From NCBI GenBank assembly GCA_033977065.1, contig JAXCHI010000003.1, positions 64,001-128,000 on the forward strand: a stretch of DNA of 64,000 bases. Direction: 5' to 3'. Shown here piece after piece: positions 1-64,000 of the stretch. The position numbers and the translations under genes are program-made. The DNA comes from Candidatus Algichlamydia australiensis (GTDB lineage Bacteria > Chlamydiota > Chlamydiia > Chlamydiales > JAJFMI01). Positions within the stretch are counted from its first letter, which is position 1. The number at the start of each line of letters is the position of its first letter. Below the pieces are notes generated by a model. It had not been told where the DNA came from, searched no databases, and worked only from the letters and a program-made list of their open reading frames with translations.

Positions 1-717
1 CTATTTGATCAATTAAAAGGCAAAATTTACATAGAGCAGAATAAAAAATTTACGCAAATCCATGGAATGAACGGGTTTCTCAATGATGGGGAGACTCTTC
101 TTTTTACCCCCTGGTTTCACCGAACAACCCTAACTCCTTACAAAACGCAAGAAGCGATTATTGAAAATGGCAAAGTGGTGAAAATGGCAGAAGTAGGAAG
201 TAACATTATTCCCGATGAGGGCTTTATTCTTGCTTCTCCTCAAGGAAAACCGGTAATTGAATATGGAGCGCAAGAGATTCGTTATAAAGTTGAGTTAATA
301 CCTGAAGAGGGCTCCGGAACGGTTGGTCAGTGGGAGCAAGTAGAGAACATTGTGAGCAGCTTTCCTCTTCTCATAAAAAATGGGAAGCGCCATATATTTA
401 AAGGTGAGGGGCCTGGTGACTACACGATTGATGCTTTTATCAATACTAGGCATCCGCGCTCTGCTGTAGGTGTTCGCAAAGATGGCACGTGGATTTTTGC
501 CATTATCGATGGAGGAGCAGAATCAGATATCGGTGTTAACCTTCATGATTTAGCTGAAATCATGGAGAAAGAGCAGTGCTACAATGCAATTAACCTAGAT
601 GGCGGCAGCTCCTCTTCTCTTGTAATTGATGGAGAGTACAAAAATATTGGAAGTGGAAAGGCTGCTCGCGTTGGAAACGCCCTACTCATCTTCCCTCGCT
701 CTCAATCATCTAAGTGA
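1..717 (+). CDS. Phosphodiester glycosidase (NAGPA-like) family protein, 5'-truncated by window edge
   Basis: Frame open from base 1; motifs RHPRSAVG and AINLDGGSSS typical of the family. Confidence 0.85.
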   Translation, partial: LFDQLKGKIYIEQNKKFTQIHGMNGFLNDGETLLFTPWFHRTTLTPYKTQEAIIENGKVVKMAEVGSNIIPDEGFILASPQGKPVIEYGAQEIRYKVELIPEEGSGTVGQWEQVENIVSSFPLLIKNGKRHIFKGEGPGDYTIDAFINTRHPRSAVGVRKDGTWIFAIIDGGAESDIGVNLHDLAEIMEKEQCYNAINLDGGSSSSLVIDGEYKNIGSGKAARVGNALLIFPRSQSSK

Positions 718-1259
718 AAGACCTCGCTTCGTAGATCTGCTATTACCTCTTTGTAAACGCTCTGAAGGTTTTCCTCTAATGAAGTCACAGGAGTGCGAGG
801 ATTTTCTCCAGTAAGTCCATGACCTTTAATGTTGGCATAATAACTTTTTAGGAAAATCTCATTCCCTTCTTCAAGAACACGAACTTTTAGATGCACCTTG
901 CCACCAAACTTGAAGTAGACATCACAATAAAGTTCTTGAATACTTCCCTGAATTTCGTATTTGCTATCTTCAGCAAAGGAAAATCCTGCCAGCTTTAACT
1001 CTTGAGAAAGTGCGCTTGACACCCACTCAGAAACATTCTCTTCTGTTTTAATAGAGACAATAGGCATTCCATACAAGTTTCTGTAGCAACCGATATTTTG
1101 CGGTTTTTTTCTCGTATCTATGAATTCAGAAACACGTACTTGAATAGAATTTTCTGGTTGCTGCTCTGTAATGGGTCTGTAAGCCAAATTGTTTTTTACT
1201 GAGCAACTGGCCAAACCCAAACAGAGAAGAGTTAGGTAAATTTTTTTCACGATAGACAC
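702..1259 (-). CDS. Putative lipoprotein (YajG-like)
   Basis: Lipobox LGLASC; EFIDTR and 'VSSALSQELKLAGF' resemble YajG-type lipoproteins. Confidence 0.6.
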   Translation of the reverse strand: MSIVKKIYLTLLCLGLASCSVKNNLAYRPITEQQPENSIQVRVSEFIDTRKKPQNIGCYRNLYGMPIVSIKTEENVSEWVSSALSQELKLAGFSFAEDSKYEIQGSIQELYCDVYFKFGGKVHLKVRVLEEGNEIFLKSYYANIKGHGLTGENPRTPVTSLEENLQSVYKEVIADLRSEVFHLDD

Positions 1260-1303
1260 CTCAAATATATTTTGTTTTCGATTATAAAGAGACGAAAAAA
1301 AAG

Positions 1304-1545
1304 AGCAAAAAAAACCGCTTAAGATTTCTCTTTAACGGCGAAGTAAAACTTGGCAACGACCTACTCTTACGGCCCCAAAACATTGCAATTCCCACATCCC
1401 ACTTGTGGAGCTTACTCTTTCTTTTCATAATGCTTCTTAGCAATAGCCTGTGGCTATTCCTTTCGTCGCATTCTAAAAATCTAGAGCAAGCTGCACTTCC
1501 TGTAATGAGTAAATTGCAATGTTTTGCTACCTATACTCTTGTGCA
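1304..1545 (-). repeat. Degenerate duplicate of rrn terminator plus 3' end of 5S rRNA, interrupted by a palindromic element
   Basis: 1304-1367 matches 1564-1629; 1533-1545 (atactcttgtgca) continues the 5S match (atactctcgtgca). Confidence 0.8.
1371..1531. mobile_element. ~161-bp palindromic MITE-like element
   Basis: caaaacattgcaatt (1376-1390) / aattgcaatgttttg (1512-1526); inner arms gtggagcttactct/agagcaagctgcac; apical aatagcc-tgt-ggctatt. Confidence 0.7.
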
Positions 1546-1566
1546 AAAAATCAAAAGGAATTTAGC

Positions 1567-1601
1567 AAAAAAAAAGCCGCTAAAGATCTCTCTTTAGCGG
1601 C
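1567..1601 (-). terminator. Intrinsic terminator of rRNA operon
   Basis: Perfect hairpin gccgctaaaga-tctc-tctttagcggc followed by a U-tract on the minus strand, just past 5S. Confidence 0.85.
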
Positions 1602-1610
1602 GAAGTAAAA

Positions 1611-1724
1611 CTTGGCAACGACCTACTCTCCCATACTCTCGTGCATAGTACCATCGGCGATGAAGGGCTTGACTACTGAGTTCGAAATGGAATCAGGTAT
1701 ACCCCCTTCTCTAATGTCACCAAG
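1611..1724 (-). rRNA. rrf: 5S rRNA
   Basis: Reverse complement CTTGGTGAC...GAGTAGGTCGTTGCCAAG with paired ends, downstream of 23S. Confidence 0.95.
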
Positions 1725-1835
1725 AAAGCTCAAGTATCGTCAATTTCAACAATACAAAACGACGTTTGAGTCATCTTATATGGTTTTTAATCTTTTCGTT
1801 GCTCATCTCAAGATGAGATAAGCAATGAAAAAAAA

Positions 1836-4773
<2,938 letters not shown>

Positions 4774-5087
4774 AGAAAGTTACGTGATCTAAAGTATATT
4801 AGATCGATAATTGCCACATAAGATTGTGATTAAAATAAATTAATCACCCTATTCTCAAACGTCGTTTTGTATCTTTGAAATTGTTTTCAATTAGATTTTA
4901 AGACGTTAGAATCTAAAAAAGTTTTTTTTAGATTATAATTATAATTTTGATACTTAAGCTATACTTTCAAGATAACAAACGCTCTTCTAAAAGAGCATTC
5001 TGCATTTGACAGCAGAAGAGAAGTGATGCAGTTTAAGGCCAAATATGTGCCTCAACCTAGTTACGAGCGTCTAAACACTCGAACTTG

Positions 5088-6650
<1,563 letters not shown>

Positions 6651-7181
6651 GAATATGAAAAAAAAATTTATTTACGGGTAGATCCATTTAAAAAATGAAT
6701 CGACCTAGCACATTATTTGGTTTGCTTATGTAACTTACACCCTAGAGTGTAAACTACATCTGCATCACTTCACTTCTACTGTCAAAAAAACTTTGGTCAG
6801 CTCTTAGACTTTGACCTTTTCTCCTTTGAGTGCTTTTCACTCTCAGAGAAGTTCTAAATGTACATGAGACGCGATTTATTACGCAAATGGTTTTGGCTAA
6901 AAAAGTTCGAAAATCTGAAATAAAATAATTAGTACTATATTTTACCACCTTCTTTTTTTTCCTTTTTCCATAGACAAAACATGCTCAAAATGGCCTGTAG
7001 ACACCTTTCGCAAAAAAATTCGCGAGCAAATACGAATGAGGGAAAATTTCTCCGGATTAAAAATTTTTATTTCTACTTTTTACCGTTTTTTTAGGCTAGT
7101 TTTTTACACGCTGCGTGTAAGTATTTATTTTAATCAGATTCAAGGAGTGCGAAACACCAGTATTGTTCAGGGATTCCTTTA

Positions 7182-7365
7182 GAAAGGATTGAATAAATGC
7201 TTTGCTAGCAGGCCAAGTTGAAAAATTTTAAAAGGGGTTATTTGTAGATCGCAAATGCCTAGTGCTCTGTAACAGAGTACTAGATACAGTTAGTTAGAAA
7301 TTGAAAATACCCTTTTCAAGGATTTCTCAACCGGGATATTGGTGAGTGAGTTATTCAGTGGCTCC
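7182..7365. mobile_element. Degenerate palindromic element (163 bp after removing a 21-bp nested insert)
   Basis: Ends gaaaggattgaataa / ttattcagtggctcc; inner arms gttgaaaaattttaaaaggggttattt / aaatacccttttcaaggatttctcaac. Confidence 0.55.
7259..7283. mobile_element. Collapsed footprint of the CTAG-TACTCTGTAACAG element family
   Basis: CTAG-TGCTCTGTAACAGAGTA-CTAG equals the fused left and right termini of the elements at 31728-32294. Confidence 0.7.
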
Positions 7366-7369
7366 TTAA

Positions 7370-7531
7370 AGAGATACTGAATAACTGCTCTTTTCAAAAA
7401 GGGATCAAAAAATGAGGACAAATTGGTTTTGGAGAACGGAGCTAACTCAACTATGAGTTAGTGAGTTCAAAAAACCGATTTGGACCAATTTTTGATCCCT
7501 TATTGAAAAGTCTGAGTTGTTCAGTATCTCC
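7370..7531. mobile_element. 162-bp palindromic MITE-like element flanked by TTAA/TTAG
   Basis: TIR AGAGATACTGAATAACT / GGAGATACTGAACAACT; arms pair along the whole length; apical gctaactca-acta-tgagttagt. Confidence 0.8.
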
Positions 7532-8804
7532 TTAGGCAAGAGAAACGAGATAGACTGCCATACCGGCTAAAAATCCTGCTAATGCTGGAAGGCTCGCTTT
7601 TTTCATATATTGAAAAAAAGTTGATTTTTTCCATTCCCATCATTGCGACTCCAGAAGACGAGCCTATTAAGAGGATAGATCCTCCTGTACCTGCAGCATA
7701 GGCAATCATCATCCAAAGATTTGAATCTTGGGGAAACTGCTCAATAGAGTACATTCCCATTGTTGCTGCAACAAGTGGAACGTTATCAATTATCGCAGAA
7801 AAAATCCCAATTAAGGTTGCAATCGCAGGTAGACTTCCTATATGCACTTGTAACCATGTTGCTACTCCTTCTAGAAAACCAATGCTGTCTAGAGAATCGA
7901 TCGTCAAAAGAATTCCAAGAAAGAAAAGAATATTCGATACATCAACTTTTGTTAGGATATGCGGTACACGCAAATGCTGGCGATGTTCATATTTATAGTG
8001 CAAAATATCGGTTACAAACCAAAGAATTGCAAGCGCAATCAGTATGGCCATGTAGGGCGGAACTCCTGTCAACCAATGAAAGATGGGGACAAGAAGTAGC
8101 GACGCTATCCCCATACAAAAGACAAGTTTTGCCCCCGGCTCCTTCTCTTCAATCTGTGGGGGTTCTTTTGTTGTTGTTCCTTTTCGCATAGAGTAGGTGT
8201 AAATCATGAGAGGAACAAGCATACAGATTAGGCTTGGAAAAAAGACTTCGTTCATAACTTTTAGTGTCGTGATTTGTCCTTGAATCCAGAGCATAGTTGT
8301 CGTGACATCGCCAATTGGTGTCCACGCACCACCCGCATTTGCAGCAATGATCACCATACAAGAAAATGTTAATCTTGTTTTGCGATTAGGAACGAGTTTT
8401 TTTAGTATGGAGATCATCAAGATTGTTGTGGTCAAGTTATCAAGTACAGCAGAGAGAAAGAAGGCGAAGAACGAGACGGTCCAAAGAAGCTGTCTTTTGG
8501 AATGGGTATGAATGAATCGCATAACGGTCTGAAATCCTTTATGTGAATCAATGAGTTCCACAAGTGTCATTGCACCTAGCAAAAAGAAGAGAATTTCTGA
8601 TGTGTCTGAGAGTCGTTCTGAAAGATCTGTAATATCAACTGAGAGCGGCTCTAAGTTTCCTAAGAAATAAATAGTCCAACAGATTACACCTGTAAAGAGT
8701 GCCACCGCAGTCTTGTTGAGCTTTACAAAAAATTCGAAAATGATCGCAAGATACCCAATGCAAAAAAATGCAAGGATCAAAGAGTAAGCAAGTGTGGCTT
8801 CCAT
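7532..8804 (-). CDS. nhaD: NhaD-type Na+/H+ antiporter with apparent +1 frameshift near the C-terminus
   Basis: SAVLDNLTT, AANAGGAWTPIGDVTT, IIDNVPLVAA, AGTGGS motifs; removing one base of the A7 run at 7613-7619 restores an NhaD-like end (FFQYMKKASLPALAGFLAGMAVYLVSLA, stop 7532-7534). Confidence 0.85.
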
Positions 8805-8828
8805 GCCTTCATTTTATATGATTAAAAA

Positions 8829-9785
8829 TTATAATCCAGACTGAATTACATCGTGTAAATGGAGTAAACCGACAAGTTTATTCTCTTTTAATACGGGAAG
8901 CATCATGATGCGTTTTTGTGGATCGCTCTCCATCTCCTCAATAGCTTCAACAATCAACTTATCTCCTGCAATTGAGCGAAATGTTTTGACCATCACCTCA
9001 GATACAGGCGCTTGCAGTATTGTGTCTCCATAGGTTTGCAAAGCACGGCGCAGATCTCCATCAGTAAAAATTCCTGTAATTTTCTCTTCCTCATCTGCAA
9101 CTAAGACGCAGCCACATCTTTTTGAAGAGAGCTCAAGAAGGATGTCGCGCACTTTATCTGTCGGTTTGCAAAGAGGCAGCCTCTCCCCCTGGATCATAAC
9201 GTCAGAAACGTGCGTTGTAATCCGGCGTCCAATCCGTCCTGCTGGATGATTCATTGCATAATCTGACAATGTAAATTTTTTCTCTTCCATTAATGCTACT
9301 GCAAGAGCATCTCCTAGAAGCAGCTGTAATAGGGATGAGGTCGTAGGTGCTAAGTTAAAAGGGCAGAGCTCTTCGTCAAGTGGCAAATAACAGAGTAAAT
9401 CGCACTCTTTTGCTAACCTGCTCTCCCTATTTGATGTCCAAACGATAGTTTGAATGCCGCGAGATTTTACAGCTGTAAGTAGATTGATCAGCTCTTCACT
9501 CTCTCCACTCTTGCTCAAGACAATGAGCAAATCTTTTTCTTGAACAATTCCCACATCACCGTGCATCGCATTTGTTGGAGGAAGGTAGAGCGCGCGTGTC
9601 CCTGTTGAAAGAATGGTCGTCGCGATTTTTTCTGCAATGTGCCCGCTCTTTCCTACACCTGTGAACAAAAGTGTGCCCTGACACGCAAGAAAGAGTTCCA
9701 TAATTTTTTCGGTACATTGAGGATCAATGTTTTGAAAAAAATGATTTAGCGAGTTCTGTTGTTTTTGAAAATATTTTTTCAGCAT
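8829..9785 (-). CDS. kdsD: Arabinose-5-phosphate isomerase (KpsF/GutQ family, SIS + CBS)
   Basis: GVGKSGHIA, HGDVG, LAPTTS, HPAGRIG, CBS pair. Confidence 0.93.
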   Translation of the reverse strand: MLKKYFQKQQNSLNHFFQNIDPQCTEKIMELFLACQGTLLFTGVGKSGHIAEKIATTILSTGTRALYLPPTNAMHGDVGIVQEKDLLIVLSKSGESEELINLLTAVKSRGIQTIVWTSNRESRLAKECDLLCYLPLDEELCPFNLAPTTSSLLQLLLGDALAVALMEEKKFTLSDYAMNHPAGRIGRRITTHVSDVMIQGERLPLCKPTDKVRDILLELSSKRCGCVLVADEEEKITGIFTDGDLRRALQTYGDTILQAPVSEVMVKTFRSIAGDKLIVEAIEEMESDPQKRIMMLPVLKENKLVGLLHLHDVIQSGL

Positions 9786-9825
9786 CTTCTTTAATTCTAT
9801 ACCTTTTATCTAATAGAATAAAGGC

Positions 9826-11253
9826 ATGAGTATTCCTATTGCATTTGCCCGCGGGGACGGCATTGGCCCCGAAATTATGGAGGCGGTCCTTCACATCTTG
9901 AAGGAAGCTGGCATTCCTCTAGAGCTTCACGAAGTGGAGATTGGGGAAAAAGTTTATAATCGCGGTATCGCAACTGGCATGGCTCCTGAAACGTGGGATG
10001 TGCTGCGCAATACAAAAGCTTTTTTAAAAGCGCCTATCACGACTCCTCAAGGAGGAGGGTTTAAAAGTTTAAATGTTACCGTACGCACAACACTTGGTCT
10101 CTACGCCAATGTGCGCCCTTGCATTAGTTACTCCCCTTTTATTAAGACCAAACATCCCGATATGAATGTGGTCATTGTGCGAGAAAATGAGGAGGATCTC
10201 TATGCAGGCATTGAGTACCGCCAAACTCCCGAAATTTGCACTTCGATCAAATTAATTTCAGAACCCGGATCAGAAAAAATTGTCCGCTATGCATTTGAAT
10301 ATGCTCGGGCAAATGGTCGCAAAAAGGTGAGCTGCTTCACAAAAGATAACATTATGAAGCTCTCTGATGGCCTCTTCACTCGTGTATTCCTTGAGGTAGC
10401 CAAAGAGTATCCCGATATTGAACATGAGCACTGGATTGTTGATATTGGTGCAGCTAAATTGGCCGATACTCCTGAAAATTTTGATGTTGTTGTTCTTCCC
10501 AATCTCTACGGAGATATCCTCTCTGATGTTGCTGCGCAAATCAGCGGCTCTGTTGGGCTTGCTGGCTCTGCAAATATTGGAGATCATGGCGCTATGTTTG
10601 AAGCAATTCACGGATCTGCTCCCCGCCGAGCGGGCCAAAACATGGCCAACCCTTCTGGTCTTCTTTTTGGCTCTCTGCTCATGTTGCAACATCTTGGCCT
10701 AGGAGAGATGGCCGAAAATATTCACAACGCATGGCTTAAAACAGTTGAAGAGGGCATCCACACTTACGATATTTTTGTGGAAGGAACAAGCAAAGAAAAA
10801 GTGGGAACAAAGGAATTTGCTGAGGCAATCGTAAAAAATCTTGGCATGAGACCGGAACAACTTAAGTGCGCTGCTTACTCAAAAGAGAAAAAAGGTTTTA
10901 AAAAACCCCATTTAAAAACGATCGAAACTAAGCGCGAACTCGTCGGTGTTGATGTCTATTTCTATGCAAAAACTACCCTGTCTGACTTTGTGGAGAAAAT
11001 GAAAGATGAGGGACATGGCAATTTAAAAGTGCAAATGATGACGAATCGCGGAGCCAGAATTTACCCGCACGGACAACCCGAAACTTTTTGTACAGATCAG
11101 TGGCGCTGTCGTTTTACAACTGGTGGCAGCTGCACCCAAAAAGAGATCAGCGATCTTTATGCAAAGCTTAGTGATGCGGGCCATGACATCATTAAAACAG
11201 AAAATCTCTACAGTTTTGACGGGAGCTTAAGCTACTCGCACGCCGAAAAATAG
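9826..11253 (+). CDS. icd: NADP-dependent isocitrate dehydrogenase
   Basis: GDGIGPEI, KAPITTPQGGG, RENEEDLY, NLYGDILSD, FEAIHGSAP. Confidence 0.95.
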   Translation: MSIPIAFARGDGIGPEIMEAVLHILKEAGIPLELHEVEIGEKVYNRGIATGMAPETWDVLRNTKAFLKAPITTPQGGGFKSLNVTVRTTLGLYANVRPCISYSPFIKTKHPDMNVVIVRENEEDLYAGIEYRQTPEICTSIKLISEPGSEKIVRYAFEYARANGRKKVSCFTKDNIMKLSDGLFTRVFLEVAKEYPDIEHEHWIVDIGAAKLADTPENFDVVVLPNLYGDILSDVAAQISGSVGLAGSANIGDHGAMFEAIHGSAPRRAGQNMANPSGLLFGSLLMLQHLGLGEMAENIHNAWLKTVEEGIHTYDIFVEGTSKEKVGTKEFAEAIVKNLGMRPEQLKCAAYSKEKKGFKKPHLKTIETKRELVGVDVYFYAKTTLSDFVEKMKDEGHGNLKVQMMTNRGARIYPHGQPETFCTDQWRCRFTTGGSCTQKEISDLYAKLSDAGHDIIKTENLYSFDGSLSYSHAEK

Positions 11254-11277
11254 CAACCTCCCAGGAACCACAAACGC

Positions 11278-14200
11278 TCAACAAGACACATCCTTTTTTA
11301 CTTTCGTTTGCGATTCATGCTCAGGAGGCCACTTAGAGATGTCTTCAGGAACATAAGATTTTCCATCCCTAAATTTCCAACATTTTTCGGATGGTGTTGC
11401 ATATAACAAACGATGAAGTTGGACGTGACTCTTAGCAGCTACGCGATCCCCAAATGTATAGTACCCAATTTCATTAGGAAATTCATCGGAATATTCATGA
11501 GGATACATAAAAATTTTAGAACCGCTTTTACCTGGATATGCAACAGGCATTCTAGCATCAAATGACTCCATTCCTGTAGGTACTAAAATTTCTTCTACAA
11601 ACTTTAAAGCATCACTCTCAATTTTGTATAGAGCTCTTTCAAGGAAACTCTTTCCTTTGTCTTTGGATTTTGCTTTTTTAACTTTAGCTTTAGAGTAAAG
11701 TCGATTTGCTACAGCCTCCCTCTTTGCATCCACTCTATACATAGCGGTATTTTTTGCACGCTTAATAAAATCAACTGATTTGTCAATATTGGAGAGCTCT
11801 TGCCTAGAAGCAAACTCTTTAGAAAAATGCATCAAATTCATAAAAAAGAGTTCACACTGATATTCAATAAAATTCATAAGACCAAATTCATCCTCGTACT
11901 TTACTGTTGAGAGCTTTAAAGCCAAGTCACTGGCTACTTGAAGTGCAAATAGTTCCATGGTAAACATTTCCGGTAAAACAGTGAGACACTCCATTTTTTC
12001 TTGCAACTCGGTTATACAAATTTGCAAACCGTTAAAATTTCTCCTAAGTTCTTTTTTAGATTTTTCTTCATAATAACTACCTACTGCTTCACGAATTAAC
12101 CCCATCATAGTATTGATAGGAAAAGTTACAAGAAAAGCAGGTCCAGGAAAACCCATAACAGCTAATCCATCATCACTGGCAATGCTAACACCCCACGCTA
12201 AAATCCCCAATGCTGTGCTGATCTTTTGCGACGCTTCATCTCTGGTTAGCTCTACGAACTCACTTTTCCCAGCATAGAGTCCAATAATTACTGCCTGCAA
12301 GCGGTCACGAAATTCTCTAAATATTTGTATTCCATTTCTAATCGAGGGATTTTCATCATTCTTATATTCAATGTCAGGTAGTATTTCTACTTTTTTCAAT
12401 ATCTCTTGACGCTTCACAAGATATTTTCCAAACGATGACAAAGCAGAAATGCAATCCACTGAAATGCCCAGCTTTTTCACTTGTTCAAAAAGCTCTGTAT
12501 TTTCTTCCATCAGCTTATTGTTGCTCTCGATTGCCTTACTAATTTTTGCTTGTTCATTTTTAAGGTCTTGGATAGCTACAGATGCTTCTACGCTAAAAGC
12601 ATTCAAGGCGTCTGCAAACTTCGTCTCCCAGCTCTTAAGATCATCTTTTTGATGAGAGTCGAATTCCTTTTTTAATTTTTCATACTTATTTAATCCTTCT
12701 AAAACCTCACCCTCTAACAAATTAATTTTATTTTTGAGATTGGCTATTTGTGTTACAACACTGGCTATTTGTGCGGAGGTAAACTTTTGCCTAGAGCGAG
12801 TCTTTAACATTTTCCCAATCCAATCCGCCAAATCCTGTCTTTTATTAAAAATCGCATAATCAAGTGGTGTGCGCCCAGTTGAATCTGGTATCTGAAGAAT
12901 CGATGGGTTTGCAACTAAAGAATCAAGTACATCAACCGGAACATGAGTTTGTTTTAATGCGTAATGTAGAGCTGTATCTCTAATTATATCGAATCCACTT
13001 TTCCCTCTATCCCAATTAGGAAACTCTGTATCTATCTCGAACTTCCCTTCTAGATTTGCAAAAGGTGTCATTCCCGAACTAATAAATTGGGTAACTTCGC
13101 CACAAGAATTATCCGCAATAGCTCGCCTTAAATGGACTAAGCTTTGGTAATTATTAGCAATATGGCCTTGAATTTCTGAGAGAGGGCTTTTTATCAAAGA
13201 GCAGTTTTTCTTCTTAAATGCCCCCCAGTCTAAGGCTGTATTAGTCTTAGCTCTAAAAAAAGCCAACACTTTTGTTTCTGCTAAAGATTCGGCAAAAAAG
13301 GGAGGCATTAAATTTTCACCAAGGTCGAGCCATACAATTGTACGCTGATAATTAAATCTTGTTGGCTGGATCCCCTCACCGATTACTTCCATTTGCTTTG
13401 AGTTGAGACTATTTCCTGCCAAACTTACAATTGACAATCGATTTCTTTCTAAAAAGAGGGCTTTAATAAACTCGATGTTTTTTTTAGACGAATTTCCTCC
13501 TAGTTTGTTATTTGCTAGGTTAATTGCATAAAGAGCTTGCTTTTGATTGAATAAGTTTTTTATTTTATTTGTGTTGTATTTGCAATCTTTAAAATTAATC
13601 TCACAGCCAGCAAGATCAAGAGAGCAAACTACACTATTAGTTTTTAGTGCCTTAAGCAATTTATAAACTTTTTCAGCCCCTAGCTTTACGCCTCTAAAAC
13701 TCAACTTAGTAAGCCAAGAAAAGGGGTCAAAAGGGACATTATCAAGCTTCTTTAAAAAAATCTCAAAACCACTGTTACTCTTTTCTGTTTTAAGTTCTTC
13801 GATCTCTTGTTCCAGCTTCTTTGACCTTTTTTTTACCTCCTTCAATGCACGCCCTACATTTTGAAGTTCATTCCTTTGTGATCGAATTTTCCCATCTTTA
13901 CATCTTTCAAAACCGTACGTTCTACGAGGGTCCAAAATATACTTACGCCTTGGTCGGGAAGTAAATTTTTTGGCTGGAATGTCTTTACCTTTATGCCTTT
14001 TAAGATCGTGCACTCGAGGTTCCCAACGATGTTTAGGCCTTCGATCGCAAACAAATTTTTTGATCGGAGTCTGCTTATGTTCAAGTACTTCAAATTTACG
14101 CTTACGTTTATCTCTTGAAAGTAAACTCATTCTTCTACGAAGAGCATCTTTAATAAAAATTTCTTCTTTTTGAAGACGGGTTTCTTTATTTCGAAGACGA

Positions 14201-14337
14201 ATTTCTCCATTTTGAAGACATTTCAGAGATTCTAATTTGCTTTTTAAATCCTTAGCGGGATTCGAACTCTCCAAAAACTCTTGCATATCTGCGAGTGGGG
14301 CTCCCGCCATTCTAGAGGGAACTAGTCGTAATGTCAT
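11278..14337 (-). CDS. Large LRR + ankyrin + coiled-coil protein, putative secreted effector
   Basis: LRRs (LDLAGCEI, INLANNKLG, VSLAGNSLN, LDLGENLM), ankyrin motifs (DTALHYAL, GRTPLDYAI), heptad-rich segments, basic N-terminal region. Confidence 0.7.
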   Translation of the reverse strand: MTLRLVPSRMAGAPLADMQEFLESSNPAKDLKSKLESLKCLQNGEIRLRNKETRLQKEEIFIKDALRRRMSLLSRDKRKRKFEVLEHKQTPIKKFVCDRRPKHRWEPRVHDLKRHKGKDIPAKKFTSRPRRKYILDPRRTYGFERCKDGKIRSQRNELQNVGRALKEVKKRSKKLEQEIEELKTEKSNSGFEIFLKKLDNVPFDPFSWLTKLSFRGVKLGAEKVYKLLKALKTNSVVCSLDLAGCEINFKDCKYNTNKIKNLFNQKQALYAINLANNKLGGNSSKKNIEFIKALFLERNRLSIVSLAGNSLNSKQMEVIGEGIQPTRFNYQRTIVWLDLGENLMPPFFAESLAETKVLAFFRAKTNTALDWGAFKKKNCSLIKSPLSEIQGHIANNYQSLVHLRRAIADNSCGEVTQFISSGMTPFANLEGKFEIDTEFPNWDRGKSGFDIIRDTALHYALKQTHVPVDVLDSLVANPSILQIPDSTGRTPLDYAIFNKRQDLADWIGKMLKTRSRQKFTSAQIASVVTQIANLKNKINLLEGEVLEGLNKYEKLKKEFDSHQKDDLKSWETKFADALNAFSVEASVAIQDLKNEQAKISKAIESNNKLMEENTELFEQVKKLGISVDCISALSSFGKYLVKRQEILKKVEILPDIEYKNDENPSIRNGIQIFREFRDRLQAVIIGLYAGKSEFVELTRDEASQKISTALGILAWGVSIASDDGLAVMGFPGPAFLVTFPINTMMGLIREAVGSYYEEKSKKELRRNFNGLQICITELQEKMECLTVLPEMFTMELFALQVASDLALKLSTVKYEDEFGLMNFIEYQCELFFMNLMHFSKEFASRQELSNIDKSVDFIKRAKNTAMYRVDAKREAVANRLYSKAKVKKAKSKDKGKSFLERALYKIESDALKFVEEILVPTGMESFDARMPVAYPGKSGSKIFMYPHEYSDEFPNEIGYYTFGDRVAAKSHVQLHRLLYATPSEKCWKFRDGKSYVPEDISKWPPEHESQTKVKKDVSC

Positions 14338-14484
14338 TTTCTACCTCTTTTCGTGCAGCAATTGTAGTATGGAAACACACAACCTTCAAGCACTTTTTTA
14401 AAGCACATAAAAATCTGACGAAAATTAACAGCTCTCCTTCTGCATACAGCTGCACCAAAATAAGCTGTTACATGTCAGCAGCTT

Positions 14485-14710
14485 CTATTTTTCGATAGCA
14501 CTCTTTAGTGTACCAAGAAAGTCATCCCCCTACATACCATCAGTAATGCGATGGTCAAAAGTTAGCGAGACATAGATGAATAAGGCGCTCCAAATGAATC
14601 ATCATCATGCGCAACAACTTCTTTCTCAATTGCCTCTATACCAATGATGGCAACTTCTGGGTGGTGACTGATAGAAATGCCAAAGCTACTCATAATAATA
14701 GTGCTTTCTT
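14485..14710 (-). pseudogene. Degenerate 3' fragment of dihydrolipoamide acyltransferase (E2)
   Basis: Translates to HHPEVAIIG...SLTFDHRITDGM*...FLGTLKSAIEK*, matching the E2 C-terminus at 16021-16270, with a stop, a frameshift and a deletion. Confidence 0.85.
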
Positions 14711-14719
14711 TAACTCAAA

Positions 14720-15011
14720 AGAGAGAGAGAAAAGTTTAAAAAGCTCCCTTTAAAACCGATCAAAACTAAGCACGAACTCATCGGTGTTGATATCTATTTC
14801 TATGGAAAAACTACCCTGCCTGACTTTGTAGAGAAAATGAAAGATGACAGATCAGTGGCGCTGTCGTTTTACAACTGGTGGCAGCTGCACCCAAAAAGAG
14901 ATCAGTGATCTTTATGCAAAGCTTTGCGATGCAGGCCACGATATTATCAAAACAGAAAATCTTTATAGCTTTGATGGAAACTTAAGTTACTCCCAAGCAG
15001 ATAAATTATAA
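14720..15011 (+). pseudogene. Duplicated 3' fragment of icd with 83-bp internal deletion
   Basis: Aligns to icd ~10883-11253; bases 11010-11092 are missing. Confidence 0.9.
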
Positions 15012-15082
15012 AAAAATATACTTCTAAAATAACCAAGAAATAGCTATCCTTGAAAAGAAATTAATTAAAAAAGGCGGCTAAA

Positions 15083-15982
15083 ATGGGAGCTTGGGGACCG
15101 GGTTTATATAGTAATGATTTTGCTTGTGATTTAAAGAGCACGATTCGAGCAGTATCGCGTCTTCCTTACGAACCTAAGAAAATTTTAGAACTTTTGTGCG
15201 AAATGGAGGAAGATACAGCAAGTAATCCTCTCAATGAAGATTATACGACTTTTTGGCTTGTTGTTGCGGACCAATTTTACAAAAAAGGAATTTATCTTAA
15301 GCATCTAAATGAGAAAGCCATCAAGATTATCGATAAAAAACAAGATTTACATATGTTAAGTGATCTTGGGATGGAAGATCGTGATTTAAAAAAACGCGAA
15401 AAAACACTTCAAAAGCTCAAATCTCTGCTTTGTAACCAAGCCAATGAACCTTCAAAAAAAAGAAAAACTTTAAAGGCTCCTCTGCCTTTTATCATGGAAG
15501 TCGGGGACTGTTTTTCCTTTCCCACTTCAAATGGTTTAGCCTTGAACCCTTACGTTTCCAAAAAAGATGCAGAAAGGTATTACAATGCATGTAAGTGGAA
15601 GCAAAATGGCTATGGTCTTCTGGTTGTTTGTGAGAGAGGAAGAGTTTTAGACTACCTTACTTGGTACCGCGTGCTCGTTATGGACCACTCCCCTGAAAAA
15701 AAGCCTTCTTTTAGCAAAGAACTTCTCATTGAAAATAAATGGTCTATTTGTGAACCGGGAGTGTTTACGAATGCTATGGTAAAAAATTGTAGCTTCGAAA
15801 AATTAGGTAATATTCAATTTAAAGAGGAAAAGTTGGATCAAATTTTTCCGAACCGCAAAAATCCTTATTGGAAGGTGCTAGATAATATCGGCATGGGTTT
15901 TTGTTCTTCAGTGCCAAACGATTGCGAGTTAGACAAAAATGCACAAGAGAGCCCCTGCCCTGGAACTTCTTTATTTGAGTAA
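15083..15982 (+). CDS. Hypothetical protein, DUF4259-like N-terminus
   Basis: MGAWGPGLYSNDFACD start typical of DUF4259-like proteins; C-half 'EVGDCFSFP...YGLLVV' recalls Imm26-type immunity domains. Confidence 0.55.
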   Translation: MGAWGPGLYSNDFACDLKSTIRAVSRLPYEPKKILELLCEMEEDTASNPLNEDYTTFWLVVADQFYKKGIYLKHLNEKAIKIIDKKQDLHMLSDLGMEDRDLKKREKTLQKLKSLLCNQANEPSKKRKTLKAPLPFIMEVGDCFSFPTSNGLALNPYVSKKDAERYYNACKWKQNGYGLLVVCERGRVLDYLTWYRVLVMDHSPEKKPSFSKELLIENKWSICEPGVFTNAMVKNCSFEKLGNIQFKEEKLDQIFPNRKNPYWKVLDNIGMGFCSSVPNDCELDKNAQESPCPGTSLFE

Positions 15983-16020
15983 GATAGCACTGAAAAACAA
16001 CTAAATTTTCTTAAGTAGCT

Positions 16021-17160
16021 TTATTTTTCAAGCATAGTTTTTAGTGAGCCAAGAAAGTCGCAGCCGTACATACCATCAATGATACGATGATCAAAGGTGA
16101 GTGAAATGTGAATCACAGAGCGTACGCCAAATGAGTCATCTTCATTCGCTACCACTTTTTTCTCTATCGCTCCCATTCCAATGATTGCGACTTCAGGGTG
16201 ATGAATAATAGGAATGCCAATTTTCACTCCTGACATGCCAAAATTGGTCATGGTAATGGTACTTCCTTGTACTTCATCAGGTTTAAGAGTTTGACTGCGC
16301 GCTTTTGCTGCAAGGTCTGCCAACTTTTGAGCTACTTCGGGATGAGAAAGTTTGTCGATTTGCGGAATTACAGGAACAAGTATTCCCTCTTTTACACTAA
16401 CTGCAATACCGAGATTGATATGGCGTTTCAAGACGATATGATCGTGATCGACTGAGGCGTTGAGAAGGGGAAATTTTGTTATGGCTTGGCTAATTGCATG
16501 GGCAACATAACTTGTAATGGTGAGTTTACAGCCATGCTCTTTTTGAAAGCTCTCTTTGTTTGCTGCAATGCTGTTTTTGATATTTGTAATATCAATTTCT
16601 GCAACGAGGGTGGCGTGCGGCGCTTGATAGAAAGATTTGACCATGCTCTCAGCAATCGCTTTGCGCATGCCACTCATTTTCACTCTCTCCTCGTGGTCGG
16701 AAGCTGGCGTTGAAGAGCGTTTTTTTAGATAGTTTTCTATGTCTTTTTTGCTTACGCGTCCGCCTGCTCCTGTTGCAGGAATTTTTTTCAGTTCATCAAG
16801 AGGTATCCCCGCTTCACTTGCAATGCGGATCACGGCCGGTGAGAGGTAGTGCGTCATCGACTCTTGAGTTGGTGCTGGCTCTTCTTGGGGAACCTCTTCT
16901 TTGACTGTGCTCTCTTCTGCCTTGGTACCTGTTTCAATATGGCAGAGCAACGCTCCTACCTCGAGATCATCATCAGGTTTTGCAAAAATTTTTCTGATTA
17001 CTCCCGATACAGGAGAGGGTATCTCGCTATTAACTTTGTCTGTTGAGACTTCTAAAAGTGGCTCATCAAGATCAACTCTTTCACCCTCCTGCTTAAACCA
17101 CTGCACAATTTTTGCGCTTAAGATGCTCTCGCCGAGCTTTGGGAGCCGTACTTCTTCCAT
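16021..17160 (-). CDS. 2-oxo acid dehydrogenase E2 (dihydrolipoamide acyltransferase)
   Basis: Lipoyl motif EVSTDKVNSEIPSP, E3-binding GAGGRVSKKD, catalytic DHRIIDG. Confidence 0.95.
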   Translation of the reverse strand: MEEVRLPKLGESILSAKIVQWFKQEGERVDLDEPLLEVSTDKVNSEIPSPVSGVIRKIFAKPDDDLEVGALLCHIETGTKAEESTVKEEVPQEEPAPTQESMTHYLSPAVIRIASEAGIPLDELKKIPATGAGGRVSKKDIENYLKKRSSTPASDHEERVKMSGMRKAIAESMVKSFYQAPHATLVAEIDITNIKNSIAANKESFQKEHGCKLTITSYVAHAISQAITKFPLLNASVDHDHIVLKRHINLGIAVSVKEGILVPVIPQIDKLSHPEVAQKLADLAAKARSQTLKPDEVQGSTITMTNFGMSGVKIGIPIIHHPEVAIIGMGAIEKKVVANEDDSFGVRSVIHISLTFDHRIIDGMYGCDFLGSLKTMLEK

Positions 17161-18392
17161 TATTCAAGCCAAGTTGTATGGTGATATTGATCTTCGTTGA
17201 TCTGCTTCTCTCTTTTTGCAATGAAGACTGCTGCTGCTGCGTCACCAAGAACGTTCACAACAGAGGAGACCATTTCGCGTATGCGATCCACTCCTGCAAG
17301 AAGGGCAATCCCTTCGAGGGGAAGACCCATTGCATTGAGAACAACTGAGAGCATGATCAGTCCTGTTCCTGGTACACCGGCCGCACCAATAGCAGATACA
17401 AGAGAGATCACAAAAAGTGTAATAATTTTTAAAACGCTTAACGGTATCCCATACGCTTGCGCAATGAACACAGCTGAAATTGCTTGCCCTATCGCTGCTC
17501 CATTCATGTTCACTGTTGAGCCAAGCGACATCACAAATCCGGAAACATCTTTTGAAACTCCTAGGTGGTCGCGGGCGCACTCCAAGGAAACAGGGAGCGT
17601 TGCAGAACTACTCGAGGTGGAAAAAGCAACCACAATTGCATCTTTCATTCCTTTGAAGAAGGGCGTAATCTCGAGTTTTGCATAGCGTAAAATCAAGCTG
17701 AAAATCACAACAATCTGAATCAAACAAGCGATGTAATTACAAACTAAAAATTTTGCAAGTGGAAGAATAAGCTTTAATCCCATTGACCCAATCACAGAGG
17801 CCATCAACGCAAAGACCCCAATCGGAGCAAGACGCATAATAAAATGGGCCAGCGAATACATAATTTCTGCTACTGATTCGAGGACACTAAGGACAGGTTT
17901 ACCGCGCTCTCCAGAGAGCGTTAACCCAAATGCAAAAAGGATGGCAAATACAATAATTTGTAAAACATTTCCTTCAGTAAATGAAGCAAAGGGGTTTTTG
18001 GGGACTAAAGAGAGAATGAAATCTGACCAACTCATAAGAGGTGGCTCAGTGAAATTCACCCCTAAATTATGTTTGAGGTTAAGGCCCACTCCCGGCTCGA
18101 TAATATAGGCAAATATCAATCCTAATCCAATTGCTACTAAAGTAGTAATTGCATAAAAAGCAAAGGTCGTAAGACCAATGCGGCCCAATTTTTTTGGATC
18201 GTTTATATGACAAATTCCTACAACAAGAGAAGAGAAAATAATCAAACCGACAAGCATTTTAAGCAAGTCAATGAAGATTTTACCCGCTACATTGAATAGT
18301 TCAATATCTTTTTGGACGATCAGACCGACAAGTATCCCTAAAAAGAGTCCTATCAGGATCTGAATCCAAGGTTTTTTGATCCAAAGTTTCAT
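17160..18392 (-). CDS. gltT: Dicarboxylate/amino acid:cation symporter (GltT/GltP family)
   Basis: FSTSSSSATLP, TVNMNG, GVPGTG motifs; ATG 18392 overlaps lpxK stop. Confidence 0.9.
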   Translation of the reverse strand: MKLWIKKPWIQILIGLFLGILVGLIVQKDIELFNVAGKIFIDLLKMLVGLIIFSSLVVGICHINDPKKLGRIGLTTFAFYAITTLVAIGLGLIFAYIIEPGVGLNLKHNLGVNFTEPPLMSWSDFILSLVPKNPFASFTEGNVLQIIVFAILFAFGLTLSGERGKPVLSVLESVAEIMYSLAHFIMRLAPIGVFALMASVIGSMGLKLILPLAKFLVCNYIACLIQIVVIFSLILRYAKLEITPFFKGMKDAIVVAFSTSSSSATLPVSLECARDHLGVSKDVSGFVMSLGSTVNMNGAAIGQAISAVFIAQAYGIPLSVLKIITLFVISLVSAIGAAGVPGTGLIMLSVVLNAMGLPLEGIALLAGVDRIREMVSSVVNVLGDAAAAVFIAKREKQINEDQYHHTTWLE

Positions 18393-19363
18393 AATTCTCC
18401 AATTTTTTCTGACCAAGCGTCGTAGAGATCATTTCCGTATGTGATTTTCATTTCACACTTCAAATAGTTGATGGGGAGCGAGTACTTCTTAACTTTCTCA
18501 AGCTTCACCCAATCTTTTTCGCTACAGAGAATCTCAGTTGCTCCAAGAGATTTTGCTCTCTTAGCAAAAGCCTCTAGTTTACGTGAGGAGATCCTCCTAT
18601 GGTCAGGGATTATTTTTTTTAAGCGCACCTCCCCACCTAATCTCTCCACTTCTGAGAGAAAGGCGCGGGGGTTTCCCAGCGCACAAAATGCAGCAACAGG
18701 TCCTCTCTCTATCTTTGAAAGAGTTTGCAAATGGCAACCCACAACCGGAGCTTGGCTCCAAGATTTAAGTTGCTGCCTTACTTGAGCAAAATGCTCTCTA
18801 TCTTTTGCACGATTCACTACGATAAGTGTCGCATTTTTTAACCTCTCGGGTAAATCGCGAAACTTTCCGCAGGGAAGAAGAGGACCGATGGGGTTTGTCC
18901 CATCAATCATTACAACCTCTTCATCGCGCGCCAATCGCCTATGTTGCATCCCATCATCTAAGAGCAGTACTTCAGCACCTAGCTTCTCAGCCCACTTTGC
19001 AGATGCAGTGCGATCTTTCCCTACAAAGACCATCACACCAGGGAGGCTTTTTGCCATTAAAAAAGGCTCATCTCCCCCCTCTTCAGGGCTTAAAAGTGGT
19101 CCAGTGCCATCACTCATTAAAGCGAGCTTTCTCTCGGACCGCGAGCGATACCCTCGAGAGAGTATAGCAACTTTTTTCGTCTGCATCAGCTGGCGAGCCA
19201 GCATGATGGTAAAGGGAGTTTTTCCACTCCCTCCGCATGCAATATTGCCAACGCTAATCGTTGGCAAGAAGCTTTTATAAACTCTGCGCCATTCTTGATC
19301 GTAGGAGTAGTGACGCAATCTCACTCCTAATTCATAAATTTTACTCGCAAGCGAGCCAATCAA
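18389..19363 (-). CDS. lpxK: Tetraacyldisaccharide 4'-kinase
   Basis: SVGNIACGGSGKTP, LSRGY, GDEP, LDDGMQH. Confidence 0.95.
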   Translation of the reverse strand: MIGSLASKIYELGVRLRHYSYDQEWRRVYKSFLPTISVGNIACGGSGKTPFTIMLARQLMQTKKVAILSRGYRSRSERKLALMSDGTGPLLSPEEGGDEPFLMAKSLPGVMVFVGKDRTASAKWAEKLGAEVLLLDDGMQHRRLARDEEVVMIDGTNPIGPLLPCGKFRDLPERLKNATLIVVNRAKDREHFAQVRQQLKSWSQAPVVGCHLQTLSKIERGPVAAFCALGNPRAFLSEVERLGGEVRLKKIIPDHRRISSRKLEAFAKRAKSLGATEILCSEKDWVKLEKVKKYSLPINYLKCEMKITYGNDLYDAWSEKIGEL

Positions 19364-19956
19364 GTGGCAACCAACTCTTCACGGTAGACGTCAAGATGAC
19401 TCTCTACCATCTCTATCAAAATATGAATCGCCGCCATGTGAGCTTCTTGTATTCTATCAGAATACGTGAACCCATCGATGATCAATTCAAAATCAGCAAG
19501 GCCTCTCATCTTCCCACCGCCCTTTCCTAGAAAGGCTACGGTTACAAGTCCCATCTCCTTCGCTTTTGTAAGGGCTTTCAGCAGGTTTTCTGAATTTCCG
19601 CTTGTAGTCAAAGCAACGAAGAGATCTCCTCTCTTACCAAGTGCTTCTACTCCTCGCACGAAAACGTCCTGAAAGCCTGCGTCGTTTGCTACACAGGTGA
19701 TGTGTCCCGGTTCAGAGAGACAAATAGCGGGAAGTGGTCGACGCTTTTTGCGAAAAAATCCTGTTAGCTCCTCAGCAAAATGGGCCGCATCACACAGGCT
19801 CCCACCATTGCCAGCAACAATGAGCTTTCCACCCATGTCGTAGCAACGCGCTAGGGCTGTACTCACATCTTTTATGAACGCAACGCTTTTGCTGCTCTTT
19901 AGCTCTTCAATAGCGCGCGTGGCATCGTCCAAACTTTTTCGAATTGCACTTTCCAT
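19360..19956 (-). CDS. gmhA: Phosphoheptose isomerase
   Basis: GNGGSLCDAAHFAEEL, TTSGNS, DRIQEAH. Confidence 0.93.
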   Translation of the reverse strand: MESAIRKSLDDATRAIEELKSSKSVAFIKDVSTALARCYDMGGKLIVAGNGGSLCDAAHFAEELTGFFRKKRRPLPAICLSEPGHITCVANDAGFQDVFVRGVEALGKRGDLFVALTTSGNSENLLKALTKAKEMGLVTVAFLGKGGGKMRGLADFELIIDGFTYSDRIQEAHMAAIHILIEMVESHLDVYREELVAT

Positions 19957-20034
19957 TCAACGCTCGAGCGTAGCAGATTGAACATTTTTTTTCCAGTCGC
20001 CTCAAAAATCCCTTTTATTCATACTAGTTTGTAC

Positions 20035-20910
20035 ATGCTTAGTTTCAAAAAAATCGCAATAGTTGGCTCTACCGGAATGGTAGGAAAAGAGTTACAAACT
20101 TTTTTACTAAACCACCCAATAAAAAAATTTTCTTCACGCACTCCTTTAAGCAAATCTTCTTTTGAAGATCTCGACCTCGCTTTTTTTTGCAGTAGTAACA
20201 AAATTTCTAAAGAGTGGGTTCCTGTTGCACTCGCTTCAAATACTTTCGTGATTGATCTCTCTAGCGCTTATCGAGAAGATCCTCAAATCCCTCTTGTCAT
20301 TCCTGAAATCAATGGTCATCTATTGGAAAACAACCCCCGACTCGTAAGTTCACCAAATTGCACCGCTTCTATTCTCTCTCTAGCACTCTTTCCCCTTCAC
20401 AAACTTTTCGGAATCAAAAAAATCATTCTCTCCTCTTACCAAGCGATCAGTGGTGCTGGGCGTAAAAGTTACGAAGAGCTTCTCTCCCAAACAGCCAAAA
20501 AAGAGGGGCCTCTTGCCTTCAACCTCTACCTTCACCCGGGTGACGAGGAGGAAAAAGTGGTATTTGAAACGCGTAAAATTTTTAATCTGCCTGCTCTTCC
20601 CATCAGTGCTACGTGTGTACGTGTCCCCACTCTTCGTGCACATAGTATCTCTGTATTTGCGGAATTCTCTTCCCCTGTTGAATTAGGCGATGCAAAAAAA
20701 GTTTTACAACATCAGCCAGGAATAGCACTTGAACAGGTCACGCCGCAAGAAGCAAGTGGTAAAGAGGAGGTATTTGTAGGCAGAATACGTAAAGAGAGCT
20801 CCCACGCTCTTCACCTCTGGATTGTTGGTGACCAACTCTTAAAAGGGGCTGCATTAAATGCCTTTCAAATTGCAAAAAATTTACAACCTCTTTATCATAT
20901 GGAGACATGA
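20035..20910 (+). CDS. asd: Aspartate-semialdehyde dehydrogenase (compact)
   Basis: GSTGMVG, IDLSSAYR, SPNCT, YQAISGAG, TCVRVP, DQLLKGAALNA; ATG 20035 preferred over upstream TTG. Confidence 0.92.
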   Translation: MLSFKKIAIVGSTGMVGKELQTFLLNHPIKKFSSRTPLSKSSFEDLDLAFFCSSNKISKEWVPVALASNTFVIDLSSAYREDPQIPLVIPEINGHLLENNPRLVSSPNCTASILSLALFPLHKLFGIKKIILSSYQAISGAGRKSYEELLSQTAKKEGPLAFNLYLHPGDEEEKVVFETRKIFNLPALPISATCVRVPTLRAHSISVFAEFSSPVELGDAKKVLQHQPGIALEQVTPQEASGKEEVFVGRIRKESSHALHLWIVGDQLLKGAALNAFQIAKNLQPLYHMET

Positions 20911-21341
20911 AAGGGATCAAACTTCTATTTATATTTACCTGTTTCTCACTTTTCTCTTTTGAAAAGGAATTTACCCCTATTTACATTCTATTAAGCGAAA
21001 AACTTGCAGTAGAAAATCCTTTAGAAATCGCGGACGACCTCATAAAGCAAGAGGAACCTACTTTTGTTCCAATACCCAGCTGGGGTAAATGCGCAGTAAA
21101 GTGGGCTGGCAAAAAAAAATCGGAACCCAAGGGATTTTATCTCTACCTCAATGGCCCTGAAAGTAAGGTGCAAATGAAAGGTTATGCAACTCTTAATTAC
21201 AAGGGTTATCCTACTGCTGAAGGCTTCTCTCTTTCTAGCAACTTGCATCCTCGTATCAATGTCGATATGAACATCTCAACGAATGATCTTGTTCTTCGCT
21301 CTAAGAACTCTTTTGAAACGGCGATCGGCTGGAAATACTAA
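20907..21341 (+). CDS. Hypothetical exported protein
   Basis: ATGA overlap with asd; signal-peptide-like N-terminus; aromatic C-terminus. Confidence 0.5.
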   Translation: MKGIKLLFIFTCFSLFSFEKEFTPIYILLSEKLAVENPLEIADDLIKQEEPTFVPIPSWGKCAVKWAGKKKSEPKGFYLYLNGPESKVQMKGYATLNYKGYPTAEGFSLSSNLHPRINVDMNISTNDLVLRSKNSFETAIGWKY

Positions 21342-21942
21342 GTTTTTCTTTTGTTGTGGGGTGAGAAAAGATCATCTCTCCATGGTGAAGCGCAATGGCT
21401 TCACTGTGAAACGTTTTTGTACTTCCATACTTTTGATCTCCCACGATTGGAGAGCCAATTGCGCTTAGCTGGGCGCGTATCTGATGATAGCGCCCTGTAA
21501 CAAGCTCGATTCGTAAGAGATTTTTTCCTATAACTTCATAAAATAAAACTGCCTCTTTCCCTCCATCTTTCACCACAGCCTTAAAGGAGCCATGAGAGAG
21601 CTTGTGCTCAAGCTTTCCTTTTTTTTCTGTTGGGGTTTGGTCTACAAGGGCATAGTAAATCTTCTTGATTTTCCTTTCGCGCTGCTGCTCTTGCAGGCGT
21701 GAAAGAGCCTTGGAAGTCCTTGCAAAAAGCACAATACCTGAAACGGCTCTATCCAACCGATGAACGGCGTGTAAAAAGACAGCTCCCGGCTTTGCAAAGC
21801 GCTTTTTAATATACGCTTTAGCGCGCTCTTCTAGTGAGTCGCTTGCTGTTGGGCTTGGCTGTGTTAACAAGCCAGCTGGCTTGTTCACAACAAGAAGGTG
21901 GTTATCAAGATAGAGAATTTCTTCGCTGTCTAAGGACTTCAT
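21301..21942 (-). CDS. RluA-family pseudouridine synthase
   Basis: VNKPAGL, VHRLDRAVSG, TGRYHQIR, PIVGDQKYG. Confidence 0.93.
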   Translation of the reverse strand: MKSLDSEEILYLDNHLLVVNKPAGLLTQPSPTASDSLEERAKAYIKKRFAKPGAVFLHAVHRLDRAVSGIVLFARTSKALSRLQEQQRERKIKKIYYALVDQTPTEKKGKLEHKLSHGSFKAVVKDGGKEAVLFYEVIGKNLLRIELVTGRYHQIRAQLSAIGSPIVGDQKYGSTKTFHSEAIALHHGEMIFSHPTTKEKLSISSRSPFQKSS

Positions 21943-22708
21943 ATAGAATAAGGGTGGTTGCTGAAGCGACGTTTAAGGAGTCTGCAACACCGCACATAGG
22001 AATGCGCACTTGCAAATCCGCTTGCTTAATAAATTTTTCCGATAACCCCACCTGCTCCGTTCCTGCTGCTACTGCAATTGGACCTGTTAAATCGACATCT
22101 GTGTAGTGCGTTTTTGTATGCGGGGTTGTTGCAACAATCGCAATACCTCTATCACGTAAATAGTTGAGTGTCTCTTCTGTGGAGGCTTGCACAACAGGTT
22201 GTGTAAATAGCGTACCAACACTAGCGCGCACCACATTAGGATTAAAAATATCTGTTTTAGGGTCACAGACAATTACACCATCTACACCAACAGCATCTGC
22301 TGAGCGCAGCATCGTTCCTAAATTCCCAGGCTTCTCAATCGCCTCTCCAAGCAAAAAGAAGGGGACACTCGATTGCGGAAGCTCATTCAATTGCAAGTAC
22401 TCCTGCTGTGCAATGGCAATGAGCCCATCTGGTCGATCGCGATAAGAGACTTTTGCAAAAGCTTGTTTAGAAAAGCGAAACACTTCTGCCCCTCTGCTTG
22501 CAATTTCATCGATCAATTTTCGCTCATTCGAACCGAGAAAATGTTCAGGGGAAAAGTAGAGCGCCTCAATAGAGATCTTTTTTGCGCGAGACAGCTCGCG
22601 ATACCCCTCTATAATGAAGGTTCCACTCTTATCTCGCGCTCTTCTATCGCGCAGGCGTACCAATTTTTTTACGTGGGGACTCTGTAAACTTGTGATCATG
22701 CTATCCAC
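21905..22708 (-). CDS. TrmH/SpoU-family RNA methyltransferase
   Basis: EKPGNLGTMLRSADA, IPMCGVADSLNVA. Confidence 0.93.
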   Translation of the reverse strand: MDSMITSLQSPHVKKLVRLRDRRARDKSGTFIIEGYRELSRAKKISIEALYFSPEHFLGSNERKLIDEIASRGAEVFRFSKQAFAKVSYRDRPDGLIAIAQQEYLQLNELPQSSVPFFLLGEAIEKPGNLGTMLRSADAVGVDGVIVCDPKTDIFNPNVVRASVGTLFTQPVVQASTEETLNYLRDRGIAIVATTPHTKTHYTDVDLTGPIAVAAGTEQVGLSEKFIKQADLQVRIPMCGVADSLNVASATTLILYEVLRQRRNSLS

Positions 22709-23502
22709 CTCGCAAAGGCTCCGGCAGGTAAGGAAATTTTCGATTGAATGAGGGTCTCTCCCGCCTCTATTCTTCCATGAGAAAAGTTTTGAGAGAGCAG
22801 ATTCTGTAATACAGTTGGTGTATATCCGGGTGTATGACAGGTTAGTAGAACAAAGAGCGGCGTATCTGATAGAAGTTCTTTACAAAGCTCAAGTAGGGGC
22901 CCGATCTCTTTTTCAATTTTAAAGAGCTCTCCATTTGGACCTCGACCAAACGTTGGCGGATCCAAAACAATCGCATCGTATTTCCTATTACGGCGCACTT
23001 CTCGGCGCAAAAATTTCATTACATCATCGACAATCCAACGCACAGGCCGATCAGCAAGGTGATTGAGATCAGCATTGGTGCGTGCCCAATCCACCATTGG
23101 CTTGGAGGCATCAAGATGGCAGACCGATGCTCCCGATCGAGCGGCAGCAAGTGTGGCAGCCCCTGTGTAAGCAAAGAGATTCAAAACATTTGCCTTCTTT
23201 CCCTTCAAAACTTTTTCCATCCACTGCCAGTGCATCTCATGCTCAGGAAAAATCCCTAAGTGTCCAAAATCAGACGGCTCAATTTTAAAGGTTAATCCTG
23301 AGAGTTCAATCTTCCAAGTTGGGGGCAATTTTTCGCGATTCGCCCACTTATTTGCAGGCGTGCGCGTGAAATGAGCATCAGCACTTTTCCATAATTTAGA
23401 ATCACTTGGCCCCCACACTGCCGCACTTGAAGGGCGAACAAGCGTGTAATCTCCGAAGCGTTCCAACTTCTCTTCATTTCCAGAATCAAGCAGAGAGTAC
23501 AT
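22696..23502 (-). CDS. Class I SAM-dependent methyltransferase (RlmI/RlmK-like)
   Basis: HLGIFPE, VLNLFAYTG, IVLDPPTFG. Confidence 0.88.
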   Translation of the reverse strand: MYSLLDSGNEEKLERFGDYTLVRPSSAAVWGPSDSKLWKSADAHFTRTPANKWANREKLPPTWKIELSGLTFKIEPSDFGHLGIFPEHEMHWQWMEKVLKGKKANVLNLFAYTGAATLAAARSGASVCHLDASKPMVDWARTNADLNHLADRPVRWIVDDVMKFLRREVRRNRKYDAIVLDPPTFGRGPNGELFKIEKEIGPLLELCKELLSDTPLFVLLTCHTPGYTPTVLQNLLSQNFSHGRIEAGETLIQSKISLPAGAFARWIA

Positions 23503-24586
23503 CTTCTCCTCTCACAACGTAGAGCCAGAGTGCGCTAATCATAAATGCACTTGTCTTTTCAATAATTGCTTTGCGAGTCTTTTTATGCCCCATGGGAATA
23601 AGCCCACTTACCACTTTACCATCCGGCGCTCCGATGGCTGCCCAAACAGTCCCTACTGGTTTCTCTTCAGTTCCCCCAAGAGGGCCTGCGATCCCAGAAA
23701 CCGCTACCGAATAATCGGCAAAGCGCAGCGCCCCCTTTGCCATTTCAACAACAACTTCTCGACTTACCGCCCCAAATGAAGCCAAAGTTTGGGGAGATAC
23801 ACTTAAATAGTTCTCTTTAAATGTGTTGGAGTAGCAGACAATTCCCCCTTCAAAGTAATCAGAAGCCCCAGGAATTTTTGTTAATCGTGAAGCAATAGCA
23901 CCACCCGTGCAAGATTCTGCTGTAACAAGGCGCTTTTTTCTTTTAATCATCTCTACCTGAAGAGCATGAGCAATACTCGCCTCTTCGCAAAAGCGCCCTG
24001 GATAGGCAGCTCGTACTTTCTCGGCTAATACAGCGGCGCCTTCTCCTTTAATCCGCAGAGTTACCCCACCCAAATTGGGGTAAATTCCAAACTCCAGTTG
24101 CCTGTTCTCTTTCTGCCACTCGCGTACACTGGGGTCGATCTTGGTCTCACTCATTAAAACAAAGTGGATCTCTTCAATCGGAGTTTTTTCTTTTTCTACA
24201 AGGGGAACAACAGCACTTTTTAGCATCTCCTCAAGCTCAATTGGAACCCCCGGCATGGCAACAATCTGTTTTCCTTGAGCGGAAAAAATCAAGCCTGGTG
24301 CAGAGCCAACACTGTTTTCAATCTGCTTTTTTGGCTTCCCAAACTCATTTGTTAAAACTTCTTCTGTAAGATCATCAACTGTAGGACCCAGCCCTCCGGA
24401 AGTTAAAACCAGATCGCTGCGGCTTAACGCTTCGCGTAGCGCAATACACATCTCTTGAGGATCATCTCCGATCGTTGTGACACGCTTAAGTTTGTGTCCC
24501 AAAATTGTCGCAACAGCAGTAGCATTCGTATTAACTGTAAACCCCTCAAGCAACTCATTTCCTATACAGATTAATTCAATATGCAT
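23486..24586 (-). CDS. cinA: CinA-family protein (MocF domain + NMN deamidase PncC)
   Basis: GNELLEG..NTN, GGLGPTVDD, TAESCTGG, SGIAGP. Confidence 0.9.
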   Translation of the reverse strand: MHIELICIGNELLEGFTVNTNATAVATILGHKLKRVTTIGDDPQEMCIALREALSRSDLVLTSGGLGPTVDDLTEEVLTNEFGKPKKQIENSVGSAPGLIFSAQGKQIVAMPGVPIELEEMLKSAVVPLVEKEKTPIEEIHFVLMSETKIDPSVREWQKENRQLEFGIYPNLGGVTLRIKGEGAAVLAEKVRAAYPGRFCEEASIAHALQVEMIKRKKRLVTAESCTGGAIASRLTKIPGASDYFEGGIVCYSNTFKENYLSVSPQTLASFGAVSREVVVEMAKGALRFADYSVAVSGIAGPLGGTEEKPVGTVWAAIGAPDGKVVSGLIPMGHKKTRKAIIEKTSAFMISALWLYVVRGEDVLSA

Positions 24587-25176
24587 CCCGCCTCCGCACG
24601 AATTGTGGTTACAACTTCTCTATCTTGAATTTTTATTTTGCATGGCCGCGTATTCTTTCGCATCCAAGTTACAAAAGATTTATAAAGCGCATTATTAGGT
24701 AAATTTTCATGCAGCGTCTTCCGCACCCTTGGATCTTTTGTAGTAGAGTAAATGGCCGGATAAGAAATTTCAATACCAAAACTCTTCGTATTTTCTCCAT
24801 AAACCATGGAGTGAATCGTCTCACCTGATAGAAGATAGCGATGAGGCCGCAACTGAAGTACCGGCTTAATAGGACGCACAAGAGTTCGTTTATCATCGGA
24901 TTTTAGAGCAAAAATTGCTTCAGAATCACTTGTCCAAATGGAAGAAAAGAGAGGTGAAGAGAAGCTGCGATCCTCTAAATAAGAGCGCCAGTCACGGAGA
25001 AATTCTTCATTACTAATATGAGGCTTATCCGTGAATCGACCAGCTAAAAAAATTTGAAATGGAGGCAGAGCAGAGAGCAGAGACTCCATGTTTCGAGTCA
25101 AAAAGTGCCATTTTAACTGTTTAGCAATTTGGAGAGTTCCCTCCTCTTCAAGATTGGCGGTGCGCAAGGGAAGCAT
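24571..25176 (-). CDS. Hypothetical protein
   Basis: Long ORF within the nrdR-dksA-lspA-cinA run; ATG 25176 likely start. Confidence 0.6.
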   Translation of the reverse strand: MLPLRTANLEEEGTLQIAKQLKWHFLTRNMESLLSALPPFQIFLAGRFTDKPHISNEEFLRDWRSYLEDRSFSSPLFSSIWTSDSEAIFALKSDDKRTLVRPIKPVLQLRPHRYLLSGETIHSMVYGENTKSFGIEISYPAIYSTTKDPRVRKTLHENLPNNALYKSFVTWMRKNTRPCKIKIQDREVVTTIRAEAGCILN

Positions 25177-25636
25177 CTTTTTTTCTCTCAAAAAACATCT
25201 GAATGGCAAGCCAAAAAACCCCCATGCTGATGGCAAAATCAGCTAAGTTAAAAACAGCAAAAGGAGCAAATCCAAAAATTGTTGGGTAGAACATATCAAC
25301 AACAAAGCCGTAAAGAAAAGAGTCCACAATGTTTCCGATAGCACCAGCTAAAATCATCAAAATCGGAAATTGAGACTTTTGGGGAGCTTTGGAAAAGAGG
25401 TAAAAAATCAGAGAAGAGATCAGTACAATACGAAAAACAAGTAAGAGTGAGCTATGAGAAGCAAAAAGCCCCCACGCCATCCCTTTATTGGCCACAAAAC
25501 TCAAAGAAAAGCTACACCCCAAAAAATTTTGGATTAAAGGAATTCCCCCCATCCCAACGAGGTGCGTAAACGCCCAACGTTTGATTGCAAAGTCGCAAAC
25601 AAGGATGAAAAAAAATACAAAAATTCCTTTTTTCAA
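25148..25636 (-). CDS. lspA: Lipoprotein signal peptidase
   Basis: NKGMAWG, GAIGNIVD, VVDM, VFNLAD. Confidence 0.93.
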   Translation of the reverse strand: MKKGIFVFFFILVCDFAIKRWAFTHLVGMGGIPLIQNFLGCSFSLSFVANKGMAWGLFASHSSLLLVFRIVLISSLIFYLFSKAPQKSQFPILMILAGAIGNIVDSFLYGFVVDMFYPTIFGFAPFAVFNLADFAISMGVFWLAIQMFFERKKDASLAHRQS

Positions 25637-25998
25637 AGCAGGCCTTTTTCAAATTTTTCTTGCTCATCCGCTGTACGTGTCGCGTAAGGGATAGCATCCA
25701 ACCGCTTCACAGGAATTGGCTGACCTGATGAATCGCACTTGCCGTAAGTTCCCTCTTCTATTTTTTCAAGAGCGCGCTCAATCTGATCAAGAATTTCTCG
25801 CTCTTTGCTTCCTACATTGAGGCTTACATTGCGAACAAAATCGTCTGTGCCTTCATCAGCTTGGTGTTGAGAAAAGCCCTTTCCCTCTTCAGGCGCACGT
25901 ACCTCTTTAGAAACTTCATCAAGATTTCCCATTAGTTGCGCACGTAATTCGATAAGTTGCTTTTTATATTTTTCAATCTCACTCTTTTTCAAGGGCAT
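25633..25998 (-). CDS. dksA: DksA/TraR family protein
   Basis: HQADEGTD, ALEKIEEGTYGKC, RLDAIPYA; chlamydial nrdR-dksA-lspA order. Confidence 0.88.
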   Translation of the reverse strand: MPLKKSEIEKYKKQLIELRAQLMGNLDEVSKEVRAPEEGKGFSQHQADEGTDDFVRNVSLNVGSKEREILDQIERALEKIEEGTYGKCDSSGQPIPVKRLDAIPYATRTADEQEKFEKGLL

Positions 25999-26449
25999 CT
26001 TCCGTATCTCCTACATTTTTTATCGCCTTGAGAAGGTCATCCATATCCTTAAAACGCTTGTATACACAAGCAAACCGAATGTAGGCAACCTGATCCATCT
26101 TTTTCAATTTTTCCATACAGATCGCACCAAGTTCTGTGGTTCCAATCTCGCGCATCTGCTTTTCACATAGCTCAGCAGAAATTTCAGAAGCTAAGGCCCG
26201 CACTTGATCGCGACTGATACGCGTATGATTGCAAGCGGACTCCAACCCCTTAATTAACTTATCTAAACGAAAATCTTCATAATGGCCATCCCGCTTGCGC
26301 ACCTGAATTGTCAAATCAACCGTTTCAAAAGTAGTAAAACGTTTTCCACATTTCAAGCACTCGCGTCTGCGCCGGATCGCATTGAGATCAGCATGGTTTC
26401 TTGAATCTGTAACCTTTAGTTCCTGGTCACTACAAAAGGGACAACGCAT
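25979..26449 (-). CDS. nrdR: Transcriptional repressor NrdR
   Basis: [27 protein letters not shown]-cone, [10 protein letters not shown]. Confidence 0.96.
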
Positions 26450-26471
26450 CAACAATCACCGTAAAAAAATT

Positions 26472-26558
26472 CGGAGGAAGTGGGATTCGAACCCACGATA
26501 CGATTTCTCGCATACACGCTTTCCAAGCGTGCTCCTTCGGCCGCTCGGACACTCCTCC
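26472..26558 (-). tRNA. tRNA-Ser(GGA)
   Basis: GGAGGAGTGTCCGAGCGG...TTGGAAA...GGTTCGAATCCCACTTCCTCCG; long variable arm. Confidence 0.95.
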
Positions 26559-26567
26559 GGAGGTGCC

Positions 26568-26611
26568 ATTCTACTATACTCATTGAACATATGCAAGAGA
26601 TATAGTAGAAT
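26568..26611. promoter_or_regulatory. Back-to-back sigma66/70 promoters for tRNA-Ser/nrdR (-) and znuA (+)
   Basis: Plus: TTGAAC-N17-TAGAAT; minus: TTGCAT-N17-TAGAAT. Confidence 0.55.
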
Positions 26612-26618
26612 GATTTGA

Positions 26619-27497
26619 ATGAAAAGGTCCATATTATTTCTTACACTCTGTATAATTCTATTCGGTTGTCAAAAAAAGATTGGTCCTAAACCGAGACGTC
26701 TGCGTGTTGCTGCAACCATCGCACCACACGCCTACTTCACAACCCGTATTGGAACAGAAAACCTTGAAGTCATCTCCATCCTTTCGCCTTCTGTGGACAT
26801 CCATACCTACGAGCCTACGCCACAAAGTATGGAAAATTTGAAAAATATTGACCTCTGGATCCAAGTTGGTGCTACATTTGAAGAAAAAATGACCCCTATT
26901 TTGATGGAGCTTAACCCCGATCTCACTATTTTGAATATAAATGAAAAAATTCCTTTACTTCCTGTCACAAGTGACACAGACTTTCTTACCTCCTGCTCTC
27001 ATAATCACGGTGACCGCGATATGCATACATGGATGAGCCCTAGACAGGCACAAAACACCTCTCGGATCATCGCTCAGAGCTTAGTGAAACTCGACAAAGC
27101 GCACTCCCACGAGTTTAGCGCAGGTCTCAACCAATTTCTTAATGAACTAGCAGATCTCGATCGTCATCTCACTCTTCAATTAAAAGATTTAATTGGTGGC
27201 GCAATTCTTGTCGCGCATCCTTCACTCGGATATTTTTGCAACGACTACCAACTTAAACAGTTCTCAATCGAATGCGAAGGGAAAGAACCGCTGCCACAAG
27301 ACCTGCAAAACCTCGAAGAACACCTAAAAGATGAAAGAGCAATTTGCGTCTTTTCGCAAAAAGGGTTTGACGCACGTGGACCCCGACTTTTGGCAAATAG
27401 ACTCTCCCTTCCCCTCTACGAACTCGACCCCTTCGCCTGGGATTACCTTGCCAACATCAAAAAAATAGGAAATCAACTCTCAGATGCCGCAGATTAA
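26619..27497 (+). CDS. znuA: Zn/Mn ABC transporter substrate-binding lipoprotein
   Basis: Lipobox LFGC, DIHTYEPTP, DMHTWMSP, HPSLGYF. Confidence 0.85.
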   Translation: MKRSILFLTLCIILFGCQKKIGPKPRRLRVAATIAPHAYFTTRIGTENLEVISILSPSVDIHTYEPTPQSMENLKNIDLWIQVGATFEEKMTPILMELNPDLTILNINEKIPLLPVTSDTDFLTSCSHNHGDRDMHTWMSPRQAQNTSRIIAQSLVKLDKAHSHEFSAGLNQFLNELADLDRHLTLQLKDLIGGAILVAHPSLGYFCNDYQLKQFSIECEGKEPLPQDLQNLEEHLKDERAICVFSQKGFDARGPRLLANRLSLPLYELDPFAWDYLANIKKIGNQLSDAAD

Positions 27498-28158
27498 AAT
27501 TGAAGAACTTACTTTTGCCTACAAGCAGGATCCGATCCTGTGCGACGTAAACGTCGATATTTCTGCAGGAGAGTTTCTTGGTGTCATCGGTCCCAATGGC
27601 GGTGGAAAAACAACCCTGCTTAAGCTCCTCATGGGCTTTCTTACTCCTCAAAAAGGAAAGATCTTTCTAGACAATCGTCCGCCTCAAGATCTGCGACCTG
27701 CAATCGGGTACGTTCCTCAACATTTTGACTTCGATACGGCTTTTCCTATCTCCGTAAAAGAAGTTGTTGAGATGGGAGGACCAAACAGCCTGCCCCTTCT
27801 TAAAAAGCTCAAACTTCTTGAGCATCAAAATAAACCTTTTGGCGCCCTCTCTGGAGGGCAAATGCAACGCGCGCTCCTCGCTCGCGCCCTTGTCTCAAAC
27901 CCGAAACTCCTTCTCCTTGATGAGGCCACCTCCTGTGTTGACGCAGAGACAAGTGAGATCATCCTGAACATTCTTGCGACCCTCAAAGGAAACGTTACCA
28001 TACTCATGGTGACACACGAGCTCCCCACCATCATAAATCGTGTGGATCGGATCCTCTGCGTACATCGCAATTGTTCATTACTTAAACCCGATGAAGTTTG
28101 TGAGCATTACGCAATGGGTCTTTATCACCCCCCACTGCTCAAAAAGGAGGAGAAATGA
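27484..28158 (+). CDS. znuC: Metal ABC transporter ATPase
   Basis: GPNGGGKTT, LSGGQMQR, LLLLDE. Confidence 0.88.
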   Translation: MPQIKIEELTFAYKQDPILCDVNVDISAGEFLGVIGPNGGGKTTLLKLLMGFLTPQKGKIFLDNRPPQDLRPAIGYVPQHFDFDTAFPISVKEVVEMGGPNSLPLLKKLKLLEHQNKPFGALSGGQMQRALLARALVSNPKLLLLDEATSCVDAETSEIILNILATLKGNVTILMVTHELPTIINRVDRILCVHRNCSLLKPDEVCEHYAMGLYHPPLLKKEEK

Positions 28159-28961
28159 TCTTTAGCTCCTTTTTTCTTATGGCTCTTGGCGCCACTCTCT
28201 TTACCTCAATCAGCGCAGGAATTGTCGGCAGTTACGTTGTAGTCAAACGCATTGTTTTTATCAGTGGCAGCATCGCCCACTCCGTTCTTGGGGGCATGGG
28301 ACTCTTTCTTTTCTTAAATAAAACGTATAACCTTCCCTGGCTCTCTCCAACCTACGGAGCCCTTCTTTTTGCAATCCTCTCTGCCTTTCTCATCGGCTGG
28401 ATACACCTCCGCTTTACTGAACGCGAAGATACCGTGATCGGGGCCATTTGGGCCTCTGGTATGGCTATTGGCGTAATCTTCATCTCCCTCACACCAGGTT
28501 ACACCCCTGAGCTGCTTCATTTCCTCTTTGGAAACATCCTCTGGACAACACCTACCGACCTGCTTCGACTGGGTCTACTTGCTTCGATAGTGATCATCTG
28601 CGCACTCATCTACCATAAAAAATTTACCACTATCTGCTTTGATGAGCGCCAAGCCTACCTGCAAAAAATTCCTGTTGTCCCGCTCTATTTTCTCCTTCTC
28701 TCCCTCATCGCAATCACCACAGTTCTCCTCATTCAAGTTATTGGAGCGATCCTTGTCATCGCAATGCTCAGCCTCCCACCCGCCATTGCCAGCCGCTACA
28801 CAAGCCGCTTAAAAAGCATGATCTTTCTCTCCATCTTTGTTGGCTTTGTTTTGAGTTTCATTGGAATTTTCATCTCTTTCACTCTTAACTGGCCACCAGG
28901 TGCAACCATTGCACTGACCACCACCATCGCCTATTTAACCAATTTAGTAATAAAAAAATAA
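28155..28961 (+). CDS. znuB: Metal ABC transporter permease
   Basis: SIAHSVLGG, FLFGNIL, PPGATI; hydrophobic. Confidence 0.88.
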   Translation: MIFSSFFLMALGATLFTSISAGIVGSYVVVKRIVFISGSIAHSVLGGMGLFLFLNKTYNLPWLSPTYGALLFAILSAFLIGWIHLRFTEREDTVIGAIWASGMAIGVIFISLTPGYTPELLHFLFGNILWTTPTDLLRLGLLASIVIICALIYHKKFTTICFDERQAYLQKIPVVPLYFLLLSLIAITTVLLIQVIGAILVIAMLSLPPAIASRYTSRLKSMIFLSIFVGFVLSFIGIFISFTLNWPPGATIALTTTIAYLTNLVIKK

Positions 28962-29275
28962 CAAAGTTTTTTAGTCGGGGCTCCGCCCCCGCTCCCCTTC
29001 GGCCCCATTTCGCTGCGCCAAATCAAATCTCAGTCGTCGCGCCGTACGCAGTACTGCCACGACGTCTGATATCCGATTTTGCTTTGCGATATGAACCCGT
29101 TACTCCGCTTCGCGCGGATAAACTTATTTTTGTTAATGGGTAAACAAAATAATTTAGCCGCCCGAAGCAAGATAAAGACAAAGAGACAGCACGTGCAAGC
29201 GCTCGAGGGAAGCGAGAAGAAGCCGAAGGGGTGCGGGGGCGGAGCCCCGACTACTCTAATATATTTTTTTACTAA
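28943..29275. repeat. GC-rich inverted-repeat element with internal hairpins
   Basis: tagtcggggctccgcccccgc-t-ccccttcggc (28972-29003) / gccgaagggg-t-gcgggggcggagccccgacta (29222-29253); outer ttagtaa...ttactaa arms. Confidence 0.75.
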
Positions 29276-29301
29276 CACCCTCACTAAAATATTTACTCCC
29301 A

Positions 29302-29330
29302 TTGACCTTTGCGCCCCTTTCACATATACT
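29302..29330 (+). promoter_or_regulatory. Putative sigma66 promoter of rplU operon
   Basis: TTGACC-N17-TATACT. Confidence 0.65.
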
Positions 29331-29355
29331 ATTCCTATTAATGGGAGAACTATCC

Positions 29356-29670
29356 ATGTACGCAATCATCAAAACTGGTGGAAAACAGTACCGCGTCGCT
29401 AAGGGCGACATCATCGAAGTTGAACTTCTTTCGAATACAGAGAACAACCTCGTCGAGTTTGATCAAGTTCTTTTTTTTAACGACGGCAGCAAAGTAGAAG
29501 TGGGCAAACCTCTAGTTTCTGGATGCCAAGTGAAAGGAGAGCTCCTAGAAAACACCCTAGGCCCTAAAGTGATCGCTTTTAAGTATAAAAGACGTAAAAA
29601 TTATCGCCGTAAAGTTGGCCACCGCCAAAAATACGCTAAAGTAAAAATTACAGATATAACTGTTAAGTAA
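29356..29670 (+). CDS. rplU: 50S ribosomal protein L21
   Basis: [12 protein letters not shown]...GHRQ. Confidence 0.97.
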
Positions 29671-29675
29671 AGAAT

Positions 29676-29927
29676 ATGGCACATAAGAAAGGACAAGGGT
29701 CCACACGAAACGGACGCGACTCGAATCCCCAGTATCTTGGGATTAAAGCTAATGATGGACAATTTGTCAGAGCGGGCAGCATTATCGTGCGCCAGCGCGG
29801 GACAAAGTGGCATCCAGCGAAAAATGTAGGTCGCGGAAAAGACGATACACTCTTTGCACTGGTAGACGGCAAGGTAGCTTTTCGCAAGACGAAAAAAACC
29901 TATGTTGCTGTAGTTCCAGCCGCCTAA
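29676..29927 (+). CDS. rpmA: 50S ribosomal protein L27
   Basis: [16 protein letters not shown]. Confidence 0.97.
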
Positions 29928-29945
29928 ACAAAAATTTCAATCGCT

Positions 29946-30938
29946 ATGTTTACCGATCGCATTAAGCTCAAACTCAAAGCAGGAAAGGGCGGTAATGGAG
30001 CGGTAGCATGGCGCCGTGAAAAGTACATTCCTAAAGGCGGACCAAGTGGTGGTAATGGAGGAAAAGGTGGATCCATTATCATTAAAACCGACCCGTCTAT
30101 TCGATCACTCGATCACTTTCGCAACCGCAGACAGATCTCAGCAGAAAATGGCCAACAAGGTAGCGCCAACCTACGTCAAGGACGTCAAGGAGAAGACCTT
30201 ATTCTAAAAATTCCTCCCGGGACACTTCTGCGTGACGCGACAACTGGAACCCTACTCTACGACTTCACAAAAAAAGATGAAGAGCTCACTCTCTGTGAAG
30301 GAGGGAAAGGCGGGCTAGGCAATCATTTTTTTAAAAATTCTCGTAATCGTGCCCCCACTAAATCAACACCAGGAAAACTAGGCCAACTCAAAGAGATCGA
30401 GCTCGAACTAAAACTCATTGCAGACGTCGGCTTTGTCGGCCTTCCAAGCGCAGGAAAATCAACTCTCCTCTCTACCTTAGCCAACATAGAAGTCAAAACT
30501 GGCGCCTATCCTTTCACTACCCTCTCTCCTAACCTCTCGATGATCGAGTTTGACGATTACTCCCGCGTCTACTTTGCCGATATTCCCGGCCTTATTGCCA
30601 ATGCACACAAAGGCAAAGGCCTTGGTCATGAATTCCTGCGTCATGTGGAGCGCACCAATACCCTCGTCTTTATCCTCGATCTCTCATTTGAGCGTGATCC
30701 AAAAGAAGACCTTGCCACCTTGCGCAATGAACTTGGTTCTTACTCCCCTAAACTTCTTGAAAAACCCTACATCATCGCTTTAAATAAGATCGACTTACTT
30801 GACGCCACGCTCAACCCAGAGGAACTCTTTCCAAATGAAACCATCTTCTGCATTTCTGCGCTCAACGGAGAAGGCCTTCCACCTCTTCTAGAAGAGATCA
30901 AAACTGTTGCCCAACGTGACGGCAAACGCTTTTATTAA
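29946..30938 (+). CDS. obgE: GTPase ObgE
   Basis: Gly-rich Obg domain, GLPSAGKST, YPFTT, DIPG, NKID. Confidence 0.96.
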   Translation: MFTDRIKLKLKAGKGGNGAVAWRREKYIPKGGPSGGNGGKGGSIIIKTDPSIRSLDHFRNRRQISAENGQQGSANLRQGRQGEDLILKIPPGTLLRDATTGTLLYDFTKKDEELTLCEGGKGGLGNHFFKNSRNRAPTKSTPGKLGQLKEIELELKLIADVGFVGLPSAGKSTLLSTLANIEVKTGAYPFTTLSPNLSMIEFDDYSRVYFADIPGLIANAHKGKGLGHEFLRHVERTNTLVFILDLSFERDPKEDLATLRNELGSYSPKLLEKPYIIALNKIDLLDATLNPEELFPNETIFCISALNGEGLPPLLEEIKTVAQRDGKRFY

Positions 30939-31550
30939 AAATCTTTATTGCGCTCCTTATTATTTTTTGACAAAATGATGGCAAAATTTAATTTTGCCAG
31001 GAATATGAACAAAGTTTTAGATAACGAAGTTTTCCCTAAAACCTACACCTCTTTCTAGAGAAGGTAAAGATATCCTACAGAGTCAACTATGCGCTGCAAG
31101 CTCTATAACGAGCGAGCTCACACAACTGTATTGGCGCATCGGAAAAAATCTTTCTAAAAAAGTGCCTCTTGAAGGCTGGGGATCCAAAACACTCCAGCGT
31201 TTAGCAAAAGACATTGAAGGCGCATTTCCCAATCTTACAGGATTTTCCTTCCGTAATCTCAAATCCATGAGACAGCTTGCGGAGTCATACCCCCAGGGAA
31301 TTTGGGAAACAGCTGTTTCCCAAATTCCCTGGGGACACAATATTGTTCTAAGTTTTGCATTTGTAGGAAGACAGTACCCCTTAGACGTAGGGGGCAAAGA
31401 TTTTTCAATCGACCTTCTCTTCTACTACGTCATTCTGCATTGCTATGTAGTTATCAAATTAAAAACTCATGAGTTTGTTCCACGTGATACAGGACAAATG
31501 AGCTTCTATCTCTCAGCAGTTGATGATCTTATCCGTCAGTCTGACGATAA

Positions 31551-31635
31551 GAGAGTGTCTTTGAATTAACTTTCGTCGAGTTTTTGGATTATTTTGGCCG
31601 ATTTTTGGACTGAATTTTAATTCGAAGACACTCTC
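31551..31635. mobile_element. 85-bp MITE with TAA target duplication (IS5/IS1031-like ends)
   Basis: TIR GAGAGTGTCTT(T/C)GAATTAA 18/19 match; TAA at 31548-31550 and 31636-31638; removal restores D-D-K-P-T-I-G. Confidence 0.9.
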
Positions 31636-31727
31636 TAAGCCAACAATTGGAATGATACTTTGCAAAAAAACAAAGTGGTGGTCGAATACGCCCTAAGAGA
31701 TAACCTCAAGCCGATTGGCATAGCTAG

Positions 31728-31888
31728 TACTCTGTAACAGAAATTTTTACTATTCTTTTTAACGTGAAAGCTCTCGCGATTGGGCTATCGCAAGTCACCT
31801 AGTATTAATCAAATACGAGGTGATTTTCGATAGTTCAATCCCGAGGCTTTGACGTAAAAATAATGCTAAAATTTTCTGTTACAGAGTA
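31728..31888. mobile_element. 161-bp palindromic MITE flanked by CTAG
   Basis: TIR TACTCTGTAACAGAAA / TTTCTGTTACAGAGTA; CTAG at 31724-31727 and 31889-31892; arms pair throughout. Confidence 0.9.
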
Positions 31889-31892
31889 CTAG

Positions 31893-32294
31893 TACTCTGT
31901 AACAGAAAATCTTAGTGTTTAATTTAAAAAAACAGCCAATAGAGACAGTCGGGCAAATCCCCGCTGCCCTTTGAGCTTCACCTTGGCATGCCAAATTGCG
32001 TTTCGACGGAAAACCGTGCAAAGCACTACTTCTTCCTCCTGCACCGCAATTTTTCAAAGCCAACCTGAAGCCATCGAGCGCATCGCGCGTTCATTCCCCA
32101 CCCTCCACTTTGTTTCGGGAGGGGCCCCTTTCACGTCGCTTGCGCGGCTGTTTTATTTGTTTTGCAGAAAACTTTGCAAGGTCTAGACAGCTTTTTCAAT
32201 CACATACAATCGCTTTACTTTTCACGTTTGGGATCCATTTTTATGCGAAGGCTTTCACGTTAAAAAGAATAGCAAAATTTTCTGATACGGAGCA
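31893..32294. mobile_element. 402-bp element of the same TIR family, tandem with the previous one
   Basis: Starts TACTCTGTAACAGAAA, ends TTTCTGATACGGAGCA then CTTG (decayed CTAG); DUF1016 frame resumes directly after. Confidence 0.8.
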
Positions 32295-32457
32295 CTTGCT
32301 ACGAAACAAAAATTATGGAATCGCTTCCTGAAAATCTAAAAGAAAGCTTGCCAACAACTGAAGAAATAGAAGCTGAACTTTCTCAACAAAACATCAAATA
32401 ACATTCTTTCTTTACAATATCTTTCTTATTTTTTAAACTGAGTGCCTGGAGGAATTT

Positions 32458-33615
32458 ATGTATAAAACAATTCAAGGTCTATTTTTGGTAGGTGCTTCAC
32501 TTTTGTTCTCAGAACAAATTCAAGAAACACCAACAGTCAGCGAAGTTGCTGATAAAAACGCTTATTGCGATTGGCAAGGAAAAGTTGGTAGCGCTTCTCC
32601 CTGTTCTGGATTCTTTTTAGATTTATCTTATCTCTACCTTAGATCCGAACTCGATGGACTTTCCTACGGCCAAACTTTTGCCGTAACACCCGCAACGGCA
32701 ACCACACCGGGAAGCATCATCTCAGAAACGAAGGAGCTAGATTTTGATTGGGACTCTGGTTTCAATTTAGGATTAGGCTATATTTTTCCAAATAGAGAGC
32801 AGTGGCAACTCTCCGGCTACTGGACGTATTTACATTCAGATGCAGAAAACAGTGCTAGCTCAGACGATATCTCAGAAGAGTTCATCGCACCACAGTGGGC
32901 GCATTTTTCAACTGGCTCAGCAGCAGATAGAGCCTCTGCAGACTGGACCTTAAATTTTAACGTCATGGACATTGCCATAAGCCGCAACGCCTTTTTTGGA
33001 AAATGGCTTTCTATAGAACCTCGAATGGGGATTCGCGCAGCTTGGATCAACCAAGATTACAATGCTAACTACCGCGGACTCTTCAGCTTTACAACAGGAG
33101 GAGTCGCTACAAACCTATTTAAGGATACAAGTTTCAAAGCTGATCAAGAATATTGGGGTGTAGGAACCCGAATGGGAACGGGGCTTCAATGGCATCTCAC
33201 AGATAGCTTTTCCATCTCAGGAGGAGTATTTGCTTCCCTGGTTTACGGTGGATTTACAATCAACGAAACCATCGTTGGTGGTGTCATAGAAGACGTTGGT
33301 GCTGGCCCAGCACTTCTAGAGGAAGTTCATAAAATTCGAAAAGAGTTTAATGCCTTAAGAGCGGCCCTCGAAACAGAAATTGGAATTCGCTGGCAGCACT
33401 TTTTTCAAGATCGTTCAAGCAGACTTCTCATCGGTCTTTACTACCAGTTTAACAACTGGTTTGATCAAAATGAGATTTTCAATCCCGTATTTTCAAACGA
33501 CTCTTCCGCGATAAACATCAATTCAAACCGCAATGATCTTGCCTTTAACAGTATTTATAGTAATGGAAACTTGCAGATGCAGGGCTTACGTGCTCAAGTC
33601 CGCTACGATTTCTAA
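32458..33615 (+). CDS. Beta-barrel outer membrane protein (Lpg1974/MOMP-like porin family)
   Basis: Signal peptide, DFDWDSGFNLGLGY, amphipathic strands, C-terminal GLRAQVRYDF. Confidence 0.85.
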   Translation: MYKTIQGLFLVGASLLFSEQIQETPTVSEVADKNAYCDWQGKVGSASPCSGFFLDLSYLYLRSELDGLSYGQTFAVTPATATTPGSIISETKELDFDWDSGFNLGLGYIFPNREQWQLSGYWTYLHSDAENSASSDDISEEFIAPQWAHFSTGSAADRASADWTLNFNVMDIAISRNAFFGKWLSIEPRMGIRAAWINQDYNANYRGLFSFTTGGVATNLFKDTSFKADQEYWGVGTRMGTGLQWHLTDSFSISGGVFASLVYGGFTINETIVGGVIEDVGAGPALLEEVHKIRKEFNALRAALETEIGIRWQHFFQDRSSRLLIGLYYQFNNWFDQNEIFNPVFSNDSSAININSNRNDLAFNSIYSNGNLQMQGLRAQVRYDF

Positions 33616-33640
33616 TAACTAGAAAAACGGTCAAAATAGC

Positions 33641-33676
33641 AATTAGCAAGGTGCAATCACCTTGCTAATTTTTTTT
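33641..33676 (+). terminator. Intrinsic terminator after porin gene
   Basis: aattagcaaggtg-caat-caccttgctaatt followed by T-run. Confidence 0.85.
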
Positions 33677-33713
33677 CTAACTTTCAAAAACTACAGGCTC
33701 TGAATTGCGACAA

Positions 33714-33871
33714 GTGCAACTTCGGAATATTTTTTAGAGATTTTGCGCCCAGATTTTTTCCTTTGACGCTGTGCGGAGGATGAAGCCAACTTAATAAAGT
33801 TGGCAAGACCGAGCGCGAAGTCAAAAGAGAAAACGTAGGTCAAAACATCAAAAAATATTGCGAAATTGCAC
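33714..33871. mobile_element. 158-bp palindromic element
   Basis: gtgcaacttcggaatatttttt / aaaaaatattgcgaaattgcac; apical gccaactt...aagttggc. Confidence 0.75.
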
Positions 33872-33875
33872 GCTA

Positions 33876-34083
33876 GGCAGTACGAATAGTACGGTGGAGA
33901 TCTTCGTTGCCCTTCTCACAAGGAAATTTTGGTGGGAAAAGCGAGCAATTTTCATATTTCCGACGACGGCAGTACGAGTAGTACGGCGGAGACCTTCGTT
34001 GCCCTTCTCACAAGGAAATTTTGGTGGGAAAAGCGAGCAATTTTCATATTTCCGACGACGGCAGTACGAGTAGTACGGCGGAG
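33876..34083 (+). repeat. 92-bp tandem repeat (about 2.3 copies), arm of a hairpin element abutting tRNA-Phe
   Basis: Units start 33876, 33968, 34060; last arm pairs with ~34083-34123. Confidence 0.9.
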
Positions 34084-34122
34084 GAGAAAAGATGAAAAGT
34101 GCGAAGCTTTTCACCCAAAATT

Positions 34123-34195
<73 letters not shown>

Positions 34196-34326
34196 ATTAA
34201 ATTCCAAATATAGCAGCCTGAGCACTTTCTGACAATTAGAAATCGCATTTGCCTTTCTTTGCTAACAATTTTTTACGAGGAATTTTAAAAATTTCTGTTA
34301 AATGTGAATAGTATTAGAATGCCCTT

Positions 34327-44580: not shown

Positions 44581-45701
44581 TAGAACATATACCTACGGGT
44601 ATAGATACTCTGTAGGATACCGAGTGCCGCCATCGCAGTCAAGCTTGACGTTCCTCCATAGCTGACTAAAATTAAAGGTATGCCTGTAATAGGAAGTAGT
44701 GAGCACATCATTCCTAAATTCAAAATAATATGCACCCCCAAATAGACAGAAATTCCAGCCGCAAGCAGACGACCGTATGGATCAGGTGCTACCGCTGTTA
44801 CTCGAAACCCCGCGTAAAGCAGCAAACTAAACGCCAGAAGCATAAAAAGTGCTCCCATCAACCCAAACTCTTCAGTAAAAGCGGGAAAGATTGAATCTGT
44901 TGCTGCTTCTGGTAACCAGTTTTGTCCTGTATAACTACTTTTGCGATATCCCTTACCCTTCACTCCCCCAAGCGCAATCGCTGTTTGTGCCGCCCTTTGG
45001 TGGTATGTATCGGGATTCAGGCGCTCGTACTGGTACTCTTTAATAAATTTAGTTGCAAGCGGCTTCGCATCGGCGTGTGAAATCAGTCCCAAGTAGATGG
45101 TCAAAACAGCAGCTGTCCCCAGGCAAGCGCACCAAGCAACCGCTCTCACAACTTTTGGCATCACACCGCCAAAATAGAGCATCACAAGAGCAACGGGAAA
45201 AAGAACAAGGGCGGTACCCAAATCGGGCTGCTTTAAAATCAATACAAAGGGAATCATAACAAGGCCCATCGCCTGAAAAAATGTTTGCAAAGAGTGACGC
45301 TGATGCAATTTTTTTTCTAAAAAACTACTTAGGGTCAAAACCATAATGGGCTTTGCAAACTCTGAGGGCTGGAAATAAAAATTCACAACAGGTAGCCGGT
45401 ACCAGCGATGCACTCCATGCAAAGCAGGTAGAAAGTAAAGCCCGAGCAGAGAGAGCGTAATAAAAAAATAGAGAAACCAACTCCAAAACCGCAGCTTGCG
45501 GTAATCATAGCAAGCAAAAAAGAGAAAAACAGCCCAGCCCAAAACAAACGATTGCATCTGACTTTTCACCCTAGGCGTAAAAAAAGTCGTTCCCAACTGT
45601 CCCGTCGTTGCAGAAATAGCCATCAGACTCAAAACCATCAGAATAAGAATAATGGCGCACATACGAAAATCGAGTTTGCGCACCATTGTAAAATCGATCA
45701 T
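44580..45701 (-). CDS. rodA: Rod shape-determining protein RodA (SEDS)
   Basis: FQPSEFAK, QPDLGT, LPEAATD, PITGIPL..SYGG. Confidence 0.9.
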   Translation of the reverse strand: MIDFTMVRKLDFRMCAIILILMVLSLMAISATTGQLGTTFFTPRVKSQMQSFVLGWAVFLFFACYDYRKLRFWSWFLYFFITLSLLGLYFLPALHGVHRWYRLPVVNFYFQPSEFAKPIMVLTLSSFLEKKLHQRHSLQTFFQAMGLVMIPFVLILKQPDLGTALVLFPVALVMLYFGGVMPKVVRAVAWCACLGTAAVLTIYLGLISHADAKPLATKFIKEYQYERLNPDTYHQRAAQTAIALGGVKGKGYRKSSYTGQNWLPEAATDSIFPAFTEEFGLMGALFMLLAFSLLLYAGFRVTAVAPDPYGRLLAAGISVYLGVHIILNLGMMCSLLPITGIPLILVSYGGTSSLTAMAALGILQSIYTRRYMF

Positions 45702-45732
45702 AATCTAAATACTATCTGGAAGGAGTGTTGCA

Positions 45733-46413
45733 GTGCAAGTTGAGAAAATTCTCTTTGAAACTATTGATTCGACAAACAAGTGGGCAAAAGAGCATTTAAC
45801 AGAGCTCAAACCGGACACACTCTATGTTGTGCGCGCAGAAGAGCAAACCATGGGATATGGGCGCCGCGGTCATGATTGGATCTCCCCCAAAGGAAAAAAT
45901 CTCCTCCTAACCCTTGCTCTTTTACCAGAATCCCCAGCTCTTCTCACACACAGAATGTGTCTTAGCTTAGCGAAAACATTAGAGGAGTACTCTCTTCAGC
46001 CAAGAATCAAGTGGCCTAATGACCTCTTTTTAAACGGAAAAAAAATTGCAGGCGTTCTCTGTGAGATCCAAAATGGCATTGCTTACTTAGGTCTTGGTCT
46101 CAACGTTAATATGGAAAAGCAAGTTGACTTTGCCGCAACCTCACTACTAATTGAAACAGGTAAAGAGTTTGACCGAGATGAAGTAGAGCAAAAAATCATC
46201 GCAAATTTTCTGAAAACTGCGTTTGAAAAAACCCCCTATGAAGAGCGCATGATCTTTCTCAATCAGACAATCACCATCGAAGATGAGGGAAAATGGAAAA
46301 AAGGTATTTGTAAAGGGATCAATGAAAATGGAGCGCTACTTCTAATGATTGGCGAGAAGACACTGCCAGTTTTCACAGGTCGGGTGTTACCACCAAGTCA
46401 GGGTGGACTTTAG
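45733..46413 (+). CDS. birA: Biotin-protein ligase (no HTH domain)
   Basis: IDSTN, QTMGYGRRG, KWPND, KIAGVL. Confidence 0.93.
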   Translation: MQVEKILFETIDSTNKWAKEHLTELKPDTLYVVRAEEQTMGYGRRGHDWISPKGKNLLLTLALLPESPALLTHRMCLSLAKTLEEYSLQPRIKWPNDLFLNGKKIAGVLCEIQNGIAYLGLGLNVNMEKQVDFAATSLLIETGKEFDRDEVEQKIIANFLKTAFEKTPYEERMIFLNQTITIEDEGKWKKGICKGINENGALLLMIGEKTLPVFTGRVLPPSQGGL

Positions 46414-47089
46414 CGCGCAAAATTCCTTGAATTGCAGAGAGCGTGGAGCCCGTAGCTGCATAGCAAGTAACGCAAGCACCTTGATATGTGATCACAACCT
46501 CCCGATCCTCTTTCAAGTTTTTGACTTCCACTCCACCAGCGTCAAGCTCTACATAAGGAGCGACCTCTTCAGCGATCACATTTTTGATTAAGTCAATTTT
46601 TCCTTTGCTGTCCAGTAAGCCCCACTCTGGATGCGGCCCTTCACTTTCTAAATTTTCAACAGGAGATGTTTGAATGGGCCCTTCAACCTCAATGTCGTGG
46701 CAAAATTTTAATGCCTCATCAAGAAGAGAAAGAGAGAGGTTGATCTGCCCTGCCCCCTCCTCAGGAAATTCCCCGTAAAAATGTTCCAGCAATTTGCTAC
46801 TAATTCTTCCCGCTTGCACCACATTTTTGCGAATCGCAAGTTGACAGAGCGCTTCCAAAGCTGCAATGTGCAGGGGATCTCCCTGGCAAAGATAGCGCGC
46901 ATCTGCAATCACTCCATCCTCTTCATCAACCAAAAGAGAGAGCTTGGCATGAATAAAGCCTTCTTTCTCTTCTGCTTGTACAAGACGCATACAGCGCTTC
47001 TTTGCGCTCTCTTCTGAAAATGAGCCATAGCAGCGAGGCTGCAAAACTCGCTCTTTTAATTTTTTAGAAAATAGGCGCCAATTTAGCAT
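46373..47089 (-). CDS. nifU: NifU-like protein (degenerate U domain + NifU C-terminal CxxC)
   Basis: PYVELDAGGV, YQGACVTC. Confidence 0.85.
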   Translation of the reverse strand: MLNWRLFSKKLKERVLQPRCYGSFSEESAKKRCMRLVQAEEKEGFIHAKLSLLVDEEDGVIADARYLCQGDPLHIAALEALCQLAIRKNVVQAGRISSKLLEHFYGEFPEEGAGQINLSLSLLDEALKFCHDIEVEGPIQTSPVENLESEGPHPEWGLLDSKGKIDLIKNVIAEEVAPYVELDAGGVEVKNLKEDREVVITYQGACVTCYAATGSTLSAIQGILRAKVHPDLVVTPDL

Positions 47090-48132
47090 GGAGAGAGTTT
47101 TCCTAATTTAGTGCAACACTCCTGAATACGGTCAACTGCCTCTTCAATATCCTCTTCGCTCATCTCAGCTGTTATCGTAAAGCTCAGCGCATTTTTTTCT
47201 GGGAAAAGGGTTGCATAAAGTTTGTTATCGACAAGATAGTAGAGAAGCGCCTCTGCGTGAACTCCAGGAAATCGCATACAGCTTACCTGAGGTAAGCGCT
47301 CACTCTCTGCATAGAGCTTTTCTGCTTTTGGTAGCTGCTCCTCAAGCAAATTGCGCAAACGCGCCATCTCAAGAGAGGCAAATTCTGAGCGCTTGCGCAA
47401 CTCAAAAATCGCCTCTCCTATCGCAATAAGTTCTGCGGGACTTGCTGGAATTTTTGAAAGAGCAACATGAATAGGAGTGATAAATTTTTGAAAAAGTGCC
47501 CCTGTTCCCTTCGGTGCACCAATTGCCTGCCCCTCAAAACTCAAAAAATCTATCGGCAAATCTTCAAAACGAAAGAACATCTTTCCTAAAATCGCACTCG
47601 CATCTACATGCACATAGACGCCTTGATCGCGTGCAACTTTGGCGATCTCCCAAATGGGATAGATCACACCCGTTTTCTCATCTGCCCAAGGCAGAGAGAG
47701 TAAACAAGTGCGCGGCGAAATTGCTTTGGCAACCTGCTCAGGCGTAATCAACCCCTCTTCATTTGGCTCTACAATTTTTGTGACAACACCCGCTTTTGCA
47801 AATGGCTCAAACACCTTAGCATGAACGCGGGTTGTCAAAATATGATTGCGACCTGTCGGCTGAATCAAATCGAGGTAGAGCGCCTGACCAATTGCGTTTA
47901 GCGCCTCTTCAGTTGAAGAGATGAAAAAAAGTTGATCTTTTTTGCTCGCGCAGACGAAGCGGTGAACCTCATCAAACGTCTCTTCAATCAAGCGCCCCTC
48001 TCGCCCTTGCAAAGAGTAGGGCTGATCGAGCGCTTGAAAGTGGTCGCGCGAAAACGAAAGTAGAGCGTCGAGCGCCGCCCGATTGGGCTTCTGCGCTCCA
48101 TCAAAAAAAAGAGGCTTCATGTCTTTATCCAA
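47083..48132 (-). CDS. Divergent cysteine desulfurase-like (class V PLP fold) protein
   Basis: HVDAS, GAPKGTG present; PLP Lys and catalytic Cys motifs absent. Confidence 0.75.
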   Translation of the reverse strand: MDKDMKPLFFDGAQKPNRAALDALLSFSRDHFQALDQPYSLQGREGRLIEETFDEVHRFVCASKKDQLFFISSTEEALNAIGQALYLDLIQPTGRNHILTTRVHAKVFEPFAKAGVVTKIVEPNEEGLITPEQVAKAISPRTCLLSLPWADEKTGVIYPIWEIAKVARDQGVYVHVDASAILGKMFFRFEDLPIDFLSFEGQAIGAPKGTGALFQKFITPIHVALSKIPASPAELIAIGEAIFELRKRSEFASLEMARLRNLLEEQLPKAEKLYAESERLPQVSCMRFPGVHAEALLYYLVDNKLYATLFPEKNALSFTITAEMSEEDIEEAVDRIQECCTKLGKLSPC

Positions 48133-48803
48133 TCCCCATTCCGGTACTCATAAATCAAGGGGTGACCGGTAGGAATTTCCAACTCAAGAACTTCCTTTTC
48201 ACTTAAAGAATCGAGTTGCATTACAATCGATCGAAGGGAGTTCCCGTGTGCAGATATTAAAACATTTTTTCCCTTTTTTAGGTAAGGTAGAACCTTTTCT
48301 TGAAAGTAGGGCAACGTACGCTCTGCACAAATTTTTAAGCTCTCTCCGCCAGGTGGTGGCACATCATAACTGCGCCTCCAAATTTTTACTTGTTTCTCAC
48401 CAAATTTGGCGCGCATCTCATCCTTATTGCACCCCTGCAACTCGCCATACATGCGCTCATTCAAATGCCAGCTGCTCAAGACAGGAATCGTGGTCGCCTC
48501 ACTCGCCTCACTATAGATTTTCCCCCACTCCCCCATCTTCTCTTCGCCCTCATGAAGCAAACGAGGGATCTTGCCACTCTCGTGCACACTCATCGCCAGC
48601 ATCGCTGTTAGCGAAGCGCGCATCAGCTTAGAAATAAAGATGACATCAAAGGGAATATGAGCGATTTCACGCCCTGCCTGCAAAGCCTCTTCAATACCCT
48701 TAGGGCTAAGCGGAATGTCGACCCACCCCGTAAATAAATTGTTTTTATTCCACTCCGACTGACCGTGTCGTAGCAAGACTAGTTTAGGAAAATTTTGACT
48801 CAT
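48117..48803 (-). CDS. gpmA: 2,3-BPG-dependent phosphoglycerate mutase
   Basis: LRHGQSEWN, LNERMYG, AHGNSLR. Confidence 0.96.
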   Translation of the reverse strand: MSQNFPKLVLLRHGQSEWNKNNLFTGWVDIPLSPKGIEEALQAGREIAHIPFDVIFISKLMRASLTAMLAMSVHESGKIPRLLHEGEEKMGEWGKIYSEASEATTIPVLSSWHLNERMYGELQGCNKDEMRAKFGEKQVKIWRRSYDVPPPGGESLKICAERTLPYFQEKVLPYLKKGKNVLISAHGNSLRSIVMQLDSLSEKEVLELEIPTGHPLIYEYRNGDWIKT

Positions 48804-48836
48804 ACCTTGAAATGTACGAGTAAGAATCTTTTTATG

Positions 48837-49412
48837 CTATTCGTTTTGCGATTTCCCTCGCAAAATACCTAAATACGACTCTGGGATTTCAATGGAATTC
48901 ATCTCATTTAACTGAGGAAGTCTTTCTTGGGGATGGAAACGAAGGTTGCTAATATTTAAAACCTTTCCTAAAGCAGACTCTGTCGAGCCGGTAAATTGTG
49001 TACTCAACTTGTCCTTCAGGAAACGATCTAAAGATCTCTCTACTAAACCAGCAACTTTAAAACTTTTTGGAAAAATTTGCTGTAATTTCTCTATAGGAAA
49101 ATCTGATTGCAATCTCTCTAAAGTATTCAAATAACTCTGTTGTTTCTTTAGATCCTGGAGCAATACTCCCAAATAATTTGCGTAGACAACCATAGCCAAA
49201 TCTTCACCAGAAAATGAAGCCAATCGCTTTTGGTTATCTTGAATTACTCTCCGAAAAAAATCTTCAGGAGCCGATTCTTCTTTATAAGAAAAATTAAGTG
49301 AAGAGAGCGCAACCTTATTTAGCTCGCGACTCTCTGCAACAGTTTGAAATACCGAGTAAAAACTTTCCTCATCGCCGTGAACCTTATTTGGTGTATTTAG
49401 AGCTATTCCCAT
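48837..49412 (-). CDS. Hypothetical protein
   Basis: 191-aa ORF with AAGGA upstream; no recognisable motif. Confidence 0.55.
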   Translation of the reverse strand: MGIALNTPNKVHGDEESFYSVFQTVAESRELNKVALSSLNFSYKEESAPEDFFRRVIQDNQKRLASFSGEDLAMVVYANYLGVLLQDLKKQQSYLNTLERLQSDFPIEKLQQIFPKSFKVAGLVERSLDRFLKDKLSTQFTGSTESALGKVLNISNLRFHPQERLPQLNEMNSIEIPESYLGILRGKSQNE

Positions 49413-49458
49413 CGCAACTTCCTTATTTAATTATCACCTGTTTTGAAAGAACGGAATT

Positions 49459-50350
49459 GTGTCTGCATCTAATTTTGCAAATAGCAACCCTGATCTAAGT
49501 GAGCAAAACCGACACTCTTTTGATAGTAGCCATAATAGCGTGGTCTCTCTTAACGCAATCTCTAAAGCTAAAGGGATAAAGGGTTCCCTTCTTAGCTCCG
49601 CCAAAGGTGGAATTAGCGTTGGAATTGAAGAGCCTGTTCATGGAGGCGGTCTACTACAATTTTTCTTAGAAAGAAACAGCGAAGAAATTGAGAGTGAGTT
49701 AGCAAGCCTCTATCTAAAGTATTTCTCTTTACTCACTCGAACAACTCTAGTAGCAACTGCAAGGAAAAATGTCCTTTTGCAAAACGAAGATTTTATTCAC
49801 AAAGTTTCCGAAAGAACACATTTTACAGCACTTTTTATTTTGCAAGATATCGAAGTCGAGGGAGATGAAAGAGATAGTATTAGATAGCGTCGTCAAAAGC
49901 ATACAACCATCTTATTTTTCATGTTTGGGCTCCATTTTTGTGCTCAAATGAAGCGGAATTTACAAATTCAGCTTCAATTTCCGCACAAAAATAAGCTGCA
50001 AACATGAAAAATAATCTGATTATAGCCTTTTGACGACACTATCTAGTGGATGTCGAGAAACATCAAGAAGCTTCATTCCCCCTGAAAAAATATATAGAAT
50101 ACTTGTAAGTCAAAGGTTTGAGCAATCCCTCCATCCCCTTCAAGAAAAAGTTGTTTTTGTTCCAAGCATTAAAGAAAAGGTCGAATTTTCTTACAAGGAC
50201 GAACATGGAAATCCCCAAACTTTTTCTATTCCAAATCTATCCATTCCAAACTATCAAAGTATATTAGAAGAACTCTTTCAAAATCGTGTTTGTCAAGACC
50301 AACCTATTTATACTCATATGACAAGACTTCCTCTCCCTGAAAGTGAATAA
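49459..50350 (+). pseudogene. Hypothetical 242-aa gene split by a palindromic element
   Basis: Joining 49883 to 50047 fuses ORFs 49459-49887 and 50030-50350 in frame (..DSI-S-GCRE..). Confidence 0.75.
49884..50042. mobile_element. 159-bp palindromic MITE flanked by TTAG/CTAG
   Basis: ATAGCGTCGTCAAAAG / CTTTTGACGACACTAT; inner ttatttttcatgtttg / caaacatgaaaaataa. Confidence 0.85.
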
Positions 50351-50398
50351 TTTACTTACTATCTTTTTTTACCCCGAAATGGTAAAATCAAATGCCTA

Positions 50399-51103
50399 AT
50401 GGAACAGATGAGACTTGCCAAAGCTTTGGCCAAAGCAGGTGTCGCCTCAAGGCGCGCCGCAGAAGAGATGATCTTTCAAGGACTTGTGAAAGTCGATGGT
50501 AGGGTTGTGAAGATTCCCCAGACACCTGTGGCGTTTGGAGAAAACCGCATTGAAGTTCAGGGTAAAGTAGTCAAAAACGAAGAAAAAAAATTTTACTTCA
50601 TCCTCCACAAACCTAAAGGCTTTGTCTGCTCTAGTGCCGATCCTCATGCTAAAAAACTCGTTATCGATCTATTTGCCCATATTCCCGCTCGCCTCTTTAC
50701 TGTAGGCCGCCTCGATCGAGACAGTGTAGGCCTACTGATCGTAACCAATGATGGCACCTTTTCCAACAAGATCATTCATCCTTCAAGCAATGTTTTGAAA
50801 GAGTACATTGTGAAAGTCAAAGAGTTTGTTTCAGAAGAAGAACTTGCTGTGATGGCAAAAGGTTGTTTTGTCGATGGCAAATTTGTTCGCCCTGTTCATG
50901 TAAAAAAATTACGCACGAATCAAGTTAAGGTTGTTGTGCGTGAAGGAAAAAAGCGCGAGGTACGCTGCTTTGTGCAAAAGGCAGGGCTCACTATCGTCGA
51001 ACTCAAACGTACAGCAATTGGTGCCCTAAAACTGGGCCGCCTTCCTCATGGCCACTTTCGCGAAATGACGGCGCGCGAGATGGAATTGATCTTCGAACGT
51101 TAG
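50399..51103 (+). CDS. rluB: RsuA/RluB-family pseudouridine synthase
   Basis: S4 domain SRRAAE, VGRLDRDSVGL, EGKKREVR. Confidence 0.88.
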   Translation: MEQMRLAKALAKAGVASRRAAEEMIFQGLVKVDGRVVKIPQTPVAFGENRIEVQGKVVKNEEKKFYFILHKPKGFVCSSADPHAKKLVIDLFAHIPARLFTVGRLDRDSVGLLIVTNDGTFSNKIIHPSSNVLKEYIVKVKEFVSEEELAVMAKGCFVDGKFVRPVHVKKLRTNQVKVVVREGKKREVRCFVQKAGLTIVELKRTAIGALKLGRLPHGHFREMTAREMELIFER

Positions 51104-51193
51104 TCATTCTTTCCCGCTTCCTTATCGGGTTTAATTCAAAAATACACCAAATATAATTCAATAAAATAAATAAACAAAAACAAAAAAACTACC

Positions 51194-51222
51194 TTGTTTA
51201 ATTTGAATAATAATTGTATAAT
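51194..51222 (+). promoter_or_regulatory. Putative promoter of the two-gene island
   Basis: TTGTTT-N17-TATAAT in a very AT-rich intergenic region. Confidence 0.45.
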
Positions 51223-51244
51223 TAAATAAAAAATATTTTTATTT

Positions 51245-52312
51245 ATGATTACAACAAGAAACCTAATTAGACACCTTCCCGCTACAACTGTATTTCAAAA
51301 AAGATGGAATAGTGGCGATAAAAAAATTAAAGGAGTTATGGAGGAGAGTGGCTTTTTATACCAAAGTCCCTCTGAAAAACTAAAAACATTAGCAATGCAT
51401 TCTCGTGAAACTTATCAAGATGCAGGAATTAATGCTAAAAGATTAGAAACTTGTGAATTATTATTTCAAAAGAGGTTAGCACAGAGCGCACCACATATGC
51501 CAATTAAACCTTCTTTGATTTCTGAAAATCCAACATCTGAATTTTGGCACCGACACCATAAAGTACATGCACCGTTTAAAGATAGGACAGTAGAGTGCTT
51601 TCACACCGACAAAGAGCACGCAGTCCAAAATTTATCTAACCTTTTTAAGGAAGGAAAACTATGCATAGAAACCCCAAATGCTTATATCATTACACACGGT
51701 TGTGATAATAACGATGCTGGGCTAAAGGTGCGACTAAACTTAGAAGAGCTTTCAGTTAAAACTCATGGGATTGCCCTTGATATTTCGCTACACGCTTTGT
51801 CAATGTCAAGAGGGTTAGATACCCTTGTAAATGATGTAATGCCTACTTTTTCAAAATCGGATATTGTATTCCATGATCTCTATTCGGAAAACTCTAATAT
51901 TCACTTTCCCTCAAATTTTCAAAAGCTTGCATTAGCCTTTAGACTAACAGCCATATCTCCTATTCAGACGATTGTCTCCCTCACCAAAAAAATTATTTCA
52001 AGTAGTGACTTCTCTATAATAGCTTTTTTATCAGATGATGCTCTTACTATCAGCTCAATAATTGAAAGAGGTTACAAAAAAAAACGGGGAAGTGCTAATC
52101 TATCTGAGAATTTGGTCCTCCCCTACTATCAAGCAAACCAAGGTAGTACTCTGGGAGTGTGGGACGCAGGAAATATTTATAAGCTAGTGGATTTATGTGA
52201 TGGCAAAATCATTACAATGGACTCAGTTCGAGCATCTGACGACCATAACAATCCGATCAACGTAGTGTACGTAATAGTAGAAAATATCAACACAGTAGAA
52301 AGAAAAAGATGA
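51245..52312 (+). CDS. Hypothetical protein with mitochondrial-presequence-like N-terminus and divergent SAM-methyltransferase-like domain
   Basis: MITTRNLIRHLPATTVFQKRWNS; IITHGCDN, ALDISLHAL, IVFHDL motifs. Confidence 0.55.
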   Translation: MITTRNLIRHLPATTVFQKRWNSGDKKIKGVMEESGFLYQSPSEKLKTLAMHSRETYQDAGINAKRLETCELLFQKRLAQSAPHMPIKPSLISENPTSEFWHRHHKVHAPFKDRTVECFHTDKEHAVQNLSNLFKEGKLCIETPNAYIITHGCDNNDAGLKVRLNLEELSVKTHGIALDISLHALSMSRGLDTLVNDVMPTFSKSDIVFHDLYSENSNIHFPSNFQKLALAFRLTAISPIQTIVSLTKKIISSSDFSIIAFLSDDALTISSIIERGYKKKRGSANLSENLVLPYYQANQGSTLGVWDAGNIYKLVDLCDGKIITMDSVRASDDHNNPINVVYVIVENINTVERKR

Positions 52313-52719
52313 TTCAGTACCCAATTAGATTCCTTAGATCATTTAGCAGAGCATACTCTTCTGTGCGGCAAGTGCCGTTAGAGGCTTTTACAAAAAACCG
52401 TTCCGATCTAAATAAGCAAGATAAGTTTTTTCCACCTACTGAGCAAAGGAGAGAAGAGAGCAAAACAACTGAAAAAGAGTGGAATAGATTTATAAAAAAA
52501 CAGCGCGCCAGTATTGATGAAGCCTTTTATTCTCTAAATCCTTCGTCAAAAGAAAAACCTCCAAAATTTTTTCTTAAATCTGCCCCACCAACCTCTGTAA
52601 CCCGGCAAGACACACTTTTTCCATCTGCTGAGCAGCTCGAAGCAGCGGCAAACGATCCAGAAGCCGGAAAAAGTATCCGGGAATGGAATGCGTTTCTCCG
52701 AAAATTAGGTTCTGAATAA
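52309..52719 (+). CDS. Hypothetical protein with mitochondrial-presequence-like N-terminus and duplicated motif
   Basis: MIQYPIRFLRSFSRAYSS; two QD..FP..EQ...EWN.F repeats; ATGA overlap with upstream gene. Confidence 0.55.
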   Translation: MIQYPIRFLRSFSRAYSSVRQVPLEAFTKNRSDLNKQDKFFPPTEQRREESKTTEKEWNRFIKKQRASIDEAFYSLNPSSKEKPPKFFLKSAPPTSVTRQDTLFPSAEQLEAAANDPEAGKSIREWNAFLRKLGSE

Positions 52720-52776
52720 GAAACAGGCTCTTAACTCGAGAAAGCTCCTAGACAAAAATTTGATTTAGAAAGGATA

Positions 52777-53460
52777 ATGAAGTCTATGCGAACCATAGCA
52801 CGTCTCTTCGGTAAATCTCCCTTTGCCCCGCTGCAATCTCACATGAAGAAGGTCTCTTCTTGCATTAAAAAATTGAGCGAGATCATCCTTGCGCTCAAAG
52901 AGCAGGAGCAGCAAAAAATCAACCAGTTGGTTTCAGAGCTCTGCGATTTGGAACATGAAGCAGATCTGACCAAAAATGATATTCGCAACCATCTCCCCCG
53001 CTCTCTTTTTCTTCCCATTGATCGCTCTCAAGTCCTAGACATCCTGGCTCTGCAAGACGATATTGCAGATAAGGCAGAAGATATTGGAAACATCCTCGCT
53101 GTGCGACCTCTCCCAAAGATGAAAGAGATGGTCGGCCAGTTCACACAATTTTTTGAAAAAAATATTGAGGCTTTCTGGGATGTCCGCAATATCTTAAAAG
53201 AGATGGGCGAACTTTTAGAATCCTCTTTTGGTGGTGCTGAAGCCCAAAAGGTAAAAAAGATGGTGGAAAACACCTCTTTTAAAGAGCATGAAGCAGATGT
53301 AATGAAACGCCAAATATTAAAAGAATTTTTCGGCTTTGCCGACACATTAAAACCCACCGACTTCTACCTCTGGATCAACTTGATCGAAGAAGTCGGATCT
53401 CTCTCTCACCTGTCAGAGAGCTTAGCAAACCGCATTCGTATGATCCTGGAGCTAAAATAA
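52777..53460 (+). CDS. DUF47 (TIGR00153) phosphate transport regulator
   Basis: LFGKSPFAPLQSHM, LEHEAD, upstream of PiT. Confidence 0.9.
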   Translation: MKSMRTIARLFGKSPFAPLQSHMKKVSSCIKKLSEIILALKEQEQQKINQLVSELCDLEHEADLTKNDIRNHLPRSLFLPIDRSQVLDILALQDDIADKAEDIGNILAVRPLPKMKEMVGQFTQFFEKNIEAFWDVRNILKEMGELLESSFGGAEAQKVKKMVENTSFKEHEADVMKRQILKEFFGFADTLKPTDFYLWINLIEEVGSLSHLSESLANRIRMILELK

Positions 53461-53469
53461 TTTCACGCT

Positions 53470-54906
53470 ATGCCCTTTGAGCTCTTGCTTACAATTCTCG
53501 TCTTAGCCGTCGGTTTCTACATGGCGTGGAACATCGGGGCAAACGATGTAGCCAATGCAATGGGAACCTCTGTTGGTTCAGGTGCACTTACCTTGGCAAA
53601 GGCGGTTTTCATCGCGGGAATTTTAGAATTTTGTGGTGCCTATTTTCTGGGCTCCAGCGTTTCTGAAACAATGCAGCGAGGCATTGTCGACCCCCAACTC
53701 TTTGCAAACGATCCCAAAACTTTCCTTTTTGGCATGCTGGCCGCCCTTCTTGCAACGGCTGTTTGGCTCCAAATCGCCTCCTATTTTGGCTGGCCTGTCT
53801 CCACAACTCACGCTATCGTTGGTGCAATTCTTGGATTTGGAGCAATTGTAGCAGGTTTCCATACAGTTAAATGGAGTGTTGTTGGGTCGATTGCCCTGAG
53901 TTGGGTCATCTCTCCACTTATTTCGGGTATCATCGCCTTTTTGATCTTCTCGCTTATTCAACGCAACGTTCTCTATGCGATGAAACCCTTTCATGCCGCA
54001 AGAGTTTTGATTCCCTACCTTCTGTTTTTTACTTTCTTCACTTTCTCTTTTAGCTCCCTTTCTGACGGAATTAAGAATTTAAATTTGCATTTTACCCTCC
54101 TCTCTACACTATTCATTGCGCTAGGTATTGGCCTGCTTGCTTTCCTCATCGGACTTATTTTTCTTCGGGGGAAAAAACCTCCAGAGAGTCATGCAGAAGT
54201 CCCCCACTTGCGCTATGCTTACCAAGCGACCTCTCTTGCCAAAGCTGCTAAACATCTGGGACGCGTTAAGCTATCGAGCTCTGGAGAGACCCGTGATGAG
54301 CTTGAGCAACTGCATGAGCGCGTGAGAGCAATGCGCAAAGAACTTTCAGAAAAATCGCAAACACGCTCCCACAGTTCGGAGTACACCTCAGTTGAAAAAA
54401 TGTTTGCCTATTTGCAAATCATTAGCGCCTGCTTTGTCGCCTTTGCTCACGGCACAAATGATGTGGCCAACGCCATCGGTCCTGTTGCTGCTATCTTAGA
54501 AGTTGTACGTACAGGAGGCGTTGCCATCTCAGGTCAAATTCCTTCCTGGCTTCTTGCCTTTGGCGGATTTGGAATTGTAGTCGGACTTGCTACTTGGGGG
54601 TGGCGCGTGATTGAAACCATCGGCCGAAAAATCACAGAGCTCACTCCTACTCGCGGCTTTTCAGCAGAATTTGGTGCCGCTTCTACAATCTTGATCGCTT
54701 CAAAAATGGGCTTACCTGTCTCTACCACGCACTGCATTGTTGGGGCTGTTCTCGGTGTTGGCCTTGCTCGAGGAATCTCAGCTCTTAATCTCCGCATGCT
54801 GCGCGACATTGTCCTCTCTTGGATTGTCACACTGCCATCAAGCGCTCTTGCCTGTATCGTCTTTTATTATGTGATAAAAGCTCTCTTCACTCCGCTATTT
54901 TCATAG
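53470..54906 (+). CDS. Inorganic phosphate transporter (PiT family)
   Basis: GANDVANAMG, PVSTTH (twice), HGTNDVANA. Confidence 0.95.
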   Translation: MPFELLLTILVLAVGFYMAWNIGANDVANAMGTSVGSGALTLAKAVFIAGILEFCGAYFLGSSVSETMQRGIVDPQLFANDPKTFLFGMLAALLATAVWLQIASYFGWPVSTTHAIVGAILGFGAIVAGFHTVKWSVVGSIALSWVISPLISGIIAFLIFSLIQRNVLYAMKPFHAARVLIPYLLFFTFFTFSFSSLSDGIKNLNLHFTLLSTLFIALGIGLLAFLIGLIFLRGKKPPESHAEVPHLRYAYQATSLAKAAKHLGRVKLSSSGETRDELEQLHERVRAMRKELSEKSQTRSHSSEYTSVEKMFAYLQIISACFVAFAHGTNDVANAIGPVAAILEVVRTGGVAISGQIPSWLLAFGGFGIVVGLATWGWRVIETIGRKITELTPTRGFSAEFGAASTILIASKMGLPVSTTHCIVGAVLGVGLARGISALNLRMLRDIVLSWIVTLPSSALACIVFYYVIKALFTPLFS

Positions 54907-55036
54907 TGTTAATTATTTTAACATTTGAAAACTAGTGGCTTGCGATTTTCACCCCTCTGCACAAAATATGCTATTTCTAGATATTGTGCAGAGCAAATTC
55001 TTGCTTTTCCAATCTTTATTAGGTAAAGCAGAGGGT

Positions 55037-57583
55037 ATGGACTCTCTTACGCAGCTACAAGGCGAAAACTTTATTCATAAGATTAAACACTACCTCATTA
55101 CGACGATGGGAGTAACAAGCAATGAAGCGACAGATCAAGAATTCTATCGCGCTTTTTGCCAAGCTTTTCGCGAAGAGATCATGATTAACTGGACGGCGAA
55201 TAAACACACGTTTATGAAGACGCGCTGTCGCAGAGTATTCTATATTTCCATGGAGTATATGCCGGGACGGCAGCTCTCAAATAACATCGTGAACATTTGC
55301 TCATCTGACATTGTTCGCTACGTTTTGAAAAAGATGGATCGCGATCTAGGAAAGTTAATGCGCATGGAGAGCGACATTGGCATTGGCAACGGAGGGTTAG
55401 GACGGCTAGCATCGTGCTTTATGGATTCCCTAGCAACGCAGCAGTACCCCGCCCTTGGATATGGGATGCGCTATCAATATGGAATTTTTGAACAGGAGGT
55501 CTGGTGTGGCGTACAAGTTGAGAGGCCTGACTGCTGGCTCTTATATGAAAACCCCTGGGAGTTCCGACGTGATAATCATGCGGTAGCGATTAAGTTTGAT
55601 GGTCGAATAACTGGAAAAAAAAATAAAGCCGGTGAAGAGGTGTTTGATATCTCTGATCATGAAGAGGTACGCGCACTCCCCTTTGATCTACCGATTATCG
55701 GCTACCGCGAATCCCCCGATTTTTCTGTTCTCACTTTGCGCATCTGGTCGACTAAAGAATCGCCTCGCAACTTTGAACTGCAGCGCTTTAATGCAGGACA
55801 GCTAGGACCTGCAGGAGAAAATACAGCCTTAACTGACGTTCTCTACCCTAATGATAACCACGAATTAGGCAAGCGCATGCGTCTTAAGCAGGAGTTTTTA
55901 CTCTCTTCTGCATCATTGCAAGATATCATCGGTATCCATCTACACACGTTTGGCAATATGGATCAGTTTGCCGACAAAACACGTGTGCAAATTAATGATA
56001 CACACCCTGCTCTTTGCGTCGGTGAGCTCATGCGCCTTCTGATGCACCACCATGATTTTTCGTGGAAGGCAGCTTTTGAGGCGACATCTGAAGTCCTAAG
56101 CTACACCAACCATACGGTGTTAAAAGAGGCGTTAGAAGAGTGGAATATCGATCGTGTGCGCACTCTTTTGCCAAGGCAGTACCAAATTATTGAGCGCCTC
56201 AACGAACAATTTGTCACAAAGGTGCGCTCCCGCTTCCCCGGGGATGAAGAGCGAGTTCGTCGTATGTCCTTTATCGAGAGTGGCCAGATTCGCATGGCCA
56301 ACCTCTCTATTTACGGTTCACACCATGTGAATGGTGTTGCCAAACTTCATACAGAAATCTTAAAAGCGGACATGTTTCAAGACTTTTATGAGATGATGCC
56401 CGAAAAGTTTTTAGCCGTAACCAATGGTGTGACACAGAGGCGTTGGCTTCTTCTCTGCAATCCAGAACTCTCTCACTTCATTATAAAACGCATCGGCTCT
56501 GGATGGATTCAAAATTTTGAAGAGATTGCTAAACTGGCCGATTTTGCAGACAAGGAAGAGGATCAAAAAGAGTTTTTAGAGATCAAGAAAAAGCGCAAAG
56601 AGCTTTTTTTAGAGCATCTGACCCAAGAGATGGAAAAGCGTCACTGGTCAGGGTTTGAAAGCAATCATTTGCTTGGAACAGACGCCCTCTTTGATGTACA
56701 AATCAAACGCTTTCATGAGTACAAACGTCAATTGATGAATGTTTTGCACACACTCATCCTCTACCAAGAACTTGCAGAAAACCCCGAAGCGCGAACCGTT
56801 CCGCGGATGGTCTTTATTGGCGGAAAAGCAGCACCAGGTTATGAAACAGTCAAACATGTCTTGCGCCTGATTTACTGCGTAGCACGCAAGATCAATCAAA
56901 GTGAAATTGTGCGTAAAAAGTTGCGCCTCATCTTTGTAGAAAACTATAACGTCTCAAATGCGGAAATGATCATCCCCGCCTCCGATCTCTCTGAACAGAT
57001 CTCTACTGCGGGTATGGAAGCCTCAGGAACAGGAAATATGAAACTCTCCATAAACGGCTCTCTTACAATCGGCACCGATGATGGAGCCAACGTAGAGATG
57101 CACGCAGCAGTTACCGATCAGTGGTGGCCTTTCCAGTTTGGAGCTAGCGCTGCAGAGAATACGCGGGCTCTTCAAGAAGGGAGTTACGATCCACAAGAAA
57201 TTATTATGCACAACCCGCATATCCAAAAGGCTTTAGACGCTCTTCTTGATGGATCATTAACAGAAAACGACGCTGAAGCGGAAAACTTGCGCCACCTCCA
57301 CCACCTTTTAACACAAAGCGATCGCTACTTTGTCCTAAAAGATCTTGTTCCCTACTACGAAACGCAAAAACGCGTCGAAGAACTTTTTCAAACTCCCCTA
57401 AAATGGGCACAGTACGCACTACATAATATTGCTGGCATGGGCTCGTTCTCTTCAGATGAGTCGATCCGCAACTATGCAGAAAAGATTTGGCAAGTTGAGC
57501 CAGTACCTGTAGATCTAGAAGAACTCAAGCGCGTCCGTGAAGAGTATAGCGAGCACGACAAGTGCCGTATTCTTCCAGGATAA
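55037..57583 (+). CDS. glgP: Glycogen phosphorylase
   Basis: GNGGLGRLA, INDTHP, KRFHEYKRQ, EASGTGNMK; ATG 55037 with GAGG RBS. Confidence 0.96.
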   Translation: MDSLTQLQGENFIHKIKHYLITTMGVTSNEATDQEFYRAFCQAFREEIMINWTANKHTFMKTRCRRVFYISMEYMPGRQLSNNIVNICSSDIVRYVLKKMDRDLGKLMRMESDIGIGNGGLGRLASCFMDSLATQQYPALGYGMRYQYGIFEQEVWCGVQVERPDCWLLYENPWEFRRDNHAVAIKFDGRITGKKNKAGEEVFDISDHEEVRALPFDLPIIGYRESPDFSVLTLRIWSTKESPRNFELQRFNAGQLGPAGENTALTDVLYPNDNHELGKRMRLKQEFLLSSASLQDIIGIHLHTFGNMDQFADKTRVQINDTHPALCVGELMRLLMHHHDFSWKAAFEATSEVLSYTNHTVLKEALEEWNIDRVRTLLPRQYQIIERLNEQFVTKVRSRFPGDEERVRRMSFIESGQIRMANLSIYGSHHVNGVAKLHTEILKADMFQDFYEMMPEKFLAVTNGVTQRRWLLLCNPELSHFIIKRIGSGWIQNFEEIAKLADFADKEEDQKEFLEIKKKRKELFLEHLTQEMEKRHWSGFESNHLLGTDALFDVQIKRFHEYKRQLMNVLHTLILYQELAENPEARTVPRMVFIGGKAAPGYETVKHVLRLIYCVARKINQSEIVRKKLRLIFVENYNVSNAEMIIPASDLSEQISTAGMEASGTGNMKLSINGSLTIGTDDGANVEMHAAVTDQWWPFQFGASAAENTRALQEGSYDPQEIIMHNPHIQKALDALLDGSLTENDAEAENLRHLHHLLTQSDRYFVLKDLVPYYETQKRVEELFQTPLKWAQYALHNIAGMGSFSSDESIRNYAEKIWQVEPVPVDLEELKRVREEYSEHDKCRILPG

Positions 57584-57606
57584 CGGCTTTAAAAATAGAC
57601 AATTAT

Positions 57607-58365
57607 CTACTGTTTTTCAGGAATGAGATCCCACTTTGCAAGAAGCTTTTTAAAGTTGCTCTCGTGCTGGAGTTTATCTAGGCCGCGGTTGAAGCGATAC
57701 ATAAGCTCGGGCTCCTCATCTTTAAGTGTCACAAGGCGAAGACCGTCGTTGCCAAAAGGGCCTAATACTATTTTGAGTTGTCCCTTGTAAAGATCTTCAA
57801 TATAGCCAATGGCAGCAAGGTTTGGTACCATCACTCCATCGTAATGACCGAATTCTACTTTGCTTAACGCTTCGGGAAGAGATTCAAAAAAGCGGATAAG
57901 TACATCTTTATGCGATTCCACAATCTGTGCTGCTTCTGTGTGCATCTCAACTGCCACAGATTTGCCCTTCATATCTTTCCAAGACTTCACTTTCTCTTTC
58001 TGCCGCACAATCAGCACAGAGCCCGTATTGATGATACGGTCGGAAAAAGAGAATTCATCTTTTGTGATGAGATTGACCGGAAGACCGGAAAGAATCCCCT
58101 CATAGAGTCCTTTTTGCAAACCATCCACAACATTATCCCAACTCATTGTGATGCGAACAAATTCGATTCTCTCTTTTCTTCCTATTTTTTTTAGTAAATC
58201 ATTTGTAAAAGCGAATACATTATAATCTTTTCCTAAAAGTTCAAGAGGAAAGAAACTAGGATCTACCCCAATACGATAGACTTTTCCTCTTGGTGAGCAG
58301 GAAAAAGTCACGAGTAGAAGAAGTAATAAAGATAATGTAATTCGTTTCATAATCTTATTTTGCAC
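57607..58365 (-). CDS. Amino-acid ABC transporter substrate-binding lipoprotein (family 3)
   Basis: Lipobox TFSC, GVDPSFFP, family 3 substrate-binding pattern ending LLAKW. Confidence 0.8.
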   Translation of the reverse strand: MQNKIMKRITLSLLLLLLVTFSCSPRGKVYRIGVDPSFFPLELLGKDYNVFAFTNDLLKKIGRKERIEFVRITMSWDNVVDGLQKGLYEGILSGLPVNLITKDEFSFSDRIINTGSVLIVRQKEKVKSWKDMKGKSVAVEMHTEAAQIVESHKDVLIRFFESLPEALSKVEFGHYDGVMVPNLAAIGYIEDLYKGQLKIVLGPFGNDGLRLVTLKDEEPELMYRFNRGLDKLQHESNFKKLLAKWDLIPEKQ

Positions 58366-58401
58366 AGTAACATAGGCATACCTCTTTCGAAAAGTGGATT
58401 G

Positions 58402-58431
58402 TTGACAAGGAGATTCAAAAATCAGTACGAT
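58402..58431 (+). promoter_or_regulatory. Putative promoter of fcl-gmd
   Basis: TTGACA-N18-TACGAT. Confidence 0.5.
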
Positions 58432-58463
58432 GCCTCATTAAAGCTTAAAGTCGAAGGCTTGAA

Positions 58464-59450
58464 ATGAAAAAGTTTATTCTAGGGTTGATCGTATTCGCAT
58501 TTCCCCTAATTGCAGGTGAAATCCCACGCGACGCAAAGGTTTATGTTGCTGGTCATAGAGGTCTTGTGGGCAGCGCTATTATGCGTCATCTGAAAGAGGA
58601 AGGATTTACAAATATTATAACCCGTACTTCAAGCGAACTCGATTTGCGCGACCAAAAGGCTGCTAATGATTTTTTTGCAAAAGAGAAGCCTGAGTACGTC
58701 TTTCTTGCAGCAGCTAAAGTAGGCGGAATTTTGGGAAATTGTTCTGCGCAAGCCGAATTTCTCTATAACAACTTGATGATTGCGACGAGCACTATCAAAG
58801 CAGCTCATAATCATGGTGTAAAGCGCTTTATTAACCTCGGCTCCTCTTGCATCTATCCCCGCATGTGCCCGCAACCAATTAAAGAAGAGTACTTACTAAC
58901 AGGCGCTTTGGAAGAGACTAACTACGGCTATGCCATTGCAAAAATTGCAGCGATCAAACTTTGCAAAGCACTAAATGTGGAAAATAAAACGCGTTTTATC
59001 TCAATTATGCCGTGTAACTTATATGGTCCAAACGACAACTATGACCCCAAGACAAGCCATCTCTTTCCTGCAATGATTCGTAAAATTGTCGAGGCAAAAG
59101 AGAATGGGGATCCTACTTTTGTTATGTGGGGAACAGGAAGTCCAAAGCGCGAATTTATGCACTCTGATGATGTAGCACGCGCTTCTCTCTTTTTAATGGA
59201 AAATTACGATGGCGATGAGATTGTAAACATTGGCTGGGGAAAAGATATCTCTGTGCTCGACTTCACCAATATGGTCAAAGAAGCTGTTGGGTATGAGGGC
59301 GAAATTGTTCTTGATCCCACAAAGCCTGATGGAACTCCACGAAAAATCATGGATGTCTCTCGCTTAAAATCTTTAGGTTTTGAGCCGAAAATTTCTTTGA
59401 GAGAGGGCATTGAGAGAACTGTACAAGATTTTCTTAAGGAGCATCGATGA
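58464..59450 (+). CDS. fcl: GDP-L-fucose synthase with signal-peptide-like extension
   Basis: [36 protein letters not shown]. Confidence 0.95.
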
Positions 59451-60535
59451 GAAAGGTTTGGCTTTTCTTTCTTCTCCCTCTTGCTCTTTTTGCACAGAAA
59501 AAGGCGATCATCTTCGGTATTACAGGCCAAGATGGCGCCTATCTAGCAGAATTTCTATTAGAAAAGGGCTACGAAGTGCACGGTGTAAAGCGCCGTGCCT
59601 CTTTTCGTAATACACAGCGCGTTGACCATATTTACGAAGAGCCGCAGGCAAAATCAAGGCACTTCTATCTCCACTATGGGGATGTTACAGATGCCCTTGG
59701 TATTGCAAAACTCGTTCATCAAATTGAACCCGATGAGATCTACAACCTAGCAGCCCAAAGCCATGTGCGCCTCTCATTTGAGATCCCTGACTACACAAAT
59801 GATGTCAATGCAGGCGGTCCTTTGCGCATACTAGAAGCGATCCACGCTCTGGGAATGGAAGATAAAGTCCGTTTTTATCAAGCTTCTACAAGCGAGATGT
59901 TTGGAGCCGCGTCTCCTCCTCAAAACGAGCAGACGCTTTTTTATCCAAGATCCCCTTATGCTGTTAGCAAACTTGCTGGGCACTGGCACACAATCAATTA
60001 CCGTGAAGCTTACGGTATCTTTGCTTGCAGTGGGATTCTGTTTAATCACGAATCACCAAGACGTGGCGAGACCTTTCTCTCTCACAAAGTGACAAAAGCT
60101 GCTGCACGCATTAGTAAAGGCCTGCAAGAAAAACTCTATATCGGCAATCTCAATGCGCGCCGCGACTGGGGATATGCACTGGATTATGTCGAAGCCATGT
60201 GGTTGATGCTCCAGCAAAATAATCCTGACGACTATGTGATTGCAACAGGAGAATCGCACTCTGTTCGCGAATTTTGTGAACTCGCTTTTTCATTTGTAGG
60301 TATTGATCTTGCCTGGAAAGGAGAAGGTCTTGATGAAGTGGGTTACGACCGCAAAACAGGACGAATTATTATCGAGATTGATGAGCGCTACTTCAGACCA
60401 ACAGAGGTTGATTTCTTACGCGGTGACCCTTCTAAAGCAATCAAAAAACTCGGTTGGAATCCACAAAAAACTTCGTTTAAAGAGCTTGTGGAGTTAATGG
60501 TGCGACATAATTTAGAAGAGATTGTAGACGTATAA
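59447..60535 (+). CDS. gmd: GDP-mannose 4,6-dehydratase with signal-peptide-like extension
   Basis: [40 protein letters not shown]. Confidence 0.96.
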
Positions 60536-60561
60536 ATTATTTTTTTGATAGTTTGGGGCCG

Positions 60562-61515
60562 ATGTTAAAAAAAATATTATATATTGGTCTATTTGCTCTT
60601 TTTACTACAGGGTGCGCGAAAAAGGAGGGGTTTGCCGTACGTAAAATCACCTCTTCCCATGCGCCAAATGAAAAGTGGGAAACCGAAGCCATTAGCGGTG
60701 ATCAGCTCGAAGAGCTGAAAACTCTTTTTGACGAGCCTTTTTACTACTTGGCAAAAGGGTGCCAATCCTACGCTTTTGTCTCAGCAGATGGGAAAACAGT
60801 TCTCAAGTTTTTTCGCCAGCGTCGCTTGGGGCGCCACACATGGCAAAACGCGCTTCCTCTTCCTCACTCCTTAATGAAAGGGTATGCGAAAAAATTTGAG
60901 GAGGGTCTTGCGCAGAGGGAAAAAGAGTTTTCTGGTTATAAAGAGGCTTTTGAAAACTTGCGAGATGAGACGGGACTTGTCTACCTCCATTTAAATCCTA
61001 CTCACGAGCTCTTAAACAAAAAAGTAACCCTTTATTATAAAAATAAGCGCGTTGACGTAATCGATATCGACAAGTTTGAATTTGTTTTACAAAAGCGCGC
61101 TATACTTGGCTTTGATCATTTAGAAGATCTCATGAAGAGAGGAGAACAGAGGCGCGCTCTTAACTCTATCTGTTCGTTTGTCAACCTGATCATCAACCGC
61201 TGCCAAAAAGGTTATGCTGACTATGACCAACAATTCTCTAAAAATTTTGGTTTTATAAATGACCAAGCAATTGAAATTGATATTGGCTACCTAGAAAAAG
61301 ACCCCTCCATGAAAAGTGCGGATAAATGCCAGACTGAAGTAGAATCGGTAACCGAGTGGGTTTTAAATTGGTTTTATGAAAATCATCCCGAAACCCTACC
61401 AAGAGTAAAAGAGATCATCAAAAGAACCGTTAATGAAAAATGCGCTTGTCAAGGGAGCGATCTCTCTACACAAACTCTGCCAACCCAAGAGGAATCCTCT
61501 TCACAATCCGACTAG
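60562..61515 (+). CDS. Lipoprotein with protein-kinase-like fold
   Basis: Lipobox TTGC; YLAKGCQSYAF, VLKFF, D.D.....N, IDIG. Confidence 0.6.
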   Translation: MLKKILYIGLFALFTTGCAKKEGFAVRKITSSHAPNEKWETEAISGDQLEELKTLFDEPFYYLAKGCQSYAFVSADGKTVLKFFRQRRLGRHTWQNALPLPHSLMKGYAKKFEEGLAQREKEFSGYKEAFENLRDETGLVYLHLNPTHELLNKKVTLYYKNKRVDVIDIDKFEFVLQKRAILGFDHLEDLMKRGEQRRALNSICSFVNLIINRCQKGYADYDQQFSKNFGFINDQAIEIDIGYLEKDPSMKSADKCQTEVESVTEWVLNWFYENHPETLPRVKEIIKRTVNEKCACQGSDLSTQTLPTQEESSSQSD

Positions 61516-62455
61516 CCCTCGTATACTCATATTTTCTACAACAGGGGTAGGTGATACTCTCTGGGGAACGCCAGCTATCCGCGCTATAAAAAAAACTTTT
61601 CCAGAAGGAAACATAACTGTTGTCACAAGCAAAGCGGGAAAAGAGCTTCTTTTGCACAATCCCTATGTAGATCAAATTATTCCCTTTGACGCACCACACT
61701 TAAAAAAAACTATCCAATCATTGAATGCGGACACCGCTCTGATTTTTCACATCTCACAGCGTATCATGATGCCATTGAGCTACTTCTCAAATGCGAGCCG
61801 TATCGTAGGATCTGCTGGCATCAATAAGGGACTAGATAGTCTACTCACACACTGCTTAGAGAAAAAATATGAACATGAAATTCAGCGCCGCCTGAGACAA
61901 GCTGAACTAATAGGAGCTTCCCCTGATGGAAGTGAAATGGAAATTTTTCTTACAGATACAGAACGCTCTCACGCACCTGCCCTCCCAAAACCTCTTATTG
62001 CAATTCACCCAGGAAGTAAAGATCTTTTTAAACAGTACCCCCCTCACCTATTTGCCGAAGTGGGGAAAAAATTATCTGGAACAGTTGTAATTACAGGAGG
62101 AAAAGACGAAGTCGCCCTTTGTGAAGAGGTTGCTAACGCTATTCCTGGTAGCACTTCTCTAGCAGGAAAATTCTCTTTACGAGAGCTTGCCGCCCTCATC
62201 GAAAAATGCAATCTTTTTATTACAAATGATACAGGACCTATGCATATCGCCTGTGCAATGAAAACAAAAACCATCGCTCTTTTTGGGCCCACTGATCCAA
62301 AACTCTGCGGTCCCTATCAAAATGAAAATACAACTGTTTTGCAGCGCTCGCCAACCTGCACGCCCTGCCTAAGAAAAAAATGTTTGGATCCTTTTTGTAT
62401 GCATCAAATTTCGCCATATGATGTGGTAAATGAGATTTCATCACTTATAGGGTAA
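61433..62455 (+). CDS. Glycosyltransferase family 9 (heptosyltransferase-like)
   Basis: GVGDTL, IHPGS, ITNDTGPMHIA, LFGPT. Confidence 0.92.
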   Translation: MKNALVKGAISLHKLCQPKRNPLHNPTSPRILIFSTTGVGDTLWGTPAIRAIKKTFPEGNITVVTSKAGKELLLHNPYVDQIIPFDAPHLKKTIQSLNADTALIFHISQRIMMPLSYFSNASRIVGSAGINKGLDSLLTHCLEKKYEHEIQRRLRQAELIGASPDGSEMEIFLTDTERSHAPALPKPLIAIHPGSKDLFKQYPPHLFAEVGKKLSGTVVITGGKDEVALCEEVANAIPGSTSLAGKFSLRELAALIEKCNLFITNDTGPMHIACAMKTKTIALFGPTDPKLCGPYQNENTTVLQRSPTCTPCLRKKCLDPFCMHQISPYDVVNEISSLIG

Positions 62456-63084
62456 TTCTTTAAAGTTTCCATAACTCTTTCATTTGAGAAATACCAAATT
62501 GAGCTAATATCATCATTAGGGCAGGAAGAAATCTCTTCTTGATAAGCGCCAAAAGGAACGCTTCGCTCTTGGAAAAGTTGTAAAATGTCTTTATGAGAGT
62601 AAAACCAAGCCTGTCCAATATCTCTTTCTGCTGGCAGATGACCCACATCCATCATTGCACGTACATTTTCAGTTTGTCCCTTTTTCACCGACCAGTGAAA
62701 AGTCTCTTCTCTACTGATTGTTGGACGTGAAATAATCGAAAGTGAGCCAAAAATTCCCACCCCTATAAGTGTAAACAGAGTTAATTTGAGTAAGTGGGCA
62801 GCAACTAAGAGAGTTCCTGCCGCCACAACTGCGGAGACTAAAGAGGGTCCCACAATGAGCAGAGCGATTGAAAAGGCGGCTGTAAGAGCTACAGACGTGA
62901 GAAAAAAATAGAATTGAGGATCACTTGCCATTTTCCGCAAATGAATAGGGGTGTAAACACGCAATTTTTCCTTAATAGTTGCATGGGGAGCTTTTGGCAC
63001 TGGAATCTTCGGTATTTCAACTTCTTCCGGAGGAGCTCCTGTAACCCACTGTGGTTCAGCTGTATAAGTTTCTGTTCTATTCAT
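62404..63084 (-). CDS. Putative inclusion membrane (Inc-like) protein with ankyrin-like repeat
   Basis: About 60-aa bilobed hydrophobic stretch, no signal peptide; FHWSVKKGQTENVRAMMDVG. Confidence 0.55.
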   Translation of the reverse strand: MNRTETYTAEPQWVTGAPPEEVEIPKIPVPKAPHATIKEKLRVYTPIHLRKMASDPQFYFFLTSVALTAAFSIALLIVGPSLVSAVVAAGTLLVAAHLLKLTLFTLIGVGIFGSLSIISRPTISREETFHWSVKKGQTENVRAMMDVGHLPAERDIGQAWFYSHKDILQLFQERSVPFGAYQEEISSCPNDDISSIWYFSNERVMETLKNYPISDEISFTTSYGEI

Positions 63085-63153
63085 TTTCTTTCTCTATTAT
63101 ACTGACTACTGGGTCCATTGTAGCATAAAAATTTTTAATTATAAAGGTTTTAT

Positions 63154-64000: not shown

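Follow-up and report, generated by a model that had tools for sequence, protein, structure and literature searches.

How did an intact isocitrate dehydrogenase gene (icd) and an intact 2-oxoacid dehydrogenase acyltransferase gene (E2) in the chlamydia Candidatus Algichlamydia australiensis come to enclose two cargo genes and, between these, broken tails of E2 and icd standing back to back? The arrangement lies in a contiguous stretch of 64,000 nucleotides (the window; all coordinates below refer to it), and we approached its history through the anatomy of the two dead fragments, the divergence of each from its intact counterpart, and the contents of the same intergenic interval across the chlamydial order.

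Layout of the locus and its assembly support

Based on the list of open reading frames (ORFs) and on profile searches, the order on the plus strand, read 5' to 3', is icd> <1019-aa ORF <E2' icd'> 299-aa ORF> <E2, just as a preliminary description of this DNA had it (Table 1). The icd product matches the Pfam families Iso_dh (8e-94) and Isocitrate_DH_C_bact (3e-31), as well as the NCBIfam model NF006673 at 732 bits with residues 2-473 covered. The E2 product matches 2-oxoacid_dh (2e-74) together with Biotin_lipoyl and E3_binding; the NCBIfam equivalogs (aceF, sucB) all scored under their cut-offs, and its substrate class was left unassigned. Each half of the region has its own spacers, 24 nt and 148 nt around the 1019-aa gene and 71 nt and 38 nt around the 299-aa gene, so that both halves look like complete versions of one icd-cargo-E2 slot.

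Table 1. Features of the icd/E2 region, in window coordinates
Feature	Position	Strand	Basis
icd, isocitrate dehydrogenase, intact, 475 aa, alpha-type with bacterial C-terminal domain	9826..11253	+	Pfam and NCBIfam
icd segment A, with a second copy (A') in icd'	10877..11010	+	alignment
icd segment B1, counterpart 14847-14924 (near-identical); exact match over the 59 nt of 11092-11150	11092..11169	+	alignment
icd segment B2, last 27 codons and stop, deeply diverged from B2'	11170..11253	+	alignment
Cargo gene 1, 1019-aa ORF	11278..14337	-	ORF call
Hairpin beside E2' stop codon, at the place expected for an E2 terminator	14462..14484		weak, terminator-like site
E2', dead remnant of an orthologous E2 gene, comprising its last ~84 codons at the 3' end	14486..14715	-	alignment
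E2' abutting icd', microhomology ACT	14713..14715		three-way sequence comparison
icd', dead icd 3' fragment: A' (to 14847), 83-nt deletion, B1' 14847-14924, B2' 14925-15011 with its own stop	14713..15011	+	
Predicted 55-aa ORF over B1' and B2'; ATG formed at the joint of the 83-nt deletion	14844..15011	+	ORF list
Cargo gene 2, 299-aa ORF	15083..15982	+	ORF call
E2 acyltransferase (2-oxoacid dehydrogenase), intact, 379 aa	16021..17160	-	Pfam
Part of E2 matching E2', last ~255 nt	16021..16275	-	alignment

Pfam recovered no integrase or transposase family among the 10 ORFs of 7521-20910, in agreement with the earlier statement that no integrase is visible, and neither of the two cargo ORFs matched an integrase or recombinase family at E<=10. 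Similarly, Rfam returned nothing at E<=0.1 for 10800-16300, a tRNA search of 7000-21000 was negative, and the promoter-like and terminator-like sites of the region are no commoner than in shuffled sequence. Further copies of the icd or E2 tail are absent from the rest of the 1.8-Mb genome. A self-BLAST of the genome for scars of this kind returned 159 local repeat pairs, many of which resemble palindromic elements of ~165 nt, tandem repeats or arrays of paralogues.

A comparable picture would arise if two strains or molecules had been merged during assembly at the 59-nt repeat shared by icd and icd'. Logan k=31 unitigs of both sequencing runs stop at this repeat (within B1) with none spanning it, and taking the other path through the repeat would yield a circle of 3,755 bp and leave an intact icd-299-E2 locus. 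However, the E2'/icd' junction lies outside the repeat and is crossed with 0 differences by contigs from two runs of one study (X1 record 4, 11121-14876, and X2 record 9, 12943-14769; X1 is possibly the source of the assembly itself), which means that the dead fragments exist whichever way the repeat is joined. Moreover, the depth of the X1 unitigs is even over the three pieces (11.3, 12.2 and 13.4), ordinary reads are longer than the repeat, and the species paper gives the assembly as long-read with short-read polishing (PMC11317633). In light of these observations, we consider an artefact of this kind hardly credible.

Mosaic divergence of the two dead fragments

Two matches relate icd to icd', namely 10881-11009 to 14719-14847 at 87% identity and 11092-11251 to 14847-15006 at 88% identity, and the change in offset between them reveals the 83-nt deletion in icd'. 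In its divergence from icd, icd' is a mosaic. Between A and A', 18 of 129 nt differ, with a spread of 7/7/4 by codon position (pS 0.09, pN 0.15); when the only congener (genome G001) is used as a third taxon, icd and icd' agree at 28 sites, while icd' stands alone at 8 and icd at 3. In B1, by comparison, a single difference is seen in 78 nt, although G001 departs from both copies at 23 of these sites (shared sites 23 versus 0), which indicates that this stretch is not intrinsically conserved. The first 207 aligned nucleotides of icd' thus form a decaying sister of icd. The preliminary description saw little difference between icd' and icd as far as ~14925, which is thereby borne out for 14847-14924 but not for the 129 nt upstream.

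Beyond this point the two copies part abruptly. The 27 codons of B2 and B2' are separated by 14.0 synonymous and 4.0 non-synonymous differences, in line with the synonymous divergence earlier noticed in the last ~25 codons, and across segment B as a whole 17 of the 19 differences fall at third positions. The switch occurs at icd 11169/11172 with the reading frame preserved: third-position differences number 5/69 before 11169 and 16/27 after it (Fisher 2e-7; 0/20000 permutations), and a uniform divergence along icd', which would have spoken against recombination, is thus not what is found. With G001 as the third taxon, the third positions of B2 form a star (6/8/4), G001 sharing its state with B2 at 6 sites and with B2' at 8, and the distance of B2' from icd is close to that of the congener. 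The changes specific to B2' relative to both icd and G001 are distributed 1/0/6 by codon position, which points to purifying selection and suggests that B2' diverged inside a working gene. The GC3 of the two tails is 0.52 versus 0.30, a contrast that with n=27 has too few sites to be used. A further asymmetry lies within the decayed part itself: B1' is less altered than A' (1/78 versus 18/129, Fisher 0.002), a difference that shrinks to p=0.067 once the 42 nt beside the junction are set aside and A' stands at 7/87.

For E2, positions 16022-16104 match 14486-14568 at 75% identity, and alignment stretches the match to about 230 nt. Of these aligned positions 65 differ, 12/13/40 by codon position, confirming the largely synonymous divergence that had been reported for E2', which also carries a 21-nt deletion, a 1-nt frameshifting indel and an in-frame TAG. 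At third positions of the E2 tail the three taxa are again star-like (E2' agrees with G001 at 17 sites, E2 with G001 at 11, and E2 with E2' at 11), and E2' is about as distant from E2 as is the E2 of G001. Changes on the E2' branch amount to 6/13/11 by codon position and look neutral, with no excess at third positions, so that E2' could have been dead for longer than icd'. Changes at first and second codon positions number 7/138 in A' plus B1' and 19/154 in E2', 3-10 of the latter being expected from functional divergence, and decay is therefore alike on either side of the junction.

The junction itself was placed by comparison with the E2 gene (plus strand, from 16244) and with icd (from 10850). 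It falls at 14713-14715, inside the ~14710-14720 range in which an illegitimate join had been claimed, and consists of 3 nt, ACT, between E2-derived and icd-derived sequence, which makes the join an illegitimate one. Based on the saturated synonymous divergence of both the 27 icd codons and the E2 tail, and on their star-like relation to G001, we propose that DNA of a diverged but related lineage was involved, as the preliminary description had also supposed.

The icd/E2 interval and its cargo across the order

We then examined the same interval in other members of the order. Among same-contig icd/E2 pairs, 57 of 59 are convergent neighbours, the gaps between them range from 13 to 9389 nt (median 1452), and 79 of the 133 ORFs that they hold are singletons. 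As a control, the interval between E2 and the transporter gene has a median of 33 nt and exceeds 200 nt in 1 of 36 cases, although this pair is co-directional and so is not a like-for-like comparison. The varied content of these convergent gaps upholds the earlier idea of a variable cargo slot, and the icd/E2 junction is a hotspot of gene turnover over the order. As at horizontal-transfer hotspots between conserved core genes in general, icd and E2 enclose quite dissimilar sets of genes from one genome to the next, and most of these sets are devoid of recognisable mobile-element genes. What sets the present locus apart from such hotspots is a surviving seam that would record the meeting of two versions; seams like it occur in 2/46 loci, this one and 1 of 45 others. 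In one genome of the same order (G243), a 58-nt copy of the icd end lies about 190 nt downstream of icd. The assembly of the congener breaks inside the slot, and a scan of it for scars returned nothing beyond the genes themselves. When metagenomes were scanned with icd, 39 loci came up; their amino acid identities (from partial matches) do not exceed 75%, and E2 lies nearby in only one of them.

The two cargo genes have no similarity to one another, and neither was found in the slots of relatives. The 1019-aa ORF yields a Pfam Ank_2 match at 6.2e-5 and 23.9 bits, under the cut-off of 27.3; besides this single ankyrin-like stretch it has another that resembles leucine-rich repeats, recognised by eye and matched by no Pfam LRR model. 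A word-based search with it retrieved only itself, and a full HMMER search gave 22 matches, nearly all limited to residues 199-345 or 423-544. The GC content of its gene is 36.6%, versus 41-45% in the neighbours. We consider it lineage-specific and a candidate host-interaction protein.

The 299-aa ORF, in turn, belongs to a widespread, unnamed family of proteins of about 300 aa (184 homologues at E<=1e-3, the best at 42-43% identity), the few named members of which come from free-living bacteria (Planctomycetes and other metagenome-assembled genomes); within the order its gene occurs in 1 of 250 genomes, the present one. No Pfam family matches it at E<=10, while a lead connects it to a cluster containing DUF4259, a domain present in 36% of the cluster members. 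PADLOC returned no matches for this ORF or for the insert. Its AF2 model (pLDDT 88.4) retrieved nothing from the PDB at E<=0.001 with Foldseek, and a wide VIA-align search reached a best Z of 7.7 against generic helical repeats, over residues 10-120 only. The label "effector" in the preliminary description is thus weakly favoured for the 1019-aa ORF by the sub-threshold ankyrin match, and is not upheld for the 299-aa ORF, which has no effector feature and only free-living bacteria among the sources of its few named family members.

Origin of the seam

In light of the above, we propose that the region is a seam at which two alternative complete versions of the slot were joined in tandem, preferably by one event of homology-facilitated illegitimate recombination; we would put this reading at a probability of roughly 0.45. 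Version 1 is here defined as icd tail, <1019-aa gene and E2 tail, and version 2 as icd tail, 299-aa gene> and E2; no genome with a single-version slot was found among the genomes of the order or the metagenome loci. In one of the two versions the flanking sequences, namely icd codons 449-475 and the E2 tail, would derive from a chlamydial lineage diverged about as far as congeneric species are. One joint would be an in-register homologous (or homeologous) crossover in icd at 11152-11169, and the other an illegitimate one, by which version 1, ending at E2 codon ~295, met version 2 at icd codon ~352 through the 3-nt microhomology. In the form that we prefer, a donor fragment comprising B2, the 1019-aa gene and an E2 tail would have been anchored by homology in icd, with its free end joined upstream within a second copy of the resident icd, perhaps during co-infection of one host; 10877-11169 would thereby have been duplicated, and the resident icd tail and the 299-aa gene displaced. 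Both fragments would later have decayed by roughly 5-8%, acquiring the 83-nt, 21-nt and 1-nt deletions and the stop codon. In its classical form, homology-facilitated illegitimate recombination usually entails a loss of recipient DNA. As recipient DNA would instead have been duplicated here, the one-step account needs either two resident copies of the chromosome or template switching, and it must further invoke later gene conversion or chance for the lesser decay of B1' relative to A'. The preliminary description had the foreign piece supply the 3' end of the working icd. Its involvement of diverged DNA stands, whereas the mirror image, with foreign DNA in the icd' tail, the 299-aa gene and the tail of the working E2, is just as good a fit by outgroup and GC3, B2 and B2' being equidistant from G001 (6 versus 8 sites) and GC3 offering 27 codons.

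Two steps would lead to an identical final anatomy and breakpoint, a history that we regard as possible though doubtful. A tandem duplication of resident DNA from icd codon ~352 to E2 codon ~295 through ACT would give icd-1019-E2'/icd'-1019-E2, after which homologous allelic replacement from a diverged relative would swap the contents of the right-hand copy, one crossover falling in B1' and another in E2, upstream of the tail that had been duplicated. On this history E2' and the working icd would be native, and the foreign parts would be B2', the 299-aa gene and the E2 tail now in use. Each step is of a common type (tandem duplication at microhomology, and replacement at a hotspot through the flanking core genes), and a foreign source suits the rarity of the 299-aa gene in the order. 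Against this, two events are required, an unselected tandem duplication of ~3.7 kb must have lasted until the replacement, the second copy of the 1019-aa gene has left no remnant, and no crossover in E2 could be placed. A simple tandem duplication alone, the expected end-to-start junction of which is present (an E2 tail joined to an internal icd position), was rejected, as only the gene tails are repeated and the cargo genes differ. Foreign DNA could be dispensed with altogether if an internal duplication dating from about the time of the split from G001 had given rise to E2' and icd' and had been followed by gene conversion from icd refreshing A'-B1', by translation of and selection on the 55-aa ORF, which would have kept B2' in a coding pattern, and by separate arrival of the cargo. 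The even spread of E2'-branch changes over codon positions, as in a long-dead fragment, the near-identity of B1' to icd that gene conversion would leave, and an ATG-initiated ORF spanning exactly B1' and B2' are all consistent with this. It is nonetheless improbable in our view, since besides the old duplication it needs a conversion tract ending exactly at the deep divergence, selection on a mini-protein that nothing else supports and two cargo insertions; icd' as a whole is not being maintained, as is evident from its 83-nt deletion and from the decayed state of A', and each half resembles a complete slot version.

The 3' end of icd is also an integration site of e14 and phage 21 in Escherichia coli (icd/icdC; PMC13626634), and the present region could be the footprint of such a site-specific element that has since lost its integrase. 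By that account of icd and icdC around e14, the shared traits are the gene itself, a replacement 3' end that is mostly synonymous, a displaced tail left as a pseudogene beyond the insert, an exact boundary repeat (59 nt here) and the prospect of regaining a functional, chimeric icd if the copies recombined; the duplicated 3' end expected of that type is found here, with B2 and B2' both coding-type tails, and the icd-end copy in G243 would fit as well. The parallel drawn in the preliminary description therefore extends to the duplicated icd tail but not to the mechanism, given the lack of integrase and phage genes. The insert consists of one ORFan and an E2 fragment, without an integrase, transposase or phage gene in it or beside it, and its far end is an E2 tail, as expected of a chromosomal fragment from a relative rather than of an element. 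Furthermore, icd' runs 207 aligned nt upstream of the boundary, well beyond the exchange point, a length that an att site does not need, and no further copy is present in the genome. We accordingly judge this explanation very improbable.

The proposed tandem joining of two slot versions has a counterpart in the homology-facilitated illegitimate recombination put forward for the T6SS effector-immunity arrays of Vibrio cholerae and for the orphan 3' ends of Rhs loci (PMC5361080). As outlined there, incoming DNA pairs by homology with a conserved gene at one end and is attached at the other without any homology, while the older module survives in a displaced downstream position with a gene end orphaned. 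In the present locus, by contrast, the anchor and the orphan ends are the housekeeping genes icd and E2 rather than toxin genes, both flanking genes left fragments back to back, the recipient DNA was apparently duplicated rather than deleted, and no effector-immunity logic applies in a host that is an obligate intracellular chlamydia. Recombinants from interspecies co-infections of Chlamydia, among them a mosaic reported to have a third rrn operon beside the expected two (review PMC8936141), likewise involve partners diverged at the level of species and suggest that addition or duplication can take the place of clean replacement. Those crosses were made under selection in the laboratory within the Chlamydiaceae, whereas the present event would be natural and old and would have taken place in a distant chlamydial family.

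No new mechanism is revealed by this locus, which we see as a clear case of a known type of genome change. On the reading of two versions joined in tandem, it would provide a datable, base-level record of an environmental, obligately intracellular chlamydia swapping chromosomal DNA with a lineage diverged about as far as a species, and of a gene gained by exchange without any mobile element. For comparative studies of gene acquisition in chlamydiae, of accessory genes as well as candidates for host interaction, the icd-E2 interval could be of use. A bolder view, which we hold unlikely, is that the icd/E2 junction serves the whole order as an integrase-free site of cassette exchange, the seam being a product of congeneric exchange and its repeat keeping the 1019-aa gene excisable. 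Were it true, co-infecting lineages would swap host-interaction and other accessory genes via the tails of core genes, and the 59-78-nt repeat would release the 3,755-bp circle and leave a working icd with the alternative tail, making this a reversible two-state locus.

Anatomy of the icd/E2 locus

The region between the genes for isocitrate dehydrogenase (icd) and a 2-oxoacid dehydrogenase acyltransferase (E2) carries a genuine recombination scar of an already known kind that can be read with unusual clarity, and in whose formation DNA of a diverged relative took part. The gene order obtained from the ORF listing and family scans (see table) places two gene fragments between the cargo genes, namely the 1019-aa and 299-aa ORFs. 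A repeat search showed that 14719-14847 repeats icd 10881-11009 with 87% identity and 14847-15006 repeats icd 11092-11251 with 88%, the shift in offset between these matches pointing to an 83-nt deletion in this dead icd 3' fragment (icd'). The same search matched 14486-14568 to E2 16022-16104 with 75% identity; aligned to E2, this fragment (E2') is about 230 nt long, has lost 21 nt at one point and 1 nt at another, and contains an in-frame TAG. The two lie back to back, E2-derived DNA reaching 14715 and icd-derived DNA beginning at 14713, with only ACT (14713-14715) in common; the anatomy and the place of the join claimed in the preliminary description were thus borne out. No further copy of any duplicated part was found in the 1.8-Mb genome. 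A 55-aa ORF at 14844-15011 (+), predicted only, corresponds exactly to the better-preserved part of icd' (B1' and B2'), its ATG having arisen where the two sides of the 83-nt deletion meet. A palindromic hairpin at 14462-14484 directly adjoins the dead E2' stop codon, where the terminator of the donor gene would be expected.

Features of the icd/E2 locus (window positions)
Feature	Position	Strand	Remark
kdsD-like isomerase gene	8829-9785	-	
icd	9826-11253	+	full-length by NCBIfam NF006673, residues 2-473
icd segment A	10877-11010	+	counterpart A' in icd'
icd segment B1	11092-11169	+	counterpart B1' in icd'
icd segment B2	11170-11253	+	counterpart B2' in icd'
1019-aa ORF	11278-14337	-	unassigned
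icd'	14713-15011	+	A', B1', B2'
299-aa ORF	15083-15982	+	unassigned
three-domain 2-oxoacid dehydrogenase E2 gene	16021-17160	-	
dicarboxylate/amino-acid:cation symporter gene	17160-18416	-	
lpxK, gmhA			beyond symporter gene

Divergence of the fragments and origin of the scar

The divergence of icd' from icd is non-uniform along its length: segment A shows 18 differences in 129 nt (7/7/4 by codon position; pS 0.09, pN 0.15), B1 a single difference in 78 nt, and B2, the final 27 codons, 14.0 synonymous and 4.0 non-synonymous differences. Third positions differ at 5 of 69 sites before icd 11169 and at 16 of 27 beyond that point (Fisher 2e-7). When the breakpoint was assessed by maximum chi-square, none of 20,000 permutations attained the observed value. 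Uniform divergence is thereby refuted, and the breakpoint falls between icd 11169 and 11172, after which the differences are mainly synonymous, as had been claimed for the last codons. As third taxon we used G001, the single congener compared (~75% nucleotide identity). The A and B1 parts of icd' are sister to icd, the two copies agreeing against G001 at 28 and 23 sites, respectively. The 8 private changes of A' lie mainly in the first two codon positions, the pattern that decay of a fragment should give. G001 differs from both copies at 23/78 B1 sites, so that B1 is not simply a conserved stretch. At the third positions of B2, icd, icd' and G001 are equidistant (6, 8 and 4 pairwise-shared sites), and the B2'-specific changes (1/0/6 by codon position) show that B2' diverged while belonging to a functional gene.

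Of the 230 positions aligned between E2' and E2, 65 differ. Forty of these are third positions; at third positions E2' shares 11 sites with E2 and 17 with G001, the E2 of its own genome thus being no closer than that of the congener. Its private changes at codon positions 1 and 2 (19, against 3 in E2 and 10 in G001) represent decay added to functional divergence. We estimate this decay at roughly 6-10%, and that of A' and B1' together at 5% (7/138 at positions 1 and 2); these values are compatible, so that a single event can have made both fragments. Two observations fit less neatly, namely the even spread of the E2' private changes over codon positions and the lower decay of B1' than of A' (1/78 vs 18/129, p=0.002; p=0.067 without the 42 nt adjoining the junction), which may be due to later gene conversion or chance.

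By its arrangement, each half of the region is a complete slot version with its own spacers: version 1 comprises the icd tail, 24 nt, the leftward 1019-aa gene, 148 nt and an E2 tail, and version 2 an icd tail, 71 nt, the rightward 299-aa gene, 38 nt and the leftward E2. Between the versions, the flanking sequences (B2 and E2' in version 1, B2' and the E2 tail in version 2) differ as much as do two species of the genus, and the icd stretch upstream of the breakpoint is common to both; there were thus two joints. The first is an in-register crossover within icd at 11152-11169 and the second an illegitimate join at ACT, one slot version having come from a diverged relative. In a one-step history, donor B2, the 1019-aa gene and E2' would have been anchored in icd, and the free end would have been attached farther upstream in another copy of the resident icd. 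This would be of the homology-facilitated illegitimate recombination type, the closest process described, which has been proposed for T6SS effector-immunity arrays and Rhs orphan 3' ends (PMC5361080). Alternatively, the resident could first have undergone a tandem duplication and later had its right-hand copy replaced by homologous recombination, B2', the 299-aa gene and the E2 tail then being the donor DNA. Outgroup and composition polarise neither history, and we favor the one-step form, with modest confidence, on parsimony. A simple old duplication fits poorly with the purifying-selection pattern of B2' and with the unrelated cargo genes, and integration of an all-donor circle by a single crossover fits poorly with the resident type of A'. 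The closest same-gene case is e14/phage 21 at icd with the icdC pseudogene (PMC13626634); integration of that type is unlikely here, as the locus has neither integrase nor phage genes. Within the phylum, interspecies recombinants obtained by co-infecting Chlamydia, among them one that had gained an rrn operon, are described in a review on lateral transfer (PMC8936141), a precedent for exchange at such divergence with duplication as an outcome.

A 59-nt exact repeat (11092-11150 = 14847-14905), at which the unitigs end, raises the alternative of an assembly artefact, since joining it otherwise would yield an intact icd-299-E2 locus and a 3,755-bp circle; recombination between the repeats would give the same products. 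We compared the region with Logan contigs from two runs of one study, X1 possibly being the assembly source and so not independent. X1 record 4 (11121-14876) and X2 record 9 (12943-14769) both span the E2'|icd' junction with 0 differences, so the dead fragments and their join do exist, and X1 depth across the pieces is even (11.3, 12.2, 13.4). PMC11317633 describes a long-read assembly of Candidatus Algichlamydia australiensis with short-read polishing; if this is the assembly analysed, the repeat would not mislead it. Unitig depth in X2 ranges from 376 to 5,752 along the single-copy stretch 9800-17200, with hundreds of short contigs piling over 11035-13010; amplification bias, error variants at very high coverage and related sequences are possibilities.

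The two cargo genes

Matches of the 1019-aa ORF are limited to short repeat-type stretches: a word-based search recovered only itself, and a full HMMER search 22 matches at E<=1e-3, nearly all within residues 199-345 or 423-544. Pfam Ank_2 lies below cut-off and no Pfam LRR model matched, residues 199-345 being, on our own reading, probable leucine-rich repeats. The GC content of this ORF is 36.6% (neighbours 41-45%). It is a candidate effector, as a reasonable guess. The 299-aa ORF is a member of a family of ~300-aa proteins that has no name (184 matches, best 42-43% identity), and the few homologues with names come from Planctomycetes and other MAGs. When 249 other genomes of the order were scored with a profile built from 33 members, none contained the family. 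Its structure is predicted confidently (pLDDT 88.4), with no clear match found among solved folds. The gene appears to have entered the chlamydiae from elsewhere.

The icd/E2 interval across the order

Among 251 genomes of the order, icd is present in 152 (E<=1e-100) and E2 of the window type in 130 of 250 scored (E<=1e-70). Among the matches listed, 59 genomes carry both on one contig, as convergent neighbours in 57, and at least 13 more on separate contigs. The distance between the matches ranges from 13 to 9389 nt (median 1452; 14 below 200 nt), icd and E2 being ~30 nt apart in G002, a genome of the same family. The control interval from E2 to the transporter, co-directional and hence not like-for-like, has a median of 33 nt, with 1 above 200 nt among the 36 pairs listed. 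The 45 other slots retrieved (11 below 200 nt left out) contain 131 ORFs of at least 70 aa; with the window's two, 79 of 133 cargo ORFs are singletons in all-against-all BLASTP. Such lengths and contents bear out the suggestion of a variable cargo slot, and the interval is a genuine order-wide hotspot.

Pfam analysis of 123 of the 131 ORFs (leaving out 8 of locus L087 homologous to ORFs of L082) identified peptide deformylase, Legionella-type porins, ABC and RND transporters, permeases, protein kinase, adenylate cyclase, glycosyltransferase clusters, transposase fragments (L067, L085, L086, L089) and toxin-antitoxin genes (L078, L103), many ORFs having no Pfam family. Comparing each of the 45 loci with its own gene tails, we observed a second scar in one, L103 (G243:C1:786850-793150), which belongs to a different family: a frameshifted, 91% identical copy of the final 58 nt of icd, stop codon included, lies ~190 nt downstream of icd. 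This scar is independent, and surviving seams at the slot are rare.

The G001 assembly breaks inside the slot, C176 ending 170 nt after icd and C6 starting 1.9 kb past the stop codon of E2; on that side of E2 lie a 497-aa ORF and a truncated one, both unrelated to the window's cargo genes. In families where no E2 was found, icd and the dicarboxylate/amino-acid symporter gene are direct convergent neighbours, often only ~60-150 nt apart (e.g. G117:C53, G212:C12, G220:C6, G008:C133). The symporter gene is thus a conserved convergent partner, with E2 between them in only some families. Genome-wide, the source genome contains many ~165-nt repeats (outside the window, e.g. C3:186330-186496, 190121-190288 and 199446-199614), which match each other in both orientations and hence look like palindromic MITE-type elements.

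Follow-up and report, generated by a model that had tools for sequence, protein, structure and literature searches.

A putative mobile chlamydial cassette pairing a predicted class I methyltransferase-fold protein with a small candidate partner, both with mitochondrial presequence-like N-termini

Two overlapping genes in the window (the 64,000-nucleotide stretch of Candidatus Algichlamydia australiensis DNA analysed here) probably encode a type III-delivered mitochondrial-matrix methyltransferase together with its cognate partner, the second protein (ORF2) being a cofactor or inhibitor of the first (ORF1). We read this from sequence and from structural models. Presequence chemistry, not presequence sequence, is conserved over the ORF1 family, ORF1 is modelled as a new family within the class I SAM-methyltransferase fold with putative activity, and the cassette appears to be mobile, horizontally exchanged between chlamydiae. 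The initial annotation had proposed that both products begin with mitochondrial presequences; the SAM-methyltransferase fold of ORF1 and the mobility of the cassette were both missing from it. Its presequence reading gains support here, as distant homologues keep the chemistry without the sequence, with import into mitochondria remaining putative.

The gene pair and its surroundings

The features of the pair, in window positions, are:

51104..52776 (approximate limits), no strand: lineage-specific insertion between an rluB-like pseudouridine synthase gene and DUF47
51194..51222, plus strand: candidate sigma66-type promoter TTGTTT-17 nt-TATAAT, read by eye
51245..52312, plus strand: ORF1, 355 aa, whose N-terminus is presequence-like; modelled with a three-helix N-terminal domain and a class I SAM-methyltransferase fold
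51245..51313, plus strand: presequence-like peptide of ORF1, residues 1-23, by composition and the predicted disorder of residues 1-12
51698..51715, plus strand: motif I variant of ORF1, G152-C-D-N-N-D, with D179, F232-R-L and D333 downstream
52309..52719, plus strand: ORF2, 136 aa; amphipathic presequence-like start with R14-A-Y-S-S (putative cut between Y and S), candidate cognate partner

The two genes share an ATGA overlap on the plus strand (ORF1 ends at 52312 and ORF2 begins at 52309) and do lie between other genes, an S4/pseudouridine synthase gene on one side and DUF47 on the other. The gap between these two flanking genes is 15 bases in a genome of the same genus (G001) and 17 bases in one of the same family (G002); because the flanks are directly joined there, the ORF1/ORF2 pair is an insertion. 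Both genes are low in GC3, ORF1 at the 9th and ORF2 at the 13th percentile of the genome. We found no plasmid match to the cassette. The genome containing the window (G000) has 1.80 Mb in 7 contigs with a chlamydial look in its gene content; where the loci of the family have named relatives, these are Chlamydiae MAGs. A single contig covers the insertion without differences and is possibly the source data; the whole stretch is also present in two runs labelled dinoflagellate metagenome, again possibly the source, and from this label the host of this chlamydia may be a protist. Infection of a dinoflagellate by chlamydiae has been reported in the available part of PMC11317633, whose main text has no passage on mitochondrial targeting, methyltransferases or AlkB.

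The pair was also said to have its own AT-rich promoter region. The AT-richness holds (GC 0.32 at 51200-51599), and the candidate promoter lies within an AT-rich tract, some 22 nt ahead of the ORF1 ATG; the promoter itself was read by eye, and the consensus promoter scan does not list TTGTTT-17 nt-TATAAT at 51194-51222. As for the starts, an AAGGAG stands 2 nt before M32 of ORF1. Only 10 of the 256 starts with an SD show this spacing; translation from M32 would lose the peptide and retain most of the conserved part. For ORF2 there is no in-frame start upstream within 66 codons beyond two GTG without SD.

Elsewhere in the window, a MITE-like element of ~165 bp with terminal inverted repeats (49880-50046) recurs nearly unchanged at many genomic sites (90 BLAST rows, roughly half being self-reverse matches). 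It splits one gene into two ORFs (49459-50350), and both halves have 33-39% identity to a 255-aa ORF in another genome, G357, which stands beside an ORF1/ORF2-type cassette there. The adjacency in G357 suggests that this gene and the cassette travel together. The block 48837-50350 is missing at the corresponding position in G001.

Fold, family and cassette architecture

Neither ORF1 nor ORF2 matches Pfam, and Pfam and NCBIfam give nothing informative for the family members. Word-index searches return the query alone, or the query plus one, and a single-protein genome search finds a homologue in 0 of 60 relatives. An exhaustive phmmer search with ORF1 gives 15 matches besides itself at E<=0.001, with 25-40% identity; 14 are credible, and P0017, a repeat protein, was dropped. 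L027, a short marginal match, was also dropped as a homologue. In profile searches over about 400 genomes of the phylum, one of which could not be scored, copies of the ORF1 family (family A) occur in 5 others (6/400 with G000). A pattern scan of the genome contigs with A2 gave 31 matches, 0 of them confirmed, and the five weak matches of A7 are three ABC ATPases, one ordinary methyltransferase and one family member (L058).

From a 22-row alignment, AF2 models ORF1 at pLDDT 88 and pTM 0.87; we use this model, as the single sequence reaches pLDDT 34 only. In it, residues 1-12 are disordered (pLDDT <50), the first helix starts at residue 13, a three-helix N-terminal domain spans about 13-81, and a class I SAM-methyltransferase fold spans about 94-350. 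All of the best 50 structural matches to the seven-stranded Rossmann-like core have the class I fold (Z 13-17), and the Atlas fold assignment agrees with it. AzeJ (Z 16.9, rmsd 3.3 A over 215, the best match), EgtD (16.1, rmsd 3.1 A over 225), ChlM (15.9) and METTL6 (15.6) score close together. Within the whole-model search, the helical region 13-81 has no convincing structural match; a viral fold search with ORF1 returns generic methyltransferases only, and searches of the PDB by sequence give no significant match for ORF1, A4, A11 or the L058 enzyme.

The conserved positions of ORF1 are W101, G152-C153-D154, D179, F232-R233-L234 (after beta4) and D333. G152 and C153 are present in 13/13 family A rows covering them, R233 in 15/15 rows, and D333 in 19/19 rows including family B (described below), while the SAM-site acid D179 is D in 11 rows and N in 4, the N rows being one subfamily. 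Motif I reads GCDNN in ORF1: relative to D/E-x-G-x-G-x-G, the acid before the G and the later two glycines are replaced, and for this reason methyltransferase activity is unproven. The AzeJ/VioH signatures PFNxxGN and RxxYYxxC, taken from the available part of PMC11794875, are in 0/19 rows, with only a P-F/F at the equivalent place. An EgtD identity suggested by eye was rejected (hhalign 3% probability), and PF10017 (Methyltransf_33) has no match in G000 and none in 22 family members. True EgtD-type (PF10017) genes occur in 3/201 phylum genomes searched (L007-L009, in G115, G180 and G039).

A small ORF adjoins the enzyme in 11/14 loci of ORF1's and related methyltransferase families; in family A alone it does so in 6/9 loci, with none in the other three (L024, L026, L032). 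In G357, an ORF2-like gene follows the enzyme with an ATGA overlap, where the enzyme is reduced to a 3' piece (G357:C91:39481-39663) and the partner is intact. In L021 it follows with an 8-base overlap and a TraD-type coupling gene alongside. Presequence-like small ORFs flank the enzyme, convergent or divergent, in G108, G177 and one G201 locus. ORF2 itself has two copies of an F-P...(R/K)EWN motif after its presequence-like start, and a fold search with it found no fold. Homology between partners is weak (ORF2 after residue 30 against the L014 partner, E 0.004; L014 against L021 partner, E 0.0015), and the resemblance rests on an F-P...R-E/T-W/F-N motif, doubled in ORF2. An ORF2 profile gives one new marginal match in 400 genomes (G176, E 0.0075). 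We regard ORF2 as a candidate cognate partner of the ORF1 enzyme, with putative binding.

A decayed family A copy, broken by frameshifts or stops, lies at G220:C2:89047-89816 and is one of the three family A loci in which no small partner is seen. By eye, family A genes stand repeatedly beside AAA-ATPase (DUF4143-type) look-alike ORFs (L022, L024, L021), and in L022 also beside a LuxR-like HTH ORF.

A background scan exposed a second cassette, and its third gene has a homologue elsewhere:

G000:C3:3750-5895 (= L041:1751-3896), minus strand: second three-gene cassette
L050:1423-2145 (G001:C79), no strand stated: AlkB-like homologue, 29% identity, presequence-like start

The second cassette consists of a methyltransferase of 378 aa and two further ORFs, of 93 and 238 aa, and each of the three passes the presequence rule given below. 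The methyltransferase defines family B, which a profile comparison relates to family A (89.5%, E 2e-6). A downstream ORF of roughly 95 aa is present in 4/4 family B loci; family A and family B partners have no detectable mutual similarity. The L058 enzyme, with its partner upstream, represents a further subfamily, related to the family by hhalign (68%, E 5e-5). The 238-aa ORF is AlkB-like, with an HxD...H...R pattern; together with its G001 homologue it reaches a Pfam AlkB-type match at E 0.022, and among the PDB matches listed the top ones are NMAD-1 and ALKBH5-type demethylases (E 0.05-1). The AlkB-like gene in L050 is solitary, adjoining an outer-membrane-type gene.

The five best PDB matches of the family B profile are all METTL6 (E 0.003-0.006), and METTL6 is not matched by a combined A+B profile. 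Two points speak for a capture of the genes from a eukaryote's nuclear-encoded mitochondrial proteins, their presequences being leftovers: this weak similarity to a eukaryotic enzyme, and the presence of eukaryotic clusters among the ORF2 Atlas neighbours, a mitochondrial one included, at scores of 0.79-0.80 that fall short of the reliable level. Every homologue that could be placed has a prokaryote-type locus, however, and leftovers should decay, not last over 13-36% identity, so that we give such a capture very little credence.

Chemistry of the N-termini

The N-terminal features that the initial annotation reported largely stand. ORF1 and ORF2 each have their first acidic residue at position 25, and neither has a hydrophobic Sec core (the best Kyte-Doolittle means over 9 residues are 0.40 and 0.73). 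Residues 1-24 include 3 Arg in ORF1 and 4 in ORF2; the helical moments, as raw values, are 0.59 and 0.92, with 0.25-0.67 in homologues. Both proposed motifs are present, R20-W-N-S in ORF1 and R14-A-Y-S-S in ORF2, with RWNS doubtful as a cleavage site. It aligns with a K-I-N stretch that lies behind the R-x-F/Y-S motif of the homologues and is mature in them, and therefore RWNS may not be the cleavage site. The ORF1 peptide is among the shorter ones of the family, and the ORF2 peptide is the stronger presequence case. The argument that two adjacent signals make chance less likely is weak for the pair alone: 29/1594 crudely called G000 genes pass a filter resembling the annotation's, and 12 adjacent background gene pairs pass a looser rule.

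The deciding test is whether distant homologues keep presequence chemistry without presequence sequence. In the full-length homologues, at 13-36% identity, the N-terminal extensions are of unequal length and diverge in sequence, with a mean identity of 0.19 against 0.29 in the core. They are acid-poor and Arg-biased, and many end in RSYS, RSFC, RCFS, RHFT or RFFT before the conserved part. Chance N-termini should not recur at such identities, and the shared chemistry therefore disfavours chance.

We count with a home-made rule: no more than one D/E in residues 2-25, two or more Arg, Lys not exceeding Arg, and no hydrophobic core. It passes 10/14 family A enzymes and 6/6 partners (window pair included), against 92/1592 background ORFs and 3/161 internal windows of family proteins. 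In controls it passes 12/269 AT-rich genes, 1/12 Inc-like proteins and 4/49 other ORFs in six homologue loci. Three enzymes of EgtD type and an ordinary methyltransferase, all of chlamydial genomes, do not pass it. The family A copy in L024 starts inside the domain. With the window pair excluded, 27/29 family proteins are acid-poor without a signal-peptide core versus 245/1406 ATG-started background genes, and 12/29 versus 7/1406 have in addition an R-x-F/Y/W-S/T/C motif. The R:K ratio in residues 2-30 is 75:38 for the family, compared with 1955:3554 for the background and 284:563 for the family's own mature parts. An R-2/R-3-type cleavage motif of MPP presequences is clear in ORF2 and 12/29 relatives and doubtful in ORF1.

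The P values of these enrichments, 1e-16 to 1e-18, overstate the case, and the counts carry more weight: the filter and the motif set were both written once the first homologues were known, the choice of partners was made by eye, related proteins do not count as independent, and gene starts are crude. A fairer test is given by sequences found after the rule was fixed, namely family B enzymes and partners and the L058 pair. For family B in other genomes, 2/3 enzymes pass (the third has RQFSS at 44), as does 1/3 partners. Both genes of the L058 pair (G191) pass, with RRCFTSS and LHTSSRRCFS.

These results bear on the reading of the pair as a bacterium-internal mobile module (toxin-antitoxin-like, defence or small-molecule methylation) whose N-termini are incidental or whose true starts are further downstream. 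The mobile context with the TraD-type coupling gene beside the L021 cassette, the patchy spread (6/400 genomes), the translational coupling, the small-molecule enzymes among the nearest folds, and M32 as a possible start would all fit it. It leaves unexplained why acid-poor, Arg-biased extensions with R-x-F/Y-S/T motifs recur in three methyltransferase subfamilies, their partners and the AlkB-like gene. The three EgtD-type and one ordinary chlamydial methyltransferases have no such extensions, and the only upstream in-frame alternatives for ORF2 are the two GTG without SD. We consider an internal module decidedly improbable.

Other G000 genes have similar N-termini. A 461-aa ORF with no Pfam match (G000:C2:147674-149059, minus strand) and a 366-aa ORF (G000:C3:461674-462774, minus strand) pass the presequence rule. 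A microbial-type PARG domain protein (G000:C4:474046-475218, minus strand; Pfam E 3e-13) has an acid-free, Arg-containing N-terminus and is another candidate effector.

Delivery, precedents and possible substrates

In the mitochondrial-matrix reading that we prefer, ORF1 and ORF2 would be exported unfolded, most likely via the T3SS, and imported by host TOM/TIM23, and their presequences would be clipped by MPP in host mitochondria; in the matrix, ORF1 would use SAM on a host target, with ORF2 as its cofactor or inhibitor. In G000, SctV- (FHIPEP), SctU- (YscU-type) and CopN-type genes are neighbours. Contig C1 of G000 has a TraD-type gene, which leaves room for a type IV route. It encodes a TraD/TrwB-type coupling protein (G000:C1:75360-76505), and the contig, of 87 kb and 37.6% GC, may represent a conjugative plasmid or island.

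Signals for T3S lie at the N-terminus, lack structure, are rich in Ser and show little conservation. The N-termini could be such signals only, with the enzyme at work in the cytosol or nucleus of the host or in the inclusion, and with ORF2 as a chaperone or second effector. Beyond those general properties and the T3SS genes of G000, this would agree with the high false-positive rate of MTS prediction in Chlamydia given in the available part of bioRxiv 2022.08.30.505961. As a crude T3S proxy we took 37 acid-poor, S/T/P/N-rich G000 N-termini: they have an R:K of 54:72 and the motif in 2/37, and with 1/12 Inc-like proteins passing the rule they argue against secretion signals as the whole explanation. 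Nor would a chaperone retained in the bacterium need such a peptide. We judge this reading unlikely.

Mitochondria-targeted effectors are already known. Most of them affect apoptosis, dynamics or the ATP carrier, and the Legionella pair Lpg0080/Lpg0081 is said to act by ADP-ribosylation of the inner-membrane ANT, unlike ORF1/ORF2. According to the available part of PMC9191684, that pair consists of adjacent effector and antagonist genes with a mitochondrial target, and may serve as a model for an enzyme plus partner, or for a methyltransferase plus AlkB; it differs in using a T4SS, and homology to ORF1/ORF2 is not expected. Ats-1, an effector of Anaplasma phagocytophilum, begins with a cleavable presequence and arrives in the mitochondrial matrix; it differs as a T4SS substrate for which the available part of PMC2824752, which also states the R-2 cleavage motif of MPP, reports no methyltransferase fold and no partner cassette. 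In C. trachomatis, mitochondrial localisation was found for only 5/22 tested MTS predictions, a low yield that weighs against the reading preferred here; CT132, CT529, CT618, CT642 and CT647 are MTS proteins of this species, and three of its proteins are both MTS-bearing and T3-secreted (available part of bioRxiv 2022.08.30.505961). A chlamydial N-terminus is thus usable as T3S signal and MTS, although most of these are Inc or other membrane-type proteins and differ from soluble enzymes of a mobile operon. A search of the full-text literature, covering main texts from mostly open journals, gave no account of a methyltransferase cassette with presequences, whether in chlamydiae or in another symbiont.

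Given import, we rank mitochondrial RNA first as substrate, at somewhat under an even chance; protein comes next, level with a small molecule or SAM turnover, and an inactive binder last. RNA leads because of three weak clues, which are the family B-METTL6 match in PDB, the topology of the ORF1 insert and the AlkB-like gene. The ORF1 model has a helix-plus-hairpin insert after beta5 and a long beta6/beta7. In the available part of PMC11479938, METTL2/METTL6/METTL8 likewise combine the class I fold with an N-terminal region, an insert behind beta5 and an extended beta6/beta7. They resemble ORF1 also in an F-x-L-S/T-A-V/I-x-P-like stretch after beta4; METTL6 requires a partner, and METTL8 is mitochondrial. 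The order of the tripartite RNA-binding elements of METTL6 matches the ORF1 model, in a topology that the same source finds in protein N-terminal methyltransferases too. The m3C signatures given there, WDLFYK and FFKDRHW, are in 0/19 family rows; their place may be taken by the single conserved W101 and, similarly spaced, a D-K pair. METTL2/6/8 have 9-10% identity to ORF1 and Z 14.7-15.6, and are not the top structural match. Against an RNA substrate, small-molecule enzymes match equally or better in structure, and the combined A+B profile loses METTL6. Dinoflagellate mitochondria import their tRNAs, so that a tRNA target there would be nuclear-encoded.

A bolder form of the RNA reading, which we hold only tentatively and think more doubtful than not, is that environmental chlamydiae swap cassettes delivering divergent METTL6/8-like RNA-methylation writers with a specificity partner, and sometimes an AlkB-type eraser, into the matrix, tuning mitochondrial translation. 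If true, this would be categorically new.

A symbiont-encoded matrix methyltransferase with its own partner would, if the preferred reading is true, be a new way of manipulating the organelle. The family supplies about 30 natural presequence-like sequences, and bacteria keeping eukaryote-style presequences over whole operons would bear on the origin of organellar targeting peptides. Chlamydiae rely on host energy, and a mobile, repeatedly acquired cassette would therefore be a testable handle on mitochondrial control in protists.

Follow-up and report, generated by a model that had tools for sequence, protein, structure and literature searches.

Predicted export signals on the GDP-L-fucose biosynthesis enzymes Gmd and Fcl of environmental chlamydiae

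Results

Organization of the fcl-gmd locus

We analysed a window of 64,000 nucleotides (contig C3, positions 64,001 to 128,000) from the 1.80-Mb, 93.4% complete genome of Candidatus Algichlamydia australiensis, referred to below as this genome (G000). The window holds the only gmd and the only fcl gene of this genome, arranged as an overlapping pair (Table 1). As a preliminary description of the locus had stated, the gmd ATG overlaps the fcl TGA as ATGA and is preceded by an AAGGAG ribosome-binding site. The nine sigma70-like promoter sites found equal the mean of shuffled sequences (9.0), and neither promoter nor terminator counts rose above chance. Neither manC or manB nor a glycosyltransferase/flippase cluster of the O-antigen or colanic-acid type is present at the locus, where the neighbours are a solute-binding lipoprotein gene, a gene for a lipoprotein-like protein and a GT9 gene. 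The first of these appears to be a synteny marker, and we do not count it as a pathway member; the second encodes a protein with no match in Pfam, NCBIfam or PHROG. Among named homologs, those nearest to this Gmd carry the labels Chlamydiales (84% identity) and Simkaniaceae. Between positions 57,600 and 61,500 the window matches, with no substitutions and no indels, contigs of two runs from one study that carry a dinoflagellate metagenome label, and these runs are possibly the source of this DNA.

Table 1. Features of the fcl-gmd locus (positions in the window)
Feature	Position	Strand	Evidence or remark
Divergent ABC solute-binding lipoprotein (SBP_bac_3)	57607..58350	-	Synteny marker; also beside the G218, G128, G245 and G306 loci
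Sigma70-like promoter candidate TTGACA-18-TACGAT, upstream of fcl	58402..58431	+	Among the three best sites (10/12); weak
GAAGG Shine-Dalgarno-like sequence, 6 nt 5' of the fcl ATG	58453..58457	+	Sequence
fcl, GDP-L-fucose synthase, 328 aa	58464..59450	+	PDB 1bsv/7ll6, E ~1e-92; best family NF047922; catalytic motifs intact
Predicted Sec/SPI signal peptide of Fcl, putative cleavage after A17 or G18	58464..58517	+	
AAGGAG ribosome-binding site of gmd, 5 nt 5' of the gmd ATG, within the fcl 3' end	59436..59441	+	
gmd, GDP-mannose 4,6-dehydratase, 362 aa	59447..60535	+	TIGR01472, 551 bits; TM 0.89 to 7kf3
Predicted Sec/SPI signal peptide of Gmd, 16 aa, putative cleavage after A16	59447..59494	+	
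Lipoprotein-like protein of unknown family, 3' of gmd	60562..61515	+	Adjoins gmd in G218 too
GT9 heptosyltransferase-like gene, signal peptide absent	61433..62455	+	Synteny marker

Gmd and Fcl have the sequence features of intact GDP-fucose enzymes

Judged by sequence, Gmd and Fcl are intact GDP-fucose enzymes and ordinary members of their families. The Gmd score against TIGR01472 exceeds the cut-off of 415 bits, and its model has the extended-SDR fold of the Brucella enzyme. Fcl scored 434 bits against NF047922, below the cut-off of 500 but still by far its best family, and its best solved homologs are GDP-fucose synthases. The catalytic motifs, described earlier as intact, are complete in both proteins: G24-G30 (GxxGxxG), T148/E150 and Y171xxxK175 in Gmd, and G30-G36, S128/C129, Y156xxxK160 and H199 in Fcl, which include the Ser-Tyr-Lys triad and the Cys/His epimerase pair. 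We take these positions to be equivalent to the catalytic residues of the E. coli enzymes. In Gmd, Phe23 replaces the Thr usually found before GxxGxxG.

The N-terminal extensions resemble cleavable signal peptides

Solved homologs align only from residue 18-25 of Fcl and residue 17-19 of Gmd onward, where the Rossmann strand starts, leaving extensions of 16-18 residues. In an AlphaFold model built from a 25-sequence alignment, the Gmd extension forms a separate helix of lower confidence (residues 2-13) before beta-1 of a normal GMD fold. No such extension is present on the RmlB-, RmlD-, HldD- and GalE-like SDRs of this genome. The preliminary description had read both extensions as Sec-type signals, and our calls, which combine a heuristic of our own with a comparison of features (three manual overrides: G300 and L067 removed, G276 added), agree with that reading. 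Both have the n-h-c shape, with an n-region charge of +2, hydrophobic spans of 13-15 residues and Ala or Gly at -1, and both pass our strict signal rule, as do 262 of 11,792 non-start ATG stretches of this genome (2.2%). At position -3 Gmd has Leu rather than Ala, and a number of this genome's exported proteins show the same. The Gmd signal ends in PLALFA-QK, comparable to PVCLFA-QK in an outer-membrane protein and PFLLFA-KI in NamZ of the same genome; as a common motif, P-x-LFA was found in 5 of 51 sequences only and is not diagnostic. Compared to the homolog P0002, the extension has diverged faster (7 of 16 positions identical) than the core (283 of 324) with the n-h-c layout kept, which we counted in favour of signal-peptide anatomy.

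We considered whether the extensions might be non-functional, vestigial or artefacts of gene calling, with the proteins starting at the Rossmann strand. In its favour, our heuristic flags about 2% of arbitrary ATG stretches as signal-like, and a start codon further downstream is possible in some homologs. However, neither enzyme of this genome has a usable downstream start: as noted earlier for Gmd, no in-frame ATG, GTG, TTG, CTG or ATH lies between its codons 1 and 21, and the alternative starts among the first 35 codons of fcl either belong to the extension itself or, at codon 35, lie beyond the Rossmann strand.

We then compared 51 signal-bearing Gmd and Fcl proteins with 38 exported-family proteins, pre-selected by the same heuristic, and 16 N-terminally anchored proteins, both control sets coming from this genome. 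The best 19-mer had a median hydropathy of 1.63 in Gmd/Fcl, compared to 1.42 for exported proteins (p 0.005) and 2.31 for anchors (p 5e-5), with overlapping ranges; the Gmd and Fcl of this genome scored 1.7-1.8. Hydrophobic spans were 15 residues in Gmd/Fcl, 14 in exported proteins (p 0.65) and 16 in anchors (p 0.015). The median net charge over the first 18 mature residues was 0 in Gmd/Fcl and -1 in exported proteins (p 6e-5). Gmd and Fcl of this genome are both at +1, which exceeds the exported median but falls within the spread of the 38 exported controls, 6 of which have +1 or more, and the first five mature residues of Gmd carry +2, with two lysines directly after the predicted cleavage site; a basic early mature region can slow Sec export. 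On these features, the extensions appear closer to cleavable signals than to anchors, and the hydropathy medians speak against a classical N-terminal signal anchor.

An alternative is that the extensions are uncleaved anchors or amphipathic tethers, which would hold a glycan-assembly complex at the cytoplasmic face of the inner membrane while transporters import host substrates. This arrangement would avoid the cofactor problem discussed below. Moreover, EamA/DMT transporters are encoded in this genome, a Lys or Arg stands right after the hydrophobic stretch in many Gmds (QKK in this genome), charge and hydropathy lie between those of exported proteins and anchors, the uncharged run is at least 19 residues long in 15 of 52 sequences, and the five f17 genomes, which have signal-less Gmd and Fcl and no manC, imply that cytoplasmic enzymes can occur without manC. 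Nevertheless, we regard this alternative as doubtful. The cores are short (13-15 residues here, with a median uncharged run of 16) and far below true anchors in hydrophobicity (p 5e-5). Small residues close them, in many cases together with Pro or an acidic linker, and the OMP, NamZ, TolB, Tsp and Mip signals of this genome look much alike.

Other routes were rejected. The extensions contain no RR motif and TatC was not found (control matched in 11 of 14 genomes), which speaks against Tat, and neither extension contains the Cys of an SPII-cleaved lipoprotein. Gmd showed no Cys enrichment of the kind expected for disulfide adaptation (2.8 versus 3.2 Cys). Signal peptidase I (LepB) and the type II secretion system (T2SS) components GspD, GspE and GspF are encoded in this genome.

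Signal-bearing Gmd and Fcl occur in 13 chlamydial families

gmd was found in 159 of the 401 genomes sampled from the phylum. Loci were classified for 156 of these, the other three being truncated, and further gmd copies in about eight genomes were left out of the locus survey. The survey showed that signal-bearing Gmd and Fcl are not private to this genome. The same extensions occur in 41 Gmds from 37 of the 156 classified genomes, about a quarter of the gmd-bearing chlamydiae, compared to 124 Gmds without a signal. In the genomes with signal-bearing Gmd, a signal is present on every one of the 21 Fcl copies examined: 11 adjoin a signal-bearing gmd and 10 lie elsewhere (10 of 10, in 10 of 27 further genomes). 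None of 18 Fcl-like proteins in other clusters has one. In named non-chlamydial genomes, signals were found on 1 of 79 complete Gmds (L114, an unclassified bacterium) and on none of 60 Fcl-like proteins. Among Babeliales, the named Gmd P0078 carries a signal, and the gmd-fcl pair L106, beside manC, does not. gmd was absent from all 25 genomes of the small-genome genus g5.

The change from Thr to Phe before GxxGxxG accompanies the signal. It was found in 36 of 41 signal-bearing and 0 of 202 signal-less Gmds from genome loci, and in 49 of 52 signal-bearing and 1 of 168 signal-less database homologs, and Phe at this position thereby marks the clade of signal-bearing Gmds. Retention of the extensions in 41 Gmds and 21 Fcls across 13 families, together with this linked change and the signals on PAPS synthases and GT11 proteins described below, argues strongly against the artefact explanation, which we consider very improbable and largely refuted.

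An old origin of the signals is favoured

In quick trees calculated from the cores only, signal-bearing Gmds cluster, with the copy of this genome unstable and paired with an Acidobacteriota sequence; strict monophyly of the signal-bearing Gmds was not recovered in free trees. When they were constrained to group together, in tests that excluded two divergent copies from G216, the trees gained 29 and 59 log units over the free ones and the AU test did not reject them (p-AU 0.77 and 0.85), which favours one origin. For Fcl, 21 of 21 signal-bearing copies fell in one group with 97% support, along with three outside sequences. Gene order is also shared across three families: glgP, SBP, (fcl), gmd, GT9 in this genome, G128, G245 and G306, and SBP, fcl, gmd, GT9 in this genome and G218. 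The simplest reading of the trees and synteny, and the one we favour, is a single old gain per enzyme, followed by inheritance and frequent loss. The two gains proposed in the preliminary description would thus be real in kind, but they are neither recent nor local, being old across 13 chlamydial families.

Gmd and Fcl may belong to a larger signal-bearing glycan toolkit

Signal-like neighbours numbered 73 of 268 around signal-bearing gmd, compared to 23 of 195 around signal-less gmd. Operons in five genomes (G240, G129, G257, G332 and G285) encode signal-bearing glycosyltransferases (GT11, NodZ/GT23, GT6, GT2 and GT32), as well as signal-bearing UDP-sugar dehydrogenase, SDR epimerases and FkbM methyltransferases, and CAP59-like and GT47-like proteins also lie in operons that are almost wholly signal-bearing. 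GT11 was present in 24 of the 37 genomes with signal-bearing Gmd, and 24 of the 31 GT11 sequences scored carry a signal. APS kinase was present in 9 of the 37. All eight full-length bifunctional ATP-sulfurylase/APS kinases (PAPS synthases) carry a signal, and the other APS kinases comprise one stand-alone protein without a signal and one broken copy. By these signals, Gmd and Fcl are one part of a much larger signal-bearing glycan toolkit.

This genome has its own signal-bearing glycosyltransferase cluster (C3:406363-428413), which encodes GT2, GT6, GT32, sulfotransferases and, at C3:415350-427575, unclassified GT-B proteins with signals. A scan that covered signal-flagged proteins only gave 12 sulfotransferase matches with a signal in this genome, 11 of them above the Pfam cut-off. 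Two signal-bearing families of unknown type were GT-B-like in atlas look-ups, which assigned no donor and in which the nearest clusters are mostly viral; a third gave a single-sequence fold with a pLDDT of 44, too low to be of use.

Substrate supply and the consumer of fucose

The preliminary description had raised the possibility that host-derived GDP-mannose is used. In this genome, manC was not found by four methods, and its two PF00483 proteins are RmlA and GlgC. manC was likewise not found in 25 of the 37 genomes with signal-bearing Gmd, compared to 13 of 119 others, a comparison that includes non-independent kin and many incomplete genomes; the remaining 12 of the 37 do have manC. A signal on ManC itself was rejected, being found on 0 of 19 proteins examined (14 + 5). 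The signal-less chlamydial gmd genes examined mostly occur with signal-less manC and GT4 genes. Absence of manC does not prove export, because the f17 genomes lack manC and have signal-less enzymes, and 12 genomes combine manC with signal-bearing Gmd.

Fcl was not found in 17 of the 37 genomes with signal-bearing Gmd, and GT11 was present in 12 of these 17. The combination of Gmd and GT11 without Fcl fits a pathway that would be finished by a host enzyme. In this genome, 93% complete, PAPS synthase was not found, despite the 12 signal-bearing sulfotransferase matches, and no GT10, GT11 or NodZ fucosyltransferase was found. Searches with PF01531 and PF00852, run without a positive control, were empty; tblastn with GT11 and NodZ homologs and a home-built GT11 HMM gave nothing (best E 0.42), and a PHROG search for a fucose consumer gave 0 of 17.

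Discussion

Synthesis of nucleotide sugars and of PAPS are textbook cytoplasmic processes. The enzymes described here would represent a conserved, exported variant of a known pathway, and export signals on Gmd, Fcl and PAPS synthase are apparently undescribed. In the main texts of the literature, as distinct from supplements that may hold per-protein SignalP tables, we found nothing on signal-bearing Gmd, Fcl or PAPS synthase. The accessible portions of PMC9666466, PMC11070183 and PMC11317633 do not mention fucose, sulfotransferases, glycosyltransferases or signal peptides, and those of PMC3482391, PMC6561590, PMC11046441 and 10.64898/2026.03.27.714854 contain nothing on point.

From the sequence features above we infer cleavage and export of the enzymes, use of the T2SS, a destination, the source of the substrates and the kind of glycan made. 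Gmd and Fcl would be made as Sec precursors and cut by signal peptidase I. The mature enzymes would leave the cell, most likely through the T2SS, whose substrates bear no signal recognisable from sequence, and reach the inclusion lumen and/or the host cytosol, where they would fold, bind host NADP(H) and convert host GDP-mannose to GDP-L-fucose. Co-exported glycosyltransferases, sulfotransferases and methyltransferases could use host-derived or locally made donors and may thereby build glycans that bear fucose and sulfate, whether at the surface of the bacterium, within the inclusion or attached to host molecules. We give this route, by Sec and T2SS to the inclusion lumen and/or host cytosol with use of host GDP-mannose and NADPH, about an even chance. 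Gmd recycles its bound NADP, whereas Fcl consumes NADPH and PAPS synthase consumes ATP, which implies that the destination must exchange with host cytosolic pools.

Alternatively, Sec-exported enzymes could stay in the periplasm, which would serve as a Golgi-like compartment that receives host nucleotide sugars, PAPS, ATP and NADPH through outer-membrane pores and in which the bacterium decorates its own envelope. The signal evidence is the same for this possibility, and a second export step is unneeded. Moreover, this genome encodes many beta-barrel OMP-family proteins and a signal-bearing FNR/CysJ-like NAD(P)H flavoprotein that could recycle NADPH locally, and gmd adjoins a GT9 LPS-core gene in 5 genomes. 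However, Fcl, PAPS synthase and UDP-sugar dehydrogenase use NADPH, ATP and NAD+ stoichiometrically, these cofactors would have to pass both the inclusion membrane and the outer membrane, and outer-membrane pores are limited for such cofactors. In addition, signal-bearing Gmd with GT11 and without Fcl (12 of 17 genomes) is more readily accounted for if a host Fcl is within reach. We therefore consider retention in the periplasm rather unlikely. Export beyond the inner membrane, whether to the periplasm or farther, is probable when both destinations are taken together. The preliminary description had proposed an exported or membrane-tethered pathway; its exported form probably stands, consistent with the absence of manC and the presence of LepB and T2SS genes, and tethering is the less likely form given the short, weakly hydrophobic cores.

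Signals on the makers of donors and on the enzymes that add fucose and sulfate suggest that many environmental chlamydiae build glycans outside their own cytoplasm from host metabolites. A wider proposal, which we hold tentatively, is that a 'bacterial Golgi' operates outside the cells of environmental chlamydiae and of some Babeliae, in which NADPH- and ATP-dependent donor makers (for GDP-fucose, PAPS and UDP-glucuronate/xylose) as well as glycosyl-, sulfo- and methyltransferases are secreted into the inclusion or host cytosol and make eukaryote-like fucosylated and sulfated glycans from host metabolites.

Gmd and Fcl of this genome resemble the cytoplasmic enzymes of E. coli (1db3/1bsv), Brucella (7kf3/7ll6) and eukaryotes (GMDS/FX) in SDR fold, catalytic motifs, gene pairing and translational coupling, and differ from them in the predicted signal peptides, the Phe for Thr before GxxGxxG and the lack of a manC/O-antigen cluster. 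A functional likeness exists in Chlamydia trachomatis, which makes glycogen in the inclusion lumen from host UDP-glucose (Gehre et al., PMC4829429). There, bacterial carbohydrate enzymes work beyond the bacterial cell and draw on a nucleotide sugar of the host, as we propose here. The C. trachomatis glycogen enzymes use type III secretion and polymerise glucose only, whereas here Sec signals are predicted on NADPH- and ATP-dependent donor makers and on many transferase families. For Sec and T2SS, PMC6717882 places the C. trachomatis substrates CPAF, HtrA, CT311, CT795 and Ptr in the inclusion lumen or host cytosol, and PMC13318545 describes Waddlia Ndk2, usually a cytoplasmic enzyme, which has acquired a signal peptide and reaches host compartments. 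CPAF-type substrates and Ndk2 are single effectors or proteases, whereas Gmd and Fcl form a multi-step pathway; Ndk2 also has a cytoplasmic paralog, in contrast to the one gmd and one fcl of this genome.

Export signals on donor synthesis imply an extracytoplasmic compartment with NADPH, ATP and GDP-mannose. If correct, the idea of the inclusion as a metabolic compartment would be widened from glycogen to complex glycans, the chlamydial T2SS would gain a large and specific class of candidate substrates, and reconstructions of metabolism in which these genes count as cytoplasmic LPS genes would be mistaken. The proposal also predicts fucosylated and sulfated glycans of bacterial making in protist and animal hosts, which would bear on mimicry, attachment and coat formation.

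In the eukaryotic Golgi lumen, transferases, sulfotransferases and anchored UXS, UXE and GAE SDRs act on imported donors, and the requirement for NADPH or ATP keeps GMD, FX and PAPS synthase in the cytosol or nucleus. By contrast, these same three steps carry predicted export signals in chlamydiae. Chloroviruses encode a GMD and GMER that work in the host cytosol on host GDP-mannose; the viral enzymes are translated in that compartment and need no export signal, and they are alike to the chlamydial pair in being a GMD and GMER encoded by a parasite.

Predicted signal peptides and motif changes in Gmd and Fcl

The predicted signal peptide of Gmd and a Thr-to-Phe change within its TGxxGxxG motif show near-perfect co-occurrence. 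The signal-bearing Fcl homolog adjoining gmd in the sampled chlamydial genome G204 is possibly inactive or non-reducing. Predicted Sec-like signal peptides are also present on 8 of 8 bifunctional ATP-sulfurylase/APS kinases (PRK05537; fetched sequences L307-L314, from genomes G100, G115, G112, G214, G270, G208, G114, and G278). In G270, the ATP-sulfurylase/APS kinase gene lies immediately 3' of a signal-bearing fcl (L410). In G000, the genome that holds the window, signal-like N-termini also occur on six further cofactor-dependent enzymes that are cytoplasmic as a rule.

Features in the window, in contigs C1-C4 of G000, and in G204
Feature	Location	Remark
Gmd Phe23 codon	window 59513-59515	Thr-to-Phe, TGxxGxxG motif
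Lipoprotein-like protein family	window 60562-61515; G000:C2:385546-393025	4 paralogs elsewhere in G000
Signal-bearing Fcl homolog adjoining gmd	L156:6574-7488 (G204)	Rossmann glycine motif degenerate
FNR/CysJ-like flavoprotein	G000:C2:145397-146242	signal-like N-terminus
HPRT	G000:C2:80349-80963	signal-like N-terminus
SAM decarboxylase	G000:C4:440520-440930	signal-like N-terminus
Aromatic aminotransferase	G000:C3:309766-311061	signal-like N-terminus
APH-type kinase	G000:C2:173357-174271	signal-like N-terminus
LicD protein	G000:C3:474182-475126	signal-like N-terminus
Signal-bearing glycan gene cluster	G000:C3:406363-428413	~20 genes; loci L165, L166
tra genes for F-type conjugation (TraF, TraN, TraU, TraK, TraE, TraH)	G000:C1:357-17561 and C1:84165-85602	87-kb contig

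GDP-mannose supply and gene neighborhoods

An EamA/DMT transporter gene, of the superfamily that contains eukaryotic nucleotide-sugar transporters, adjoins or lies close to manC in the signal-less gmd-GT4-manC clusters L131-L134 and L139 (genomes G033, G050, G056, G147, and G087). manC was undetected in five genomes of chlamydial family f17 with signal-less gmd and fcl (G064, G101, G166, G215, and G255), where import of GDP-mannose into the cytoplasm is a possible route.

In families f30 and f21 (L147-L149, L164), the recurring neighbors of signal-gmd are a GT-like gene, a sulfatase-family gene, and genes for small signal-bearing proteins of ~150 aa, unassigned to a family and commonly in tandem. 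Homologs of the small protein and the GT-like gene adjoin each other at G000:C3:463291-465085. Searches of Pfam, NCBIfam, and PHROG gave no match for the lipoprotein-like family.

The glycan cluster contains 6 GT2, 2 GT32, 1 GT6, and 7 sulfotransferase genes plus unclassified GT-B families, one of which has >2,000 homologs, named Parachlamydia and Babeliales proteins among them; 101 of the best 120 of these homologs have signal-like N-termini. Contig C1, with its tra genes, is probably a plasmid or an integrated element.
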